This document shows positions 1 through 64,000 of a DNA stretch of 64,000 bases, piece after piece (the stretch's first letter is position 1; every line of letters starts with the position of its first letter). This DNA is from an uncultured bacterium. Its GTDB lineage: Bacteria; Omnitrophota; Omnitrophia; Omnitrophales; Abzuiibacteriaceae. The DNA lies in contig CAYLXA010000011.1 of assembly GCA_964387845.1 (NCBI GenBank), forward strand, positions 32,001 through 96,000. The letters run 5' to 3'. The position numbers and the translations under genes were made by a program. Below the pieces are notes generated by a model. It was not told the DNA's origin and searched no databases. It saw only the letters and a list, made by a program, of their open reading frames with translations.

Positions 1-59
1 CAAACACCAACGGGAGCCCTGAATCCGAGCCGAGCATTAAAGGTGATTGATAGCCAATT

Positions 60-851
60 ATGGAAATCATGACAAACAAAACCAGCATTCATCCGACAGC
101 CATTGTTCACCCTGGCGCCAAGTTGGGCGCCGGAGTTGAAGTGGGGCCGTATTCCATTATTGAAGGCACGGTCCAAATTGGCGACGGAACCAAAATCGAC
201 TCGCACGTGGTGATCAAAGGCCACACGACAATCGGCCGTGAAAATGAAATTTTTACTGGCGCTGTTGTCGGAAGTTTAACACAGGATAAAAAATACAAAG
301 GCGGCGTCACTTATCTAAAGATTGGCGACCGGAATAAAATCCGCGAGTATGTCACAATCAATCCCGGCACGGGCGACGGAACGGAAACTGTTATCGGTAA
401 CGATAATTTAATCATGGCTTACGCACACATTGCGCATGATTGCATTTTAGGCAGTAACATTACACTCGCAAATAATGGCACGCTTGCAGGTCACGTGATT
501 GTTGAAGACCGTGCCATTATTGGCGGCTTAAGCGCGGTACACCAATTTGTTCGCATTGGATATTTGTGCATTGTCGGCGGTTGTTCGAAAGTCGTGCAGG
601 ACATTCCGCCTTTTATGATGGTGGATGGCCATCCGGCCGAAGCATACGGACTTAATTCCGTCGGCCTGGAACGTGCAAAGGTTTCGAAATCAGACCGGTC
701 TAATTTAAAGAAAGCTTTCAAAATTCTTTTTCGTTCTAAATTGACACTTCCTTCTGCGCGCGAGCGCATCAAAAAAGAAGTTCCGAAGTGCCCATCCATT
801 GATACTCTCCTGGAATTTCTTTCCAAGTCAGAACGCGGTATTTGTAACTAA
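60..851 (+). CDS. lpxA: Acyl-ACP--UDP-N-acetylglucosamine O-acyltransferase (first step of lipid A synthesis)
   Basis: 263 aa. Hexapeptide-repeat left-handed beta-helix pattern (repeated [LIV]G-x-x-x-x-I motifs). The C-terminal helical domain is typical of LpxA. It sits next to lpxI and lpxB. Confidence 0.88.
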   Translation: MEIMTNKTSIHPTAIVHPGAKLGAGVEVGPYSIIEGTVQIGDGTKIDSHVVIKGHTTIGRENEIFTGAVVGSLTQDKKYKGGVTYLKIGDRNKIREYVTINPGTGDGTETVIGNDNLIMAYAHIAHDCILGSNITLANNGTLAGHVIVEDRAIIGGLSAVHQFVRIGYLCIVGGCSKVVQDIPPFMMVDGHPAEAYGLNSVGLERAKVSKSDRSNLKKAFKILFRSKLTLPSARERIKKEVPKCPSIDTLLEFLSKSERGICN

Positions 852-968
852 TTCATTTTAAATCACTTACGCTAATTCCGATAGAAACTTTGAAATAGTT
901 GTATACATTTTTGTAACAGTCATATACCATACCGCTCTTAACAATTTTGTAATATAGAGAAAAATCAA

Positions 969-1772
969 ATGGCAAAAATTGGGCTCATAGCAGGAAACGG
1001 AAAACTGCCGATCGCAATTGCTCGGGAAGCAAAGTCATCGGGTTTTGAAGTGCATGTGTGCGCGATTAAAGGCGAAGCGCTTCAGGATTTAGAAAAAATA
1101 GCGGACTCTATTGAATGGGTAAAGCTCGGCCAACTCGGAAAACTCATTCATTATTTTCACGCTCAAGATGTTCGTGACGCTGTAATGGCGGGCAAGATTA
1201 CGAAAACCAATATTATGAAAGGCGACATCATTCCGGACGTTGAAATGGTGAAGATGGTTGCCGGAATCAAAGACCGGAAAGACGATACGCTGCTTGGCGC
1301 TGTCGCCGATTATTTGGGCCGGAAAGATATCCGAATTTTAAGTTCCGTAAAATTTCTTGAAGATTCGCTACCGAAAACCGGTGTTCTGAGCAAGCGCAAG
1401 CCCAAAAAAAGCGACGAAGAGGAAATTGATTTTGCGTGGCAATTGGCCAAACAAATCGCCGGGTTTGATATCGGCCAGACGGTTGTTACCAAAAACAAAG
1501 CCGTCCTTGCCGTTGAAGCGATCGAGGGAACTGACGAAGCCATTTTACGCGGCGGAGAATTGGGCGGCGGCAGCGTCGTGGTTGCGAAAGTCGCCAAACC
1601 GAATCAAGACATGCGGTTTGATGTTCCGACAATCGGGCTTCAAACTTTGGATGCCATGGTGCGTGCCAAGGTCGATATTCTCGCAATCGAAGCGGGGAAA
1701 ACGATCCTGCTTGAAAAGGACGAATTTTTGAAGAAAGCGGATCAGTATCACATGCTGGTCGTCGCGAGGTAA
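969..1772 (+). CDS. lpxI: UDP-2,3-diacylglucosamine hydrolase LpxI (DUF1009 family)
   Basis: 267 aa. Begins MAKIGLIAGNGKLP and has the TIG/AIEA motifs typical of LpxI. It lies immediately downstream of lpxA, where LpxI replaces LpxH in many non-gammaproteobacteria. Confidence 0.75.
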   Translation: MAKIGLIAGNGKLPIAIAREAKSSGFEVHVCAIKGEALQDLEKIADSIEWVKLGQLGKLIHYFHAQDVRDAVMAGKITKTNIMKGDIIPDVEMVKMVAGIKDRKDDTLLGAVADYLGRKDIRILSSVKFLEDSLPKTGVLSKRKPKKSDEEEIDFAWQLAKQIAGFDIGQTVVTKNKAVLAVEAIEGTDEAILRGGELGGGSVVVAKVAKPNQDMRFDVPTIGLQTLDAMVRAKVDILAIEAGKTILLEKDEFLKKADQYHMLVVAR

Positions 1773-1778
1773 AAGAAG

Positions 1779-3335
1779 ATGAAAAAAGACGATTTAAGCG
1801 GGTTAAAGCGCGAGGTTAAGGAATTAACAGCGCTCAACGAAATTTCGAAAGCCATTTCGTCTTCCCTCAATTTAGAAGAAGTGGTCCAGAAAATGATGGA
1901 CGTGCTCCATCAGCATTTGGGCATGGAGCGGGGCACGCTGACGCTTCTTGACCCCAACACACAAGAGCTGACAATCGAAGTTGCGCGCGGCCTTGACCGG
2001 CATGCCATTGAGCGGGGAAAATACAAGCTCGGCGAAGGCATTACCGGAAAAGTGGTGCAATCCGGCAAGCCGATCGTGGTTCCCAATATCGGTGAAGAGC
2101 CGCTTTTTCTTGACCGTACAAAATCACGAGGTGATTTAAAAAAGGCTAACATTGCTTTTATTTGTATTCCCATCCGTCTCGGCCAGCGAGTTGTCGGAGC
2201 GCTGAGTGTCGACCGCTTGTTCCAGGAAGACATTTCATTTGAAGAGGATTTGCGCCTTCTCAACATTATTGGTTCGATGGTGGCGCAAGCCGTCCGAGTC
2301 CACGAACTCGTCGAAGAAGAAAAGCGGTCACTTACCATTGAAAATCAACAGCTTCGTACGGAACTCAAGAAAAAATTCAGGCCGGATAACATCATCGGCG
2401 ACAGCAAGCGGATGAGTGATGTTTATTCGGCGATCCAGCTTGTCTGTAAAACCAAAGCCACGGTTTTAATCCGCGGCGAAAGCGGTACCGGAAAAGAACT
2501 TGTGGCGCATGCGATTCATTATCAAAGCGACCGTGCGAACAAACCGTTTATCAAAGTATCCTGCGCTGCACTTCCCGAAACCCTGCTTGAGAGCGAGCTC
2601 TTCGGCCATGAAAAAGGGGCATTTACTGGCGCCAATGCCATGAAAATGGGCCGGTTTGAACTCGCCAATGAAGGAACGATTTTCTTGGACGAAGTCGGTG
2701 AAATGAGCCGCGCGACGCAGGCGAAGCTGTTGCGCGTTCTTCAGGAACGAGAATTTGAACGCGTCGGCGGCGTCGAAACAATCCGCATCAATGTGCGTTT
2801 GATTACGGCTACGAACCGTGATCTTGAAAAAGAAGTCAGGGAAGGGCGTTTCCGGGAAGATCTTTATTACCGTTTGAATGTGGTTCCGATCTTTATGCCG
2901 CCGCTTCGGGAGCGGAAGGAGGATTTAACCCTGCTTGTGAAATATTTTCTCGAGAAGTTTAATAAAGAAAATAATAAACAAGTGAAGCATTTAAGCGAAG
3001 ACGCTTGGGATCATGTGATGGGTTATTCGTGGCCGGGCAATGTCCGGGAGCTTGAGAACGCAATCGAGCGCGCGATGATCATGTGCCAAACTGATACGAT
3101 TTCACGTGAACATTTTCCGATTGATTTACAAGCACGCATTTCACCTATTCAGGAAATCATCAATAGCACCAATGCGGATTCTGGGCCTGATTTACTGAAA
3201 GCGGTCGAAGCGCTTGAAAAGCGCATGATTATGGATGCGCTCCAAAAAACTGCGGGCAATAAGCGCAAAGCGGCGCAGACGCTGGGGATCACAGAACGAA
3301 TTCTGGGCTATAAGGTTAAAAATTATAATTTGTAA
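1779..3335 (+). CDS. Sigma-54-dependent transcriptional activator (enhancer-binding protein) with an N-terminal GAF domain and a C-terminal Fis-type HTH
   Basis: 518 aa. AAA+ core motifs [23 protein letters not shown] and the GAFTGA loop are present. A C-terminal HTH follows, and the N-terminal ~170 aa resembles a GAF sensor. RBS GAGGTAAAAG lies upstream. Confidence 0.85.
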
Positions 3336-3378
3336 GAATCGCCCTTTTTTATCTGAAATTCTTCCTTTTATTTCCCCC

Positions 3379-3406
3379 TTGCTTGCAAAAGGCGTTGCAG
3401 TACAAT
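3379..3406 (+). promoter_or_regulatory. Candidate sigma-70 promoter (TTGCTT, 16-nt spacer, TACAAT) upstream of the permease gene
   Basis: Hexamers were read directly from the sequence. Spacing is acceptable. Not validated. Confidence 0.3.
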
Positions 3407-3455
3407 AAGTCCTTCATGTTTAATAGCCCTTCTAAATTCTAATACGAGCTTATTG

Positions 3456-5183
3456 ATGCAAACACTCATTAAACGTGTTGACCGCCCCAGAGAATTAAGC
3501 TGGTTTCAGGCCGGCGCCATGCTGTACGGTGACTGGGGGACGAGCAAAGCCTACGTGCTCGGTATCGCATTTGCGCTTTCAGGCCACGCATCCTGGTTCT
3601 TTCTCGGGTTGATGTCCGGGCTTACGGCTTTGGTGGGCGTTTGTTATATCATCATCTGCCGTATTTATCCGGACGGCGGCGGCGTTTATTCTTCCGTCAA
3701 ACATCGCTCTAAGAATTTGGCCGTGGTCGGCGCTCTTCTATTGGTGGCTGATTATGTGATTACGGCTTCACTGAGCGCGCTTGAAGCGTTTCACTATTTC
3801 AATGTACCGCACCCGGAAATTTGGGCAATTTGCGTCATTATTTGTATCGGAATTGTGAATTGGGTCGGTCCGACAAAAAGCGGAAGCGTTGCGGTCTTTA
3901 TTGGCCTTACCGCATCAATAACCGCCGGCGTTTTGTTTTTCTGTACACTTCCTTCTTTGCCGCACGTTGAGTTAAGTTGGCCGCAGGGTGATTGGTTTCA
4001 AAATTGGGCGAATTTTACGGGAATCGTTTTAGCGTTATCCGGAGTTGAAGCCGTCGCTAATATGACGGGCATCATGAAAAATCCGGTTGATCAAACAGCC
4101 AAAAAGGCCATTTGGCCGGTCTTGTTAGAAGTATCGGTATTAACTTTTTTGCTCGGTGTTGCCATGAATGCAATACCGGGACTGACGGGCCACACCGAAG
4201 ATATGTTGAGAGCGCTCGGCAGTCACTTTGTGGGTCCCTGGTATGGCCAATTGATTTCCATCGTTTTCGGATTTTTGCTGCTGTCAGCAACCAATACGGC
4301 AATCGGAAGTTTGGCAAGCCTTCAATTTTCGCTCGCTAAAGACGGGGAGCTGCCGCATGTTTTTGCAAAACTAAACCGTTTCGGCATGCCGTTTGTAGGG
4401 TTGATGGTTGCAACCGCACTTCCTGTTTTGATCCTTATCTTAGAGCATGATGTTCTGCATTTGGCCGCGCTTTACGCGATCGGTGTTGTGGGCGCGATTA
4501 CGCTCAATATCGGTGCTTGTGCGACCAATTTTCAAATTCAAATCGGCAAGAAAGAAAGATTATTATTAACGATTGCTGCCATTATTCTTTTGTTGATTGA
4601 GCTGACTATTGCTTATCAAAAACACCACGCCCTCATCTATGTTTTGAGCGTGATTGGTATCGGTTTATCTCTCCGATATCTTGCAAAACTGGTCTTGCCG
4701 GCTCCTGTGGTTGAGCAGATTCCCGAAGTTAATGTGTTAACCGTTGCCGAGGCAAAGGAAATTGCGCCGCTTTATAAAAGTTCATCGCTCGTAGCGCTTA
4801 AATCCTTAAATCCATTATTGCTCGAAGAGGCTGCCTTAAGACTGAAAGCGCGGAAAGAAAATTCTATCTATTTAACCTACGTTGAAGAAAGTCCCGCAGG
4901 CCGTGAACTGCCGACGGAACTTGCACCTTCGATTGAATCGATGGCACTTTTGGAGCAAGCGCAGAAGGCTTTGGAAGAGCGCGGCATTACCGCAGTTCCG
5001 ATTTGGCGGTTCGGTGAAGACCCGGGTAAATTAATTGCCGATGCCGCGCGCGAGTTGAATGTCAATACGGTTATGATCGGCGCAACCCGTAGGAGCGCTC
5101 TCATTAGTCTGTTAAGAGGCGATGTGCTTCGAACTCTTGCCAAACATCTTCCCACAGGTTGTCATCTCCTCATTAGCGGATAA
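3456..5183 (+). CDS. APC-superfamily (amino acid/polyamine-type) permease fused to a C-terminal universal stress protein (UspA) domain
   Basis: About 12 predicted TM helices are followed by about 130 aa with a Usp-like fold (…VMIGATRRSALISLLRGDVLRTLAKHLPTGCHLLISG). The ATG at 3456 was chosen over the TTG at 3453. Confidence 0.6.
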   Translation: MQTLIKRVDRPRELSWFQAGAMLYGDWGTSKAYVLGIAFALSGHASWFFLGLMSGLTALVGVCYIIICRIYPDGGGVYSSVKHRSKNLAVVGALLLVADYVITASLSALEAFHYFNVPHPEIWAICVIICIGIVNWVGPTKSGSVAVFIGLTASITAGVLFFCTLPSLPHVELSWPQGDWFQNWANFTGIVLALSGVEAVANMTGIMKNPVDQTAKKAIWPVLLEVSVLTFLLGVAMNAIPGLTGHTEDMLRALGSHFVGPWYGQLISIVFGFLLLSATNTAIGSLASLQFSLAKDGELPHVFAKLNRFGMPFVGLMVATALPVLILILEHDVLHLAALYAIGVVGAITLNIGACATNFQIQIGKKERLLLTIAAIILLLIELTIAYQKHHALIYVLSVIGIGLSLRYLAKLVLPAPVVEQIPEVNVLTVAEAKEIAPLYKSSSLVALKSLNPLLLEEAALRLKARKENSIYLTYVEESPAGRELPTELAPSIESMALLEQAQKALEERGITAVPIWRFGEDPGKLIADAARELNVNTVMIGATRRSALISLLRGDVLRTLAKHLPTGCHLLISG

Positions 5184-5196
5184 AAATTCTTCCGGC

Positions 5197-5225
5197 ACAT
5201 TTTTGTGAAAAACCGACAAAAATGT
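5197..5225. promoter_or_regulatory. Perfect 10-bp inverted repeat ACATTTTTGT-N9-ACAAAAATGT, about 110 bp upstream of the sigma-54 promoter; candidate enhancer (UAS)
   Basis: Palindrome read directly. It contains a TGT-N9-ACA core. The distance to the -24/-12 element is typical for enhancer-binding-protein sites. Confidence 0.35.
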
Positions 5226-5315
5226 AGTTTTGAGGCTGTTTCTAGCCTGACTTTTTAGGGCCTGTCAGTTTTATTACCTCTAATATCCCGTCTTTTATTT
5301 TGAGAGCAAGCGGAT

Positions 5316-5331
5316 TGGCATGACGCTTGCT
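5316..5331 (+). promoter_or_regulatory. Sigma-54 (-24/-12) promoter TGGCAT-N5-TTGCT driving amtB-glnK
   Basis: TTGGCATGACGCTTGCT matches the TGGCAC-N5-TTGCW consensus. GG (5317-5318) and GC (5329-5330) are 11 nt apart. It lies about 95 nt upstream of the amtB start. Confidence 0.6.
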
Positions 5332-5426
5332 ATTCAAGCCGCTAATTGAAAGTCCGCCCTCTATCCTATTTAGAGCAAGCGCTGGCAATCAAAATCAAAA
5401 AAACCCTGATAAGGGAGGATAAAATT

Positions 5427-6809
5427 ATGGAAATCTCAGAAGTCAAAATAATGGCAGATACAATATGGGTGCTGCTGGCAGCCATGTTGGTGTTCTGGAT
5501 GAATGCCGGATTCGGATTGGTGGAATCGGGCTTTGCACGCGCAAAAAACTGCGTGAACATCCTGTCGAAAAATTTCATCGTATTCGCAGTCTCCAGTATC
5601 GCGTTTTATTTCTTAGGCTGGGGCTTAATGTTCGGCGATGGCAATCCGTTTATGGGTTTGCAGGGCATTTCGATGTTGGGCGGCGCTGATAATAGCCCGG
5701 CGTCTGGAGATGCTTATCAAGGTGTTTACAGCGCAATTAGTTGGGCCACCGTTCCTTTGTTGGCAAAATTTTTCTTTCAGCTCGTGTTTGCAGGAACGGC
5801 GGCAACGATTGTTTCCGGAGCGGTAGCGGAAAGAATCAAGTATGTTTCCTTTATTGTGTTTTCATTTATTCTTGTCGGGTTAATTTATCCGATCGTCGGC
5901 CATTGGATTTGGGGCGGCGGATGGCTGGCAAGCGCAGGCATGTGGGATTTTGCAGGTTCAACGGTTGTGCACTCAGTGGGTGGCTGGGCGGCACTGGCCG
6001 GTATTTTGGTGTTAGGTCCTCGCTTTGGAAAATATGGAAAAGATGGCAAAGTTCATCCGATTCCGGGCCACAACATGAGCACCGCAACGCTTGGTGCTTT
6101 TATTCTTTGGCTCGGCTGGTTTGGATTTAATCCGGGCTCCACAATGGCAGCTGCTGTGAATGATATTGCGCGTATCTGCGTGACCACAAACAGTGCTGCG
6201 GCTGCGGCAATTTTGAGCGCAACCATCGTTTCCTGGATTTTGCTCGGAAAACCGGATCTTGGCATGACCATCAATGGTTGCTTGGCAGGTTTGGTTGCCA
6301 TCACGGCACCTTGCGCATTTGTGAGTGTTAACAGCTCGCTTATTATCGGAGCACTTGCAGGTGCATTGGTGGTTGTGGCAGTTATTTTCTTTGACAAGGT
6401 TAAAATAGACGATCCCGTTGGTGCTTTGTCAGTTCATTTGGTGAACGGCGTATTTGGTACCATTTGTGTCGGCCTTTTTGCGCAAGCGGATATATTGCCG
6501 AATACCACCGGAAACGGGTTATTTTATGGCGGCGGCGCCACACTTTTAATGGCACAATTAAAAGGCATTGCTGCAACCGGCGCGTTTGTGTTCATCGGTT
6601 CGCTCGTTGCATGGTTTATCATTAAGGCGCTCATGGGTATCCGCGTGACCTTGCATGAAGAAATCGAAGGTCTTGATATCGGCGAACATGGCAATGCGGC
6701 CTATCCGGAATTTGCGGGCAGAAAGCAAAGCTACACTTTTCTCGGGCTTGGCAACCGCAGTGAATTGACGTCGGAAGCTGAGAAAAAAGAAGAGTACGCA
6801 AAAGTTTAA
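5427..6809 (+). CDS. amtB: Ammonium transporter (Amt family)
   Basis: Eleven-TM Amt signature (…WMNAGFGLVESGF…). Start set at the ATG at 5427, preceded by the GGGAGG RBS. The upstream ORF extension from 5346 is unlikely. Confidence 0.9.
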   Translation: MEISEVKIMADTIWVLLAAMLVFWMNAGFGLVESGFARAKNCVNILSKNFIVFAVSSIAFYFLGWGLMFGDGNPFMGLQGISMLGGADNSPASGDAYQGVYSAISWATVPLLAKFFFQLVFAGTAATIVSGAVAERIKYVSFIVFSFILVGLIYPIVGHWIWGGGWLASAGMWDFAGSTVVHSVGGWAALAGILVLGPRFGKYGKDGKVHPIPGHNMSTATLGAFILWLGWFGFNPGSTMAAAVNDIARICVTTNSAAAAAILSATIVSWILLGKPDLGMTINGCLAGLVAITAPCAFVSVNSSLIIGALAGALVVVAVIFFDKVKIDDPVGALSVHLVNGVFGTICVGLFAQADILPNTTGNGLFYGGGATLLMAQLKGIAATGAFVFIGSLVAWFIIKALMGIRVTLHEEIEGLDIGEHGNAAYPEFAGRKQSYTFLGLGNRSELTSEAEKKEEYAKV

Positions 6810-6851
6810 GCGCATATTCGCACCATAAACTTCTTAAAGAAAGGAACGAAA

Positions 6852-7193
6852 ATGAAAAAGATTGAAGCAATAATTCGGCCCGAAAGGCTGGAAGAAGTGG
6901 TCGAGGCGCTTGAGCGCGCAGGATATCCCGGTATCATGATTACCGAGATCGAAGGCCATGGGCTCCAGAAGGGCGTACGCCAGCAATGGCGCGGTGAAGA
7001 GTTTCAGGTTAACTTTCTGCCGAAAGTGAAGGTCGAGATCGTCGCCAATGAAAAAGAAGTGGATAGTATTGTTGACGCGATCATTCGGTCGGCCTCTACA
7101 GGCGGAGTCGGTGATGGGAAGATATTTGTTTCCAACGTTGATGAAGCGATCCGGATCCGCACGAAAGAACGCGGCGTCAAGGCGCTCAGTTAA
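6852..7193 (+). CDS. glnK: Nitrogen regulatory protein P-II
   Basis: 113 aa, MKKIEAIIRPE…T-loop…RIRTGE-like C-terminus. Linked to amtB, the classic amtB-glnK pair. Confidence 0.9.
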   Translation: MKKIEAIIRPERLEEVVEALERAGYPGIMITEIEGHGLQKGVRQQWRGEEFQVNFLPKVKVEIVANEKEVDSIVDAIIRSASTGGVGDGKIFVSNVDEAIRIRTKERGVKALS

Positions 7194-7219
7194 TTCGGTT
7201 AACTGAAGTTACAAAATTT

Positions 7220-7254
7220 AGGGGCAGTCCTTCGGGGCTGCCCCTATTTTTTTC
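7220..7254. terminator. Bidirectional Rho-independent terminator between convergent glnK and lpxB
   Basis: GC-rich hairpin AGGGGCAGtCC-TTCG-GGgCTGCCCCT followed by a T8 run. An A-run sits on the other side for the minus strand. Confidence 0.6.
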
Positions 7255-7255
7255 T

Positions 7256-8398
7256 TTAGAGGTTGTTGAGGATGGCTAGGGCCGCTCGCTCGGCAGCGCC
7301 TGAAGGCCCGATGTTGTTTCGGATTTCTTCCAAGTCGCGGATTATGCGGCTTCTTGATTCTGGATTCTGGATTAAATCCAAAATTGCTTTTGAGATTGCC
7401 GCAGGTTTTGCGTCATGCTGGATGAATTCCTGGATAATTTTCCGGCCCGCTGCGACATTGGCGAGGCCGATGTAGGGGATTTGAATCAGCATTCGCCCCA
7501 ATAGGTAAGTCGTCCAATGCGTCTTATAAAGAATCACAAAAGGCGTGAGTGTCAGTGCCGTTTCAAGTGTAGCAGTTCCGGATGTGACAATTGCGGCATC
7601 GGAGGCGTGCAGCATGGGTTCTACCGCCTTGCCGCGTATCCGCTTAATCGATAGCATAGGCTCGTAATTTTTGAGAATTGAATCGTAGATTTCGAGGCCT
7701 ACATTTTCACTTTCAGGAAGTAGAAACGAAACCGATTTGGTTTCTTGTGAAATAAGCCGGGCAGATTCCAGAATGACGGGCAAAATCCTTTCGATTTCTG
7801 TTTTGCGTGAGCCGGGCAGAAGTGCAATCACTTTTTCGGCGTTTTCCACGCCGAATTCTTTCTTTAACGCCTCTTTTGATTTTGTAACCGGCGCGCGCTC
7901 TGCGAGCGGATGGCCCACCCAAGTGACGGGAACGCCGGCTTCCTGATACATTTTCTCTTCGAAATGAAATAAAACAAGCATCCGGTCGACCGTTTCCTTG
8001 ATGAGATGAATCCGGTGCTTGGCCCAAGCCCAAAGCTGCGGTGAGACATAATAAAAAGTTTTGATCCGCCGGTTGATTTGTTTTGCAAAGCGCAGATTGA
8101 AGCCGGGGTAATCAATCAGGATGAGGCAGTCGGGCTTTAACTTCAAAACATGCTGCAGTGTGGCATAGAAAATTTTCCGGATTTTGAAATATTTAGCCAG
8201 CACGTCGCCAAATCCGATGGCAGCCAGCGCGCAAAGGTCATCAAAGAGCTTGACGCCCTCGGCTTCCATTAATTTTCCGCCGAGGCCTTCAAATTTTAAA
8301 CCGGGATTTTGCTTTTTAAGCGCACGGACAAGCTCGGCACCGCGTTGGTCGCCTGAAGGTTCCCCCGCGATGAGAAAAATGGTCTTAGATTCAGGCAT
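7256..8398 (-). CDS. lpxB: Lipid-A-disaccharide synthase
   Basis: IFLIAGEPSGD N-terminal motif, about 380 aa. The start is taken at MPESKTIF (8398), overlapping the upstream gene by 8 nt. The longer ORF running to 8518 is probably an artefact. Confidence 0.85.
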   Translation of the reverse strand: MPESKTIFLIAGEPSGDQRGAELVRALKKQNPGLKFEGLGGKLMEAEGVKLFDDLCALAAIGFGDVLAKYFKIRKIFYATLQHVLKLKPDCLILIDYPGFNLRFAKQINRRIKTFYYVSPQLWAWAKHRIHLIKETVDRMLVLFHFEEKMYQEAGVPVTWVGHPLAERAPVTKSKEALKKEFGVENAEKVIALLPGSRKTEIERILPVILESARLISQETKSVSFLLPESENVGLEIYDSILKNYEPMLSIKRIRGKAVEPMLHASDAAIVTSGTATLETALTLTPFVILYKTHWTTYLLGRMLIQIPYIGLANVAAGRKIIQEFIQHDAKPAAISKAILDLIQNPESRSRIIRDLEEIRNNIGPSGAAERAALAILNNL

Positions 8399-9335
8399 TG
8401 GAGTACTTTGGGGAATTTTTTTTGATATCGTCAACGATCTGAAGCCCGATTTTGAGCGCATCGCGGGCTTCCACATCAACTTTTCCGTCGGTTTTTCCGG
8501 AGAGAACCGCCTGGACAAAACTTTCGAGTTCGGCTTTGAGCGGTTCGCCTTTTTGGATTTCCAATTTTTCGCTCGTGATGCCCAAGATTCCTTTTTTAAA
8601 GATCTGGGCGGTTTGCGCTTGATAATCGAGAGAGATGTAAGCGTCTTCCTGAAAGATCCGGATTTTGCGCTGTTTGTCGGGCGTTAGGCGCGAGGCCGTT
8701 AAATCAGCAACAGTGCCGTTTTTGAACCGGATTCGCACATTGGCGATGTCTTCGTGCGGCGTGAGCACATTGATGCCGACACAGTCCATGAACGCAATTT
8801 CGGATTTGACGAGCTGAAGCACGATATCGATATCGTGAATCATCATGTCGAGCACAACGCCGCAGTCTTTGACACGGTCGGTGAAAGCGCTTAGGCGGTG
8901 AATTTCGAGGAAACGGATGTTTCTTGCAATTTTTTGAATTTTTTGAAGCCCGGCGTTGTGCCGTTCTACGTGACCGACTTGGAGAACGAGTTTCTTTTGC
9001 TTTGCGATTTCAATTAATTCATCCGCTTCACCCAGTTCAAGCGTGATTGGTTTCTCGATCAAGACATGCGTCCCGGCTTCCATAAAAGGTTTTGCTACTT
9101 CATAGTGGTAAGCGGTCGGTACGACAACGCTGACGGCGTCGACTTTTCCGATCAAATGGCGGAAATCGGTCGTAAATTGTGTTCCAAGCTCCCTGGCTTT
9201 TTCTTCTTTGGATTTATCGCGGTCGCAAAGAGCAATCAAGTCAACATTGGGAAGGGAGGCGTAAATCCGGGCGTGTTCTTTGCCCAGATGCCCGATTCCG
9301 ATAACAGCAACTTTCAATTTTTTACCTGTATTCAT
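8391..9335 (-). CDS. Gfo/Idh/MocA-family NAD(P)-dependent oxidoreductase, co-operonic with lpxB
   Basis: N-terminal Rossmann motif VAVIGIGHLGKEH, with the EKP and GHxxRH motifs of the Gfo/Idh/MocA family. 314 aa. Confidence 0.75.
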   Translation of the reverse strand: MNTGKKLKVAVIGIGHLGKEHARIYASLPNVDLIALCDRDKSKEEKARELGTQFTTDFRHLIGKVDAVSVVVPTAYHYEVAKPFMEAGTHVLIEKPITLELGEADELIEIAKQKKLVLQVGHVERHNAGLQKIQKIARNIRFLEIHRLSAFTDRVKDCGVVLDMMIHDIDIVLQLVKSEIAFMDCVGINVLTPHEDIANVRIRFKNGTVADLTASRLTPDKQRKIRIFQEDAYISLDYQAQTAQIFKKGILGITSEKLEIQKGEPLKAELESFVQAVLSGKTDGKVDVEARDALKIGLQIVDDIKKNSPKYSNA

Positions 9336-9395
9336 AACCGAGTCGGCATTTTATCAGACGGGGCTTGAAAAGCAAATTGATAAAGTTTGCCGCAA

Positions 9396-9424
9396 TTGAC
9401 TTTCGTTTTTGAATTGGTTAGTAT
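9396..9424 (+). promoter_or_regulatory. Candidate sigma-70 promoter (TTGACT, 17-nt spacer, TAGTAT) for msbA
   Basis: Hexamers read from the sequence in the divergent intergenic region. Confidence 0.3.
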
Positions 9425-9476
9425 GGCTCGTTTTCTCTAAAATGTGATGTGACCTTCATTTAGAAAGTTTTAGGAT

Positions 9477-11231
9477 ATGGGCGTCTATAAGCGGCTTTTA
9501 GGATATGTTTACCCGCACCGGCACAGGCTGGCGATGGCTGTGGTGTGCATGTTTTTCCTTTCTATATCGCAGGTACTGGTTTCGGCCGTGCTTTATATCG
9601 TCGTTAACGGCTTTTACAACGAAGGTTACGTTATTATAGAAAATATTCCCCACGCGCCGGATTTTGTGCAAGGAATCCGGTTTCCGGTCACCTGGATTCC
9701 CATTATAGTTGTCGGCGTCTTTTTATTTCGCGGTGTTTTTGATTACGCCTCCAATTACCAGATGGCAGCTGTTGGTATCCGCGCAATCCGGAAAGTGCGC
9801 GATGATTTGTATGAAAGGCTGGTTCATCTGTCGCTTGATTTTTATTCGCGCGGGCGTACCGGCGAATTGATGAGCCGCATCTTAAACGACGTCGGATTTA
9901 TCCAGGGCGGTATTACGGATGTGCTGGTCGACCTTGTCAAACAACCCTTCGTTATTTTGTTCAACATCCCCATGATTTTCATTTGGGGCGGGCCGGTTGC
10001 GATCGCGGCAGTTTTGGTATTTCCGATTGTGGTGATTCCGATTGCCGCACTCGGTAAGCAGCTGCGCGGACTGACGCGGAAAATGCAGGAACGCACCGCC
10101 GATATTTCATCGATGCTCGAAGAAACTTTTACCGGCATCCGAATCGTCAAAGCGTTTAACATGGAACAGCGGGAAATCGAAAAATTCAAAGGCGTTAACC
10201 GCAGCGTTTTCGAGTTTTTCAAAAAAACAATTCGTGTGACCGTGATTCAGCGCCCGATCATCGAAGTGTTTGCCGCAATCGGTGCCGGCACGGCAATTTG
10301 GTTTGGCTATCAACATTTGACCCCTGACCGTTTCGTAGCGCTCATCGGATCGCTTTTTATTTTCTACGAGCCGTTTAAAAAACTGAGCAAGGTCAATAGC
10401 ACGATTCAACAATCTATTGCGGCCGGAAACCGGATTTTTGAAGTGATGGATCAAGTGCCTTCCGTGCAGAGCAAGCCCAATGCGGCGAAACTCGCGGCGC
10501 CGATTCAATCGGTTTTGTTCGACAACGTTCATCTTTCCTATGAAACCGGCAGTGAAATATTGAGCGGCATCTCAATCGAAGTGAAAGCAGATCAAGTTTT
10601 GGCGATCGTGGGTCCGAGCGGTTCCGGGAAAACTTCCTTGGTGAATATGATTCCGCGTTTTTATGATCCGACCAAAGGAAGCATCAAGATCAACGGGATT
10701 GATATCCGTGATTGTGAATTGAAATCACTCCGTGAACAAATCGGCATTGTGTCGCAAGAAACTGTTTTGTTTAACACAACGGTCATGGAAAACATTGCTT
10801 ACGGAAAACCTTCCGCAACTTTAGAGCAGGTGATTGAAGCCGCTAAAGCTGCGTTTGCTGACGAATTTATACGAGCACTGCCGAATGGATACGGAACGAT
10901 CGTGGGCGAAAAGGGCGTCAAGCTTTCCGGCGGTCAGCGTCAACGGCTTTCGATTGCGCGCGCGCTTCTCAAAAATCCGCCTATTTTAATTTTGGACGAA
11001 GCTACGTCACAGCTGGATACTGAAAGCGAAAGACAGGTTCAGGCCGCGATTGACCGCCTGATGCAGGGAAGGACCGTTTTTGTGATTGCGCACCGGCTTT
11101 CGACCATTCAGAGCGCAGACCGGATTATTGTATTGGAACGGGGAAAGATTGTGCAGTCCGGAACAAACGACCGGTTGCTGCAAGAAGAAGGTCCCTACAA
11201 ACGCCTTTACAACCTACAGTTTAATATTTAG
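9477..11231 (+). CDS. msbA: ABC transporter permease/ATPase, lipid A flippase-like
   Basis: 584 aa. An N-terminal 6-TM domain is followed by Walker A GPSGSGKTS, the ABC signature LSGGQRQR and Walker B ILILDEATS. It sits in an lpx neighbourhood. Confidence 0.7.
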   Translation: MGVYKRLLGYVYPHRHRLAMAVVCMFFLSISQVLVSAVLYIVVNGFYNEGYVIIENIPHAPDFVQGIRFPVTWIPIIVVGVFLFRGVFDYASNYQMAAVGIRAIRKVRDDLYERLVHLSLDFYSRGRTGELMSRILNDVGFIQGGITDVLVDLVKQPFVILFNIPMIFIWGGPVAIAAVLVFPIVVIPIAALGKQLRGLTRKMQERTADISSMLEETFTGIRIVKAFNMEQREIEKFKGVNRSVFEFFKKTIRVTVIQRPIIEVFAAIGAGTAIWFGYQHLTPDRFVALIGSLFIFYEPFKKLSKVNSTIQQSIAAGNRIFEVMDQVPSVQSKPNAAKLAAPIQSVLFDNVHLSYETGSEILSGISIEVKADQVLAIVGPSGSGKTSLVNMIPRFYDPTKGSIKINGIDIRDCELKSLREQIGIVSQETVLFNTTVMENIAYGKPSATLEQVIEAAKAAFADEFIRALPNGYGTIVGEKGVKLSGGQRQRLSIARALLKNPPILILDEATSQLDTESERQVQAAIDRLMQGRTVFVIAHRLSTIQSADRIIVLERGKIVQSGTNDRLLQEEGPYKRLYNLQFNI

Positions 11232-11277
11232 CCTCAGTTTTCTTTGTTTTTATCTGTAAATAAGCTATAAATCCTGC

Positions 11278-11306
11278 TTGCTCCCATCAGGCGATATTGA
11301 TATAAT
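11278..11306 (+). promoter_or_regulatory. Candidate sigma-70 promoter (TTGCTC, 17-nt spacer, TATAAT) for the rpsB-tsf operon, followed by a ~175-nt leader
   Basis: Perfect -10 hexamer with acceptable -35 and spacing. The leader contains a 9-bp stem hairpin (11343-11367). Confidence 0.4.
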
Positions 11307-11481
11307 TTCCTACTTTTTGGTTTCCCGCTCGTTCCGCAGGTCTTCATGTTTCACGACAACATGAAGGGCTTGAAAGTGAAGATGCGACAGGCGATTGTCC
11401 CGCCTATTTTTCCTGAAAAACAATCATTGGATTGAGCAGGTTGTAAAAAATAGTTTGTTCACTAGGAGGTTTATTTTGTCA

Positions 11482-12336
11482 ATGTCAGTAACTTTGAAGC
11501 AATTGTTGGAAGCAGGCGTTCATTTTGGCCATCAAACGCGCCGGTGGAATCCCAAAATGGCGAAGTATATTTTTGGCGAGAAGAACGGAATTTATATCAT
11601 CAATCTCGAGAAAACGCTCACAGCGCTTCAGTCTGCCTGCGAATATGTGAAGCAGGCGGTTTCGCGCGGCGAAGTGATTCTCTTTGTCGGTACCAAAAAG
11701 CAGGCGCAGGAATCCATCCGCACCGCAGCCGACGAGCTGCAAATGCCTTACGTCAATCAACGCTGGCTGGGCGGCATGCTGACCAACTATGAAACAATCC
11801 GCAAAAGTCTCCACAAGCTTGATGAAATCGATACGATGGAAAGAGAAGGCACCTATCAATTTCTTGCCAAGAAAGAAGTGAACCGGATCAAGAAAAAAGG
11901 CGAGAAGCTCAACAAGGTGCTTTCCGGAATCCGCAACATGAAGCGTTTGCCTGGCGCCGTTTTCATTATTGATCCCACAAAAGAAGAAATCGCAGTCCAA
12001 GAAGCCCGCAAGCTGGGCATTCCGATCGTTGCATTGATCGATACCAATTGCGATCCGGATTTGATCAATCATCCGATTCCAGGCAATGACGATGCGATCC
12101 GCTCCATCAAGCTGATTGTCGAAGCTGTGAAGCAAAGCGTGATTGAAGGCCGTAACGAACATCAACGCATTGCCGACGAAAAGGCACTTGCCGAAGCGGC
12201 CGAGACCGCTAAGCAGATGCAAGAATCCAGCGAAGAAGCTCAGGAAGAAATCTTGGAAATTGCAGATGAAGTTGTCGCAAAATTAGATGATGAAGACAAA
12301 CCCCGCGCCAAGAAAGCGCGCGTTAAAAGCGATTAA
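11482..12336 (+). CDS. rpsB: 30S ribosomal protein S2
   Basis: N-terminus [35 protein letters not shown] at 11464. The ORF-track start at 11395 is an upstream TTG extension. Confidence 0.92.
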
Positions 12337-12348
12337 GGAATTTAGATC

Positions 12349-13185
12349 ATGACTACTAATGTACATTCTTCTCAAGTGAAAGAACTCCGCGATATTACCG
12401 GAGCCGGCATGATGGACTGCAAGCAGGCGCTGCTTGAAACCGGCGGTGATATCGAAAAAGCAAAAGACTATCTCCGGAAAAAAGGCGTTGCCTCAGCCGA
12501 TAAGCGTGCGTCGAAAGAAGCTAAAGACGGTATGATTTTTATCCAGAACGACGGAAAAACCGGCGCCATGGCCGAAGTCAATTCCGAAACTGATTTCGTT
12601 GCACGGACAGATGATTTTCAAAAACTAGGCGCAGCAGCAGTCAAAGCAGTTGCCGAGAAAGGCGAAGCTGCGATTGAGTCGGATGCGATTCAAACACAGG
12701 CAAAAGAAGTCAGCGGAAAAATAGGCGAGAAGATTTCGGTCCGCCGCGCTGTCCGTTTTCAAACGAACGCAGGCCTCGTGGTTTCGTATCGCCACCACAA
12801 TCAAAAAATCGGTGTGATGGTTGAGCTTGCATTTTCGAATGCGGCACTGGCCCAAAATGCGGAAGTAGAAAAGCTGGGCAAAGATATCGCCATGCAGTCC
12901 GCCGCTCTTCGGGCTCCGTTTTTGAGCAAAGATCAAGTATCTGCCGAATTTTTAGAGCGTGAAAAATCGATTTTCAGGGATCAAGTCAAGGACAAACCGG
13001 CCAATGTGCAGGATAAAATTATTGACGGCAAATTACAGAAGCGCTTCGAAGAAGTTTGTCTGCTCGAGCAGAAATCCGTGATTGATCCGGCAAAATCCAT
13101 CGCGCAATTGGTGGATGCGCTCGGGAAAAAACTTGGAAGCCCGATCACCGTAAAACGTTTTCAGCGCTTTGAAATCGGTACTTGA
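12349..13185 (+). CDS. tsf: Elongation factor Ts
   Basis: Begins with a UBA-like N-terminus (VKELRDITGAGMMDCKQAL). 278 aa. Follows rpsB. Confidence 0.92.
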   Translation: MTTNVHSSQVKELRDITGAGMMDCKQALLETGGDIEKAKDYLRKKGVASADKRASKEAKDGMIFIQNDGKTGAMAEVNSETDFVARTDDFQKLGAAAVKAVAEKGEAAIESDAIQTQAKEVSGKIGEKISVRRAVRFQTNAGLVVSYRHHNQKIGVMVELAFSNAALAQNAEVEKLGKDIAMQSAALRAPFLSKDQVSAEFLEREKSIFRDQVKDKPANVQDKIIDGKLQKRFEEVCLLEQKSVIDPAKSIAQLVDALGKKLGSPITVKRFQRFEIGT

Positions 13186-13215
13186 TATCATTGAAAATTT
13201 CAAAGCGTTTATTAA
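13166..13215 (+). terminator. Hairpin (11-bp stem CGCTTTGAAAT/ATTTCAAAGCG) spanning the tsf stop, followed by a T-rich tract; possible partial terminator or attenuator between tsf and pyrH
   Basis: Inverted repeat read directly from the sequence. A second 10-bp stem hairpin lies at 13229-13280. Confidence 0.3.
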
Positions 13216-13329
13216 TATGAATCAAGTACCGCACTTACTACGCATCGGACCTTATTTGTTTATTAATGAGGTAAGTGCGGCGCTGAATAATCAATAGAAC
13301 ACAGCCTGAAACCAACGGAGCCTGTCTCT

Positions 13330-14049
13330 ATGAAAAGTAAAAGAGCCGCGTTTAAGCGCGTTGTTCTGAAAATCAGCGGTGAAGCACTGCAGGGAAGCCA
13401 GCATTACGGCATTGACCACAAAGTGGTTCTCACCATCGCCAAACAAATCAAAACCGTCAACGATTCCGGCGTTGAAATCGCTTGCGTTATCGGTGCGGGC
13501 AATATTTTCCGCGGCATGCAGGCTGTTCGTCAAGGGATGGACCGCGTTAATGGTGACTACATTGGCATGCTGGCGACGATGATCAATTCGCTTTCACTGC
13601 AAGATGCGCTCGAAAAGTTGGGCGTGCATACCCGCGTGATGACGGCCATCCCGATGGAAAAGCTAGCGGAGCCTTACATTCGCCGCCGCGCACTCCGGCA
13701 CTTGGAGAAACGGCGTGTGGTTATTTTCGCCGCCGGAACCGGCAATCCTTATTTCACGACCGACACCGCCGCTGCACTGCGCGCCATTGAAATCAATGCC
13801 GATGCGGTATTAAAAGCAACGCGGGTCGACGGTGTTTATTCGGGCGATCCATTGAAGGACAAAAAGGCTAAAAGATTTGTCCGGCTTAAATATTTAGATG
13901 TTCTGAAAAAACAGCTGCAGGTCATGGATGCGACCGCAGTGTCATTGTGTATGGAAAACAAGCTTCCGATTGTCGTATTTAATTTAAATACGCCGGGCAA
14001 TATTGAAAAAGTAATGCGCGGCGATTCGATCGGAACCGTCGTTAGTTAA
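13330..14049 (+). CDS. pyrH: Uridylate (UMP) kinase
   Basis: [11 protein letters not shown]…GAGNIFRG signature motifs. 239 aa. Confidence 0.92.
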
Positions 14050-14069
14050 TTCAGCAAGCGAGGATTATT

Positions 14070-14642
14070 ATGCAAACCGCAACTTCTGCCAAATCTGTTC
14101 TCGATGAAACCCAGAACCGCATGCAAAAATCCGTTGATGCGACCCATAGCGAATTCCGCAGTATCCATACGGGCCGTGCTTCCATTGCATTGGTCGAAGC
14201 TATTCCGGTTGAGTGCTACGGATCATCCAAGCCGCTAAAAGGTATCGCGTCCATCACAACGCCGGATGCTAAGACGATCAATATTCAACCTTGGGATCCG
14301 TCGATCATTAGCGCAATCGATAAGGCCATCGTCAAAGCCGAGCTTGGCTTGGTTCCTTCAAATGACGGCCGCGTGGTTCGGATTAAAATTCCGTCACTGA
14401 CGGCAGAGCGGCGCAAAGAATTGGATAAAATTATTCGCAAAATCGCAGAAGACGGGCGCGTTTCAATCCGCAACATCCGCCACGAAGCAAATGAAGCGGT
14501 GAAGCGGCTTGAAAAAGCGAAGACGGTCAGTGAAGATGAATCGCGGGGTACTCAGAAAAAAGTTCAGGAGGCCACCGATCGCTTTACGAAAATGGTTGAT
14601 GAGCTTCTGGCGAAGAAGGAAGTTGAAATTCAGGAAGTTTAA
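14070..14642 (+). CDS. frr: Ribosome recycling factor
   Basis: 190 aa, typical RRF sequence. GAGGA RBS upstream. Confidence 0.92.
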   Translation: MQTATSAKSVLDETQNRMQKSVDATHSEFRSIHTGRASIALVEAIPVECYGSSKPLKGIASITTPDAKTINIQPWDPSIISAIDKAIVKAELGLVPSNDGRVVRIKIPSLTAERRKELDKIIRKIAEDGRVSIRNIRHEANEAVKRLEKAKTVSEDESRGTQKKVQEATDRFTKMVDELLAKKEVEIQEV

Positions 14643-14649
14643 AGACACA

Positions 14650-14679
14650 GTATCTAGTATCTCGTATCTAGTATCTAGT
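14650..14679. repeat. Tandem heptamer array (GTATCTN) x4, left arm of a long inverted structure
   Basis: GTATCTA GTATCTC GTATCTA GTATCTA GT was read directly from the sequence, immediately after the frr stop. Confidence 0.7.
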
Positions 14680-14743
14680 TGAACTTATTATTATATGAAT
14701 AGATATTGTTTCTTTCACGTTTTCCTTCCGTTCAATTCTTTAC

Positions 14744-14778
14744 TAGATACTAGATACCAGATACAAGATACGAGATAC
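14744..14778. repeat. Tandem heptamer array (NAGATAC) x5, the reverse complement of the left arm and so its right arm
   Basis: TAGATAC TAGATAC CAGATAC AAGATAC GAGATAC was read directly from the sequence. It ends 9 nt before tRNA-Lys. Confidence 0.7.
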
Positions 14779-14787
14779 GGAAATAAC

Positions 14788-14861
14788 GGGCCCATAGCTC
14801 AGTCTGGTAGAGCACTGCCCTTTTAAGGCAGGTGTCGTTGGTTCAAATCCAACTGGGCTCA
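14788..14861 (+). tRNA. tRNA-Lys (anticodon TTT)
   Basis: Cloverleaf folded by hand. The acceptor GGGCCCA/TGGGCTC is followed by the discriminator A. The anticodon stem CTGCC/GGCAG carries the loop CTTTTAA. The T-loop is GGTTCAAATCC. Confidence 0.85.
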
Positions 14862-14961
14862 ATTTGATTTCGGATTGTGGAGTGCAGATTGAGAGAATAG
14901 ATTGATGATTGTTGATTCCGAAATCCGAAATTAACAATCCGAAATTGTATAATTTGTTAAT

Positions 14962-15035
14962 GTCCCCATCGTCTAGCCTGGTCAGGACAAGAGCTTTTCA
15001 AGCTCTCGGCAGGGGTTCAAATCCCCTTGGGGACA
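14962..15035 (+). tRNA. tRNA-Glu (anticodon TTC)
   Basis: The acceptor GTCCCCA/TGGGGAC is followed by A. The anticodon stem AGAGC/GCTCT carries the loop TTTTCAA. A GTCTAG D-arm typical of tRNA-Glu is present. Confidence 0.85.
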
Positions 15036-15051
15036 CTTTTCTCCGGTATTC

Positions 15052-16266
15052 ATGCCAAAATTTATTCGCTCAAACCTGATTATTTTTGCTGCGGGGTTTT
15101 TGCTCATCTCTATTTTTTCCACTATTCGTTACGAACGGTTTGCATCGAAACGCCAGTACGGGGATTTTCACGTTTACTATGTAACCGGTGAACGGATGCT
15201 GGCAGGCCAATCGATTTATGTCGATGAAACCGAAAAAGTAACGCCCTATAAATATTCACCGCTCACTGCATCTTTCTTTTCCTTACTCGCACTTTCAAAC
15301 GAAAGAACCGCAGCCGGTGTTTGGCACTGCCTCAATCTGGTCTTTTTGCTGGTAAGCGTAATCGCCGGGGGAGGGCTTGCGCGAAAAATTTCAGACGGTC
15401 ACGGAAAATATTTCGTTGCATGGTCTTCGATTTTAGCCGTTATCGGAATTTCGCCGGCCATTCTCCATTGCATGAATTCGGGGCAGGTGGGAATCGCGAT
15501 TTTATTTTGCTATGTGCTGGGCGTTTATTTCACCTCCCGCGATCGGGACATCGCCGCCGGATTTTTCTTTGCGCTATCGTGCATGTTTAAATATCTTCCG
15601 ATTTTGATTTTGCCTTATTTTATATGGCAGAAAAAATGGAAACTGGTTTGGTCTATGATCGGCTGGCTGTTTGTGCTTCATTTTTTGCCGGCGCTTTGGC
15701 TCGGCTGGGATATCAATCTTCGGTATCTCCGGCAATTTCTTCCGTTTTTGACCGGAACCACGCTGGATCATATTTCTCTCCTGGATTTCAAAAATCAGTC
15801 CATGTGGGCGTATTTATACCGGCTGTTTTTCTATGATTTGGGCTTGTTTGAAATCAGAAATCACCCGCACTGGATCTTAGCTTTCGGGGCAATCCTATTC
15901 ACCGCGCTTTACGGACTTGTGATTTCTAGGACGCGTAGAGGATTTCTAGTGCTAGGCTGTTCGTTGCTGGCAATTTTGATCGTGATCTTCAACCCTAATG
16001 CTTGGAAGCATAATTTTGTCCTCTTTTTGCTTCCATATCAAATTTTACTTGCCGCGGCGCTGCAGCTTGGTTGGCAAAGCCGGCAAGCCACGCTTTTGAT
16101 GCTGGTCAGCATCTTATTTTTCGCCTCAAACCAGTCTCTGGTCGGTTGGGGCGGCCGGTTGGAACTGATGTCTTTATCGATTTTGCTTCTGGCCGGGCTG
16201 GTTCTATTCGCCGGATTGCTTCTCAGCCGGTTCCCTCAGGATCCTGCCCCAAAACACAACCTTTAG
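15052..16266 (+). CDS. Polytopic membrane protein, GT87/DUF2029-like (GT-C fold) glycosyltransferase candidate
   Basis: 404 aa with more than 10 predicted TM helices. A DFHVYY motif near the N-terminus resembles the DUF2029/PimE-like family. Family assignment is from memory and is moderate. Confidence 0.5.
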   Translation: MPKFIRSNLIIFAAGFLLISIFSTIRYERFASKRQYGDFHVYYVTGERMLAGQSIYVDETEKVTPYKYSPLTASFFSLLALSNERTAAGVWHCLNLVFLLVSVIAGGGLARKISDGHGKYFVAWSSILAVIGISPAILHCMNSGQVGIAILFCYVLGVYFTSRDRDIAAGFFFALSCMFKYLPILILPYFIWQKKWKLVWSMIGWLFVLHFLPALWLGWDINLRYLRQFLPFLTGTTLDHISLLDFKNQSMWAYLYRLFFYDLGLFEIRNHPHWILAFGAILFTALYGLVISRTRRGFLVLGCSLLAILIVIFNPNAWKHNFVLFLLPYQILLAAALQLGWQSRQATLLMLVSILFFASNQSLVGWGGRLELMSLSILLLAGLVLFAGLLLSRFPQDPAPKHNL

Positions 16267-16405
16267 GGCTTTATCTGACCCTTTAACCCAATATCTAGTA
16301 TTACCCAAAAAGTCTTTCTAAAGCCGTTAAGTTTCTCTAAGTTGTTGACGTACTTGTTGTTTAGGCGATATCGGTGATTCAAAAGTCGCATTTTGGAGGT
16401 GGCTC

Positions 16406-16549
16406 ATGATCACTAAAATGTTAAAAGTATTTGTTCTGACTGTTGCCATGACCTCAACTGTGGTAACCGCATCTTTCGCTTTTGACGGGAAAGATGCGCT
16501 TTCTGGTGTAGTTGTCAAATCAACACTTAAAGCAACGACTTGTCTTTGA
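16406..16549 (+). CDS. Unannotated small ORF (47 aa) with a signal-peptide-like N-terminus, a candidate secreted peptide
   Basis: A GGAGG RBS lies 6 nt upstream of the ATG. The peptide is MITKMLKVFVLTVAMTSTVVTASFA|FDGKDALSGVVVKSTLKATTCL. Not in the ORF track because it is under 60 aa. Confidence 0.3.
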   Translation: MITKMLKVFVLTVAMTSTVVTASFAFDGKDALSGVVVKSTLKATTCL

Positions 16550-17177
16550 CTATCTCTTGAAACCTTCCCGATCTTTTTTCTTCATAACAGCAGCAGGCTT
16601 TTTACTCTTTATTTTGATTTCACACCATCCAGCGGTTCATAGTTTGGATGTTTATTGGATGGGCATATTATACCGTAGCGATATTTCGTTCTTTAATATT
16701 GTGTTTATTCCGTTTATTTTGTGGGGATCGCCTCAAATTATAATCCCCGCGTTTCTTTTGTTATCATTCTGGTTTTATCAGCAAAAGAACTTTAAAGCGG
16801 CTTATTTATGTCTTGCGTCTCTTATAATCGCAACAGGCCTTGAGTTTGTGCTTAAGAATATTTTATGGGTTCCCAAGCCTTCCACAGAGTCATTCGGATC
16901 GCGGTTTCCATTTAAATGGACAGTTGCTTCTTACAAAACCCAGTCGTCATTGCCTAGCGGGCATGTTCTTAGAACGGTTCTTTTTATCTTATTCCTCGTT
17001 CATTGGATTCCTGCGATTCGTAACCGCAAGGCCCTGAAAGTATTTTTAATGTTCTTGCCCTTCATTACAGCTTTTGCTGCAGTCTATTACGGTGCGCACT
17101 GGACAAGAGATGCCGTCGCAGGAGCGTGGCTTGCGGTCTTGGCTTTTCTAGTCTGTGATAGATACGTTGCCTCTTGA
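16512..17177 (+). CDS. PAP2-superfamily (acid phosphatase / lipid phosphate phosphatase) membrane protein
   Basis: PAP2 motifs PSGH (SLPSGHV) and H-x3-D (AHWTRD) are present, with several TM helices. The start is uncertain (TTG at 16512 or an internal ATG at 16656). Confidence 0.65.
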   Translation: MSNQHLKQRLVFDYLLKPSRSFFFITAAGFLLFILISHHPAVHSLDVYWMGILYRSDISFFNIVFIPFILWGSPQIIIPAFLLLSFWFYQQKNFKAAYLCLASLIIATGLEFVLKNILWVPKPSTESFGSRFPFKWTVASYKTQSSLPSGHVLRTVLFILFLVHWIPAIRNRKALKVFLMFLPFITAFAAVYYGAHWTRDAVAGAWLAVLAFLVCDRYVAS

Positions 17178-17306
17178 ATGTTCGGCTGCCTTGACACTCT
17201 ACTTTCCTTATGATAATTTAAGCCCACTTTTTAAAAATCAAACTCATGTAGTTTGATTTTTAGCGTTAGTTTCCGGACGCTAAATTCCAAAAGGAGGGAC
17301 TTCAGC

Positions 17307-17825
17307 ATGGCAAAAAAGCTGGAAGAAAAGATTTTAGACGTTGATGCGAGTATGCAGGGAACGATCACATTTCGTGATCCTGTTAACCTGCGTATTAACG
17401 GAAGTTTTGAAGGCCGTTTGGATGTCCGAGGGAATTTGACCATTGGTGAAAATGCTAACGTGAAAGCCGATATCAGAGGCGATAAAATCTTAGTTGCAGG
17501 AAAAGTGACCGGTAATATCACGGCGTCTGCCAGTCTGGCGGTTATATCGCCTGCGGTGATTCGCGGCAACATTAAGTCCCCGATTTTCAGTGTTGCTGAA
17601 GGTTCCGTTATTGAAGGTCAAGTATCGATGACAAATTTACAAAATTTAGATGCCAATAGCACGCTGTCGTTGCGCGATTTAGCCCAGTACCTTGAAGTTG
17701 AGATGCGCGTCATTGAAGAGTGGGCGCGTGAGAAAAAAATTCCCGGCCGTCAAGAAAACGGCGAGTGGCGGTTTAATAAAGCCACGATTGATAAATGGGT
17801 GCAGGACGAAAAAGTAAAATTGTAA
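17307..17825 (+). CDS. Bactofilin (DUF583 polymer-forming beta-helical cytoskeletal domain) fused to a C-terminal excisionase-type helix-turn-helix (HTH_17) DNA-binding domain
   Basis: Residues ~20-120 show the bactofilin repeat pattern (…RINGSFEGRLDVRGNLTIGENANVKADIRGDKILVAGKVTGNITA…). The C-terminal 50 aa (LSLRDLAQYLEVEMRVIEEWAREKKIPGRQENGEWRFNKATIDKWV) is a typical excisionase/MerR-like HTH. AAGGAGGG RBS before the ATG at 17307. Confidence 0.65.
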   Translation: MAKKLEEKILDVDASMQGTITFRDPVNLRINGSFEGRLDVRGNLTIGENANVKADIRGDKILVAGKVTGNITASASLAVISPAVIRGNIKSPIFSVAEGSVIEGQVSMTNLQNLDANSTLSLRDLAQYLEVEMRVIEEWAREKKIPGRQENGEWRFNKATIDKWVQDEKVKL

Positions 17826-17876
17826 AGTTGATCCGATTCTTTCCGATTTTGTTCCACCAAAGATTTTGCATTTGAA

Positions 17877-18170
17877 ATGCTGCTAACCGAAGAAGAAGTC
17901 CAGAATTATTTAGGAGTTGACCGTTCTCATATTGAAAGGTTGATGAAACGCGGGAAACTCACGGCTTTTCGTGTCGGCGGCTCCTATCTCCGATTCCGCA
18001 AAGAGGAAGTCATTGCACTTAAAGCAGGTAAGCGCTTTGTGCCGGCCGAACAAATGGGCCGCAGGAGTTGGCTGGATCGTGCGCGTGATTTTTGGAAGTT
18101 TTACAGTTTTTATGTCCTCTCGTCGATTTTGATTGCACTCGCGGTTCTCCTGATTATCCAATACATCTAA
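17877..18170 (+). CDS. Excisionase-type HTH (HTH_17) DNA-binding protein with a C-terminal transmembrane anchor
   Basis: The N-terminal segment LTEEEVQNYLGVDRSHIERLMKRGKLTAFRVGGSYLRFRKEEV is the HTH_17 signature. The C-terminal segment FYVLSSILIALAVLLIIQYI is a hydrophobic helix. Confidence 0.6.
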   Translation: MLLTEEEVQNYLGVDRSHIERLMKRGKLTAFRVGGSYLRFRKEEVIALKAGKRFVPAEQMGRRSWLDRARDFWKFYSFYVLSSILIALAVLLIIQYI

Positions 18171-18175
18171 TATTC

Positions 18176-18556
18176 ATGACCGTTCCGTTCCAAATTGGCG
18201 TTGATATCGTGAGCGTGCGCCGGATGGAAGAATCCATCAAGCGTCACGGAAAATCCTTTCTCGATAAAGTATTCACGGCCGGCGAGCAATCTTATTGCGA
18301 AAAAAAGCGCAATAAGTATGAAAATTACGCTGCACGGTTTGCTGCCAAAGAAGCAGTGATTAAAGCCAAGGGCGGCGGTGCGGGCCGGATGCGTTTTAAA
18401 GATATCGAAGTCAAACGAGGCAAGAACGGCAAGCCATTTATTTCGATTACTCCTCAAGTCCGGCGTGAAATGTTCATCAAACCAAAAGCCGAATTTGAGC
18501 TGACTATGGCGCACGAACGGGAATTTGCGATCGCAACCGTCCTGATGTCAGCCTAG
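18176..18556 (+). CDS. acpS: Holo-[acyl-carrier-protein] synthase (4'-phosphopantetheinyl transferase)
   Basis: GVDIVSV(R)R…F(A)AKEA(V)IKA motifs typical of AcpS. About 126 aa from the ATG at 18176. Confidence 0.85.
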   Translation: MTVPFQIGVDIVSVRRMEESIKRHGKSFLDKVFTAGEQSYCEKKRNKYENYAARFAAKEAVIKAKGGGAGRMRFKDIEVKRGKNGKPFISITPQVRREMFIKPKAEFELTMAHEREFAIATVLMSA

Positions 18557-18560
18557 CGCT

Positions 18561-19268
18561 ATGCGTTATCTGATCGTTAACGCCGACGATTTTAATCTCA
18601 CCCAAGGTATTTCCCGCGCGGTTTTTTGCGCGCATGACCGCGGCATTGTGAATTCCACAAGCGTGATGATTAATTTTCCGCTGTCCTCATATCAAATATC
18701 GGGCCTCAGTAAACGCCCGGGCCTTAGCGTTGGGCTTCATTTGAATGTCACATCGGGTTCTCCGAAATTCAAAAAGGCAAGCGCATACCTATCCGGCAAA
18801 TTTGACCCGCATGTTTTATTCGCTGAATATGAATCACAGATCAAAAAGTTTCAAACAGTGTTTAAAAGGAAGCCGGATCATTTAGATACGCATCATCACA
18901 TTCATGCATCGCCAAAAGTTGCGTTGGTCTTATCCAAAATTTCGAGAAAATATAAAATCCCGGCCCGTCGGTCGGCTACGCTTCGAAGCGCAGCGACAAC
19001 CGATTATTTTTTTGGGAATTTATCGCCGCAAAAATATTGGACTCACACAAGTTTGCTGACGATTCTTGAAAACTTACCGCAGGGGACGAGCGAAATTATG
19101 TGTCATCCCGGTTTTGTTGATTCCGACCTGCGTTCCAAAAGTTCGTTCTTAAAGGGGCGCGAATGCGAGCGCAAGCTTTTTTCGAAACGATCATGGCGCT
19201 TGTTTTTGCGCCGCCACGGCATTCAACAGGTAAAATTTTCAAGCCTGCTTCCGGGCTCTGTGTTATAA
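18561..19268 (+). CDS. ChbG/HpnK/YdjC-family carbohydrate deacetylase
   Basis: N-terminal LIVNADDFNLTQG (YdjC signature NADDFG). 235 aa. Confidence 0.7.
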   Translation: MRYLIVNADDFNLTQGISRAVFCAHDRGIVNSTSVMINFPLSSYQISGLSKRPGLSVGLHLNVTSGSPKFKKASAYLSGKFDPHVLFAEYESQIKKFQTVFKRKPDHLDTHHHIHASPKVALVLSKISRKYKIPARRSATLRSAATTDYFFGNLSPQKYWTHTSLLTILENLPQGTSEIMCHPGFVDSDLRSKSSFLKGRECERKLFSKRSWRLFLRRHGIQQVKFSSLLPGSVL

Positions 19269-19278
19269 TACGCGGCTT

Positions 19279-20049
19279 ATGAGAGTCCTGATTACCAATG
19301 ACGATGGTATTCACTCGCCGGGGTTAAGGGCGATTGTGGATGCGATCCACAAAGAAGCCGAATGCCTGGTAGTAGCACCGCACAAGGAAAGGTCGGCGAC
19401 GGCGCATTCTATTTCTCTTTATGATGAAATTTGGGTCGAATCGGTTCACATCGGGGACGGGCTAAAAGGATATTCGGTCGAAGGAACGCCGGCTGATTGT
19501 GTGAAATTTGCGTTTGCGGAGCTTTTGAAGAAGAAAGTCGACCTCATTATATCGGGCATTAACCTGGGGTTAAATACGGGTATCAGCGTTTATTATTCAG
19601 GGACTGTGTCGGCGGCGCGTGAAGGATTGATCAACGGCGTTCCGTCGATCGCCATTTCGCAAGGCAAGCAGCAAACGCGCGATTTCGCATATGCCGGGAA
19701 GCTCGTATCAAAGTTGGTGCATGGCTATAAAAATTTACATTTTCCGAAAGATACATTTTTAAATATCAATGTACCTCCCGTCGAATCTCAGCAGGTGAAA
19801 GGGATTCGAGTGACGAAACAGGCGCATTCACGGTTTGACGAATGGTTTGAGGAAATTAAAAAATCCGGATCTAACGGCCGGAAACCGTATCAAGTCCGCG
19901 GCGATATCGAAATTTTAAGTCCGGACGGCACGAGCGATGAAGAAGCGATTCGAGAAGGTTATGTGTCGATGACGCCACTTCTTTTGGATTCAACGCATTA
20001 CAAGCAGATGTCCCATTTTGAGAAATGGGTGAGGGATAACGGAATTTAG
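19279..20049 (+). CDS. surE: 5'/3'-nucleotidase SurE
   Basis: MRVLITNDDGIHSPGL N-terminus. 256 aa. Confidence 0.9.
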   Translation: MRVLITNDDGIHSPGLRAIVDAIHKEAECLVVAPHKERSATAHSISLYDEIWVESVHIGDGLKGYSVEGTPADCVKFAFAELLKKKVDLIISGINLGLNTGISVYYSGTVSAAREGLINGVPSIAISQGKQQTRDFAYAGKLVSKLVHGYKNLHFPKDTFLNINVPPVESQQVKGIRVTKQAHSRFDEWFEEIKKSGSNGRKPYQVRGDIEILSPDGTSDEEAIREGYVSMTPLLLDSTHYKQMSHFEKWVRDNGI

Positions 20050-20066
20050 TTTTTTGGAAATTTGAA

Positions 20067-20258
20067 TTATTTCGGAACGGCGCCGTCAAGTGTCTCGAAC
20101 ACAATGGTGACGAGGCTGTGGCAGCGCGGGCACTTGATTTGCTTGAAAGCTTGGATGTTGTCGTGTTTGGGCCGGTACATAATGCTCAAGATCTTGGTTG
20201 AGAACTTGGCTTCTTCGCCGGACCACTGACAGGATGTACAAGCGTATGTCTGTTTCAT
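20067..20258 (-). CDS. Small zinc-ribbon protein (two CxxC pairs), hypothetical
   Basis: 63 aa with CTSC…CPRC. It converges on the surE end. Confidence 0.4.
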   Translation of the reverse strand: MKQTYACTSCQWSGEEAKFSTKILSIMYRPKHDNIQAFKQIKCPRCHSLVTIVFETLDGAVPK

Positions 20259-20469
20259 CGTGTAGAGTTGTATCGGCAGCGGGTTAGCGAACTTAAGAAA
20301 TTTGCAGGAAATTTTTAAGATTTTTTATCAGTAATACTAGATTTAGTGGTATCTAAGGTAAAATACCACAGGATTATGGGTAGCCCCGCGTCGCTGACTT
20401 TGTCAGCTCCTGGGGCGAACATCTTCCTTTATGAATAAGCACCTGAGACTTTTAAGGCAGAAGATATTC

Positions 20470-20542
<73 letters not shown>

Positions 20543-20594
20543 AATTTAGTTTTTGATATGTTGTTGTTTGTTATCACGTTGTACTAATCCTTGT

Positions 20595-20680
20595 GCCGAA
20601 GTGGCGGAACTGGCAGACGCGCTGGACTCAAAATCCAGTGGTGCTCAAACACCGTGTGGGTTCGATTCCCTCCTTCGGCA
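20595..20680 (+). tRNA. tRNA-Leu (anticodon CAA), class II with long variable arm
   Basis: The acceptor GCCGAAG/CTTCGGC is followed by the discriminator A. The anticodon stem CTGGA/TCCAG carries the loop CTCAAAA. A long variable arm is present. 86 nt. Confidence 0.85.
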
Positions 20681-20797
20681 CTGATTTTCATTAAAAATTA
20701 AATAACACTATTTGGGAATCAGCGCTGCCCCTGAATCTCGATAAAACACGTTTTTTCGTTTCTTGATATTCAGGGGCGGCACTGACTTTCATTAAAG
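20676..20797. repeat. 20-nt direct repeats CGGCACTGAYTTTCATTAAA (20676-20695, overlapping the tRNA-Leu 3' end, and 20778-20797) flanking an 82-nt palindromic insert
   Basis: Repeats with 1 mismatch. The insert carries a 10-bp inverted repeat GCCCCTGAAT/ATTCAGGGGC. Confidence 0.55.
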
Positions 20798-20872
20798 TGT
20801 TCCATTCGATTATTAATCAAAGTCAGCGCCTGCACTTGAGTGGCAAAACTCAAGTGCGGCACGTGTAAAGTT

Positions 20873-23329
20873 ATGACCGACAAACACAAACCCTATCCAT
20901 TCGACCAAATTGAACCCAAATGGCAAAAGCATTGGGTTCAAAATAAAACTTTTAAGACGCCGGATCCGGGAGAGCCGGGAAGCGAAAAGCCGAAATTTTA
21001 CATTCTCGACATGTTTCCGTATCCTTCGGGTGCGGGGCTTCATGTCGGCCACCCGGAAGGCTACACTGCCACCGACATTCTCGCACGCTATAAACGTATG
21101 CGTGACTTCAATGTCCTGCATCCGATGGGCTGGGATGCGTTTGGACTTCCGGCCGAGCAGCACGCACTTGAAACCGGCACGCACCCCAAAGCCACCACCG
21201 AGAAAAACATTGGTGTTTTCCGCAGGCAAATCCAATCGATCGGTTTCAGCTACGACTGGGACCGCGAAGTCGATACAACCGATCCCGATTATTTCAAATG
21301 GACACAATGGATTTTTCTCCAACTGTACAAAAAAGGGCTCGCTTACGAAGCGGAAGTTCCGGTGAATTGGTGCGAAGCGCTTGGGACTGTGCTCGCCAAC
21401 GAAGAAGTGATTGACGGCAAATCGGAGCGCGGCGGCCATCCGGTTGTGAGAAAGCCGATGCGGCAGTGGATTTTAAAAATCACGGAATATGCGGACCGGC
21501 TGCTGGAAGATTTGGAAGAACTGGATTGGTCGCCTGCTATTAAAGAAATGCAGCGCAACTGGATCGGAAAGTCCGTCGGTGCTGAAGTGGATTTTCAAGT
21601 AGCGGGTTCGAATGAGAAAATCCGCGTATTTACAACTCGTCCCGATACTTTATTTGGCGCGACTTACATGGTTTTAGCGCCTGAGCATCCGCTTGTCAAA
21701 AAAATGGCAACCGCTGATCAGAAAAAATTTGTTGAAGCTTACATTGATCAGACCGCGCGTAAAACTGACTTGCAGCGCACAGACCTAGCCAAAGAAAAAA
21801 CGGGTGTCTTTACCGGCGCTTACGCCATCAATCCCGTCAATCAAAAACAAATTCCGATTTGGATTGCGGATTACGTTTTGATCAGTTACGGCACAGGAGC
21901 CATCATGGCAGTTCCTGCGCACGATGAGCGCGACTTTGAATTTGCGACAAAATTCAAACTCCCGATTGTCGAAGTGATTTCAGGCGGCAATATTTCGAAC
22001 GAAGCTTTCACCGGTATCGGAAAATGCATCAACTCAACCACGCCGGATAAATCATTTTCTATCGACGGACTTCCGAGTGACGCTGCAAAGGAAAAAATCA
22101 CAAAATGGCTCGAAGATAAAAAAATCGGCGAGAAATCAATTCAGTACAAGCTGCGCGACTGGCTTTTCTCGCGCCAGCGGTATTGGGGCGAGCCGATTCC
22201 GGTGATTCATGTCGACGGCAAACCAAAACCGCTTTCTGAGAAAGATTTGCCCATCATGCTTCCAGAAACTAAATCTTACAAACCAACCGGAACCGGCGAA
22301 AGTCCGCTCGCCGGGATTCCGGATTGGGTCAACACCAAAGATCCTGAAACAGGGAAGCCGGCGAAACGCGAAACCAATACGATGCCGCAATGGGCCGGTT
22401 CCTGCTGGTATTATTTGCGCTACCTGGATCCGAAAAATGGCAAACAACTCGTTGATCCCAAAAAAGAAAAATATTGGATGCCGGTCGACCTTTATGTCGG
22501 CGGTGCCGAGCACGCGGTGCTTCATTTATTGTACGCACGCTTTTGGCATAAAGTGCTTTACGATGCCGGCGTGGTTTCAACAAAGGAACCTTTTCAAAAA
22601 CTTGTTAATCAAGGAATGATTTTGGGCGAGGACAATCAGAAAATGTCCAAATCGCGCGGCAATGTGATCAATCCCGATGACGTGATCCGCGAATATGGCG
22701 CAGACAGTCTGCGGCTTTATGAAATGTTCATGGGCCCGCTTGAAATGGTGAAGCCGTGGTCCATGCGCGGGGTGGAAGGTGTTTCACGGTTTTTGGCGCG
22801 TGTTTGGCGCCTTTTTGTTGATCGTGACGACAAGCTTCAAAAAACGATTGAAAACCGGCAGCCGACGAATGATGAATTACGCGTTCTGCATCAAGCGATT
22901 CAAAAGGTGACGGACGATCTGGACAACATGCGTTTCAACACAGCGATTTCAGCGCTGATGGTGTTTGTGAACGAAATGACAAAAGCTGCAACGCAGCCAA
23001 AATCAATGCTCGAAACCTTTCTGCTGCTTTTGGCGCCGTTTGCGCCGCACATTGCCGAAGAACTTTGGAGCCGGCTGGGGCATTCGCAAACACTGGCTTA
23101 TGAAAAGTGGCCTTCTTACGATAAGAAGTACTTAGTTCAGGACGAGGCCGAAATTGCCGTTCAAGTATTGGGTAAAATCAAGGCACGCATCGTCGTTTCG
23201 CGCAATATATCGGAAGATGAATTAAAGGCAAAAGTACTCGAACTTCCTGATATTAAACCCCTTATCGACGGCAAAAAGATAAATAAAATCTTTATAGTCC
23301 CCGGGAGATTGGTTAATATCTTAGTCTAA
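20873..23329 (+). CDS. leuS: Leucine--tRNA ligase
   Basis: HVGHPEGY (HIGH-type) motif, KMSKS as QKMSKSRGN, and a large CP1 editing insertion. 818 aa from the ATG at 20873. Confidence 0.92.
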
Positions 23330-23337
23330 CAGCGATG

Positions 23338-23414
23338 CTTCAAGCTACAAGACTCAAGCTTCAGGCTTCAAGATAGTGCGTTTCTGCTTGTAGCTTGTAG
23401 CCTGTAGCTTGCAG
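23338..23414. repeat. Inverted arrays of tandem heptamers, (CTTCAAG-like) x5 (23338-23372) and (CTTGTAG) x4 (23387-23414), around a 14-nt loop
   Basis: Left arm CTTCAAG CTACAAG ACTCAAG CTTCAGG CTTCAAG. Right arm CTTGTAG CTTGTAG CCTGTAG CTTGCAG (rc = CTACAAG). Read directly from the sequence, between the leuS stop and the GH35 start. Confidence 0.7.
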
Positions 23415-23430
23415 TTTGAAATTTGAAACT

Positions 23431-25467
23431 ATGCGACACATCCAGGTTAAAGATCGTCAGCTTCAGTTCGGCAACAAAAAAATCCCCCTTATCAGCGGCG
23501 AAGTTCATTACTGGCGCCTCAATCCCAGCTACTGGAAAGCCATTCTTACCAAAGTCAAGGAAATGGGCCTTGATATTGTTTCTACCTATGTGCCGTGGGA
23601 TTATCACGAATACAAGCAAGGCAAATTCGATTTTCATGGCAAAACGGATGAAACCCGCAATCTCGTAAGCTTTCTGGAGTTAACACGCAAGATGGGTTTT
23701 TGGGTCATCATCCGGCCCGGTCCTTATATTTACAGCGAATGGCCGAATGACGGCATTCCTTCTTACGCCTATAAATATCACCGCCTTCATCCCAAGTTCC
23801 TGGGATACGCCGAAAATTATTTAAGAAAAGTCACCGCCGTCATCAAACCATATTTGGCATCGCGTTCCAAAGGCCACATTGTTCTTGTCCAAGCCGACAA
23901 CGAAATCGATCCGTGGCCGGATGCATTCGGGCATCAATACGGACTTGCCGGAAAACCCGGCATGTTCCAGGAATTTTTGAGCCGGCGTTACGGCGGCGAT
24001 ATTGATTTGCTCAACCGAAACTGGAAAACCGAATACAAAAGCTTCAACGAGGCCGGCCCGTTTATTGCTTGCATGATGAAAGATGAGCGCGGGCTTCCTT
24101 TAAAGGGTGATAAAGAACTCCGCCGAAATCTTGATTATTTTGAATTCAAATATGATTACGCACATCAGTGTGCCAAATGGAATATCGAGATATTCCGCAA
24201 GCTCGGCGTCGATGTTCCGCTCTATTTGAACCTGTATCCGTTTTTTTATGCCCACGATTGGGCGCGCATGCAGTCTGAAAGCGATATGGTCGGAGTCGAT
24301 CTTTATCCTTCCAATGAATTAATGGAAGATGAGCATGAACACCGCAAGATGGTTGACAAGATCCGATATTTAAAGAGCATTTCGAAAGTTTCTTATATTG
24401 CCGAATTTGCCGCAGGTGTCTGGCATGCGCGGCATTATGAATCCGGTGTCCTGATGCCGAATCACTACCGCCTGATCACACTTTCCGCTTTGCAGGGCGG
24501 TGCGGCCGGATGGAATTGGTATATGCTCGTCAATCGCGACAATTGGTACATGTCGCCCATTAACGAATGGGGAAGGCCGCGCGCCGAGCTTTATCACGTT
24601 TTCAAAGACTTGGTTCATCTTTATCGCGAACTTGATCCGCCGTCATTGGAAAAATTAACGAACATCGCTGTGACGTTCAATCCCATTCAATATGCGGCGC
24701 GCACGATGCCGGTCGAAAGCCAGATTTTGACGGCGCTTTATGAAGCTGACCTGGATTATGAATTTATCAACCCCGAAATTGGATTGAGCGACAAGCCGAT
24801 TCTGTTTTATTCCGGTAATCAATGGCTCGGCAGGAAAGCGCAGAATAATTTAAGAAAGTACGTGGAGAAAGGCGGTATTTTGGTGGCATTCCGCAATTTT
24901 CCGAGAAAAGATGATAATTTCGAAACCTGCGATATTTTGGGCTTTGAGGAACCCTCCCGGATTTTATTTGAATTCCGTAGGAAGTTTGTCATCAAGCTTG
25001 ATAAAAAATCCAGCGCAGAAGCGAATAGCTCGGTTTTTAGTTATGATCACTGCAGCGGCAAACCGGTCAAGGTGGATTTTGGCAATTACGGTTCCCATAT
25101 CATCGGTTATGAGAAAAAAGTAGGGAAAGGCACGATTTTCCACTTGGGCGTGGAACCGACGAAGGAAATTATTCTGGCTATCCTTAGCTATTTCGGAATT
25201 GCGATTTATACCCATACGACTACGCGCGATGTTAAAACCAGCTTATTTCGGAAAGGGAAACGTTTTTATTTGATCGCGGTCAATAACGGAAAAGAAGACA
25301 AAAGCGCCGTGGTCGAATTGGGCCTCCCCAACGGGCGGGTCAGGCGCGTCAAAGCTACCGACCTTCAAACGCACGAAGAAAAAGAATATGTTTGCCATCA
25401 AGGTGTTTCGGTAAATGTCGATATTCCTAGAAAGGACGGCAAGGTCTTAGAAATCACTATTAAATAA
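23431..25467 (+). CDS. Glycoside hydrolase family 35 beta-galactosidase-like protein, no signal peptide
   Basis: N-terminal GH35 pattern (…ISGEVHYWRL…GPYIYSEWPNDGIP…VQADNEID). About 680 aa. ATG at 23431 was chosen over the TTG at 23416. Confidence 0.75.
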   Translation: MRHIQVKDRQLQFGNKKIPLISGEVHYWRLNPSYWKAILTKVKEMGLDIVSTYVPWDYHEYKQGKFDFHGKTDETRNLVSFLELTRKMGFWVIIRPGPYIYSEWPNDGIPSYAYKYHRLHPKFLGYAENYLRKVTAVIKPYLASRSKGHIVLVQADNEIDPWPDAFGHQYGLAGKPGMFQEFLSRRYGGDIDLLNRNWKTEYKSFNEAGPFIACMMKDERGLPLKGDKELRRNLDYFEFKYDYAHQCAKWNIEIFRKLGVDVPLYLNLYPFFYAHDWARMQSESDMVGVDLYPSNELMEDEHEHRKMVDKIRYLKSISKVSYIAEFAAGVWHARHYESGVLMPNHYRLITLSALQGGAAGWNWYMLVNRDNWYMSPINEWGRPRAELYHVFKDLVHLYRELDPPSLEKLTNIAVTFNPIQYAARTMPVESQILTALYEADLDYEFINPEIGLSDKPILFYSGNQWLGRKAQNNLRKYVEKGGILVAFRNFPRKDDNFETCDILGFEEPSRILFEFRRKFVIKLDKKSSAEANSSVFSYDHCSGKPVKVDFGNYGSHIIGYEKKVGKGTIFHLGVEPTKEIILAILSYFGIAIYTHTTTRDVKTSLFRKGKRFYLIAVNNGKEDKSAVVELGLPNGRVRRVKATDLQTHEEKEYVCHQGVSVNVDIPRKDGKVLEITIK

Positions 25468-25484
25468 GAAAGCATCCGCCCGAT

Positions 25485-26375
25485 ATGTACGAATCGTTTT
25501 TCGGATTTAAAGAGTGCCCCTTCAACGTTACCCCAGATCCCAGGTTTATCTTCTTTAGCCGTCAGCACACCGAAGCTTTTTCGAGCTTGCTTTATGGAAT
25601 TGAATCCCGGAAAGGTTTTATTGCCGTTACCGGCGAAATCGGAGCCGGAAAAACTACGCTTTGCCGCCTTTTGCTTGAGAAATTAAAAGGCCGCGCGAAA
25701 ACATCGTTGATTTTAAATCCGAATTTATCGGAATCCGAGATTTTGCTTTCGGTGGTTGAAGATTTCGGCGTGGGTGTGCGCAGAAGCCTTTATCCGCAGA
25801 ATGTAGAGAAAGATTCAAATCTGGTGATCTTGCCGCCCGTTTCGGGAAATAAAAAAAGATACTTTGATTTATTAAACCGCTTTTTGCTTCACGAGTTTGA
25901 ACAGGGGTCGAACGCCGTATTGATCGTGGATGAAGCGCAGGATTTAAAACCAAGAGCGCTTGAGCAAATCCGCCTGCTTTCGAATTTAGAAACAGACAAG
26001 CACAAACTGATTCAAATCATTCTGGTCGGCCAGCCCGAACTTCGAGATACCTTGAACAGCCCGAATTTGGAGCAGCTCCGTCAGAGAATCGTGGTTTCCT
26101 ATCATCTGCGTAATCTCGATTTGAACGATACCAAAGCCTACATCATCCATCGTCTTCGTGTGGTGGGCTGGATGGAAGAAATGCTTTCGATCGATGCGTC
26201 TGCGTTTGAAGCAATTTACCGCTGCACGGAAGGCATTCCGCGGCTCATCAATGTTTTGTGCGACCGGACGCTTTTGTCGGCTTATGCAAAAGGCGCGCGG
26301 GCCGTGAACGCTTCCAATGTGGAAGAAGCCAGAAGTGATTTGGCATGGATACCGGAGATGGCCGCCGCTGCTTGA
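25485..26375 (+). CDS. GspA/ExeA/MshM-like AAA ATPase (AAA_22) lacking a peptidoglycan-binding C-terminus
   Basis: N-terminus FFGFKECPFNVTPDPRFIFFSRQHTEA…, Walker A GEIGAGKTT, Walker B LIVDEAQ. 296 aa. Confidence 0.7.
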   Translation: MYESFFGFKECPFNVTPDPRFIFFSRQHTEAFSSLLYGIESRKGFIAVTGEIGAGKTTLCRLLLEKLKGRAKTSLILNPNLSESEILLSVVEDFGVGVRRSLYPQNVEKDSNLVILPPVSGNKKRYFDLLNRFLLHEFEQGSNAVLIVDEAQDLKPRALEQIRLLSNLETDKHKLIQIILVGQPELRDTLNSPNLEQLRQRIVVSYHLRNLDLNDTKAYIIHRLRVVGWMEEMLSIDASAFEAIYRCTEGIPRLINVLCDRTLLSAYAKGARAVNASNVEEARSDLAWIPEMAAAA

Positions 26376-26384
26376 GGTCATGAC

Positions 26385-27068
26385 ATGAGCATTATCAACG
26401 ATGCCCTTAAAAGGGCCGAGCAGTTTCGAAAGTGGACCAGCAGCGAAGTTTCAGCCGCCACTCATTCAGCAAGCCGTTCCGAAGTTGCGGTTTTAGACGA
26501 GCCGCCGCCTCCAAAAGTTCAACCGGTTACGCCGCGCCCCAAAATCAAAGTCGAGGCGCCAACCGAAATTCCGAAACCGCTTCCTGAGAAGAAAGCCAAA
26601 ACTCAGGCTGCTTCTCCGAATTCATTCTTAATTGTTTCATTGGTCGGATTATCAGTCTTGATTGTGGTGGCGCTCTTCCTGCTTTTATCTCGTTTTTCTG
26701 TCAGCCATGACTCGATTTTGAACCAAACAATCGCAGAACCTGTTTCCGGCATTCAGGCCGATGCAGCTCTCTTGACGGAAATTCAAGCGCCGGCGGTTGT
26801 TAGTCAAGCGCAAGCTCCCGCGATCCAGGCGCCCAAACCGGAATCTAAACGCATCATCCGCAAAGAACGAAAAACACCGCGGCCTCTGAAGTCTCAATAT
26901 CAATTGACCGGTGTTTACGGGATCGGCGGGTCAGAACGCTATGCGTTCATCAACGGCAAGATCGTGCAAACCGGCGGAATCGTGAATGATGCTTCCGTGG
27001 TGTCGATCGATCAAAATTCCGTGACGCTCAAGCGCGGAAGCCGTGTTTTTGTTTTGACGATGCCCTGA
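26385..27068 (+). CDS. GspB/ExeB-like partner protein
   Basis: N-terminus MSIINDALKRAEQ (GspB-type start). One TM segment and a Pro/Ala-rich linker. C-terminal YQLTGVYGIGGSERYAFINGKIVQTGG…VVSIDQNSVTL is a GspB-like domain. Confidence 0.5.
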   Translation: MSIINDALKRAEQFRKWTSSEVSAATHSASRSEVAVLDEPPPPKVQPVTPRPKIKVEAPTEIPKPLPEKKAKTQAASPNSFLIVSLVGLSVLIVVALFLLLSRFSVSHDSILNQTIAEPVSGIQADAALLTEIQAPAVVSQAQAPAIQAPKPESKRIIRKERKTPRPLKSQYQLTGVYGIGGSERYAFINGKIVQTGGIVNDASVVSIDQNSVTLKRGSRVFVLTMP

Positions 27069-27263
27069 GTTTTTGATATAAACCCGAATATTCCCTCCAC
27101 GCAATTTCCTATGAAGCCATACTCTGTCTACGAAAAGATTATTTTCCTGATTTTCCTGATTTTGCTACTTGTGTGGACGGCTTGGGGGCGTTGGGATGAC
27201 CTGAAGTTTGAAAGTTTCGGCCTCATTCAGTCTTTGCGGGATTTTCTGATAAAACCCGATTGA

Positions 27264-27292
27264 TTGACATTCCTTTCAGCGGATGGTAGAGT
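27264..27292 (+). promoter_or_regulatory. Candidate sigma-70 promoter (TTGACA, 17-nt spacer, TAGAGT) for the heptose kinase/kdsB operon
   Basis: Consensus -35 with ideal spacing. Read from the sequence. Confidence 0.4.
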
Positions 27293-27337
27293 ACGCACCC
27301 ATGTTAATTGTCATCCATCCAAACCGTATTCATTAAC

Positions 27338-28369
27338 ATGGCGATCAAGAGCAAGACACCTAAAACTCCTAAAACATCGATTCCCAAGAGCCGTTTTACC
27401 AGTCTCATTCGGCACTTCAACAAAAATCACCTCATCATTATCGGCGATTTCATATTAGATGAATTTGTCTGGGGAACGGTAGACCGCATTTCTCCCGAAG
27501 CGCCGGTTCCGGTTGTGCGTGTAGACCGTGAATCATTCATGCCGGGCGGGGCGCTCAATGTGGCGCATAATATCCGTTCGCTGAAAGGCATCGTGTATCC
27601 GTGCGGCGTCGTGGGCCGTGATCTTTACGGTAGAATGCTGCTGAAAGTTATGCGCCGCGAAAAAATCGAAACCGGCGGCGTGATTTACGATAAGGCCCGC
27701 CCGACAACCTTAAAAACACGTGTGATTGCGCATTCGCAGCAAGTGGTCCGCTTCGACCGCGAAAAGTCTGGGAATATCAGCGAAGCCGACTCCAAACAAA
27801 TCCTCAAATTTGTCCGCGAAACTCTCAATCATTCACATGTTTTAATTATCGAAGATTACGGAAAAGGCGTTGTCACGCCCGAGCTTTTGCGTGAAATCAT
27901 TCAACTGGCCCGTTCGCGTAAAGTTCCGATCCTGGTGGACCCAAAAGAGAAAAACTTTTCATACTATAGAGGCGTCACTGCCATTACGCCGAACAAAAAA
28001 GAAGCACTGGCGGCTTATGGCGCCCGAACTTCGGATGAACAACCGTCGCTCGAAAAAGTCGGCGAGCGGTTGCTTGAAAAATTTGAATGCGATGCCGTGT
28101 TAATGACGCTCGGCGAAGAGGGAATGATGCTGTTTGAAAAAAATGGCGACATCACGCGGATTCCGACCGCCGCGCGCGAAGTGTATGATGTTTCCGGAGC
28201 GGGCGACACCGTGATTTCCGTTTTCGGTTTGGCATTGGCATCCGGCGCCACGATGAAAGAAGCCGCGTTTTTAGCGAACGCAGCCGCGGGCGTTGTGGTC
28301 GGCAAACTCGGAACCGCAACACTTTCGCAGGAAGAATTGCTGGATGCGCTGAGCGGGAAAAGCACATGA
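27338..28369 (+). CDS. D-glycero-beta-D-manno-heptose-7-phosphate kinase (RfaE domain I / HldA-like PfkB-family kinase)
   Basis: PfkB ribokinase-like fold with a C-terminal GAGDT motif (SGAGDTVISVF). The N-terminal IIIGDFILDEFVWGTVDRISPEAPVPVV is typical of RfaE/HldE domain I. Adjacent to kdsB. Confidence 0.75.
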   Translation: MAIKSKTPKTPKTSIPKSRFTSLIRHFNKNHLIIIGDFILDEFVWGTVDRISPEAPVPVVRVDRESFMPGGALNVAHNIRSLKGIVYPCGVVGRDLYGRMLLKVMRREKIETGGVIYDKARPTTLKTRVIAHSQQVVRFDREKSGNISEADSKQILKFVRETLNHSHVLIIEDYGKGVVTPELLREIIQLARSRKVPILVDPKEKNFSYYRGVTAITPNKKEALAAYGARTSDEQPSLEKVGERLLEKFECDAVLMTLGEEGMMLFEKNGDITRIPTAAREVYDVSGAGDTVISVFGLALASGATMKEAAFLANAAAGVVVGKLGTATLSQEELLDALSGKST

Positions 28370-29100
28370 AAGCAATTTGCGTGATTCCGGCCCGGCTTGA
28401 ATCCACAAGACTTGCGCGCAAACTTTTAAGGCCTCTTGCTGGCAAACTTTTGATACAATACGCCTACGAAAATGCAAAGCGCGCCAAAAAATGTGCAAAA
28501 GTTTTAGTGGCCTGTGATCACGAAGATTTGATAAAGGCCGTCGAAGCGTTCGGCGGCGAAGCGGTGCTGACGAGTGAGTATCACCAAAGCGGTACCGAAA
28601 GAATTGCGGAAGTGGCGGAAAAATTTCCGGCCGATGTGTATGTGAATTTACAGGCGGACGAGCCGCTCCTTCATTCGAGCGCAATCGATGATCTGATTTC
28701 CGCTTTTGAAGTCGAGCCGGATTTGAAAATGGCGACGGCTTGCATCCGGATGCGCGAAGAATCCGATTTTCTGAACCCGAATGTCGTAAAAGTGGTCAAA
28801 AATCAGAAGGATGAAGCGCTTTATTTTTCGCGTTCGCCGATTCCGCATGACCGCGAAAAGGCATCGACAGATTTTTTTAAGCATCTCGGGATTTACGCGT
28901 ATGAGCGTCAGTTTTTGATTAAAATTCCGAAGCTGACGGCGTCGAATTTAGAAAAACGCGAGAAATTAGAACAACTGCGCGTACTCGATAACGGTTTTAC
29001 GATCAAAGTTTTGGAAACGGCTTACGATTCGATCGGCGTTGATACGGAAGAGGATTTGAAAAAAGTGGAGAAAATATTGAAAGAAGGCGCCCGTGCCTAA
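28366..29100 (+). CDS. kdsB: 3-deoxy-manno-octulosonate cytidylyltransferase (CMP-Kdo synthetase)
   Basis: [16 protein letters not shown]…EQLRVLDNG motifs. 244 aa. Confidence 0.9.
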
Positions 29101-30775
29101 GTATATTTTTGTGACCGGCGGCGTGGTTTCATCGCTCGGCAAAGGCATTGCTTCCGCGTCCATCGGCAAGCTGCTCGAAACCAAAGGGCTTAAAGTCATG
29201 ATGCAAAAGCTGGATCCTTACATCAACGTGGATCCCGGCACGATGAATCCTTACGAGCACGGCGAAGTTTACGTGACGGATGACGGCGCCGAAACGGATT
29301 TGGATTTGGGCCATTACGAGCGCTACACACATTCACCGCTCGGAAAGTTCAGCAACGTCACGACCGGCCAGGTTTATTACAGCGTGATTTCAAAAGAGCG
29401 GCGCGGCGATTATTTGGGCAGCACCGTTCAAGTAATTCCGCACATCACGGATGAAATCAAGGAAAGAATCCGCGCAGTGTCGAAAGGCAAACGCTGCGAT
29501 GTCGTGATTTCCGAAATCGGCGGAACGGTCGGCGATATCGAATCGCTTCCGTTTTTGGAAGCCGCGCGCCAATTCCGCCACGAAGTCGGGCGCGACAATG
29601 TGATTTTCATTCACCTCACACTTCTTCCGTTTATCCGGGCAGCCGGAGAACTCAAAACAAAACCGACTCAGCACAGCGTCGGCCGTTTGCGCGAAATCGG
29701 TATTCAGCCCGACATTTTGCTTTGCCGGACGGAACGCCGCCTGGGAAATGACTTGAAACGTAAGATCGCGCTTTTCTGCGACGTGGATACCGACGGCGTC
29801 ATCGAAGCGCGCGACGTTCGGACGATTTATGAAGTCCCGCTGATGTTTAAAGAGCAAGGACTCGACAAAGCGATTTGCCGCTTTTTGGGAATCGATTATA
29901 AAGCCGGCAATTTGCAGGATTGGAAATCGAACGTTGTGGATAAGGTCCTTAATCCGAAGCATCGCGTCAGAATCGCGGTGGTCGGAAAATACATCGAACT
30001 GAAAGACGCCTATAAATCAATTTATGAGGCGCTTACGCATGCCGGTATTGCAAGTAATACGGAAGTGATCATCCGCCGCTACAACGCTGAGCGGATGATG
30101 AAGGGGAATTTGGACCGCTTTCTCTGGAATATTGACGGTATTTTGGTTCCGGGTGGATTCGGCAGCCGCGGCATCGAAGGAAAAATCCGCGTGATTCAGT
30201 ACGCGCGTGAAAATAAAGTGCCGTTTTTCGGCATTTGTTTGGGGATGCAATGCGCTGTGATTGAATTTGCGCGCAACGTTGCCAATCTCAAAAATGCAAA
30301 CTCCACCGAATTCAATAAAAAGACCCCGCATCCCGTGATCAGCATGCTGGAAGAGCAGGAGGGCGTTAAAGACCTGGGCGGCACCATGCGCTTGGGTGCA
30401 TATCCGTGCGATTTGAAAAAAAATACGAAAGCGCATGACGCGTACCGCGCAGACCAAATTTCAGAGCGCCACCGCCACCGTTACGAATTCAATAACAAAT
30501 ACCGTGAAACGCTCGAGTCACACGGGCTGCGCGTTTCGGGAACCTATCAAAATAATAAGCTGGTTGAAATCGTTGAGTTGCCGGAACATCCGTGGTTTGT
30601 GGCCGGCCAGTTTCATCCGGAGTTTCAATCAAAGCCTGACGTGCCGCACCCATTGTTCAAATCATTTGTAGCCAAGGCGCTTCAATTTAAGCGCTCGGTT
30701 GATTTAGCGGATCATGAACAAGACGACGATAACCAAAACACCGAAACCATCCATGAAACCAGTACGCTTGCTTGA
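29093..30775 (+). CDS. pyrG: CTP synthase
   Basis: N-terminus [18 protein letters not shown]-terminal glutamine amidotransferase domain with GICLGMQ. 560 aa. Confidence 0.93.
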
Positions 30776-31574
30776 CATTACTTTCGGAAGCCCGAACGAG
30801 TTTGTGTTGATCGCGGGCCCCTGTGTCATTGAAAACGAGAAAAGCGCGCTGCGCCACGCCGAGAAAATTTCGCAGGTCGCACGCGAACTTCAGATTCCGT
30901 ACGTGTATAAATCCAGTTTCGACAAAGCCAACCGCTCTTCCGGAGATTCCTTTCGCGGTCCTGGTATCAAAAAAGGCTTGGCAATTCTGAAGAAAATCAA
31001 AAAGGAATTTGATGTTCCGATTTTAAGCGACATTCACGAAATTGCGCAGGTGAAGCCGGCTGCTGAAGTGATCGACATTCTGCAAATCCCGGCGTTTTTG
31101 TGCCGTCAGACGGATTTGGTGGTTGCGTGTGCCAAGACGAAAAGAATTGTGAACGTGAAGAAAGGCCAGTTTTTGGCGCCGTGGGATATGAAAAATATCG
31201 TCCGAAAAATTGAGGCCGCCGGAAACCGCAATATTTTACTCACGGAGCGCGGCGTTTCGTTCGGCTACAATTATTTGGTGAGCGATTTCCGCGCGATCCC
31301 GGTCATGCGCGAACTGGGTTATCCGGTTGTGTTCGACGCAACGCATTCCGTACAGCTTCCGGGCGGCTTGGGGCATGCTTCAGGCGGTAACGCCGAATTT
31401 ATTCCGACGCTTGCACGCTGCGCGATTGCGAGCGGTGCCGATGCGATTTTCATGGAAGTCCACGAAAATCCGAAGGAAGCCAAATCCGACGGGCCAAACA
31501 ATTTGCCGCTTTCAGAACTCAAGTCGCTTCTTACGGTTTTAAAACACATCCGCCGGGTAGCGCCTGTCCACTAA
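30753..31574 (+). CDS. kdsA: 2-dehydro-3-deoxyphosphooctonate aldolase (Kdo-8-phosphate synthase)
   Basis: [20 protein letters not shown] and FDATHS motifs. The start is taken at MKPVRLL, overlapping the pyrG 3' end by 23 nt. Confidence 0.88.
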
Positions 31575-31575
31575 A

Positions 31576-32541
31576 ATGAAATCCGACCGCACGCTGGCCA
31601 AAAAAATCATCAAAGTTGAAGCTGACGCGATCAAAGCGCTTTTGTCGCGCATTGACCAAAAGTTTGAGAAAGCGCTCAGCTTGCTCGAAAATGCCTCAGG
31701 CCGTGTCATCATCACGGGAATGGGCAAGCCCGGTTTGATCGGCCGAAAAATCGCGGCAACACTTGCTTCGACGGGAACGCCGAGTCTTTTTTTACATCCG
31801 GCCGAAGCCATTCACGGTGATTTGGGGATGGTGACGAGGCATGACGTTGTGCTAGCGATTTCAAACAGCGGGGAAACGGAAGAAATCACAAAACTGCTTT
31901 CCACGATTAAAAAAATCGGCTCCAAATTAATCGCGTTAACGGGGAATTTGAAATCCACTTTGGCGCGCCATGCGGACGTGGTTCTGGATGTCGGCGTTCA
32001 TTCCGAAGCTTGCCCATGGGGCTTGGCACCGACCGCTTCAACAGCGGTTGCGCTTGCGCTTGGCGATGCGCTTGCGTTATGTCTTGCGAAACGAAAAGGC
32101 TTTAAATCCGAAGATTTCGCATTTTTGCATCCGGGCGGCAGTCTCGGTAAAAAACTGCTGCGCGTGAAAGACATCATGCGGACCGGAAAAGCGCACGCGG
32201 TTGTGAAAGAATCGACCACCGTCGAGAAAGCGCTCTTTGCGATTACGGCTGCACGTGCAGGATCTTGCAGTGTTGTGAATTCAAGCGGAAGGCTGGTCGG
32301 GTTTTTTACCGACGGCGATTTGCGGCGTCATTTGAGGGAAGAGGGTGTCCGCATTCTTCAGATGCGGATTTCGAAAATCGCTACCCGGAAACCGACCACG
32401 ATTTTGCAGGATCATCTGGCAGCGGAAGCTTTTCAAAAGCTTCGGGACCGTAAAATTGACGAACTTCCTGTCGTAGATCAAAAGGGCCGCGCAGTCGGGC
32501 TCTTGGATGTTCAAGATCTTCTCAAAGCCGGTATTTTTTAG
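31576..32541 (+). CDS. kdsD: Arabinose-5-phosphate isomerase (KpsF/GutQ family; SIS domain plus tandem CBS domains)
   Basis: SIS-domain motif VIITGMGKPGLIGRKIAATLASTGTP. C-terminal CBS pair. 321 aa. Confidence 0.85.
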   Translation: MKSDRTLAKKIIKVEADAIKALLSRIDQKFEKALSLLENASGRVIITGMGKPGLIGRKIAATLASTGTPSLFLHPAEAIHGDLGMVTRHDVVLAISNSGETEEITKLLSTIKKIGSKLIALTGNLKSTLARHADVVLDVGVHSEACPWGLAPTASTAVALALGDALALCLAKRKGFKSEDFAFLHPGGSLGKKLLRVKDIMRTGKAHAVVKESTTVEKALFAITAARAGSCSVVNSSGRLVGFFTDGDLRRHLREEGVRILQMRISKIATRKPTTILQDHLAAEAFQKLRDRKIDELPVVDQKGRAVGLLDVQDLLKAGIF

Positions 32542-32623
32542 TTTTCCTGCCTTTTACTCCTTATTTCTTTTGCCGATTTCCATATCTCAAGTGTTTTCAA
32601 TAGGTTACGTATCCAAACAAGGT

Positions 32624-32652
32624 TTGACAAAAAATCAGGCTCTCACTATAAT
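32624..32652 (+). promoter_or_regulatory. Consensus sigma-70 promoter (TTGACA, 17-nt spacer, TATAAT) with a ~145-nt leader ahead of the esterase gene
   Basis: Perfect -35 and -10 hexamers at ideal spacing. The leader contains a 27-codon uORF and a CGCGAATTCGCG palindrome followed by a T-run. Confidence 0.5.
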
Positions 32653-32799
32653 TAACTTCTCCATTTATCGATAGTTACGGCAAATCGGAGTTGTTGTCTA
32701 TGCTTTCCACGCGAAGAAGCATGAAACGCGCCTTTATGCGGCATGCGAATTCGCGTTTTTTATTCTTATATCTGAAATCATAAATTATCTGGCAAGCAA

Positions 32800-33522
32800 A
32801 TGAAGCGACTACTTGGTTTGGTGTTTATAATCTGCGGGCTATGTATTTTTGCCAACCGTTCTTTTGCCGAGTTTTACGGTGATCCGGTGCTCGGTCTGGT
32901 TGATTTCAAGGAAGACCGCTACGGCGCGTCATTCTACGTTCCGGAAAATTATGATGCCAAGCAAGATTGGCCGCTTGCCGTGGTGCTTTATTCGGATGAG
33001 GCAGAAAAAGGAAAATTGTTTGTCGATAAATGGCTTGCGGAAGCCAAAAAGCGGAAGGTAATCGCTCTTTTTATATCGTATCTGAATCCGCAGGAAATGC
33101 CGTTCGGCTCCGACGAACGGACGCTCGGGATTGTGGAAGAGATCAAGCGGCGTTATTCGATCGCGAGCGACAAAATTTTACTTTCAGCGTTCGGCGAAGC
33201 CGCTCATTACGCTTATTATTTGGCGTTCCGGTATCCCGACGAATTTCGGATGGTTGGCTTAATCGGCGGCGGCGCAGAAGGCCGCTATGAACCATTTTTA
33301 AATTACGGTCACAGTAAAGTTAAAAATGTTTCGTTTTTGATTTTGTACGGTATGAAGGATCCGTTGATTGATGGGACAAATTTTACCGAGAAGCATAAAC
33401 AGCTTGCGCTGCGCGGGCAGAATATCGAAATTGAAGCATTTGAAAATTTAGACCGCAAGGCTTATCCGGAACAAATCGGAAAAGTCATGGACTGGTTTAC
33501 AACACTGAAAAAAATAAAATGA
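32800..33522 (+). CDS. Secreted alpha/beta-hydrolase-fold esterase (signal peptide), hypothetical
   Basis: The N-terminal signal MKRLLGLVFIICGLCIFANRSFA is followed by an esterase-like core. Function is weakly supported. Confidence 0.45.
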   Translation: MKRLLGLVFIICGLCIFANRSFAEFYGDPVLGLVDFKEDRYGASFYVPENYDAKQDWPLAVVLYSDEAEKGKLFVDKWLAEAKKRKVIALFISYLNPQEMPFGSDERTLGIVEEIKRRYSIASDKILLSAFGEAAHYAYYLAFRYPDEFRMVGLIGGGAEGRYEPFLNYGHSKVKNVSFLILYGMKDPLIDGTNFTEKHKQLALRGQNIEIEAFENLDRKAYPEQIGKVMDWFTTLKKIK

Positions 33523-35192
33523 AACTAACTGGCGCACAAATTACGATTGAAATGTTAAAGCGCGAAGGCGCTCCGTATATTTTTGGGTTGCCGGGCGGCG
33601 CGATTTTGCCGACCTTTGATGCACTATATGATTCGGGCCTGAATTTTATTCTGGTTCGCCACGAGCAGGGCGCAGGCCACATGGCAGATGGTTACGCGCG
33701 TTCAACCGGTAAGCCGGCGGTTTGTATGGTGACTTCAGGCCCCGGCGCACTCAATTTGGTGACGGCCATCGCAACGGCGAATATGGATTCGGTGCCGATG
33801 GTGTGCATCACGGGGCAGGTGGCGACTCATTTAATCGGGAACGACGCATTTCAGGAAGCGGATGTGATCGGCTGTACGCGCCCGATTACGAAACACAGTT
33901 ATTTAGTGAAAAAAGTTGAAGATTTGCCGCGCATTATTAAGGAAGCGTTTTATATCGCATCGACCGGCCGGCCCGGCCCGGTGCTGGTCGATCTTCCTGT
34001 GGATGTCACGCGCGCGACGATGGAGTTTGAATATCCATCTAAAATTTCCATTCGCGGCTACAATCCGCCGATCGCAGGCGAGCCGGAAAATATTGAACTT
34101 GCGGCCGATTTGATTGCCAAAAGCAAACGCCCGATTCTCTATGTGGGCGGGGGAACGATTGCAAGCGGTGCGAGCAAAGAACTTTTGGAACTCGCGGAAA
34201 AAACCGGTATCCCGGTGACCACAACGCTGGCGGGCCTTGGAGCGTTTCCGGAAACGCATGAACAATCGCTGCGGATGCTCGGCATGCACGGAACGGTTTA
34301 TGCAAATTACGCGGTTCAGGGCTGTGATCTTTTAATTTCGGTCGGTGCGCGTTTCGATGACCGCGTGACGGGGAAGCTCGATAAGTTTGCGCCGCACGCG
34401 AAAATTATTCACATTGATATCGATCCTGCTTCGATTTCGAAAAACGTGAAAGTCAATTGCGCGATCGTGGGCGATGTGCGCGCGATTTTGAAAGAACTGA
34501 ACAAGCTCGTGAAACATTTGAATTTGAAAGCGTGGAACGAACAGATTGCCGCGTGGAAGCAGAAGCACCCGATGCGTTTTGAAAATGGCGGAGACGGAAT
34601 TAAATCGCAGCTTGTTATTCAAGAGCTTGGGAAAGCAACGAACTCGAACGCGATTGTGACCACCGGCGTCGGGCAGCATCAAATGTGGGCCGCGCAGTGG
34701 TTTAATTTTATTAAGCCACGTACGATGATTACCAGCGGCGGGCTTGGAACGATGGGCTACGGATTTCCAGCCGCAATCGGCGCGCAGCTGGCACATCCCG
34801 GTGAAACGGTGTTTTGCATTGATGGTGACGGTTCGTTTCAAATGACCAGTTTCGAACTTGCAACGGCTGTACATTATAAAATTCCGGTGAAAATTGCACT
34901 CTTGGACAACGCTTACTTAGGCATGGTGCGCCAGTGGCAGGAAATGTTCTATAAAGAACGGTATTCGGGGTCTGAGCTTGGTTCTTCAAATCCTAATTTT
35001 GTGAAATTGGCCGAAAGCTTCGGCATGATGGGAATTTCGGCATCCAAGAAAAATGAGGTCCGGCCGGCGATTGAGAAAGCGCTTGAGCATGACGGGCCTG
35101 TTTTGATGCATTTTAAAGTTGAAAAGCAGGATAACGTGTTTCCGATGGTTCCGGCGGGCCAGGCGCTCGATCAGGTCATCGACATGGCGTAA
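33519..35192 (+). CDS. ilvB: Acetolactate synthase large subunit
   Basis: ThDP-enzyme motifs (GxPG…, GDGSFQM). 557 aa. Followed by the small subunit and ilvC. Confidence 0.9.
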   Translation: MKLTGAQITIEMLKREGAPYIFGLPGGAILPTFDALYDSGLNFILVRHEQGAGHMADGYARSTGKPAVCMVTSGPGALNLVTAIATANMDSVPMVCITGQVATHLIGNDAFQEADVIGCTRPITKHSYLVKKVEDLPRIIKEAFYIASTGRPGPVLVDLPVDVTRATMEFEYPSKISIRGYNPPIAGEPENIELAADLIAKSKRPILYVGGGTIASGASKELLELAEKTGIPVTTTLAGLGAFPETHEQSLRMLGMHGTVYANYAVQGCDLLISVGARFDDRVTGKLDKFAPHAKIIHIDIDPASISKNVKVNCAIVGDVRAILKELNKLVKHLNLKAWNEQIAAWKQKHPMRFENGGDGIKSQLVIQELGKATNSNAIVTTGVGQHQMWAAQWFNFIKPRTMITSGGLGTMGYGFPAAIGAQLAHPGETVFCIDGDGSFQMTSFELATAVHYKIPVKIALLDNAYLGMVRQWQEMFYKERYSGSELGSSNPNFVKLAESFGMMGISASKKNEVRPAIEKALEHDGPVLMHFKVEKQDNVFPMVPAGQALDQVIDMA

Positions 35193-35215
35193 TTCATTAT
35201 CGAAAGGGTACTGAC

Positions 35216-35785
35216 ATGGCTAAAACAGCAGCGAAAGCAGCAAAAAAAGAAGAACCAAAGGGCTCAAACGGGTCGGGCTCTATTGATAATGGAACGGTGC
35301 ATACACTTTCTGTTCTGGTTGAAAACCACTTTGGTGTCTTGGCGCGTGTCGCAGGCCTTTTCTCGGCGCGCGGGTTTAACATCGACAGCCTTGCCGTCGG
35401 CGAAACGGAAGATCCGACTGTCTCGCGCATGACGATTGTCGCACAGGGCGATCAGCGTATTTTGGATCAAATCATCAAACAGCTCGGCAAGTTGATTGAC
35501 GTGATCAAGGTTGTCAAAATTTTCTCTGAAGAAAAAATTGAGCGTGAGCTGGTTTTAATCAAAGTAACGGCTTCCAGCGCCAAGCGTGCCGAAGTTTTAC
35601 AAATTGTGAACACATTCCGTGCAAAAGTTGTTGATATTAACGCGAAATCGCTGACGGTCGAAGTAACCGGCACGAAAAGCAAGGTCGATGCCATGCTCGA
35701 ACTATTGCGCCCGGTCGGAATTCGGGAAGTCGTGCGGACCGGAACTATTGCGCTCAGCCGAAAAGGCGAGCTGAAAGCTTCATAA
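35216..35785 (+). CDS. ilvN: Acetolactate synthase small (regulatory) subunit with a Lys-rich N-terminal extension
   Basis: ACT domain [31 protein letters not shown]. 189 aa. Confidence 0.85.
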
Positions 35786-35798
35786 AAAGGAAATTAAA

Positions 35799-36830
35799 AT
35801 GAAAAAAATTTATTACGATCAAGATGCGGATTTGAATCATTTGAAAGGCAAAAAAGTAGCCATCGTTGGTTATGGCATCCAAGGCCGCGGACAAGGTCTC
35901 AATCTGCGCGATTCCGGTGTTGACGTGATTATTTCCCAGCGTCCCGGCGGCAAAAATTACGAAATGGCGGTTGAAGACGGTTTTAAGCCCGTGAGCGCTA
36001 AAGAGGCGGCCCAGCAGGCGGATATTATCCAGATTTTAACCCAGGACCATTTACAAGCCGAGATTTATGAGAAGGATATCGCGCCGGAATTAAAACCGGG
36101 CAAGTCGCTTCTGTTCTCGCATGGCTTCAATATTCATTTCGGCTACATCAAACCGCCCAAAACGGTGGATGTGTTCATGATTGCACCGAAAGGGCCCGGC
36201 GCTTTGGTACGCTCGCAGTTTGTGGAAGGGGGCGGTGTGCCGTGTTTGGTCGCGATTCATCAGGATGTCACGAAAACGGCGTTGAAAGTGGGCCTTGCTT
36301 ACGCAAAAGCGATCGGCGGAACCCGTGCGGGCGTTATTGAAACGTCATTCCGCGAAGAAACCGAAACCGATTTGTTCGGCGAGCAGTCTGTTTTGTGCGG
36401 AGGACTTTCAGAATTAATCCGTGCCGGCTTCGAAACTTTGGTGAACGCAGGCTATGCGCCCGAAATGGCGTATTTCGAATGTTTGCATGAAGTGAAATTG
36501 ATCACTGACGCTGTTTTTGCCGGCGGAATTTCCGGCATGCACCGCCGCGTGTCGGATACGGCGGAGTATGGTGATTATACGCGCGGCAGCCGCTTGATTA
36601 CGGCCGAGACGCGCAAAGAAATGCAGAAAATTTTGAAAGAAATTCAGACCGGCTCTTTTGCGAAAGAGTGGATGGAAGAAAACAAAAAAGGCCGTCCACT
36701 TTATAACAAACTCCGGAAAGAATGTGATGAACACCCGATTGAGAAAATCGGAGCCAAGCTACGTGAAATGATGCCTTGGATTTCGGCTTCGCTAGAAAAA
36801 AAGCCAAAAGCCAAAGCCCTAGCAAAATAA
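35799..36830 (+). CDS. ilvC: Ketol-acid reductoisomerase
   Basis: [21 protein letters not shown] Rossmann N-terminus. 343 aa. Confidence 0.93.
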
Positions 36831-36895
36831 ATTTCAATCCGCCTTTGGCGGGGAAATTTTGACATCATTCACATGAGCTTGGAGGTACGAATTCG

Positions 36896-38452
36896 GTGGA
36901 AACCAAACCAAAACGAAAAATCTATATTTTTGACACCACATTGCGCGACGGCGAGCAATGCCCGGGCGCGTCTTTGTCGCCCGATGAGAAAGTTGAAATC
37001 GCCAAACAGTTAGAACGTCTGAACGTCGACATCATCGAGGCAGGATTTCCGATTGCGTCGCCCGGTGAAATCGAAGCCATCCAGAAAATATCAAAAAGCG
37101 TTAAAAAACCCGTCATTTGCGGCCTTGCCCGCATGATTGAAAAAGATATTCAAGCCGCTAAAGAAGCTTTGAAGTTCGCCAAGCGCAAACGCCTCCACGT
37201 TTTTTTGGCGACTTCCAAAATTCACCGCGAGCATAAGCTCAAGAAAGACCCGACCGAGATTTTAAAGCTCTCATCGCAGATGATCCGCGCTGCCAAAAAG
37301 TCTTTCGACGATATCGAATTTTCACCGGAAGACGCTTCACGCACGGAACGCGATTTCTTGGTGGAAGCCGTTGCTTCCGCCATTGAGGCCGGTGCAACGA
37401 CGGTCAATATTCCGGACACGGTCGGTTATGCGCTTCCATATGAATTCGGCGAATTAATTCAGCATTTGGTCCGCAAAATTCCGGAATTGGGCCGTTCCGT
37501 CAATTTATCGGTGCATTGCCACAACGATTTGGGTTTGGCCGTGGCGAATTCCTTGGCAGCGGTTGAAAACGGCGCCAATCAAGTGGAATGTACGGTGAAT
37601 GGCATCGGCGAGCGCGCGGGTAACGCGTCGATGGAAGAAATCGTGATGGCCATCGATACGCGCAAGGATCACGAAGCGTTTTCCAATCTTTATACCGATG
37701 TGAAACCGGAAGAAATTACAAAAGCCTCCCGTTTGGTATCGCGCTTGACGGGCATGGTGGTTCAGCCGAACAAGGCGATTGTCGGGCGTAACGCGTTCTC
37801 ACACGAATCCGGCATTCATCAGGATGGAATTTTAAAACTCCGGCAAACTTACGAAATTATGGACCCGAAACGGATCGGGCTTTCGGGCAGCGAGCTGGTC
37901 ATGGGCAAGCATTCCGGCCGTCACGCGTTTCGTGAACGTTTGGAAAAACTCAATTTTCATTTAAGCGCCAAGGAAGTCGACAAGGCGTTCGATCGGTTCA
38001 AAGTTCTCGCGGATCAGAAAAAATATGTTTTTGACCGCGATATCGAAACCATTGTTGAAGATCAGCTGTCGACTGTTTCAAAAACTTGGGAATTCGATTA
38101 TTTAAAAATCTCAAGCGAAACCGGCTCAACACCCAAAGCCACTGTCCGTTTAAAGCGGAAACAGAAAACGTTTGAAGCTACATCAGAAGGCGATGGCCCG
38201 GTTGATGCCTGCTACAAAGCGGTCGAGAAAATCGTCAAAATGAACGCGAAGCTCGTTCATTATGCGATCCAATCCGTGACAAGCGGCAAAGACGCGGTCG
38301 GGGAAGTGACCGTAAAACTTTTAATCGGCGGCCAGGAAGTCGCCGGGCGCGGTACGAGCACGGACGTGATCGAAGCCAGCGTCAAGGCGTACATCTTTGC
38401 GGTTAATAAAGTCTGTGCCCGTTATTTGAAAACAAAACGCGCGCCCGTATGA
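36896..38452 (+). CDS. leuA: 2-isopropylmalate synthase
   Basis: IFDTTLRDGEQ motif, HxH metal site (HCHNDLG), and a C-terminal LeuA dimerisation/regulatory domain. GTG start. Confidence 0.88.
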   Translation: METKPKRKIYIFDTTLRDGEQCPGASLSPDEKVEIAKQLERLNVDIIEAGFPIASPGEIEAIQKISKSVKKPVICGLARMIEKDIQAAKEALKFAKRKRLHVFLATSKIHREHKLKKDPTEILKLSSQMIRAAKKSFDDIEFSPEDASRTERDFLVEAVASAIEAGATTVNIPDTVGYALPYEFGELIQHLVRKIPELGRSVNLSVHCHNDLGLAVANSLAAVENGANQVECTVNGIGERAGNASMEEIVMAIDTRKDHEAFSNLYTDVKPEEITKASRLVSRLTGMVVQPNKAIVGRNAFSHESGIHQDGILKLRQTYEIMDPKRIGLSGSELVMGKHSGRHAFRERLEKLNFHLSAKEVDKAFDRFKVLADQKKYVFDRDIETIVEDQLSTVSKTWEFDYLKISSETGSTPKATVRLKRKQKTFEATSEGDGPVDACYKAVEKIVKMNAKLVHYAIQSVTSGKDAVGEVTVKLLIGGQEVAGRGTSTDVIEASVKAYIFAVNKVCARYLKTKRAPV

Positions 38453-39321
38453 AATTTCCGAATTTCAAAGGGCCGAGCGATGAAATCCGGGTTTACGGCC
38501 TTTTCGGGTTTCCGCTTGGGCATTCACTGTCGGCCGAAATGCACAACGCGGCATTCCGTGCGCTCGGCATGGCGGCGATTTATCTTCCGTTTGAGCGCAG
38601 CTCGAAACAATTTCTAAAGCTCGCGTGTTCAAAAAAACGGATGATTCTGGATGGTTTCAATTTAACCATTCCGCACAAAGAATCGATTTTGCCTTATTTA
38701 AACCAAATTGATCCGGCGGCGAAATTGGCAGGTGCGGTCAATACCGTGAAACGCGATGGAAATCGTTGGACCGGTTGGAATACCGATGTTTTCGGGTTTC
38801 TGGCAGGGCTCCGCGAAAGTAAATTTCACGCGCGGGGCAAAAAAGCCGTTATTCTAGGTGCGGGCGGTGCGGCGCGGGCGGTGATGGTTGCACTTCTGAA
38901 GTCAGGTGTCCGCGAAATCGCGGTCATCAACCGGACGCAGTCGAGAGGAAAATCTCTCGCTCGAGAATTCCAGAAGAAATTCCGGAAAGCGGCCATCCGA
39001 AATGCTGCAAAAACTCGGTTGAAACAGGAGTTGGCAAACACTGATCTTTTAGTGAATTCGACTTCGGTAGGTTTAAAGGCGGGCGAGCGCGGTCTTTTAT
39101 CAAAATCGGATTTTCCGAAACGAAAAATTTTAGTTTACGACCTGATTTATCACAAAAAGACGCCGCTTTTGAAGCTTGCCGGCCGGCTCGGGCACCGGGT
39201 TCAAAGCGGCGAAACGATGCTCTTGATGCAAGGCGTTAAAGCATTTGAAATTTGGACCGGGAAAAGGGCGCCTGTCAACGTGATGCGAAAGGCTTTAAAA
39301 GATGCCATCCGAACTGCTTGA
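38449..39321 (+). CDS. aroE: Shikimate dehydrogenase
   Basis: GHSLSAEMHNAAF and ILGAGGAARAV motifs. 290 aa. Confidence 0.85.
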   Translation: MKFPNFKGPSDEIRVYGLFGFPLGHSLSAEMHNAAFRALGMAAIYLPFERSSKQFLKLACSKKRMILDGFNLTIPHKESILPYLNQIDPAAKLAGAVNTVKRDGNRWTGWNTDVFGFLAGLRESKFHARGKKAVILGAGGAARAVMVALLKSGVREIAVINRTQSRGKSLAREFQKKFRKAAIRNAAKTRLKQELANTDLLVNSTSVGLKAGERGLLSKSDFPKRKILVYDLIYHKKTPLLKLAGRLGHRVQSGETMLLMQGVKAFEIWTGKRAPVNVMRKALKDAIRTA

Positions 39322-40081
39322 TGTTTTTCTTTTTGTGTTTGGATTGATTGTCGGAAGCTTTCTGAATGTGTGTATTCACCGCTTTCCGCGCGAGGAGTCA
39401 ATCGTTTCGCCCGGCTCGCATTGCCCGGCATGCGGCAAGCCGGTTGCGTGGTATGACAATATTCCGCTGGTCAGTTATTTGATTTTGGGCCGGAAATGCC
39501 GGCATTGCGGAATCAAGATTTCATCACGTTATTTTTTTATCGAGCTCATAACCGGCATCGCATTTTTAGCGTCCGTGCGGTTTTTCGGCTGGACGGGGCA
39601 GGCGGCTGCCTCGGCGTGCTTTTTGGCGATTTTGCTCGGAATCAGCGCGACGGATATGGAGCATCAGATTATTCCGGATGAATTCAGTCTCGGCGGTTTG
39701 GCGCTCGGGTTTTGTTTTAGTGCGGCGTTTCCGGTTTTGCACCGCGAAACGGAAATTTTGCGCTCTATTTTGATGAGCGCAATCGGCGCGCTGGCCGGCG
39801 GCGGCGCGATTTATTTGACCGGCGTTTTCGGCGAATTTGTTTTCAAAAAAGAAAGCATGGGCGGCGGCGATGTGAAGCTCATGGCTATGATGGGCGCTTT
39901 TTTGGGCTGGCAGGGTGTCCTGCTGGTTTATTTTTTATCGCCGCTCCTTGCGCTTCCGCTCGGGGTTTACGTGAAATTCAGGAAGAAAGAAGATTATATT
40001 CCGTACGGCCCTTTTTTGGCGCTTTCGGGCGTTGTGGTTTTATTTTTTGGTGATTATTTACTTCGCAATCTCATTTTTTAA
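39302..40081 (+). CDS. pilD: Prepilin peptidase (A24 family, type IV pilin leader peptidase / N-methyltransferase)
   Basis: Zinc-binding CPACGK…CRHCG tetracysteine, polytopic membrane domain, GGGDVKL active-site region. Overlaps aroE by 20 nt. Confidence 0.85.
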   Translation: MPSELLDVFLFVFGLIVGSFLNVCIHRFPREESIVSPGSHCPACGKPVAWYDNIPLVSYLILGRKCRHCGIKISSRYFFIELITGIAFLASVRFFGWTGQAAASACFLAILLGISATDMEHQIIPDEFSLGGLALGFCFSAAFPVLHRETEILRSILMSAIGALAGGGAIYLTGVFGEFVFKKESMGGGDVKLMAMMGAFLGWQGVLLVYFLSPLLALPLGVYVKFRKKEDYIPYGPFLALSGVVVLFFGDYLLRNLIF

Positions 40082-40096
40082 GAAAAGAGGAAATTC

Positions 40097-41221
40097 ATGC
40101 TGCAATACATGACATCAGGCGAATCGCACGGCGCATATTTGTCCGCCATTTTGGAAGGCATGCCGAGCGGCATTCCCGTAGACTTGGCGGCGATCAATCA
40201 GGATCTTGCGAGGCGCCAGCAGGGCTACGGCCGCGGCGGGCGTCAGCAGATTGAAAAAGACGAAGTTGTGATCACAGGCGGCATTTACCAAGGCAAAACA
40301 ACGGGTGCACCGATCGGCTTTTTGCTTGCCAATAAAGATGTCAAAATCGACAAACTTCCGCAGCTTTCGCGGCCCCGGCCCGGCCATGCAGACCTGTCAG
40401 GATCTCTGAAGTACAACGAAGGTATCCGTGAAATTTTAGAGCGCGCCAGCGCCCGCGAAACCGCAATGCGAGTCGCGGTCGGCGGAATGGCAAAATTATT
40501 TTTGAAGCAATTTGACGTCCAAATCGCGGCGCATGTTGTCCAGATTGGATCCGTTAAAATTAGCGAAAAGCAACCCGTCACTTTTTCGGATATTTTGAAA
40601 AAGAGAGAAGGTTCGCAAGCAGCTTGCATCGATCGCGATGCCGAAGCGAAAATGATTACATTGATCGATGAAGCTTTGAAAGCGCGCACGACCGTCGGCG
40701 GCATTTACGAAGTCCGCGCAAACCATATTCCGATCGGCTTGGGTTCGCACGTGCATTACAAACGCAAACTCGACGGCCGCATTGCGCAGGCATTCATGAG
40801 CATGCAATCCGTGAAAGCCGTGGAAATCGGCCTCGGGACGCGCGTTGCCGAAACGCCCGGTCACGAAGCACATGATGAAATCTTATATGAAAAGGGAAAA
40901 GGATATCGGCATGCCACGAATCGCGCAGGCGGCATTGAAGGCGGGATGTCAAACGGCGAAGAAATCGTGGTCCGCGCGACAATGAAGCCGATTTCGACTT
41001 TAAGGCAGCCTTTACGCTCGGTCAATATGAAGACCAAGCAGGAAGAGCGCGCCGACTTCGAGCGTTCCGACATTTGTGCGGTGCCCGCCGGAAGCGTGAT
41101 CGGCGAATCCATTTTGGCGTTTGAACTTGCGGATGCATTTGTTGAGAAGTTCGGCGGTGATTCTGTCACCGAAATGAAACGCAATTACGACGGCTATCAG
41201 GAACAATTGAAAAAAAGTTAA
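40097..41221 (+). CDS. aroC: Chorismate synthase
   Basis: TSGESHG N-terminal signature. 374 aa. Confidence 0.92.
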   Translation: MLQYMTSGESHGAYLSAILEGMPSGIPVDLAAINQDLARRQQGYGRGGRQQIEKDEVVITGGIYQGKTTGAPIGFLLANKDVKIDKLPQLSRPRPGHADLSGSLKYNEGIREILERASARETAMRVAVGGMAKLFLKQFDVQIAAHVVQIGSVKISEKQPVTFSDILKKREGSQAACIDRDAEAKMITLIDEALKARTTVGGIYEVRANHIPIGLGSHVHYKRKLDGRIAQAFMSMQSVKAVEIGLGTRVAETPGHEAHDEILYEKGKGYRHATNRAGGIEGGMSNGEEIVVRATMKPISTLRQPLRSVNMKTKQEERADFERSDICAVPAGSVIGESILAFELADAFVEKFGGDSVTEMKRNYDGYQEQLKKS

Positions 41222-41258
41222 TCCACAGCATTCCCTCCGCTGGCTGATTGGCTTATCT

Positions 41259-41765
41259 ATGGAAAATATTTACCTCATTGGGATGATGGGTTCCGGGAAA
41301 TCCACGACGGCGGTTGAGTTGGCAAAATTTTTGAAGTCAAAAACCGCCGACATTGATGACTTGATCGTCAAGGCCGCGAAAAAAAGCATCAATCAAATCT
41401 TCCAGGAAGACGGCGAGCCGGCATTTCGCGATTTGGAATCGAAGCTGCTTGGAGAAACGTCGCAAAAGAAGGCACAAGTGGTGGCAACGGGTGGCGGGGT
41501 TGTGCTGAAGCCGAAAAATGTGGAGCAAATGCAGGACTCGGGAACCGTTATTTATTTAAAAACCAGTTTTTCGATTTTATGGGAACGCGTGCAACACAAT
41601 CAAAACCGGCCGCTTTTGCGGGGCGATTCTCCGGAAGCAGCCCTGAAACAGATTTTTGAGGAAAGAACGCCGCTTTATGAAAAGGCAGCGCAGCATGTGT
41701 TTTTGACGGACCAAAAAACACCGAAACAGGTTGCGCAGGAAATTTTTGAACGGTTATTCAAGTGA
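41259..41765 (+). CDS. aroK: Shikimate kinase
   Basis: Walker A GMMGSGKST. 168 aa. Confidence 0.85.
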   Translation: MENIYLIGMMGSGKSTTAVELAKFLKSKTADIDDLIVKAAKKSINQIFQEDGEPAFRDLESKLLGETSQKKAQVVATGGGVVLKPKNVEQMQDSGTVIYLKTSFSILWERVQHNQNRPLLRGDSPEAALKQIFEERTPLYEKAAQHVFLTDQKTPKQVAQEIFERLFK

Positions 41766-41772
41766 ACTGATG

Positions 41773-42918
41773 AAAAAAATCAGAGTGAATTTAAAAAACA
41801 GGCCTTACGACATTCTCGTCGGGCGTGGTTTGCTTAAGCAAGCCGGAAAACTCTTGAAATCGGTTGCTTCGGGGCGAAAAGTGTTTGTGGTTTCGAACCG
41901 GAAAATCGCAAAAGCAGCCGGAATTTTCAAAATCCTGAACGCTTCGCTCAAAAAGTCCGGCTTTGAAGTGATTTACCACGAACTGCCGAACGGCAATGAA
42001 AAAGATAAGTCAGAAACAGAGCTTCTCAAATTGTGGAAATCGATGGCACGCGCCCGGCTCGACCGCTCGAGCACCGTGATCGGATTGGGCGGCGGTGTTG
42101 CGGGTGATATTGCCGGATTTGCGGCGTCGACTTACATGCGCGGAATCAATGTGGTGCAAATTCCCACGACGCTTTTGGCACAGGTGGACAGCGCCATCGG
42201 CGGAAAAACCGGAATTGATCTGACGAACGCTAAAAACATGGTCGGTACTTTTCATCAGCCGAAATTGGTGATTTCGGACTTGGATTTGGTGGCGCATTTA
42301 CCGCTCGGTGTTCTGCAAGGTTCTTTTGCGGAAATCATTAAGTACGGCGTCATTCGGGACCCGAAATTATTTGAGCTTTTAGAGGCGTATGGTGAGGCAT
42401 TTTTGACGCATGCCGCACAGAAGCGCCTCTCAGGCCGTGATTTTGCATTCTTGCAGAATGTCGTGGCCCGGTCGGCCAAAATCAAGGCTGAGGTGGTTGC
42501 GAAGGATGAATATGAGACAAAAGGGCTCCGGATGATCCTTAATTACGGCCATACTTTTGGCCATGCTCTGGAAGGTGCCTCCAATTATAAGCTAACTCAT
42601 GGTCAAGCAGTAGGTTATGGCATGCATTTGGCGGCTTGCCTGGCTCATCGGTTAGGCCTGGCAGGGCCTCGTTTTGTGATCCGACAGGGCTGTTTGATCG
42701 AAAGTTTGGGCCTTTCGACCGACATTTTGGAGGTTGGCCGGAAAAATCGGTTGCATTCGAAGGCTTTAATTGATTTAATGCTTCGGGATAAAAAGACACG
42801 CAGTGGACGTGTTCGTTTTATCCTGCCGAGGCGAATCGGAAAAGTCGAGGTTGTGACGTTTCAAAAACCCGATTTGGCTTTGGTGCGGGATATTTTTAGG
42901 AAGTTAGGGATTCGTTAA
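41773..42918 (+). CDS. aroB: 3-dehydroquinate synthase
   Basis: GGGV(A)GD NAD-binding motif, and metal-binding motifs at …NYGHTFGHALE… and HGQAV. The start is taken at MKKIRV. Confidence 0.88.
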   Translation, partial: KKIRVNLKNRPYDILVGRGLLKQAGKLLKSVASGRKVFVVSNRKIAKAAGIFKILNASLKKSGFEVIYHELPNGNEKDKSETELLKLWKSMARARLDRSSTVIGLGGGVAGDIAGFAASTYMRGINVVQIPTTLLAQVDSAIGGKTGIDLTNAKNMVGTFHQPKLVISDLDLVAHLPLGVLQGSFAEIIKYGVIRDPKLFELLEAYGEAFLTHAAQKRLSGRDFAFLQNVVARSAKIKAEVVAKDEYETKGLRMILNYGHTFGHALEGASNYKLTHGQAVGYGMHLAACLAHRLGLAGPRFVIRQGCLIESLGLSTDILEVGRKNRLHSKALIDLMLRDKKTRSGRVRFILPRRIGKVEVVTFQKPDLALVRDIFRKLGIR

Positions 42919-42939
42919 CGTTGAACGTGAAGGTTTGTC

Positions 42940-43044
42940 ATGAAGGTAGTCAGGTTTGTGCTCGGCGTTGTGGTAGGGCTGGTATTTGTGCAGGTGATTA
43001 GCTGGCTGAATGCGACGTACTTGTGGGCATATTTTTATAGATAA
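42940..43044 (+). CDS. Unannotated 34-aa hydrophobic small ORF (MKVVRFVLGVVVGLVFVQVISWLNATYLWAYFYR) just upstream of dprA
   Basis: GAAGG lies 7 nt before the ATG. A single TM helix is predicted. Under 60 aa, so absent from the ORF track. Confidence 0.25.
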   Translation: MKVVRFVLGVVVGLVFVQVISWLNATYLWAYFYR

Positions 43045-43052
43045 GGAGGGCT

Positions 43053-44183
43053 ATGCGGGACGAAGAAGCCATTCTTCTACTGTCTCAAACTAGCCTCCAC
43101 GCAAAAAAGCTCAAAACGGTTTTTGAAAGCAAGATTCCGCTTGCGCGTTTTCTCGAATATCCTCTCCAATTTCAAAATCAGTTAGCCGGCGTTATTTCTC
43201 CGGAATTTTTGAGTTCGCTCGAACTTGCGAAATCGCAGTATAGGCCGGAGTCTGTCCTGGAGCGCTGCGCAGAACTCGGCGTTCAAATCATCGGTTACAC
43301 GGATGAACGTTATCCGTCACTTCTCCGGGAGATTCATGATCCGCCGGCGCTCCTATATGTCAAAGGCCGTTTAATTCCGGAAGACCGGATTGCCATGGCG
43401 CTCGTCGGTTCGCGTTATCCGAGCGCCTACGGGATGAAAATGGCGCACCGGTTTTCTTATGAACTGGCGGAAGCCGGCGTCACGGTTGTCTCGGGGATGG
43501 CGCGCGGCGTGGATGCCGAAACGCATCGCGGAGCGCTGAAAGCCCGCGGCCGGACGGTCGCGGTTTTGGGATCCGGAGTCAACGTGGTTTACCCGAAGGA
43601 AAATCAGAAATTATACGACGAGATTTCGGAGAAGGGCGCCGTGGTCAGCGAATTTCCTTTGGATATGAAACCGCTCGCTTTCAATTTTCCGATGCGTAAC
43701 CGCATCATTGCCGGCATGTCGCTCGGCGTTTTGGTCGTTGAAGCGCATTCGAAAAGCGGTTCATTAATCACTTCATCCTTTGCAGCCGAAGAAAACAGGG
43801 AAGTTTACGCCATTCCGGGGCCTGTTGATGCGATTCAGTCGCGCGGAACCAATACTTTGATTCAGCAGGGCGCCAAACTGGTTCAATCTTCGGAAGATAT
43901 TCTCACGGATTTGGAACTTGTGTTTAAATCGGACCCCTTATTGAAAGAAGAGGCGGTTGTGGACGGCGATCATTCTGATTTGGCACTCGATGATGAAGAG
44001 TCAAAAATTCTTTCGATTTATGAAGCTCGCGGAGTCCAAGAATTGATGCTGGAGGAAATTGAAAAAGAAGCCAATTTTCAGCCGAGGACACTTTGCAAAC
44101 AGCTGCTTCAGTTGGAATTGAAAGGATTGGTCCGTAAGCGCCCCGGAGGACTATACGAAAGGGCTCAAGAAAACAGCGTTTGA
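43053..44183 (+). CDS. dprA: DNA processing protein A (Smf)
   Basis: Rossmann-like motifs VGSR…VSGMARGVD…AVLGSG. C-terminal winged-helix-like tail. AAGGAGGG RBS. Confidence 0.88.
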   Translation: MRDEEAILLLSQTSLHAKKLKTVFESKIPLARFLEYPLQFQNQLAGVISPEFLSSLELAKSQYRPESVLERCAELGVQIIGYTDERYPSLLREIHDPPALLYVKGRLIPEDRIAMALVGSRYPSAYGMKMAHRFSYELAEAGVTVVSGMARGVDAETHRGALKARGRTVAVLGSGVNVVYPKENQKLYDEISEKGAVVSEFPLDMKPLAFNFPMRNRIIAGMSLGVLVVEAHSKSGSLITSSFAAEENREVYAIPGPVDAIQSRGTNTLIQQGAKLVQSSEDILTDLELVFKSDPLLKEEAVVDGDHSDLALDDEESKILSIYEARGVQELMLEEIEKEANFQPRTLCKQLLQLELKGLVRKRPGGLYERAQENSV

Positions 44184-44244
44184 AAACGTTATTATCTTCA
44201 GGTATTATCTCTACAGTTCAATCCATCAGTTATGAAAGGAGTTT

Positions 44245-44658
44245 GTGATGAGTGAAACAATTCAAATGGGAAGCGGTTCGGCATCGGCTCCAAAGGGCAA
44301 GCGCTTTGCGGTAGCCATTATCGATCTATTCTTTATTCCGATTATTTTGGGCGTGGTTGCCGGCTTGATCCTGATTGCGGTACCTGAAGTTGTCCGTAAC
44401 ATTTTGCTGATCGTTCTCAACATCGGATGGTTGATTTTTCGCGATGTGGTGTATTCTCCGGGACGCAGCATGGTGGGTCTGAAGTTGGTCAGTCTCACGG
44501 GCGGAAAAGTGACAGTTGCTCAAGCTTTCATCCGAAATGTCCTCTTGATTGTGCCGTTTGTGCTGATTATTGGCTACATCGTGGAAATCGTCATGGTTTT
44601 CAGTAAGGGCAATCGGTTAGCAGACGGATGGGCGAAGACCCAGGTGGTTGCGGCTTAA
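44245..44658 (+). CDS. RDD-family membrane protein
   Basis: RDD-domain signature (…FRDVVYSPGRSMVGLKLV…) with 3 TM helices. Confidence 0.6.
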   Translation: MMSETIQMGSGSASAPKGKRFAVAIIDLFFIPIILGVVAGLILIAVPEVVRNILLIVLNIGWLIFRDVVYSPGRSMVGLKLVSLTGGKVTVAQAFIRNVLLIVPFVLIIGYIVEIVMVFSKGNRLADGWAKTQVVAA

Positions 44659-44675
44659 TTCAAAACTGTTGGACG

Positions 44676-44712
44676 AAAATGCCTTCTGATTAAGGTCAGA
44701 AGGCATTTTTTG
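44676..44712 (+). terminator. Rho-independent terminator
   Basis: 13-bp stem AAATGCCTTCTGA/TCAGAAGGCATTT with the loop TTAAGG, followed by a T6 run. Confidence 0.65.
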
Positions 44713-44726
44713 TTAAAGGGGAAGGT

Positions 44727-45101
44727 ATGGCCAAGCGGAAGGTGAATGTTAAAAAGATCACAGCAGATCAAGAGCTTCGGGAGCTCCGGCGCGAGCTCCG
44801 GCTGATGCAGCAGGACATGGGGTATATGAAAAAGCATGTCGATAAGCTTTGGGAGCTGGGTACCGAGTCGAGCAAAAGACTCCAGGATGCCGAAGTCCAG
44901 ATCAACCTCTTAAGCCGCTTGGTCGTGACTTTGGCCATTGAAAAGATGAATATGCGTCTTTCGGTTTTAAGGCGCATGATTCGCCGCATTGAGAAGGACG
45001 CTATTACAGATTCGCAAATCCAACAGCTTGAAAGTCTTTACAAGCTTGAACATCCGGCAGATGCTGATAAGAAATCCAAGGACGCTGAATCGGACGCATA
45101 G
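44727..45101 (+). CDS. Coiled-coil hypothetical protein
   Basis: 124 aa, heptad-rich and charged. No recognisable family. Confidence 0.45.
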   Translation: MAKRKVNVKKITADQELRELRRELRLMQQDMGYMKKHVDKLWELGTESSKRLQDAEVQINLLSRLVVTLAIEKMNMRLSVLRRMIRRIEKDAITDSQIQQLESLYKLEHPADADKKSKDAESDA

Positions 45102-45266
45102 CTGTCACAAGTTGTTTTATTTAAATAAGTTACAAGCACTCATTAACGTCCGATAATCCTCCCCTTTACAAATCTAACGAACTTCTATAGAATTAACCGT
45201 TTTTGTTTGGTCTCAAAATAACCGATATAAGTAGGGTTGCAGGATTTATCTGTCAGGATCGATTTG

Positions 45267-45470
45267 ATGAAACTCAGAATTAACGGCGATTGGATGGAGA
45301 TCAAGGAAGGCCTTAACTTATCGGGCTTACTAAAAGATATGCAAATAGCGCCTCGGGGCGTGGCGGTAGAACTGAATAAACAAGTGCTTTCGCCGAAAGA
45401 ACCATGGGAGAACATCATGCTGAAAGAAGGCGATATGCTTGAAATTGTCCACGCTGTGGCGGGGGGCTGA
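45267..45470 (+). CDS. thiS: ThiS/MoaD-family sulfur-carrier (ubiquitin-like beta-grasp) protein ending in Gly-Gly
   Basis: 67 aa, MKLRINGDWMEI…LEIVHAVAGG. C-terminal GG. No thiF/thiG/moaE in the window. Confidence 0.6.
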   Translation: MKLRINGDWMEIKEGLNLSGLLKDMQIAPRGVAVELNKQVLSPKEPWENIMLKEGDMLEIVHAVAGG

Positions 45471-45475
45471 GCGGC

Positions 45476-47548
45476 ATGTCAAAACGTTTAGTGATCGTCG
45501 AATCGCCCTCGAAGGCTAAAACCATCAACAAGTTTCTCGGCAAGGAATACCAGGTTGAAGCCTCTTTCGGCCACGTCCGCGATTTACCAAAAAGCAAAAT
45601 GGGTATCGAAGTTGCGGATAGTTTCAAACCGACCTACATCATTCCTTCCAAAGCGCGGAAAGTGGTAAGCCAGCTCAAAAAAGCCGCAAAAGGCAAGAAA
45701 GAAGTATTTCTCGCACCTGATCCTGACCGTGAAGGAGAGGCAATCAGCTGGCATCTGGCGACTATTCTTGAAGATGACGGCCGCGTTATCAAACGCGTCG
45801 AATTCAACGAAATTACGAAAGACGCCGTCCGGCGTGCTTTTGATCATCCGCGTGACATTAATGAAAAACTCGTGAATGCCCAGCAGGCCCGGCGCATTCT
45901 TGACCGCCTTGTCGGCTACGAGCTCAGCCCGCTTCTGTGGAAGAAAGTCCGCCGAGGTTTGAGCGCAGGCCGCGTACAGTCGGTTGCGCTGCGTTTAATT
46001 GTAGACCGCGAACGCGAAATCAAAAAGTTTGTTCCCGAAGAATATTGGTCGCTTCAGGCGAAGTTATTCACAGACCGCGAAAAAGACAAAGTTTTTACGG
46101 CCAAGCTCGACCGCATTGAAGACAAAAAAGTCGAACTCAAAAATGAAGCCGAAACTTTAAAGATCAAAAATCTTCTCGAAACTTCCGATTTTAAAATTCA
46201 TTCGATCGACAAAAAAGAACGTGTCCGCAGACCACAGGCGCCTTATACCACGAGCAAACTCCAGCAGGAAGCTTTCAACCGCCTTGGTTTTCCGGCGGCC
46301 AAGACCATGAAAGTGGCCCAAGGGTTATACGAAGGCCTTGAAATCGGCGACGAAGGAACCGTTGGTTTGATCACTTACATGAGAACAGACTCAGTGCAGG
46401 TTTCGAAAACCGCGGAAGAGGAAGTGGTTAAATTTATTCAAGACAGCTATGGAAAAGATTTCCTCCCGGAATCTCCGCGCGTCTATAAATCAAAGAAAGG
46501 CGCGCAAGAAGCGCACGAAGCAATCCGCCCCACATCCGCCGCGCGTACGCCGGAATTAATGCGCCAATATATGGATGATGACCAATTTAAGCTCTACGAC
46601 CTCATTTGGCGCAAATTCGTGGCCAGTCAGATGGCGAATGCGGTGGATTTGGTGACGTCCGTTGAAATTGTCTCGGCCGAAAAATATTTCTTCAAAGCCA
46701 GCGGCACGACCAATATATTTCAGGGATTCGGAAAAGTGTTTGAGGAAAGACAGGTAAGAAAGAAACGCAAAAGCGCGGAAGCCGAGGAACAAAAAGAAGA
46801 CGAAGAGGAAGAGCAGAGGGTGCTTCCCGAAATGCAGGAAGGCGAAAAGCTGAACCTTGAAGAACTTGTCGGTAACCAGCATTTTACGAAACCGCCTCCG
46901 CGTTTCAATGATGCGAGCCTTGTGAAAGCGCTTGAGGAAGACGGAATCGGCCGGCCGAGTACGTATGCGCCGACCATTTATACTTTGTTGTCGAGGTTTT
47001 ATGTTCAGAGAAAAGGCGGCGCATTGATGCCGACCGATTTGGGTGAAACGGTGGTGGACCTTTTGGTACAGCACTTTCCCACCGTTTTAAATTTGGAATT
47101 TACAGCACAAATGGAAGCAGAACTGGATAAGATCGAGGAAGGAGAAATCGAGTGGGAGCAGGTGTTGAAGGATTTTTACGCGCCGTTTTTGGTGGATTTG
47201 GAGAAGGCCAAGGTTGAGATGCAGAACATGAAGATCGAACCGGTCGAAACGGATCAGATCTGTGAAAAGTGCGGGCGGAAGATGGTGATCCGCTGGGGCC
47301 GTTTCGGAAAGTTTATCGCATGCCCGGGATTTCCCGAATGCCGCAACACGAAGGCAATCTCAACCGGTGTCAAATGCCCGCAGGAAAATTGCGGCGGCGA
47401 ATTGGTCAAACGCAAATCACGGCGCGGCGGTCCGTTCTACGGCTGTTCCAACTATCCGACCTGCACTTATCTGGTCAACGAGCTTCCCAAAACCGGCGAG
47501 GAGTCGGCCGAAGGAAAGGCAGCTAGCGAAGGCAATCCGACTGCTTAA
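45476..47548 (+). CDS. topA: DNA topoisomerase I with C-terminal Cys4 zinc ribbons
   Basis: The N-terminal TOPRIM segment LVIVESPSKAKTI is followed by the active-site Tyr region. The C-terminal CxxC…CxxC zinc fingers are present. 690 aa. Confidence 0.93.
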   Translation: MSKRLVIVESPSKAKTINKFLGKEYQVEASFGHVRDLPKSKMGIEVADSFKPTYIIPSKARKVVSQLKKAAKGKKEVFLAPDPDREGEAISWHLATILEDDGRVIKRVEFNEITKDAVRRAFDHPRDINEKLVNAQQARRILDRLVGYELSPLLWKKVRRGLSAGRVQSVALRLIVDREREIKKFVPEEYWSLQAKLFTDREKDKVFTAKLDRIEDKKVELKNEAETLKIKNLLETSDFKIHSIDKKERVRRPQAPYTTSKLQQEAFNRLGFPAAKTMKVAQGLYEGLEIGDEGTVGLITYMRTDSVQVSKTAEEEVVKFIQDSYGKDFLPESPRVYKSKKGAQEAHEAIRPTSAARTPELMRQYMDDDQFKLYDLIWRKFVASQMANAVDLVTSVEIVSAEKYFFKASGTTNIFQGFGKVFEERQVRKKRKSAEAEEQKEDEEEEQRVLPEMQEGEKLNLEELVGNQHFTKPPPRFNDASLVKALEEDGIGRPSTYAPTIYTLLSRFYVQRKGGALMPTDLGETVVDLLVQHFPTVLNLEFTAQMEAELDKIEEGEIEWEQVLKDFYAPFLVDLEKAKVEMQNMKIEPVETDQICEKCGRKMVIRWGRFGKFIACPGFPECRNTKAISTGVKCPQENCGGELVKRKSRRGGPFYGCSNYPTCTYLVNELPKTGEESAEGKAASEGNPTA

Positions 47549-47586
47549 ATCTGCAGGCGCTTTGCTCGGTCGGGCTGATCAAGTTC

Positions 47587-48483
47587 ATGTCTTCTAAGGA
47601 AACAAAAGAATCGTCTTTGGTAAACCGCTTTCTTCAATATTTAGAAGCCGAGCGGAACGCTTCCAGCCACACAATCAAAGACTACGGCATTGATCTCCGT
47701 GATTTTCTCATTTTCTCAAAAGAAAAAGATTTGGCTGCCCTCGATTATCTGGATGTCCGCCGCTATTTAGCGCTTCTCAAGGAAAAACAATACCAACGCA
47801 GCACTGTTGCGCGCAAGCTGGCCTGCCTCCGGTCGTTTTTTAAATTCCTCGTCCGCGAAAACATGCTCAAAGTCAATCCGGCAGTCGGTGTCGCAACGCC
47901 CAAACGCGAAAAGAAACTGCCGTCATGCCTTGAGCTTGAAGAAATCGAGCATCTTTTAGACGCGCCAAACGGCAGCAAATGGGAAGAAAAGCGCGACAAA
48001 GCTATTTTGGAAGTGCTCTATAGTTCCGGGATTCGCGTGAGTGAATTGACGGGCCTTAATCATGAAGACGTCGATCTGTTCAGCGGTATTATGAAAATCC
48101 GCGGAAAAGGGAAGAAAGAGCGGATTGTGCCGGTCGGCTCTATCGCGCTTAAATCGATTCAAGCCTACGCGGATGCGAGGCCGGCGTCAAAGAACGGAAA
48201 AAATTCGGATGCCATGTTTATTAATAAAAGCGGTACGCGGCTCACGGACCGGAGTGTCCGCCGGATTTTGATTAAGTACGCGCGCCGGATTTCGCTCACA
48301 AAAGAAATCTCGCCGCACATGCTCCGGCATTCGTTTGCGACTCACATGTTGGATCGCGGCGCCGATTTAAGAAGCGTTCAGGAACTTTTGGGCCATCAGA
48401 ATTTATCGACCACGCAAATTTATACGCATATTTCAACCAAACGGCTGCGCGAAGCGTACGACAAAGCGCATCCGCGAGCCTGA
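47587..48483 (+). CDS. Tyrosine site-specific recombinase, XerC/XerD family
   Basis: The R…HxxR…Y catalytic pattern is present (…HMLRHSFATHML…LGHQNLSTTQIYTHI). 298 aa. XerC and XerD cannot be distinguished from the sequence alone. Confidence 0.85.
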   Translation: MSSKETKESSLVNRFLQYLEAERNASSHTIKDYGIDLRDFLIFSKEKDLAALDYLDVRRYLALLKEKQYQRSTVARKLACLRSFFKFLVRENMLKVNPAVGVATPKREKKLPSCLELEEIEHLLDAPNGSKWEEKRDKAILEVLYSSGIRVSELTGLNHEDVDLFSGIMKIRGKGKKERIVPVGSIALKSIQAYADARPASKNGKNSDAMFINKSGTRLTDRSVRRILIKYARRISLTKEISPHMLRHSFATHMLDRGADLRSVQELLGHQNLSTTQIYTHISTKRLREAYDKAHPRA

Positions 48484-48487
48484 CGCG

Positions 48488-49777
48488 ATGTTGTTTCGCT
48501 TGTTGTACAAAGCAGCTCTTTGTTTATACGGTTTGGCTTACTTGCCTCATTTAATCATGCGGGCAAAGCAGGAGCCCGATCAAGGCCGCTTTTTGAAAGA
48601 ACGGCTCGGAAATTTCGCGCAGGATTTCGGCGGTGCGCCGTGGATTTGGATTCATGCCGTCAGTGTCGGTGAAGCCATGGCGCTCCGAAAATTTCTCGAA
48701 AACCTGCAGGCGCGTTTTCCGGAGTTCCGGATTTTAATTTCGACCACGACGCCGACAGGCCAGAAAATCGCGCAAGGTTTTAAAAACGAAAAAATCCGCG
48801 TGGTTTATTTTCCGCTGGATTTCCGGTCAATGATGAAACGCGCAATTGATGCGGTAAAACCGCGCATGATTGTTTTGATGGAAACCGAAATTTGGCCGCA
48901 TCTGATTGATTTGGCGCATGAACGGCGGATTCCGATCGGCATTATGAACGGACGGATTTCGGAGCGTGCTTTTAAGAAATACCGAAAGATTAAGTTCTGG
49001 ATGTCGCCCATTTGCGCCAAGCTTTCATTTTGCCTGGTACGTGAAAACGGTGACCGGGAGCGTTTTCTCGAGCTGGGAGTTTCGGTGGATAAGATTCAAG
49101 TGACGGGCAATATGAAATATGACGTTGATGCGGAATTAGATGCAGCCGCGTTGCGTGAATTTCAGACAGCGCTCGGACTTCAAAATGAATTGCTTTGGAC
49201 CTGCGGCAGTACGCATGACGGGGAAGAGGCGGTTTTGCTCGAGGTATTTTCGAAATTAAAGGAGAAATTTCCGAAGTTGAAGCTGATTTTAGCGCCGCGC
49301 CATCCGGAACGTGCACTTCAAGTATTAAATCTGGCAAAAAATGCCGGATTTCAAGCCGTGCTTTACAGCCGGAGGGAATCAGCTTTTGATGTGTTGGTGG
49401 TGGATCTTGTGGGGCTTTTGCAGAAATTTTATGCGGTATCGAATTTGGTGTTTGTCGGCGGAAGCTTGATTCCGCACGGCGGGCAAAACCCGATTGAGCC
49501 GGCTCGCGAAAGTAAGCCAGTGCTTTCCGGGCGCCATGTTCACAATTTTGAGCAAGTGTTCGAACAGTTGGAAAAATCCGGAGGTGCTGTTCTGGTTTCC
49601 GGATCGGAAGAATTATACAAGCACGCTTTATCGCTTTTAACGGATCTGCCCAGAACGAAAGAAATGGGTGAGCGTGCTTACAAAACAGTTAACGGATTAA
49701 AAGGCGCTTCGCAAAGAAATTTGCAGGCCCTCGAACCTATTTTGCGTTCAGCAGAAAAACTTGAGGTGGTTACATGA
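48488..49777 (+). CDS. waaA: 3-deoxy-D-manno-octulosonic acid (Kdo) transferase
   Basis: N-terminal WIHAVSVGE motif. GT30 fold. 429 aa. Followed by lpxK. Confidence 0.88.
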   Translation: MLFRLLYKAALCLYGLAYLPHLIMRAKQEPDQGRFLKERLGNFAQDFGGAPWIWIHAVSVGEAMALRKFLENLQARFPEFRILISTTTPTGQKIAQGFKNEKIRVVYFPLDFRSMMKRAIDAVKPRMIVLMETEIWPHLIDLAHERRIPIGIMNGRISERAFKKYRKIKFWMSPICAKLSFCLVRENGDRERFLELGVSVDKIQVTGNMKYDVDAELDAAALREFQTALGLQNELLWTCGSTHDGEEAVLLEVFSKLKEKFPKLKLILAPRHPERALQVLNLAKNAGFQAVLYSRRESAFDVLVVDLVGLLQKFYAVSNLVFVGGSLIPHGGQNPIEPARESKPVLSGRHVHNFEQVFEQLEKSGGAVLVSGSEELYKHALSLLTDLPRTKEMGERAYKTVNGLKGASQRNLQALEPILRSAEKLEVVT

Positions 49778-50808
49778 CGACAAAGAATTATTTTAAGTCA
49801 ATTATTGAAGGCAGGCGCAACGACGCCGACGCTTCGTTCTGGAAACCCTTGCTGTCACTGGCAAGCCGTTTGTACCGGACGGCGGTCGAGGCGCGCAAGT
49901 CGTTTTACGACAAAAAAGTTTTCAAATCCAAAGCGCTTCAGATTCCGGTGATCAGTATCGGAAACATCACCTGGGGCGGCGTCGGGAAAACACCGCTTAC
50001 GCAATACATCAGCCGGTTTTATTTGGACCAAAAGAAAACCCCGCTCATTTTAACGCGCGGTTACGGTAATGACGAAACGCGTGAGTTCCAGACCAAGGTT
50101 CCGGAAGCGCTTTTGGGCGTCGGTAAAAACCGTTTTGAAGTGGCCAGTCAGCTGCTCAAAAGCCAAAAAGCCGATGCTGCGATTTTAGACGACGGTTTTC
50201 AACATTACCAGCTTGCGCGCGACCTTGATATTGTGGTGATAAATGTGCTCAATCCTTTCGGAAATGAAAAACTCATTCCGCGCGGTATTTTGCGCGAACC
50301 GCTTGAAGCGCTTGACCGGGCGAATATCGTTGTATTCAACGATGTGAATTTAATTTCGCGCAAATCATTCGAATCCATCCGCGACCGCGTGAAACAACTA
50401 GCGCCGCGCGCGGAACTGATCGAAGCGCAGCATGAGCCGCTCTACTTTTATTGGGCAAAATCAAAAGCGCGCATGGACCTGAACAAGGTCAGCGGAAAGC
50501 CGGTTACGACATTCTCGGGCGTCGGAACCCCTCGGTCATTTCAGCTTTTGCTTAATTCCTTGGGCGTGAAAACCGTCCGGAATTTTGAATTTTGTGACCA
50601 TCATCCGTTTTCGGAAAAAGAGCTCCAGGAAATTCAGGAGGTCAAACGGTCAAGCCAGTCCGAGTTTGTCATCACGACCGAAAAAGACCTTCTCAGAAAA
50701 GAAGAGCTGATCACAAACATCCTAGATCCGCTGGTTTTAAAAATTTCGATGCGCATCACGGTCGGGGAATCGATTTTGCAGGACCGTTTGCGGCACATTT
50801 TGCGTTAA
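49774..50808 (+). CDS. lpxK: Tetraacyldisaccharide 4'-kinase
   Basis: P-loop ISIGNITWGGVGKTP. 344 aa. Confidence 0.88.
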   Translation: MTTKNYFKSIIEGRRNDADASFWKPLLSLASRLYRTAVEARKSFYDKKVFKSKALQIPVISIGNITWGGVGKTPLTQYISRFYLDQKKTPLILTRGYGNDETREFQTKVPEALLGVGKNRFEVASQLLKSQKADAAILDDGFQHYQLARDLDIVVINVLNPFGNEKLIPRGILREPLEALDRANIVVFNDVNLISRKSFESIRDRVKQLAPRAELIEAQHEPLYFYWAKSKARMDLNKVSGKPVTTFSGVGTPRSFQLLLNSLGVKTVRNFEFCDHHPFSEKELQEIQEVKRSSQSEFVITTEKDLLRKEELITNILDPLVLKISMRITVGESILQDRLRHILR

Positions 50809-50821
50809 AAAGGAGAAAAGC

Positions 50822-52765
50822 TTGTTCGATTCACTGGCTTATCATACGGTTAAAATTTTCGCGGGGTTTATCCAGCGCATGCCGGTCGGTTTTAATTTTT
50901 TTCTGGCCGGTATTTTGGGGAATCTCGCGTATTTATTGGATAAACGGCGCTACGTGGCTTATGCCAATCTGAAGGCCGCCTTCGGTACCGAATGGACGCC
51001 GCGTGAAATCAGGGCGATTATCCGGAAAAGCTACGTCCATTTTGCGAAAACTATGATGGAAATTCTTTATTTTCCAAAAATGGATAAAGCTTATATCGAA
51101 AAATATATTCAAATGAATAATCCCGAGTTTTATCAAGAGGGTGTCAGCGGTAAAAAAAGCACTATTTTTATGATGGCACACTTTGGCAATTGGGAGCTTG
51201 CGCAAATTTATTCCGGCATTCTAGACAAACCGCTTCATATTTTTGCGCGTGATCAAAAGCACACCCGCTTGAATGATTTTTTAAATCAACTCCGCGCCGC
51301 GCACGGCGCCCAAACCATTTCAACCTCACGGGTCCGCGAACTTATGCGGGCCATTCGGGAGAAAAGGGCCATCGGCGCTTTGGGCGATCAGGGCGGCGGG
51401 CCGGATGGAGTTATCGCGCCGCTTTTTGGGCGCAAAGCCACATTTCCGAGAGGGCTGGTTTCGCTTGCCGCGAGAATGGGAGCATCGATTGTGCCTGCTT
51501 TTATGATTCGCCAAAATGGCCCGTATCAGCTGATCCAGGTTTTTCCGCCGCTTAATTTAATTCAGACAGGCAATCAGGAAAACGATGAAATTAAGAACAA
51601 TCAGCTCTTTTTAAATCACCTGGAAAAAATGGTCCGGCAATATCCGGAACAGTGGTTATGGCAGTATAAATGGTGGAAATTTTCCAGGACCAAGAAAGTT
51701 TTGATTTTGGAAGATACGAAAGCCGGCCATGCCGCACAGGCGCGCGCGATCGGCCGGGAATTTGAGAGACTGGCCAAAGAATTGCCCGAGGGTTATGAAA
51801 TCAAAACCGAATATGTGAAGGTTGAATTTAAAAACAAACTGGCTTCGATTCTATTTTTTCTCGACTCGTTTTTCTTTTACCCTTTTGCGCAAAGCCGGCT
51901 TTGGATTATGAAATGGTATTTGAAGCCGTCTTCGTTCGAAAAAATCAAAAATGTGCATGCGGACGCCGTTGTGGCCTGCGGCTCCAAATTAACACCGGTT
52001 GCGTTATGGCTTTCGCGAGAAAATTTGGCCAAAACGGTTATCGTGATGAAACCTTCGTTCCCATACCAATTTGCGCATTTTGACCTTGTGATTTTGCCGA
52101 AGCATGACCATGCCGGGAATTTGAAGTCTCATCATATCCGGACCACGGTTGCGCCGAATCTGTCGGATATCGATCATTTGAATCACCACCGGCAGAAATT
52201 GGCGGATGTTTTGCATCTCAACGGAAAATCAAGGCTTTCGATTTTTATCGGCGGTGACTCCAAATCATACAAATTGGAGAAGTCAAAGATGGAAAATTGG
52301 CTGAATACTTTGGCCGAGCTCAGCCGGAAAAAACATATGGAGTTTATGATCACAACATCGCGCAGGACAGGCGCCGGCATTGATGCGCTTGTCCGAGAAA
52401 AAACGGCGAAAAATCCGAATTGTAAGTTGATGGTGATTGCAAACGAGAAAAATATCGAAGGCATTACTTACGGGATGCTCGCTTCTTCCGATGTGGCGGT
52501 TGTGACCGAAGACAGCGTATCGATGATTTCGGAAGCTTTGAGCGCGGGGAAGCGCGTGATTGTGCTCAAGGCCGGAAACGGCCAATTACCGCGTAAACAC
52601 CGTGAATTTCAGGAACTTTTGGCGAGCGAGGGTTTAATCGAAGTGGCAACTGCCGATGATTTTTCTGTTAAATTCGAAACTGCTCAAAAACACGGAGCAA
52701 ATACAAATTTGATCGAAGCAGAACGAAAATTAATTCGGGATGAGCTCAGAAAAATTTTAATCTAG
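50822..52765 (+). CDS. Fusion protein with an N-terminal LpxL/HtrB-type lipid A late acyltransferase domain and a C-terminal ELM1/DUF1022-like (GT-B-like) domain
   Basis: The N-terminal ~300 aa has the lysophospholipid-acyltransferase HX4D-type region (MMAHFGNWELAQ). The C-terminal ~340 aa begins VLILEDTKAGHAAQARAIG, which resembles the DUF1022 signature sDGkpGhenQ. TTG start with an AAGGAGAA RBS. Confidence 0.65.
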   Translation: MFDSLAYHTVKIFAGFIQRMPVGFNFFLAGILGNLAYLLDKRRYVAYANLKAAFGTEWTPREIRAIIRKSYVHFAKTMMEILYFPKMDKAYIEKYIQMNNPEFYQEGVSGKKSTIFMMAHFGNWELAQIYSGILDKPLHIFARDQKHTRLNDFLNQLRAAHGAQTISTSRVRELMRAIREKRAIGALGDQGGGPDGVIAPLFGRKATFPRGLVSLAARMGASIVPAFMIRQNGPYQLIQVFPPLNLIQTGNQENDEIKNNQLFLNHLEKMVRQYPEQWLWQYKWWKFSRTKKVLILEDTKAGHAAQARAIGREFERLAKELPEGYEIKTEYVKVEFKNKLASILFFLDSFFFYPFAQSRLWIMKWYLKPSSFEKIKNVHADAVVACGSKLTPVALWLSRENLAKTVIVMKPSFPYQFAHFDLVILPKHDHAGNLKSHHIRTTVAPNLSDIDHLNHHRQKLADVLHLNGKSRLSIFIGGDSKSYKLEKSKMENWLNTLAELSRKKHMEFMITTSRRTGAGIDALVREKTAKNPNCKLMVIANEKNIEGITYGMLASSDVAVVTEDSVSMISEALSAGKRVIVLKAGNGQLPRKHREFQELLASEGLIEVATADDFSVKFETAQKHGANTNLIEAERKLIRDELRKILI

Positions 52766-52775
52766 AGGAAACCTC

Positions 52776-54947
52776 ATGAGAGTACTTCAAGTATTGCCGG
52801 AACTGAATGTGGGCGGGGTTGAACGCGGCGTGATTGACCTTGCGCGCGCCATGAAAAAACACGGCGAAGAAATTCATGTGATGTCGCGGGGTGGTGCGCT
52901 TGTCCAGGAACTCGTGAAGATGGGCGTGCCGCATTATGCGCTGCCGGTTCACGATAAATCAATTTGGTCATTGCGCCTCGTGAAGGAAATCGCAAAAATC
53001 ATCGAACGTGAGCGCATCGACATCGTGCATGCCCGAAGCCGCGTGCCGGCTTGGCTTGCATATCTGGCAGCACGCCGCACGAATTGCGATTTTATTACGA
53101 CCTGCCACGGTTATTATTCGAAGCATTTTCTAAGCCGCATCATGGGCTGGGGAAAGCGCGTGATTGTAATCTCGCACAGCATCGGCCGCCGCATGATCGA
53201 TGATTTTCACGTGCCGCCCGAGCGGATCCGTCTCATCCACCGCGGCGTAGATTTAACGCAGTACACATTTTCACCCGAAAAATATCTGAAGCCGGCCGGC
53301 GAGAAATTCAAAATCGTCAACATCGGCCGCATCACGCCCATCAAAGGCCAGAAGGAGTTCATCCAGGCGATTCATCTCCTGAGCAAACAAATTCCGAATG
53401 TGGAAGCTTGGATTGTTGGTTCGGCGGATGACCGGAAAATGGAATATTTCGAAGAGCTGAAACTTTTTGTCGAACGGACCGGCATGACCAAGCACGTAAA
53501 ATTCTTGGGAACGAGGCGCGATATTCCGGAGCTTTTGCGCGAGGCCGACCTACTGGTGCTTTCCACGAAAATTCCGGAAGCATTCGGGCGCGTGATCATT
53601 GAGGCAGGGGCAGTCGGGACAGCGGTGTGCGCATCGCGAATCGGCGGCATTCTCGATATCGTTGAAGACGGCAAAAACGGGCTTCTTTTTTATCCGCTTC
53701 ACATCGAAGAAATGGTCAAAGCGATGACACAGCTGCTCAAAAACCGGAAGCAATGCTACGACTTCGCGCACAAGCTCCGCGAGAAAGTCGAGCGTGAATT
53801 CAGTCTCGAGCAAATGGTCGACAAAACACTCGAAGTTTACCGCGAAACCCGTCAGGAGCGCAGGATTTTGATTATTAAACTTGGCGCGGCAGGCGACCTG
53901 GTTTTGGCGATACCAAGTTTCCGCATGCTGAGGAAAAAATTTCCGAATGCGCACATTTCACTTTTGGTTGATTCAAAATTGACCTCGCTCGTAGAAAATT
54001 GCCCCTATATTAATGAAGTGATCGCTTATGACCGCGGCGAAAAAACAAACCGGCTGCGAAGGCTTCTGAAACTTTCGAAAAGCCTGGCTGAGCGGCGCTT
54101 TGATTTGTCGATCGACTTACAGAATAACGCCAAAACGCATTTAATCAGCTTCCTGGGCCGTATCCGCAACCGAATCGGGTACTTGAGGGGATGGAGCGGC
54201 CATTTGCTCAGCAAGCCCGTGTTAGAGCCCAAGCAGCTTTTGGCGCCGATTGAACATCAGTTCGAGCTCCTGAAACGTGTCGGAATCACACAGCTCGATA
54301 CCGAAATGGAATTGTGGCCGACGGAACAGTCGGAAAAGTTTGCGGAAGAGCAATTGAATACAAACCAGCATTCACATCAGCCGCTTGTCGGCTTTGTGAT
54401 GGGTTCAAGTCCGGGTTGGCCCACAAAACGCTGGCCGGTAGAACATTTCCGAGAGCTTGCGGAACGCATTGTGCAGGATTTAGACGGTAGAGTCGTCCTT
54501 TTGGGCGCGCCGGGCGAGGAAGGCCTTGCGGATGTATTTAAAAATCATTCTCTGGGCACAGACCGCCTCATTAATTTGATCGGAAAAACCACTTTTTCGG
54601 ATATGGCAAGCGTGATCAAGAGGTCGAATGTATTGGTATCCGGCGATAGCGCACCCATTCACATTGCGGCTGCTACGAAAACAAAACTCGTCGCCTTTTT
54701 TGGGCCCACGGAGCCTAAGCGCCATTTGCCGCCCGGTGCCGATCACGCGGTTTTGGTGCGGCGGATTCCGTGCCAGCCGTGTTACTCGGGCCATTGTAAA
54801 AACCCGGATACGTTGGAATGCCTCAAAAAAATAAAAGTAAACGAAGTATTTGAGCAAGTGAAATATCAGCTTGCATCCGCACAAAAGAGCCGCGCGAAGC
54901 ATGACGCTTCGGAAGATAAGGTCGGCACGCCGGCGGAATCCGTTTAG
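52776..54947 (+). CDS. Fusion of a GT4 (group 1) glycosyltransferase with a GT9 ADP-heptose:LPS heptosyltransferase domain
   Basis: The N-terminal ~370 aa is GT4-like, with an EX7E-type region in the second Rossmann half. The C-terminal ~350 aa starts ILIIKLGAAGDLVLAIPSF, a classic GT9 N-terminus. 723 aa. Confidence 0.75.
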   Translation: MRVLQVLPELNVGGVERGVIDLARAMKKHGEEIHVMSRGGALVQELVKMGVPHYALPVHDKSIWSLRLVKEIAKIIERERIDIVHARSRVPAWLAYLAARRTNCDFITTCHGYYSKHFLSRIMGWGKRVIVISHSIGRRMIDDFHVPPERIRLIHRGVDLTQYTFSPEKYLKPAGEKFKIVNIGRITPIKGQKEFIQAIHLLSKQIPNVEAWIVGSADDRKMEYFEELKLFVERTGMTKHVKFLGTRRDIPELLREADLLVLSTKIPEAFGRVIIEAGAVGTAVCASRIGGILDIVEDGKNGLLFYPLHIEEMVKAMTQLLKNRKQCYDFAHKLREKVEREFSLEQMVDKTLEVYRETRQERRILIIKLGAAGDLVLAIPSFRMLRKKFPNAHISLLVDSKLTSLVENCPYINEVIAYDRGEKTNRLRRLLKLSKSLAERRFDLSIDLQNNAKTHLISFLGRIRNRIGYLRGWSGHLLSKPVLEPKQLLAPIEHQFELLKRVGITQLDTEMELWPTEQSEKFAEEQLNTNQHSHQPLVGFVMGSSPGWPTKRWPVEHFRELAERIVQDLDGRVVLLGAPGEEGLADVFKNHSLGTDRLINLIGKTTFSDMASVIKRSNVLVSGDSAPIHIAAATKTKLVAFFGPTEPKRHLPPGADHAVLVRRIPCQPCYSGHCKNPDTLECLKKIKVNEVFEQVKYQLASAQKSRAKHDASEDKVGTPAESV

Positions 54948-54949
54948 CA

Positions 54950-55963
54950 ATGGTCATTATTTGCGTCCTCAAGAATTGGCTCGGCGATGTGATTTTCACA
55001 TCGCCTGCGCTCCGGACGATCCGGATGAATTATCCGGCCGCACAGATTATTTGTCTGGCGCCCAAACGCTGCTCGGATATTTTGCGGGCAAACCCCAATG
55101 TGGACGAAGTCATTTCATTTGACGAACGTAGCGAACAAAAAAGTTTATCGGAAAAATGGAAGCTGATTTTAAAGCTGAGGCGGTTTAAGCCGGATCAAGT
55201 TTATTTGTTTCACAGGTCGCTCACGCGCGCATTTTTGATGTTCCTGACCGGCGCTAAGGAGCGGATCGGGTATGCCGGCAAGCGCGGTTTTCTATTAACA
55301 AAAGCAGTTGCCGAGCCCAAAGAAAGAATGCACGCGGTTGATTATAATTTAGAGCTTTTGCGAAGAGCCGGATTTCAAGTCACGGGAGATGCTCTCTATG
55401 AATTCCGCTTTGACAAGAAAGATTTGGAAAACGCGAAAAGAATCATTACGGAAGCGGAATTGGGCCATGAACGGATTATCGCGATTCACCCGGGCGCCAA
55501 TTGGCCGCCCAAACGCTGGCCAATCGAGCATTTCCGCGCGTTGTCACTTGAGCTGACGCGCCGTTACCGGGTGTCGGTTGTGATTACGGGCGGCGCCGAT
55601 GACCGCGAAGCGGCCGAGAAAATTGCGGCTGATGCCAGTCATCCGAACATTCGGTCACTTGCCGGAAAAACAAGCTTAAAAGAGCTCGGCGCATTATTTT
55701 CACTTTGCACGCTTATGATTTCTTCCGATTCGGGGCCGCTTCATATCGCAGGCGGCGTCGGTACAAACGTGCTCGGCATTTTCGGGCCTACGAATCCTGC
55801 GCTCACCGGCCCTCGGGGCAGGGGTAAAAATGTGGTCATTCATTATGTGCCGAAAGGAATGAAATCGCCTTGGTTTGGTGACGAATTTCCTCAGTCCGGC
55901 TGGATGGAATTAATTACGGTCAATGAAGTTTTACAGACTATCGAACGGGAAAGGCTTTTGTAG
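54950..55963 (+). CDS. GT9-family heptosyltransferase (WaaC/WaaF/WaaQ-like), paralog 2
   Basis: N-terminal LGDVIFTSPALR and C-terminal DSGPLHIA motifs. 337 aa. Confidence 0.8.
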   Translation: MVIICVLKNWLGDVIFTSPALRTIRMNYPAAQIICLAPKRCSDILRANPNVDEVISFDERSEQKSLSEKWKLILKLRRFKPDQVYLFHRSLTRAFLMFLTGAKERIGYAGKRGFLLTKAVAEPKERMHAVDYNLELLRRAGFQVTGDALYEFRFDKKDLENAKRIITEAELGHERIIAIHPGANWPPKRWPIEHFRALSLELTRRYRVSVVITGGADDREAAEKIAADASHPNIRSLAGKTSLKELGALFSLCTLMISSDSGPLHIAGGVGTNVLGIFGPTNPALTGPRGRGKNVVIHYVPKGMKSPWFGDEFPQSGWMELITVNEVLQTIERERLL

Positions 55964-55964
55964 G

Positions 55965-56897
55965 ATGGATCTTTCAAAGGTTGAAAAAATCTTGGTCGTG
56001 ACGCTGAGTAATTTGGGCGATATTGTGCTCACGACACCGGTGATGGCAGCGCTGCGCGACCGATTTCCAAAAGCATTTATGACAGTTATTGTCGGGCCAA
56101 AAGGCAAAGACCTTTTAGCCAACAGCGCGACGATCAACGAAATTTTGATTTATGATAAAACGAAGCCGCTTTTCGAAAGGGCGAAATGGGTCTTGGAACT
56201 TCGGAAACGGAAGTTCGATCTTGCCGTCGACCTTCGCAATACAGCAATCCCACTGCTTGTCGGCGCACGATATTTTAACAGCATCTTTTTTGATCATCGC
56301 GAAAAGCGAGCCCGGAAAAAGCATTTAAGCCGGATTCAATTTTTGGGGATCGGAGAGCCGAAGAGCCGGTTTCAATTTTTTACGCCGGATGAAGAAAAAT
56401 CGGCGCTTGCGAAATTGAGAAAAGCCGGTGTGTTCAATGAATCTTGGATTGCGATTGTGCCGGGCGCGGCCAACCATTTGAAGCGCTGGCCGTATGAGCG
56501 TTATGCTGAAATAGCAGCTCACTTTAAACAGAAAGGATTTCAAACGGTTATTGTGGGAAGCGGCGCCGAACGTGCGATGGGCGACCTGGTTGCTAAGTGC
56601 AATCCGGGCATTGGCATTATCAATGCCTGCGGTTCATTTGAGATCCGCGAGGTGGCAGCTGTTCTGAGTCATTCGAAATTGATTGTATGCAACGACAGCG
56701 GCCTGATGCATTTGGCAAATGAGCTTGATATTCCTGTGGTTGCTATTTTTGGGCCCACGAATCATTTGCAATACGGTAAGTTTGGCCCTAAAAACCGGGT
56801 GGTTCACGGCGACGGCAGCCAGTTTTCTATTCATCAAATCAAAACTCCGGATGTTGTCCGCGCGTGTGAGGAATTATTAAATGGCGCCCAACATTAA
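55965..56897 (+). CDS. GT9-family heptosyltransferase, paralog 3
   Basis: LGDIVLTTPVMAAL…NDSGLMHLA. Start at the ATG at 55965, right after the upstream stop. Confidence 0.8.
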   Translation: MDLSKVEKILVVTLSNLGDIVLTTPVMAALRDRFPKAFMTVIVGPKGKDLLANSATINEILIYDKTKPLFERAKWVLELRKRKFDLAVDLRNTAIPLLVGARYFNSIFFDHREKRARKKHLSRIQFLGIGEPKSRFQFFTPDEEKSALAKLRKAGVFNESWIAIVPGAANHLKRWPYERYAEIAAHFKQKGFQTVIVGSGAERAMGDLVAKCNPGIGIINACGSFEIREVAAVLSHSKLIVCNDSGLMHLANELDIPVVAIFGPTNHLQYGKFGPKNRVVHGDGSQFSIHQIKTPDVVRACEELLNGAQH

Positions 56898-57945
56898 CCC
56901 GGGAAAAATCAAACGCATTTTGCTGGTTCGTACAGACCGCATTGGTGATGTGGTGGTCACAACGCCGGTTTTTCGTGCCGTTAAGGAACAATTTCCAGCC
57001 GCACATCTTGCCATTCTCGTCGACAAAGCGCTTCGCGATTTGGTGGAAGGACATCCGGATTTAGATGAAGTTATTTTGTATGATAAAAAAGGAAGCGAAA
57101 AAAGTTTGCTGGGAGCTTTCCGCTTTGCTCGTACTTTAAAACAAAAAAAGTTTGACGCTGCCATTCATTTTCATCCGCGCGCCCGCGCATACTGGACAAG
57201 TTTTCTGGCCGGCATTCCGGTTCGAATCGGATACAAAAGAAAGAACCATTGGCTGCTTACGCATTCGATCAAAGACAATAAGGGCGAAGGGAGAAAGCAT
57301 GAAGCGGAGTATGTTTTTGATTTGCTGGCACTTTTAGGAATCAAGCGCCCCCAAAAACTGATTGCTAGCATACCGCTTCAGGAAAAGAGCCAGGAAAGTG
57401 CAGAGCGGCGCTTGAGCGGCATCGGCCGGTTTTTTGCAGTCCACCCGAGCGCCAGTTCGCCGTCTAAAATTTGGCCGGCTTCGTATTTTGCGGAAGTCGC
57501 GGATTTTTTAGCGCAAAAATTTCAGCTGACACCGGTTTTAATCGGCGGAGCTTCGGATTCGAAGCAGGGCAAAACCGTTTTCAGTTTGATTAAATCAAAA
57601 TCGATTAACTTGTGCGGCCAATTAAGCTTGGGTGAATTGGCCTGGGTGCTCAAAAAATCCGAATTGGTGATTTCGAATGACTCCGGGCCAGCACATATCG
57701 CTTCTGCGGTCGGAGCGCCCGTCATTTCCATTTTCGGCCGAAGTTTGGCCGGCCTCGGGCCTGTGCGCTGGCATCCGCTCAATGAAAAGAGCTGGTATCT
57801 GCAGAAAGACGTGGGCTGTGCGGTTTGCCTTGCGGATTTATGCCAGATTGAGTTTAAATGCCTGACCGAATTAAAGCCTGCGGATGTGATTCAATTGATC
57901 GAAGAAAAACAAAGCGAGATTTTTCAGCATGCAAAAGCCCGTTAA
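56881..57945 (+). CDS. GT9-family heptosyltransferase, paralog 4
   Basis: IGDVVVTTPVFRAV…NDSGPAHIA. 354 aa. Confidence 0.8.
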   Translation: MAPNINPGKIKRILLVRTDRIGDVVVTTPVFRAVKEQFPAAHLAILVDKALRDLVEGHPDLDEVILYDKKGSEKSLLGAFRFARTLKQKKFDAAIHFHPRARAYWTSFLAGIPVRIGYKRKNHWLLTHSIKDNKGEGRKHEAEYVFDLLALLGIKRPQKLIASIPLQEKSQESAERRLSGIGRFFAVHPSASSPSKIWPASYFAEVADFLAQKFQLTPVLIGGASDSKQGKTVFSLIKSKSINLCGQLSLGELAWVLKKSELVISNDSGPAHIASAVGAPVISIFGRSLAGLGPVRWHPLNEKSWYLQKDVGCAVCLADLCQIEFKCLTELKPADVIQLIEEKQSEIFQHAKAR

Positions 57946-59080
57946 ACGAGTGCTTCTCATTCATCCTTTCGGAATCGGCGATGCGCTTTTCATGACGCCC
58001 GTGATTGATGCGTTGAAGCAAGCCGGTGCCGAAAAAATCGATTTGCTTTTGGGCAGCCGGACAAAAGCCGTTTTTGAGCATAACCCGTCCGTTGATGAAA
58101 TTTTCGTTGTTGACCGAGACAAGATCCGGAGCCAGTCAACATTCCGTAATATTTTGGAAACAGCGAAACTGGTTCTTAAACTCCGGAAAAACCGGTATGA
58201 CCATCTGTTTGATTTCTCTTTGGCGCGGCAATACGCATTTTTTGCTTTTTTATTTCTCAACATTCCGAAACGCATCGGATTTCATTATAAAAGGCGCGGC
58301 ATTTTCCTGACACACAGGATGGTTCTCGAGAAAAGTTTTTCCGGCAAGCACGTGATTGAATATTATTTAGAACTTTTGAAATTCGTCTCTATCCGGCCGT
58401 CTACGCGCTCGATCCAACTGTCCATCACAAAAGAAAATGAAGACGAAGCAGAGGGTGTTCTACGCAAAGAAAACGTTCCGCCATTTTTTGCCGTTGCGGT
58501 CCCGGGCGGCGGCGAATCCTGGGGGAAAGATGCCCGGCTTAAGCGGTGGCCGACGGCGCATTTTGCGAAATTGTTTGAACTTATCGACAAAGACAAAAGT
58601 TTAGGATCGGCGCCTTTCAAAGTTGTTATTTTGGGCGGCAAAAGTGAATCGGAGCTTGCCGAATCTCTAAAAGCTTTGAACCCCGGCCGCTTTATTAATT
58701 TAGCGGGGAAGCTGCCGCTTCTTGCTTCGGCGGCGGTTTTAAAACGCGCACGGCTTCTTGTGGCCAACGACGGCGGTTTGGTGCATGTCGCAGCGGCCGT
58801 TGGGACGCCCACGATTGCTTTATTCGGGCCGGTTGACCCGAAAGTTTACGGCCCGTATCCGCTTCACCCGGCGCGTATCGCAGTCACAAACGACGGACCG
58901 GAATGCCGTCCGTGTTATCAAAATATGCGTTATAATAGCGCCTGTGAACATGTGGAATGTTTAACCGGACTTTCGCCGGACGGTATTTTTTACCGGCTCA
59001 GTGAGTCCGGATTTTTTGAACGAATTCAAAAAGCGCCGGTTTCTGCGGCAGCCGATACTCATTTATATGAAAATCAATAA
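57929..59080 (+). CDS. GT9-family heptosyltransferase, paralog 5
   Basis: IGDALFMTPVIDAL…NDGGLVHVA. 383 aa. Confidence 0.8.
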   Translation: MQKPVKRVLLIHPFGIGDALFMTPVIDALKQAGAEKIDLLLGSRTKAVFEHNPSVDEIFVVDRDKIRSQSTFRNILETAKLVLKLRKNRYDHLFDFSLARQYAFFAFLFLNIPKRIGFHYKRRGIFLTHRMVLEKSFSGKHVIEYYLELLKFVSIRPSTRSIQLSITKENEDEAEGVLRKENVPPFFAVAVPGGGESWGKDARLKRWPTAHFAKLFELIDKDKSLGSAPFKVVILGGKSESELAESLKALNPGRFINLAGKLPLLASAAVLKRARLLVANDGGLVHVAAAVGTPTIALFGPVDPKVYGPYPLHPARIAVTNDGPECRPCYQNMRYNSACEHVECLTGLSPDGIFYRLSESGFFERIQKAPVSAAADTHLYENQ

Positions 59081-59873
59081 GATTTGGTGGCTTATTATTT
59101 TGTCATTGGCGCTCAGCGCATGCGCCCATAGACCGCGCGCCGTTCAATTTCCGAGTAAAATTGAAAAGCCGAAATTTACGATCCCGCTCGGTGAAAAAAT
59201 CAACTACAGTATCCGCTGGCTCGGCTTTGAAGTGGGCACCGCGCAAACGGAAGTGAAGGAAATTGTGCAGATTAACGGCCGCGATGCTTACCACGTCGAA
59301 GTGAAAGTACGCTCGAATCGGCTGATCAGCTTGATTTATCCGGTCCGCGACGAACACCATAGTTACATTGATGTCGAACATCTTTACTCGCTTCGCTATG
59401 AGAAAAAGTTGAAAGAGGGAACCTACGAAGCAGATGATTTAATCGAATATGACCAAATTAATCACAAGGCGCGTTACGAGTCGCGCAGAAACGGGACGAT
59501 CAAAGAAATGCTGATTCCAAAAGACGTTCAGGACCAGCTTTCGTGCACATATTGGTTCCGCATGCAGGAAATGAAGCCCGGCGACCGGCTCCAAATTCCG
59601 GTCAATGTCGACGAGAAAAACTGGAATTTGGAAGTTCAAGTGCAGGCATGGGAAGAGCTGGAAGTCGACGGTTTTGGCCGGGTAATTGCAATCCGCGCAG
59701 AACCTTTGGCTCGGTTTCACGGCTTGTTTGTCCGGAAAGGGCGCGCCTGGGGCTGGATGGGAACGGACCATAGGCGCATTCCGCTTTTAATGAAAACCGA
59801 AATTCCGATTTTAGGTTCGATTGAAATGGTAATTACGGAATACAAGTACGGCGATGACCACATCAAAGCATAA
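59067..59873 (+). CDS. Lipoprotein (lipobox LSAC), DUF3108-like
   Basis: Start taken at MKINKIWWLIILSLALSAC. It shows signal peptidase II features. Family recall is weak. Confidence 0.45.
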   Translation: MKINKIWWLIILSLALSACAHRPRAVQFPSKIEKPKFTIPLGEKINYSIRWLGFEVGTAQTEVKEIVQINGRDAYHVEVKVRSNRLISLIYPVRDEHHSYIDVEHLYSLRYEKKLKEGTYEADDLIEYDQINHKARYESRRNGTIKEMLIPKDVQDQLSCTYWFRMQEMKPGDRLQIPVNVDEKNWNLEVQVQAWEELEVDGFGRVIAIRAEPLARFHGLFVRKGRAWGWMGTDHRRIPLLMKTEIPILGSIEMVITEYKYGDDHIKA

Positions 59874-60693
59874 AAAGAAACATCAGAAACTCATCAAGAA
59901 GCGCGGCCGCCGCCGTTTTCGCGCGCAGGTTTTGCTGTGGATCGCGGCGTTTTTGGCCGCATTTTATCTTTTCACATTCCGCGAAATTCCGGTCTTGATG
60001 TATCACTTTATCGGGACCGAAGCCGAAGCGCGCGAGAACTCTTTGATTGTTTCCGCCAAAACGTTTGACCAGCAGCTTTCTTGGCTTCGTCAATGGGGTT
60101 ATCGGATTTACTCGTTGGAGGAATATGAGGCGCTCAGGGCTCACCGTTCGTTTTCTTTCGAAAAGGGTGTTGTGATTACGTTTGATGACGGCAATATCGG
60201 ATTCTTGACGAATGCGCTGCCGATTCTCGAGAAATACCAAGCGCCTGCAGCCAATTTCATGGTGACTGATAGCATGCGCAAAAAAACAAACGGCAGCGTG
60301 TCGGTGGAAGATGCGCGCAAACTTGCCGAAAATCCGCTGATTACGCTAGGGTCCCACACCGTTCATCACGTCGGTTTGATGGACCAATCAGAGCTTGCGC
60401 TTCGGAAAGAAATAGCGGGTTCACGGCGCGAACTTTCGAAAATGCTCGGCAAAGACATTGCCTATTTTGCGTACCCGGGCGGATTTTTTGACGAAGAAGC
60501 GCTTGAGATGGTCAAATCGGCCGGTTATCGGCTGGCATTTACGACTTCGTGGAAGCGTTTGAAAGGCGACCAGGAAAATGCGTATTCAATCGTGCGCGTG
60601 AAGGTAACCGAAAAAGACAGAAATCCGGCCAACTTTTGGTACAAAATATCCGGCTTTTACACGCTCTTGAAACGGCTGCAGAACGCATTTTAG
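59854..60693 (+). CDS. Polysaccharide deacetylase (CE4 / NodB homology domain) with an N-terminal TM anchor
   Basis: NodB motifs TFDDG, the H-x3-H site (GSHTVHH) and YPGG are present. Confidence 0.8.
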   Translation: MTTSKHKKKHQKLIKKRGRRRFRAQVLLWIAAFLAAFYLFTFREIPVLMYHFIGTEAEARENSLIVSAKTFDQQLSWLRQWGYRIYSLEEYEALRAHRSFSFEKGVVITFDDGNIGFLTNALPILEKYQAPAANFMVTDSMRKKTNGSVSVEDARKLAENPLITLGSHTVHHVGLMDQSELALRKEIAGSRRELSKMLGKDIAYFAYPGGFFDEEALEMVKSAGYRLAFTTSWKRLKGDQENAYSIVRVKVTEKDRNPANFWYKISGFYTLLKRLQNAF

Positions 60694-60697
60694 TTTT

Positions 60698-61051
60698 ATG
60701 TTTATCGAGGTCGAGCCCAATCCCAACTGCAAGAAAAGCGATTTATTTGTTTTTAATGAAATGGAAAGCCCGAAGCCGGTTGCGGGTTTGAAACTCACGA
60801 GAAAAGGTGCTGATATCACAGCCGATGTGACGGGCGTTGATGCGGGCGGAAAATTCGTGCAGGCATTTGCGCAAAAAGTGCAGGATTCAGGCGCCGGTTT
60901 CGGTTTTCTAATTTTCGGCGGCGCGTGGGGAATCCGCCTGAGGCCTTCGGATTTAAGGCATGAAAAATGGGACCTGGCGAATCCGAATCAATGGGGCGAG
61001 GCCTATTTGGTTTATGCAGATGAGGAAGGGATCATCGCTCCTCCTCATTAA
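60698..61051 (+). CDS. Hypothetical protein
   Basis: 117 aa. No recognisable family. Confidence 0.4.
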   Translation: MFIEVEPNPNCKKSDLFVFNEMESPKPVAGLKLTRKGADITADVTGVDAGGKFVQAFAQKVQDSGAGFGFLIFGGAWGIRLRPSDLRHEKWDLANPNQWGEAYLVYADEEGIIAPPH

Positions 61052-61131
61052 ACAGTTCGGGAAAATATTAATCAGAGAGGAGCGTTGCCCCTAGGAGCGA
61101 AGCGACGTGGGGTTATCTTAAGGAGTTAATC

Positions 61132-61482
61132 ATGAGCGAAATTACAGTTTATCAAAAACCGACCTGCACAACTTGCAAGCAAGTGTATGCCGCGCTGAAA
61201 GAAAGCGGTGTTGATTTTAATTCGGTGAATTATTATGTCGATCCGATCTCAAAACCCAAACTCAAAGAACTGCTGAGAAAAATGAACATTTCTGCCGCCG
61301 AACTTCTCCGCAAGAAAGAAGATATCTACAAAACGCTGGAATTGGCCGACAAGAAACTTTCCGAAGACCAGATTGTGGAATTGATGGTGAAGCACCCGGA
61401 TCTCATTCAGCGTCCGATTGTTGAGAAGGGAAACCGTGCGATTCTTGCCCGCCCTGCCGAACGTTTGAAAGAAATCCTCTAA
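61132..61482 (+). CDS. ArsC/Spx-family (YffB-like) thioredoxin-fold protein
   Basis: MSEITVYQKPTCTTCKQ N-terminus with the CxxC-type redox motif of the ArsC family. 116 aa. Confidence 0.7.
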   Translation: MSEITVYQKPTCTTCKQVYAALKESGVDFNSVNYYVDPISKPKLKELLRKMNISAAELLRKKEDIYKTLELADKKLSEDQIVELMVKHPDLIQRPIVEKGNRAILARPAERLKEIL

Positions 61483-61650
61483 TTCAGTTAGTTCTTGAAA
61501 AGGACTAATTTCCTAACTTCTTAAAGACTTTTCTAACAAAAAATCTCGTCACGACAGATGTAAATCTGGTGATACTAGATTTTTCATGTTTTTTAAATGC
61601 CGGACATTGACACAGTCAATTTGGTTGTGTAACTTTTACGCAAACCAGTC

Positions 61651-63999
61651 ATGAATTCGACCCTTGCTAATCGTTCAGAAACCGGAAGTTTTTCGCGAAG
61701 TAAAAACCACCGGCCCCTCTTTGTTCTTATTTTTCTTTACGCTATGTTTTTCCTGGTTTCGAAACCATCCTTTGCCGACACCATTGTTCCGGGCGGGAAT
61801 ATTTCATCTAACATAACCTGGACTTCCGCCGGAAGTCCGTACATTGTTCAGGGTAGTATCACGGTTAGTTCGGGCACTTTAACCATTGAACCGGGTGTTG
61901 TCGTAAAAGCAGAGCCAAATGCAAACGTAGAAATCCGGACTTCCGGTGGAAAACTTTTTGCGGAAGGAACGTTAGAAGAGCCAATTTTGTTTACTTCAAA
62001 CAGCGCAAATCCTTCCCCGGGCGAGTGGAAAGGCATTTTCTTTGATGGAGGCACCGCGACCGATTCGTCTCTTAAGCACTGCACAATTGCCTATGCTCAG
62101 AATGGAATCCGAATTAGTCAAAATGTTTTTATGTTTGTGCAAAACACCACGTTTCAAAACAATTCAAGCGTTGCTGTTTCAGCGCCTACTCTCAAAGAAA
62201 CCCGTAATTTCGGCTCTGGAAACACTTATATTGGAAATGGCAGAGATGCAATTGAGTGGACTGCTACCTTAACCGCTACGGTCGATCAAGATATGACACT
62301 TGCCAGTCAAGGTGTCCCGTATATTGCGAATGGGAGTATCAACGTAGCTCGTTTTGTTGGTCTTTCGACTATGACTGTCCAGCCTGGTGTTGAAATCCGA
62401 TTTAAACCGAATCAAAATCTAAAATTTGAAGTTGGCGGAGGTGGTTGGCAGGGCAGAGTACTTTTTCAAGGCTCGCAAGCTCAGCCGATCCGTTTAACAG
62501 TTGATAGCCAGAACCCTACGCCCGGAAGCTGGCAGGGAATTCGGTTTGACACTGGAGCACAGCCAGGTTTTATCCTAGATTATGTCATTTTTGAATATGC
62601 CGGCGCCCCCGCTGTTAGTGTTCCGCAGGATCTTGGTTTTTATACCATCTCCCATTCTACTATTCGTCATTCATCCGGAATCGGCGTATCTTTAAGAGGG
62701 AATGGCGCGTTACAAAATAACATTATAGAAAATAATGGCGGTCAAGGAATTGAAATTTTATCCGGTTCACCATCCATCCTATCCAACACGGTTCAACAAA
62801 ATGCATCAACGGGTCTTTTGATGCAATCAAATGCGGGAACTCCATTAATTGATGACAACCATTTTCTGAATAATGGAAGCCGAGCTGCGAACATCTATTC
62901 ATTAAGGCAAATTCGCAATATGACTCAGAATAATACTTTTTCCGGAATAACCAATCCAATTTGCCAATGTATTGAATTTATGAATACGGCACCTACTTTG
63001 ATTAATTATGATACGACACTTTATGATTTTACTTACCCTTATGTGTTTAATGGAAGTATCCAGGTTTATCGGGAAGTTCCTCCACATTCAACATTAACCA
63101 TTCAACCTGGAACCGAACTTAAATTTAAGCCAGGCCAGAATTTAATCCTCGGAATTGGATATAGACCCAACCAGTATGTGGGCGCTTTAGTTGCTTTAGG
63201 CGATGATCAAAATCCTATTCGTTTTAGTTCTGCTGCTGCAGTGCCGGCACCCGGCGATTGGCAAGGGTTGAAATTGGAAGGATTTATGATTCCCGATCAA
63301 ATGTCCAATGTGATAGTTGAGCATGCCGGAAATGCCGGTATTACCGTATGGGATACGCATCTTGAAATTAACAATTCGACCATCCAAAATAATTCCGGCG
63401 ATGGTATGCAAATCGTTGGTTCCGGCCAGCTGGATGTGAAAAACACTTCATTTCTCTCTAACGGATTAAAAGCCATTAATCATACAGGATCTTCCGGCGC
63501 GGTACTCGCTCCGCTTAATTGGTTCGGAAGTTCGAACGAGCCATCCGCACAAGTTTCAGGTAGTGTTCAATATGAACCTTGGCTTATTTCAGCACCAACG
63601 ACGCCGTTTCAATGGACAGCGGCCAATCTTTCATCCAAACAGTTTAATCCCGACGAAAGTTCGGCAACATTTCAATTTAGTCATCCGGAAGCTGCCAATT
63701 GGATGCTTGAAATTTTAAATTCAGACCTCAGCCAGGTACTAAAAACGATCAAGGGGCAAGGCCCGAATCCGTCCATTATTGAATGGAATGGAAATGATGA
63801 TAGTAAAGAATTTTTGCCGGATGGTATGTATAAGTATCGTTTTAGCGGCTCAAGCCAAATAACCAGCCAACAGGCTGCGCCTGCGTTGGGCAACATTCAA
63901 TTAAATAATGCGTTGCCTGCGGCGGAAATTATTTTGCCGACCGCTTCTCAAATTATTCCCGGCCATACAATTGTGCAAATCCAAGGAACTGCTCAAGGA
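61651..63999 (+). CDS. Large secreted right-handed parallel beta-helix repeat protein with a FlgD-Ig-like domain (5' partial, continues beyond the window)
   Basis: I translated the open frame from the ATG at 61651 to the window edge by hand and found no stop. The N-terminal signal peptide is …FFLVSKPSFA|DT. Repeated NN(S/G)GxGIxI/…beta-helix repeats are present (NNGGQGIEILSGS, NNSGDGMQIVGSG). Near residue 700 the pattern …IIEWNGNDDSKEFLPDGMYKYRF matches FlgD-Ig-like domains. Confidence 0.65.
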   Translation, partial: MNSTLANRSETGSFSRSKNHRPLFVLIFLYAMFFLVSKPSFADTIVPGGNISSNITWTSAGSPYIVQGSITVSSGTLTIEPGVVVKAEPNANVEIRTSGGKLFAEGTLEEPILFTSNSANPSPGEWKGIFFDGGTATDSSLKHCTIAYAQNGIRISQNVFMFVQNTTFQNNSSVAVSAPTLKETRNFGSGNTYIGNGRDAIEWTATLTATVDQDMTLASQGVPYIANGSINVARFVGLSTMTVQPGVEIRFKPNQNLKFEVGGGGWQGRVLFQGSQAQPIRLTVDSQNPTPGSWQGIRFDTGAQPGFILDYVIFEYAGAPAVSVPQDLGFYTISHSTIRHSSGIGVSLRGNGALQNNIIENNGGQGIEILSGSPSILSNTVQQNASTGLLMQSNAGTPLIDDNHFLNNGSRAANIYSLRQIRNMTQNNTFSGITNPICQCIEFMNTAPTLINYDTTLYDFTYPYVFNGSIQVYREVPPHSTLTIQPGTELKFKPGQNLILGIGYRPNQYVGALVALGDDQNPIRFSSAAAVPAPGDWQGLKLEGFMIPDQMSNVIVEHAGNAGITVWDTHLEINNSTIQNNSGDGMQIVGSGQLDVKNTSFLSNGLKAINHTGSSGAVLAPLNWFGSSNEPSAQVSGSVQYEPWLISAPTTPFQWTAANLSSKQFNPDESSATFQFSHPEAANWMLEILNSDLSQVLKTIKGQGPNPSIIEWNGNDDSKEFLPDGMYKYRFSGSSQITSQQAAPALGNIQLNNALPAAEIILPTASQIIPGHTIVQIQGTAQG

Positions 64000-64000
64000 A

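Follow-up and report, generated by a model that had tools for sequence, protein, structure and literature searches.

Kdo2-lipid IVA, the canonical substrate of the late acyltransferase LpxL, is also the acceptor of KdoT, a glycosyltransferase of Acinetobacter baumannii that adds a third Kdo (KdoIII). In this organism KdoIII is placed on O5 of KdoI, the position taken by heptose I in heptose-containing cores, and is the residue on which GnaT (LpsB), a GT4 UDP-GlcNAcA transferase, acts. KdoT is the product of A1S_2903, formerly GtrOC1, and its character as a CMP-Kdo:Kdo2-lipid IVA KdoIII transferase was established from genetic evidence in 2024 (VanOtterloo et al., mBio; PMC10936431) and in vitro in December 2025 (JBC; PMC12856342), where the enzyme was catalytically active alone. 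A kdoT deletion mutant regains core extension when given a homologue from any of four further Acinetobacter species or from Rickettsia, the Rickettsia homologue rescuing the barrier only in part (PMC12856342, PMC10936431). Mutagenesis of R179 and R180 established that the second arginine of the SRRT motif, R180, is needed for activity, and this arginine has been proposed to bind the Kdo carboxylate; the single mutants D8A, H13A, H109A and D110A are still active (PMC12856342). No residue of the family is thus known to serve as a classical catalytic base. From the same work, the statement in the earlier note that ELM1/DUF1022 proteins have an unknown substrate is outdated, since KdoT transfers Kdo from CMP-Kdo (PMC10936431, PMC12856342). 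Of the modifications proposed there, glycosyl or phospho-sugar transfer, the glycosyl part stands but the breadth does not: with KdoT shown to be a CMP-Kdo:Kdo2-lipid IVA Kdo transferase, the candidate can be narrowed to Kdo transfer.

The gene of interest here lies in a 64,000-nucleotide stretch of DNA from an uncultured member of the Omnitrophota, referred to as the window, and is placed with its neighbors in Table 1. The ORF has 647 codons plus a stop and begins with TTG, preceded at close range by a strong ribosome-binding site, as had been noted earlier, which directly follows the lpxK stop codon (50806-50808). Two Pfam families match the protein. The N-terminal half matches PF03279 (Lip_A_acyltrans) at aa 12-286, over profile positions 21-294 of 295 (E 1.5e-40; 139.6 bits, cutoff 22.3), and the C-terminal half matches PF06258 (Mito_fiss_Elm1, the ELM1/GtrOC1 family) at aa 301-610, over profile positions 1-279 of 304 (E 3.2e-53; 181.3 bits, cutoff 27). 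Both halves had been named correctly from the letters, the first as a late acyltransferase of the LpxL/HtrB type and the second as DUF1022/ELM1 by a peptide, VLILEDTKAGHAAQARAIG, that is found at aa 292-310. The AlphaFold2 model of the whole protein is confident, with a mean pLDDT of 93.9 and a pTM of 0.89.

Table 1. Features of the fusion gene and of related genes in the window, in order of position.
Feature	Position	Strand	Basis
lpxB, canonical	7256..8518	-	PF02684 E 9.9e-97; tblastn with E. coli LpxB, 35% identity, E 9e-61
kdsB - pyrG - kdsA - kdsD (CMP-Kdo donor supply)	28366..32541	+	CTP_transf_3, CTP synthase, DAHP_synth_1, SIS+CBS
waaA (Kdo transferase; makes the Kdo2-lipid IVA substrate)	48488..49777	+	PF04413 E 1.3e-58; NF004388 E 1.8e-108
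lpxK (lipid A 4'-kinase), immediately upstream of the fusion	49774..50808	+	PF02606 E 3.7e-70
Shine-Dalgarno AAGGAG, 6 nt 5' of TTG	50810..50815	+	read from sequence
lpxL::ELM1 fusion gene, 647 aa	50822..52765	+	ORF list and translation; Pfam; AlphaFold2 model
LpxL/LpxM-family lipid A secondary acyltransferase domain (aa 1-287)	50822..51682	+	PF03279, phmmer, Foldseek
HX4E catalytic dyad motif, H120 FGNW E125	51179..51196	+	regular expression
KdoT/GtrOC1/ELM1-family GT-B glycosyltransferase domain (aa 288-647)	51683..52765	+	PF06258
N-terminal loop motif D298-T-K-A-G-H303-A-A-Q306 (= KdoT D8..H13..Q16)	51713..51739	+	alignment A3
H428-D429 (= KdoT H109-D110)	52103..52108	+	invariant in 67 sequences and A3, including the Acinetobacter sequence
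SRRT motif T512-S-R-R-T516; R515 = KdoT R180	52355..52369	+	invariant in 67 Omnitrophota sequences and A3
TEDSVSMISEA motif, donor-binding half	52505..52537	+	BLASTP alignment; alignment A3
GT4::GT9 fusion, 723 aa	52776..54947	+	Pfam GT4 families aa 12-333, GT9 aa 431-676
Four consecutive GT9 (heptosyltransferase-family) genes	54950..59080	+	PF01075 E 1e-30 to 1e-39; TIGR02195 matches

A two-domain ORF could result from a frameshift or a lost stop codon, in sequencing or assembly, that merged two genes, and separate ELM1 genes do occur in some relatives (L037, L062, and 33 of the 150 best 50%-identity representatives, some of these being fragments). However, 112 of the same 150 representatives have the LpxL+ELM1 architecture, and the homologue search returned at least 120 full-length two-domain homologues (more than 110 at 31-80% identity). 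In every one of the 67 that were aligned (31-80% identity), drawn independently from many assemblies, the junction segment K286..D298 is exactly 13 residues long. Moreover, both NCBI and Logan (P0001) contain a 647-aa protein identical to this one, and the AlphaFold2 model is confident through the junction, with no 10-residue block falling below a pLDDT of 85. On these comparative data the artefact, which the earlier note had left as a way for the fusion to fail, is already refuted. The invariant length of the junction and the prevalence of the architecture indicate instead an ancient fusion that is kept under constraint, a genuine and conserved variant of known enzymes that had not been described before. 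One apparent exception, a complete Omnitrophota chromosome (L024) with a seemingly degenerate ELM1 half and no downstream glycosyltransferases, was discarded, as the truncation is a run of masked Ns in the record.

For the acyltransferase domain, family membership is clear and subtype is not. The A. baumannii LpxM structure 5KN7 is recovered by phmmer (E 1.2e-13), and Foldseek returns 5KNK/5KN7 (E 4e-13 and 1.3e-12, TM 0.66-0.68 normalized to target) as well as PatA (TM 0.8 normalized to target). The domain has the HX4(D/E) dyad of LpxL, LpxM and LpxP, and it has their fold with its hydrophobic N-terminal helix. The H120-FGNW-E125 segment aligns with HFGTWE of LpxM, and H120, W124 and E125 are invariant in the 67 homologues. 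Identity to LpxM is about 22%, and the domain scores below the cutoff of all 17 lipid A acyltransferase-type NCBIfam models (best match NF006270, 138 bits against 248), the level of an LpxL, LpxM or LpxP equivalog not being reached. By its sequence, then, the domain is a PF03279 family member that is not assigned to one subtype among LpxL, LpxM, LpxJ and LpxP. Unfused relatives in Nitrospirota, Zipacnadia and Hebobacteria (L038, L049, L078) occupy the same place in a waaA-lpxK-lpxL cluster; what sets the window protein apart from LpxL, LpxM and LpxP is the additional C-terminal glycosyltransferase domain.

That C-terminal domain is predicted to adopt the GT-B fold of two Rossmann domains (domain model pLDDT 96.4). 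Sequence searches with it found no relative of solved structure in the PDB and no matching NCBIfam model, and the comparison with KdoT was made from peptides recovered from the primer table of the KdoT paper. A search with the concatenated peptides gave only frameshifted N-terminal fragments of 32-90 aa, one of which led to an Acinetobacter locus (L082) whose gene adjoins ilvE, has an N-terminus identical to the published kdoT primer (MHIVYVSDGKAGHRSQALG in translation) and almost matches the A. nosocomialis kdoT primer at its 3' end. Against this 294-aa reference, which is stitched across two assembly frameshifts, the window domain is 34% identical over 181 aa of the central and donor-binding parts by BLASTP (E 1e-20), and 25% identical over the full MAFFT alignment. 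With A. baumannii KdoT, and its Rickettsia rickettsii homologue, the domain shares PF06258, the GT-B fold and the motifs DxKAGHxxQ, PxHD, TTSRRT and TEDSVSMI. The KdoT active-site cluster D8, H13, H109 and D110 is matched by invariant D298, H303, H428 and D429 (the primer-derived peptide AVIPEHDGIPA covers the H109-D110 region); G302 and Q306 are likewise invariant in the 67 homologues. In the arginine motif, S513-R-R-T516 corresponds to S178-R-R-T181 of KdoT; the form [ST]RR[ST] is found in 146 of the 150 best family representatives, and L062 has a paralogue that lacks SRRT. The Acinetobacter homologue has an identical TEDSVSMI, and within the 67 sequences S565, S567 and M568 are invariant and E571 nearly so, the donor-binding half being the best conserved part of the domain. 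The differences are also plain. KdoT, with about 294 aa, stands alone and is encoded in an outer-core locus beside ilvE, whereas the window domain is fused behind an LpxL-type acyltransferase (behind LpxK in a few relatives) and has two insertions, one of about 45 residues in the acceptor-binding half (A3) and one of about 15.

The name of the Pfam family comes from plant ELM1, a mitochondrial fission factor, and the plant protein suggests a different role for the domain: a non-catalytic scaffold, or a membrane-targeting or regulatory module for the acyltransferase, in the manner in which plant ELM1, described as an adaptor, recruits a dynamin-related protein. The activity of the four single KdoT mutants, with no classical catalytic base known in the family, could be read in the same direction. 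We regard this as very unlikely. KdoT alone has catalytic activity in vitro, and all the residues conserved in it, the required SRRT arginine among them, are unchanged in Omnitrophota sequences of 31-80% identity; it is also the donor-binding half that is conserved best. Nor is the ELM1 domain bound to LpxL, since it also occurs alone or joined to LpxK. Plant ELM1, although in the same Pfam family, is a eukaryotic adaptor with no known glycosyltransferase role and says nothing about function in a bacterial LPS locus.

The genetic context is conserved too. The order topA-xerC-waaA-lpxK-lpxL::ELM1-GT4::GT9-GT9s recurs in about 35 Omnitrophota MAGs. As described earlier, the gene follows waaA-lpxK, but the next gene is not a plain heptosyltransferase gene: Pfam resolves it as a GT4::GT9 fusion, and the run of four GT9 genes begins beyond it. 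The LpxK::ELM1 fusion is found in L036 and in 5 of the 150 best representatives, and is rarer than LpxL::ELM1. Its occurrence in this minority of relatives ties the ELM1 domain to the lipid IVA stage and supports an action early in core assembly. The same fusion gave rise to another idea, namely that the GT-B domain substitutes for LpxB as lipid A disaccharide synthase, LpxB (GT19) being itself a GT-B enzyme that acts just before LpxK. This was rejected as having next to no chance of being correct, because a canonical lpxB is present in the same window; in addition, a supplementary figure legend of the KdoT paper indicates that KdoT is inactive on lipid IVA-stage substrates lacking Kdo. At the 3' end of the window (61.5-64 kb) the GC content is lower and no ORFs are listed; the region belongs to the gene of a large beta-helix protein that the end of the window truncates, and it gave no Rfam matches and no tandem repeats.

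The GT4 half of the next gene (52776-53850) is a candidate for the step that follows the KdoT-like domain, as a GnaT/LpsB-like enzyme. It has an EX7E motif (E268-E276) in the same E-x-F-G-R-x-x-x-E-A context as GnaT, and its N-terminus, MRVLQVLPELN, compares with the primer-derived MKVMQLLPELN of GnaT as M-R/K-V-x-Q-x-L-P-E-L-N, a likeness that comes only from primer-derived peptides and generic GT4 features. Unlike GnaT, it shares its polypeptide with a GT9 domain. Of 38 loci, 36 have a GT4 domain next after the ELM1 domain, an order that parallels the reactions of KdoT and then GnaT; a GT4 enzyme coming next, in pathway or locus, is a further point in common with KdoT.

Taken with the architecture, homology, motif conservation, fold, conserved synteny and CMP-Kdo genes observed here, the best reading is that the protein is a bifunctional, membrane-associated LPS enzyme, a secondary acyltransferase joined to a KdoT-family transferase, most likely of Kdo, with both acting on Kdo2-lipid IVA; we give this a probability of roughly 60%. 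Two steps on the same LPS intermediate would probably thus reside on one protein. In the proposed scheme, the HX4E dyad of the N-terminal LpxL/LpxM-type domain would move an acyl chain from acyl-ACP to Kdo2-lipid IVA, and the C-terminal domain, by homology to KdoT, would most likely transfer Kdo from CMP-Kdo to give a third Kdo on the WaaA-made Kdo2 of the same lipid, the SRRT arginines positioning the donor carboxylate and phosphate. The core might then be extended by the GnaT-like GT4 domain of the next gene and afterwards by the GT9 domains. What we infer is the identity of the donor sugar, where on the acceptor it is placed, which of the two reactions comes first and whether there is channeling between them, donor and linkage coming from a KdoT-type homologue of 25-34% identity. 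The presence of kdsB, kdsA, kdsD and waaA in the window, together with the fusion to LpxL or LpxK, lends circumstantial support to CMP-Kdo as donor and Kdo2-lipid IVA as acceptor, and the predicted stage of action is the one at which KdoT acts.

The principal challenge to Kdo transfer keeps the architecture and changes the sugar: as a GtrOC-like core glycosyltransferase, the ELM1-type domain would move a hexose, hexuronic acid, heptose or other ulosonic acid onto Kdo or lipid A. In Acinetobacter, genes for the PF06258 paralogues GtrOC14, 19a-c and 22 sit where OC loci vary, in the outer-core part. This suggests that specificities are diverse, and the family may therefore not be Kdo-only. Identity to KdoT is only 25-34%, and the insertion of about 45 residues falls in the acceptor half. 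The locus is rich in heptosyltransferases, whereas Acinetobacter has no heptose. With five GT9 domains, a heptose-type core is implied, where O5 of KdoI may be occupied, and since this is the position of KdoIII in A. baumannii, either the linkage or the role of the GT9 domains must differ from that system. Against these points, the only biochemically defined PF06258 members use CMP-Kdo, and the homologue from phylogenetically distant Rickettsia restores core extension in the kdoT deletion mutant. The window domain retains both the arginine for which binding of the Kdo carboxylate has been proposed and the complete donor-side TEDSVSMI motif. The fusion partners, LpxL or LpxK, likewise favor the Kdo2-lipid IVA stage over the outer core. 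Transfer of another sugar is thus possible and distinctly less likely than transfer of Kdo. With either sugar, the general idea of the earlier note, that glycosyl transfer to Kdo or lipid A is physically coupled to secondary acylation, holds, and a non-canonical inner core is plausible.

Function for bacterial ELM1-like proteins was established in 2024-2025 in Acinetobacter only, with complementation from Rickettsia (PMC10936431, PMC12856342), and a literature search found nothing relevant on LpxL in Omnitrophota and nothing under DUF1022. Across the phylum ELM1 is joined to LpxL, or in occasional cases to LpxK, which provides independent "Rosetta-stone" evidence that Kdo2-lipid IVA is what the family acts on. 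WaaA-independent transfer by KdoT-family enzymes is thereby extended to a mostly uncultured phylum that branches deeply. This is not a new kind of system, as both domains come from known families. At the level of databases, it corrects the names "hypothetical," "mitochondrial fission ELM1 family protein" and "KDO2-lipid IV(A) lauroyltransferase" alone. It also offers a naturally bifunctional enzyme in which the coupling of late acylation to inner-core extension could be tested. More tentatively, the Omnitrophota inner core may be built by a hard-wired two-activity enzyme, with a third Kdo, another ulosonic acid or another sugar added in the same encounter as secondary acylation, before heptosylation or in competition with it. 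If true, neither the structure of this inner core nor the order in which it is assembled would have a counterpart in model bacteria, and the LpxK::ELM1 alternative would mean that more than one lipid A step can be coupled to a KdoT-type domain.

The earlier note had read from the sequence a single 647-aa frame with a TTG start and a ribosome-binding site, and both the open reading frame list and an AAGGAG 6 nt upstream confirm this (table). The Pfam check it proposed places PF03279 (Lip_A_acyltrans) at aa 12-286 (E 1.5e-40) and PF06258 (Mito_fiss_Elm1) at aa 301-610 (E 3.2e-53), both far over the gathering score; many NCBIfam models for lipid A lauroyl/myristoyl acyltransferases match aa 1-290, each under its equivalog cutoff, and none matches the C-terminal half. 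The gene follows topA, xerC/D and, as described there, waaA and lpxK, and the heptosyltransferase run said to lie downstream in fact opens with a GT4::GT9 fusion, followed by four more GT9 genes, a DUF3108 gene and a polysaccharide deacetylase gene. A frameshift joining two genes had also been raised as a way in which the fusion could be spurious. Two sources record an identical protein of 647 aa, and at least 120 homologues of ~645-650 aa hold both domains at 33-80% identity, with every organism-bearing source name among them being Candidatus Omnitrophica/Omnitrophota. In all 67 of the homologues drawn from this set for alignment, 13 residues run from K286, the last of the acyltransferase, to D298, the first of the glycosyltransferase. 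Moreover, the order topA-xerC-waaA-lpxK-lpxL::ELM1-GT4::GT9-(GT4)-(deacetylase)-GT9s-DUF3108 recurs in ~35 loci of GTDB species representatives, labelled Omnitrophota save for a few automated "Planctomycetia" labels, and AF2 models the entire protein confidently from end to end (mean pLDDT 93.9, pTM 0.89). These observations together exclude a sequencing frameshift, and the chance of any artefact is negligible; the fusion is real and old. In Nitrospirota, Zipacnadia and Hebobacteria, relatives show waaA-lpxK-lpxL-GT9 but lack the ELM1 domain. In an exhaustive HMMER scan, the C-terminal domain retrieved 2308 representatives at E <= 1e-3, the best 150 of which comprise 112 LpxL+ELM1 proteins, 5 LpxK+ELM1 proteins and 33 with ELM1 only, fragments included.

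The N-terminal domain is homologous to the solved A. baumannii LpxM (phmmer E 1.2e-13, Foldseek ~1e-13), a likeness also seen to the related PatA, and the HX4E dyad H120...E125 is invariant in the 67-homologue alignment. Judged by sequence, it appears to be a secondary acyltransferase of the LpxL/LpxM/LpxJ type, a grouping that does not set subtype, chain length or position. No second LpxL-like gene was found in the window.

For the C-terminal domain, the description of DUF1022/ELM1 proteins as having an unknown substrate is outdated. Kenyon and Hall gave the name GtrOC1 to the PF06258 protein adjoining ilvE in every A. baumannii outer-core locus and predicted that it forms the first link past the inner core (PMC4172580, PMC10327509). 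When the ELM1-like gene in question (A1S_2903) is deleted, Kdo2-lipid A remains, and its product together with the GT4 enzyme LpsB attaches KdoIII and GlcNAcA (VanOtterloo et al. 2024, PMC10936431); the two were then named KdoT and GnaT by VanOtterloo, Voss and Trent (JBC, December 2025, PMC12856342). A kdoT deletion mutant regains core extension with homologues from other Acinetobacter species or from Rickettsia rickettsii, that of Rickettsia rescuing the outer-membrane barrier only in part, and activity needs the invariant SRRT motif, R180 above all, while D8, H13, H109 and D110 are conserved, yet each dispensable singly (PMC12856342).

KdoT peptides were derived by translating the published cloning and mutagenesis primers. 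MHIVYVSDGKAGHRSQALG, AVIPEHDGIPA and ILTTSRRTPAE have as window equivalents 292-VLILEDTKAGHAAQARAIG, 423-VILPKHDHAG and 509-MITTSRRTGAG, respectively. A search with the peptides led through frameshifted N-terminal fragments to a chromosomal locus (CP033550.1) in which kdoT lies directly 3' of ilvE, which ties the published KdoT N-terminus to Kenyon and Hall's gtrOC1 site. In this A. baumannii-type locus (608167-620439), frameshifts split many genes, including kdoT/gtrOC1, glnE and glycosyltransferases of the OC locus, and dozens of N-terminal KdoT pieces, 45-90 aa long, are recorded as proteins from different Acinetobacter assemblies; such breaks are probably long-read indel errors and not biology. 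Stitched across the frameshifts, the reference is 294 aa, with HD at 109 and SRRT at 178, the numbering of the KdoT paper. The window domain matches it at 34% identity over 181 aa (BLASTP, E 1e-20; 25% over the full length), with an identical TEDSVSMI block, and D298, G302, Q306, H428, D429, S513, R514, R515 (the counterpart of R180), T516, S565, M568, E571 and A572 are still invariant when the Acinetobacter sequence is aligned. Compared with Acinetobacter KdoT, domains of the Omnitrophota type have two insertions, a hydrophobic one of ~45 residues in the acceptor half and one of ~15 residues ahead of the donor half. With these motifs retained, a non-catalytic scaffold is very improbable. Very probably, the domain is a glycosyltransferase of the KdoT family that is competent for catalysis and works on the Kdo/lipid A region.

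Its most likely reaction is transfer of Kdo, to which we give a probability of about 60%. The donor pathway is available: kdsB, kdsA and kdsD lie in the window with pyrG in their midst, as does waaA. A different donor sugar is possible but rather unlikely; it would be in keeping with other PF06258 paralogues that sit in variable outer-core regions, and with a locus rich in heptosyltransferase genes, given that Acinetobacter KdoIII fills the position of heptose I elsewhere. The window also encodes lpxA, an MsbA-like ABC transporter and a canonical lpxB, so that the GT-B domain as an LpxB substitute was rejected and has next to no probability. Under Kdo transfer, the LpxL-type domain would acylate Kdo2-lipid IVA, and the GT4::GT9 protein and remaining GT9 enzymes would extend the core afterwards. 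The analysis established homology, motifs, fold, synteny and the presence of the donor pathway; we infer the donor sugar, linkage, reaction order and any channelling. Since KdoT prefers Kdo2-lipid IVA, the canonical LpxL substrate, the fusion joins two enzymes competing for or sharing one substrate.

Features of the window and of the alternative fusion
Feature	Position	Strand	Remarks
LpxI-type gene (LpxI_N + LpxI_C)	969-1772	+	UDP-2,3-diacylglucosamine hydrolase step; directly 3' of lpxA
Gfo/Idh/MocA oxidoreductase gene	8391-9335	-	abuts lpxB (7256-8518, -); the two ORFs overlap
GT87-family membrane glycosyltransferase	15052-16266	+	
PAP2 phosphatase	16512-17177	+	3' of GT87 gene
PfkB-family sugar kinase	27308-28369	+	immediately 5' of kdsB
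kdsB	28366-29100		CMP-Kdo supply
kdsA	30714-31574		CMP-Kdo supply
kdsD	31576-32541		CMP-Kdo supply
Shine-Dalgarno AAGGAG	50810-50815	+	right behind lpxK stop codon
Fusion gene	50822-52765	+	ORF list and translation
GT4::GT9 fusion	52776-54947	+	723 aa; GT4 aa 12-333, EX7E E268-E276; GT9 (heptosyltransferase family) aa 431-676
LpxK::ELM1	L036:8945-11095		Omnitrophota SAG AM-311-K22; also P0155, P0157, P0210, P0213, P0233; ~680-718 aa when complete

In 36 of 38 loci, among them L037, where ELM1 stands alone, and L036, where it is fused to LpxK, the ELM1 domain is followed by a GT4 domain. In nearly every Omnitrophota locus examined, GT4 and GT9 are directly adjacent and in this order, with the joined frame confirmed in L036; GT4::GT9 is a conserved fusion, and the locus therefore has two bifunctional LPS enzymes in tandem. 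The GT4 half resembles GnaT at its N-terminus (MRVLQVLPELN versus MKVMQLLPELN) and in its EX7E context, a likeness that may serve as a lead, the features being in part generic to GT4. The LpxK::ELM1 fusion once more couples an ELM1 domain to the lipid IVA stage; no LpxL domain is present at its locus, and it may have arisen by loss of the LpxL part. A stand-alone Omnitrophota PF06258 paralogue (L062:10016-11140), with neither SRRT nor HD, lies in an unrelated context, upstream of a frame with a weak ResB-like match under the Pfam gathering score, and may differ in function or be inactive. In L024, from a complete 1.14-Mb Omnitrophota chromosome (CP070655.1), a masked run of Ns in the record interrupts the fusion gene (9974-11818) and leaves its C-terminal half unreadable; GT4/GT9 genes were not detected downstream, an absence that may or may not be real in so small a genome.

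Elsewhere in the window, no LpxH-type gene was found among the ORFs scanned. The Gfo/Idh/MocA family of the lpxB neighbor includes GnnA-type oxidoreductases, which make UDP-GlcNAc3N for 2,3-diamino-sugar lipid A. The PfkB-family enzyme may serve the ADP-heptose pathway as its heptose-7-phosphate kinase, a role that, if true, would suit five GT9 domains, and the GT87 and PAP2 pair may modify the envelope or lipid A on the periplasmic side. A 190-aa protein (17253-17825, +) pairs a bactofilin domain, unusually, with a C-terminal HTH_17 DNA-binding domain. The low-GC 3' end of the window (61651-63999, +), for which no ORF is listed, encodes a secreted right-handed beta-helix protein of at least 783 aa that continues past the window end, with no Rfam matches or tandem repeats.

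Both domains are members of known families, and the fusion proteins already carry automatically assigned names in public databases ("ELM1/GtrOC1 family putative glycosyltransferase," "mitochondrial fission ELM1 family protein," "KDO2-lipid IV(A) lauroyltransferase"); our literature search found no publication describing the fusion or Omnitrophota LPS assembly. A specialist would not be greatly surprised by it. It lends independent support to the family acting at the Kdo2-lipid IVA stage, where KdoT was found to act, and it offers a natural test case for whether late acylation is coupled to core extension.
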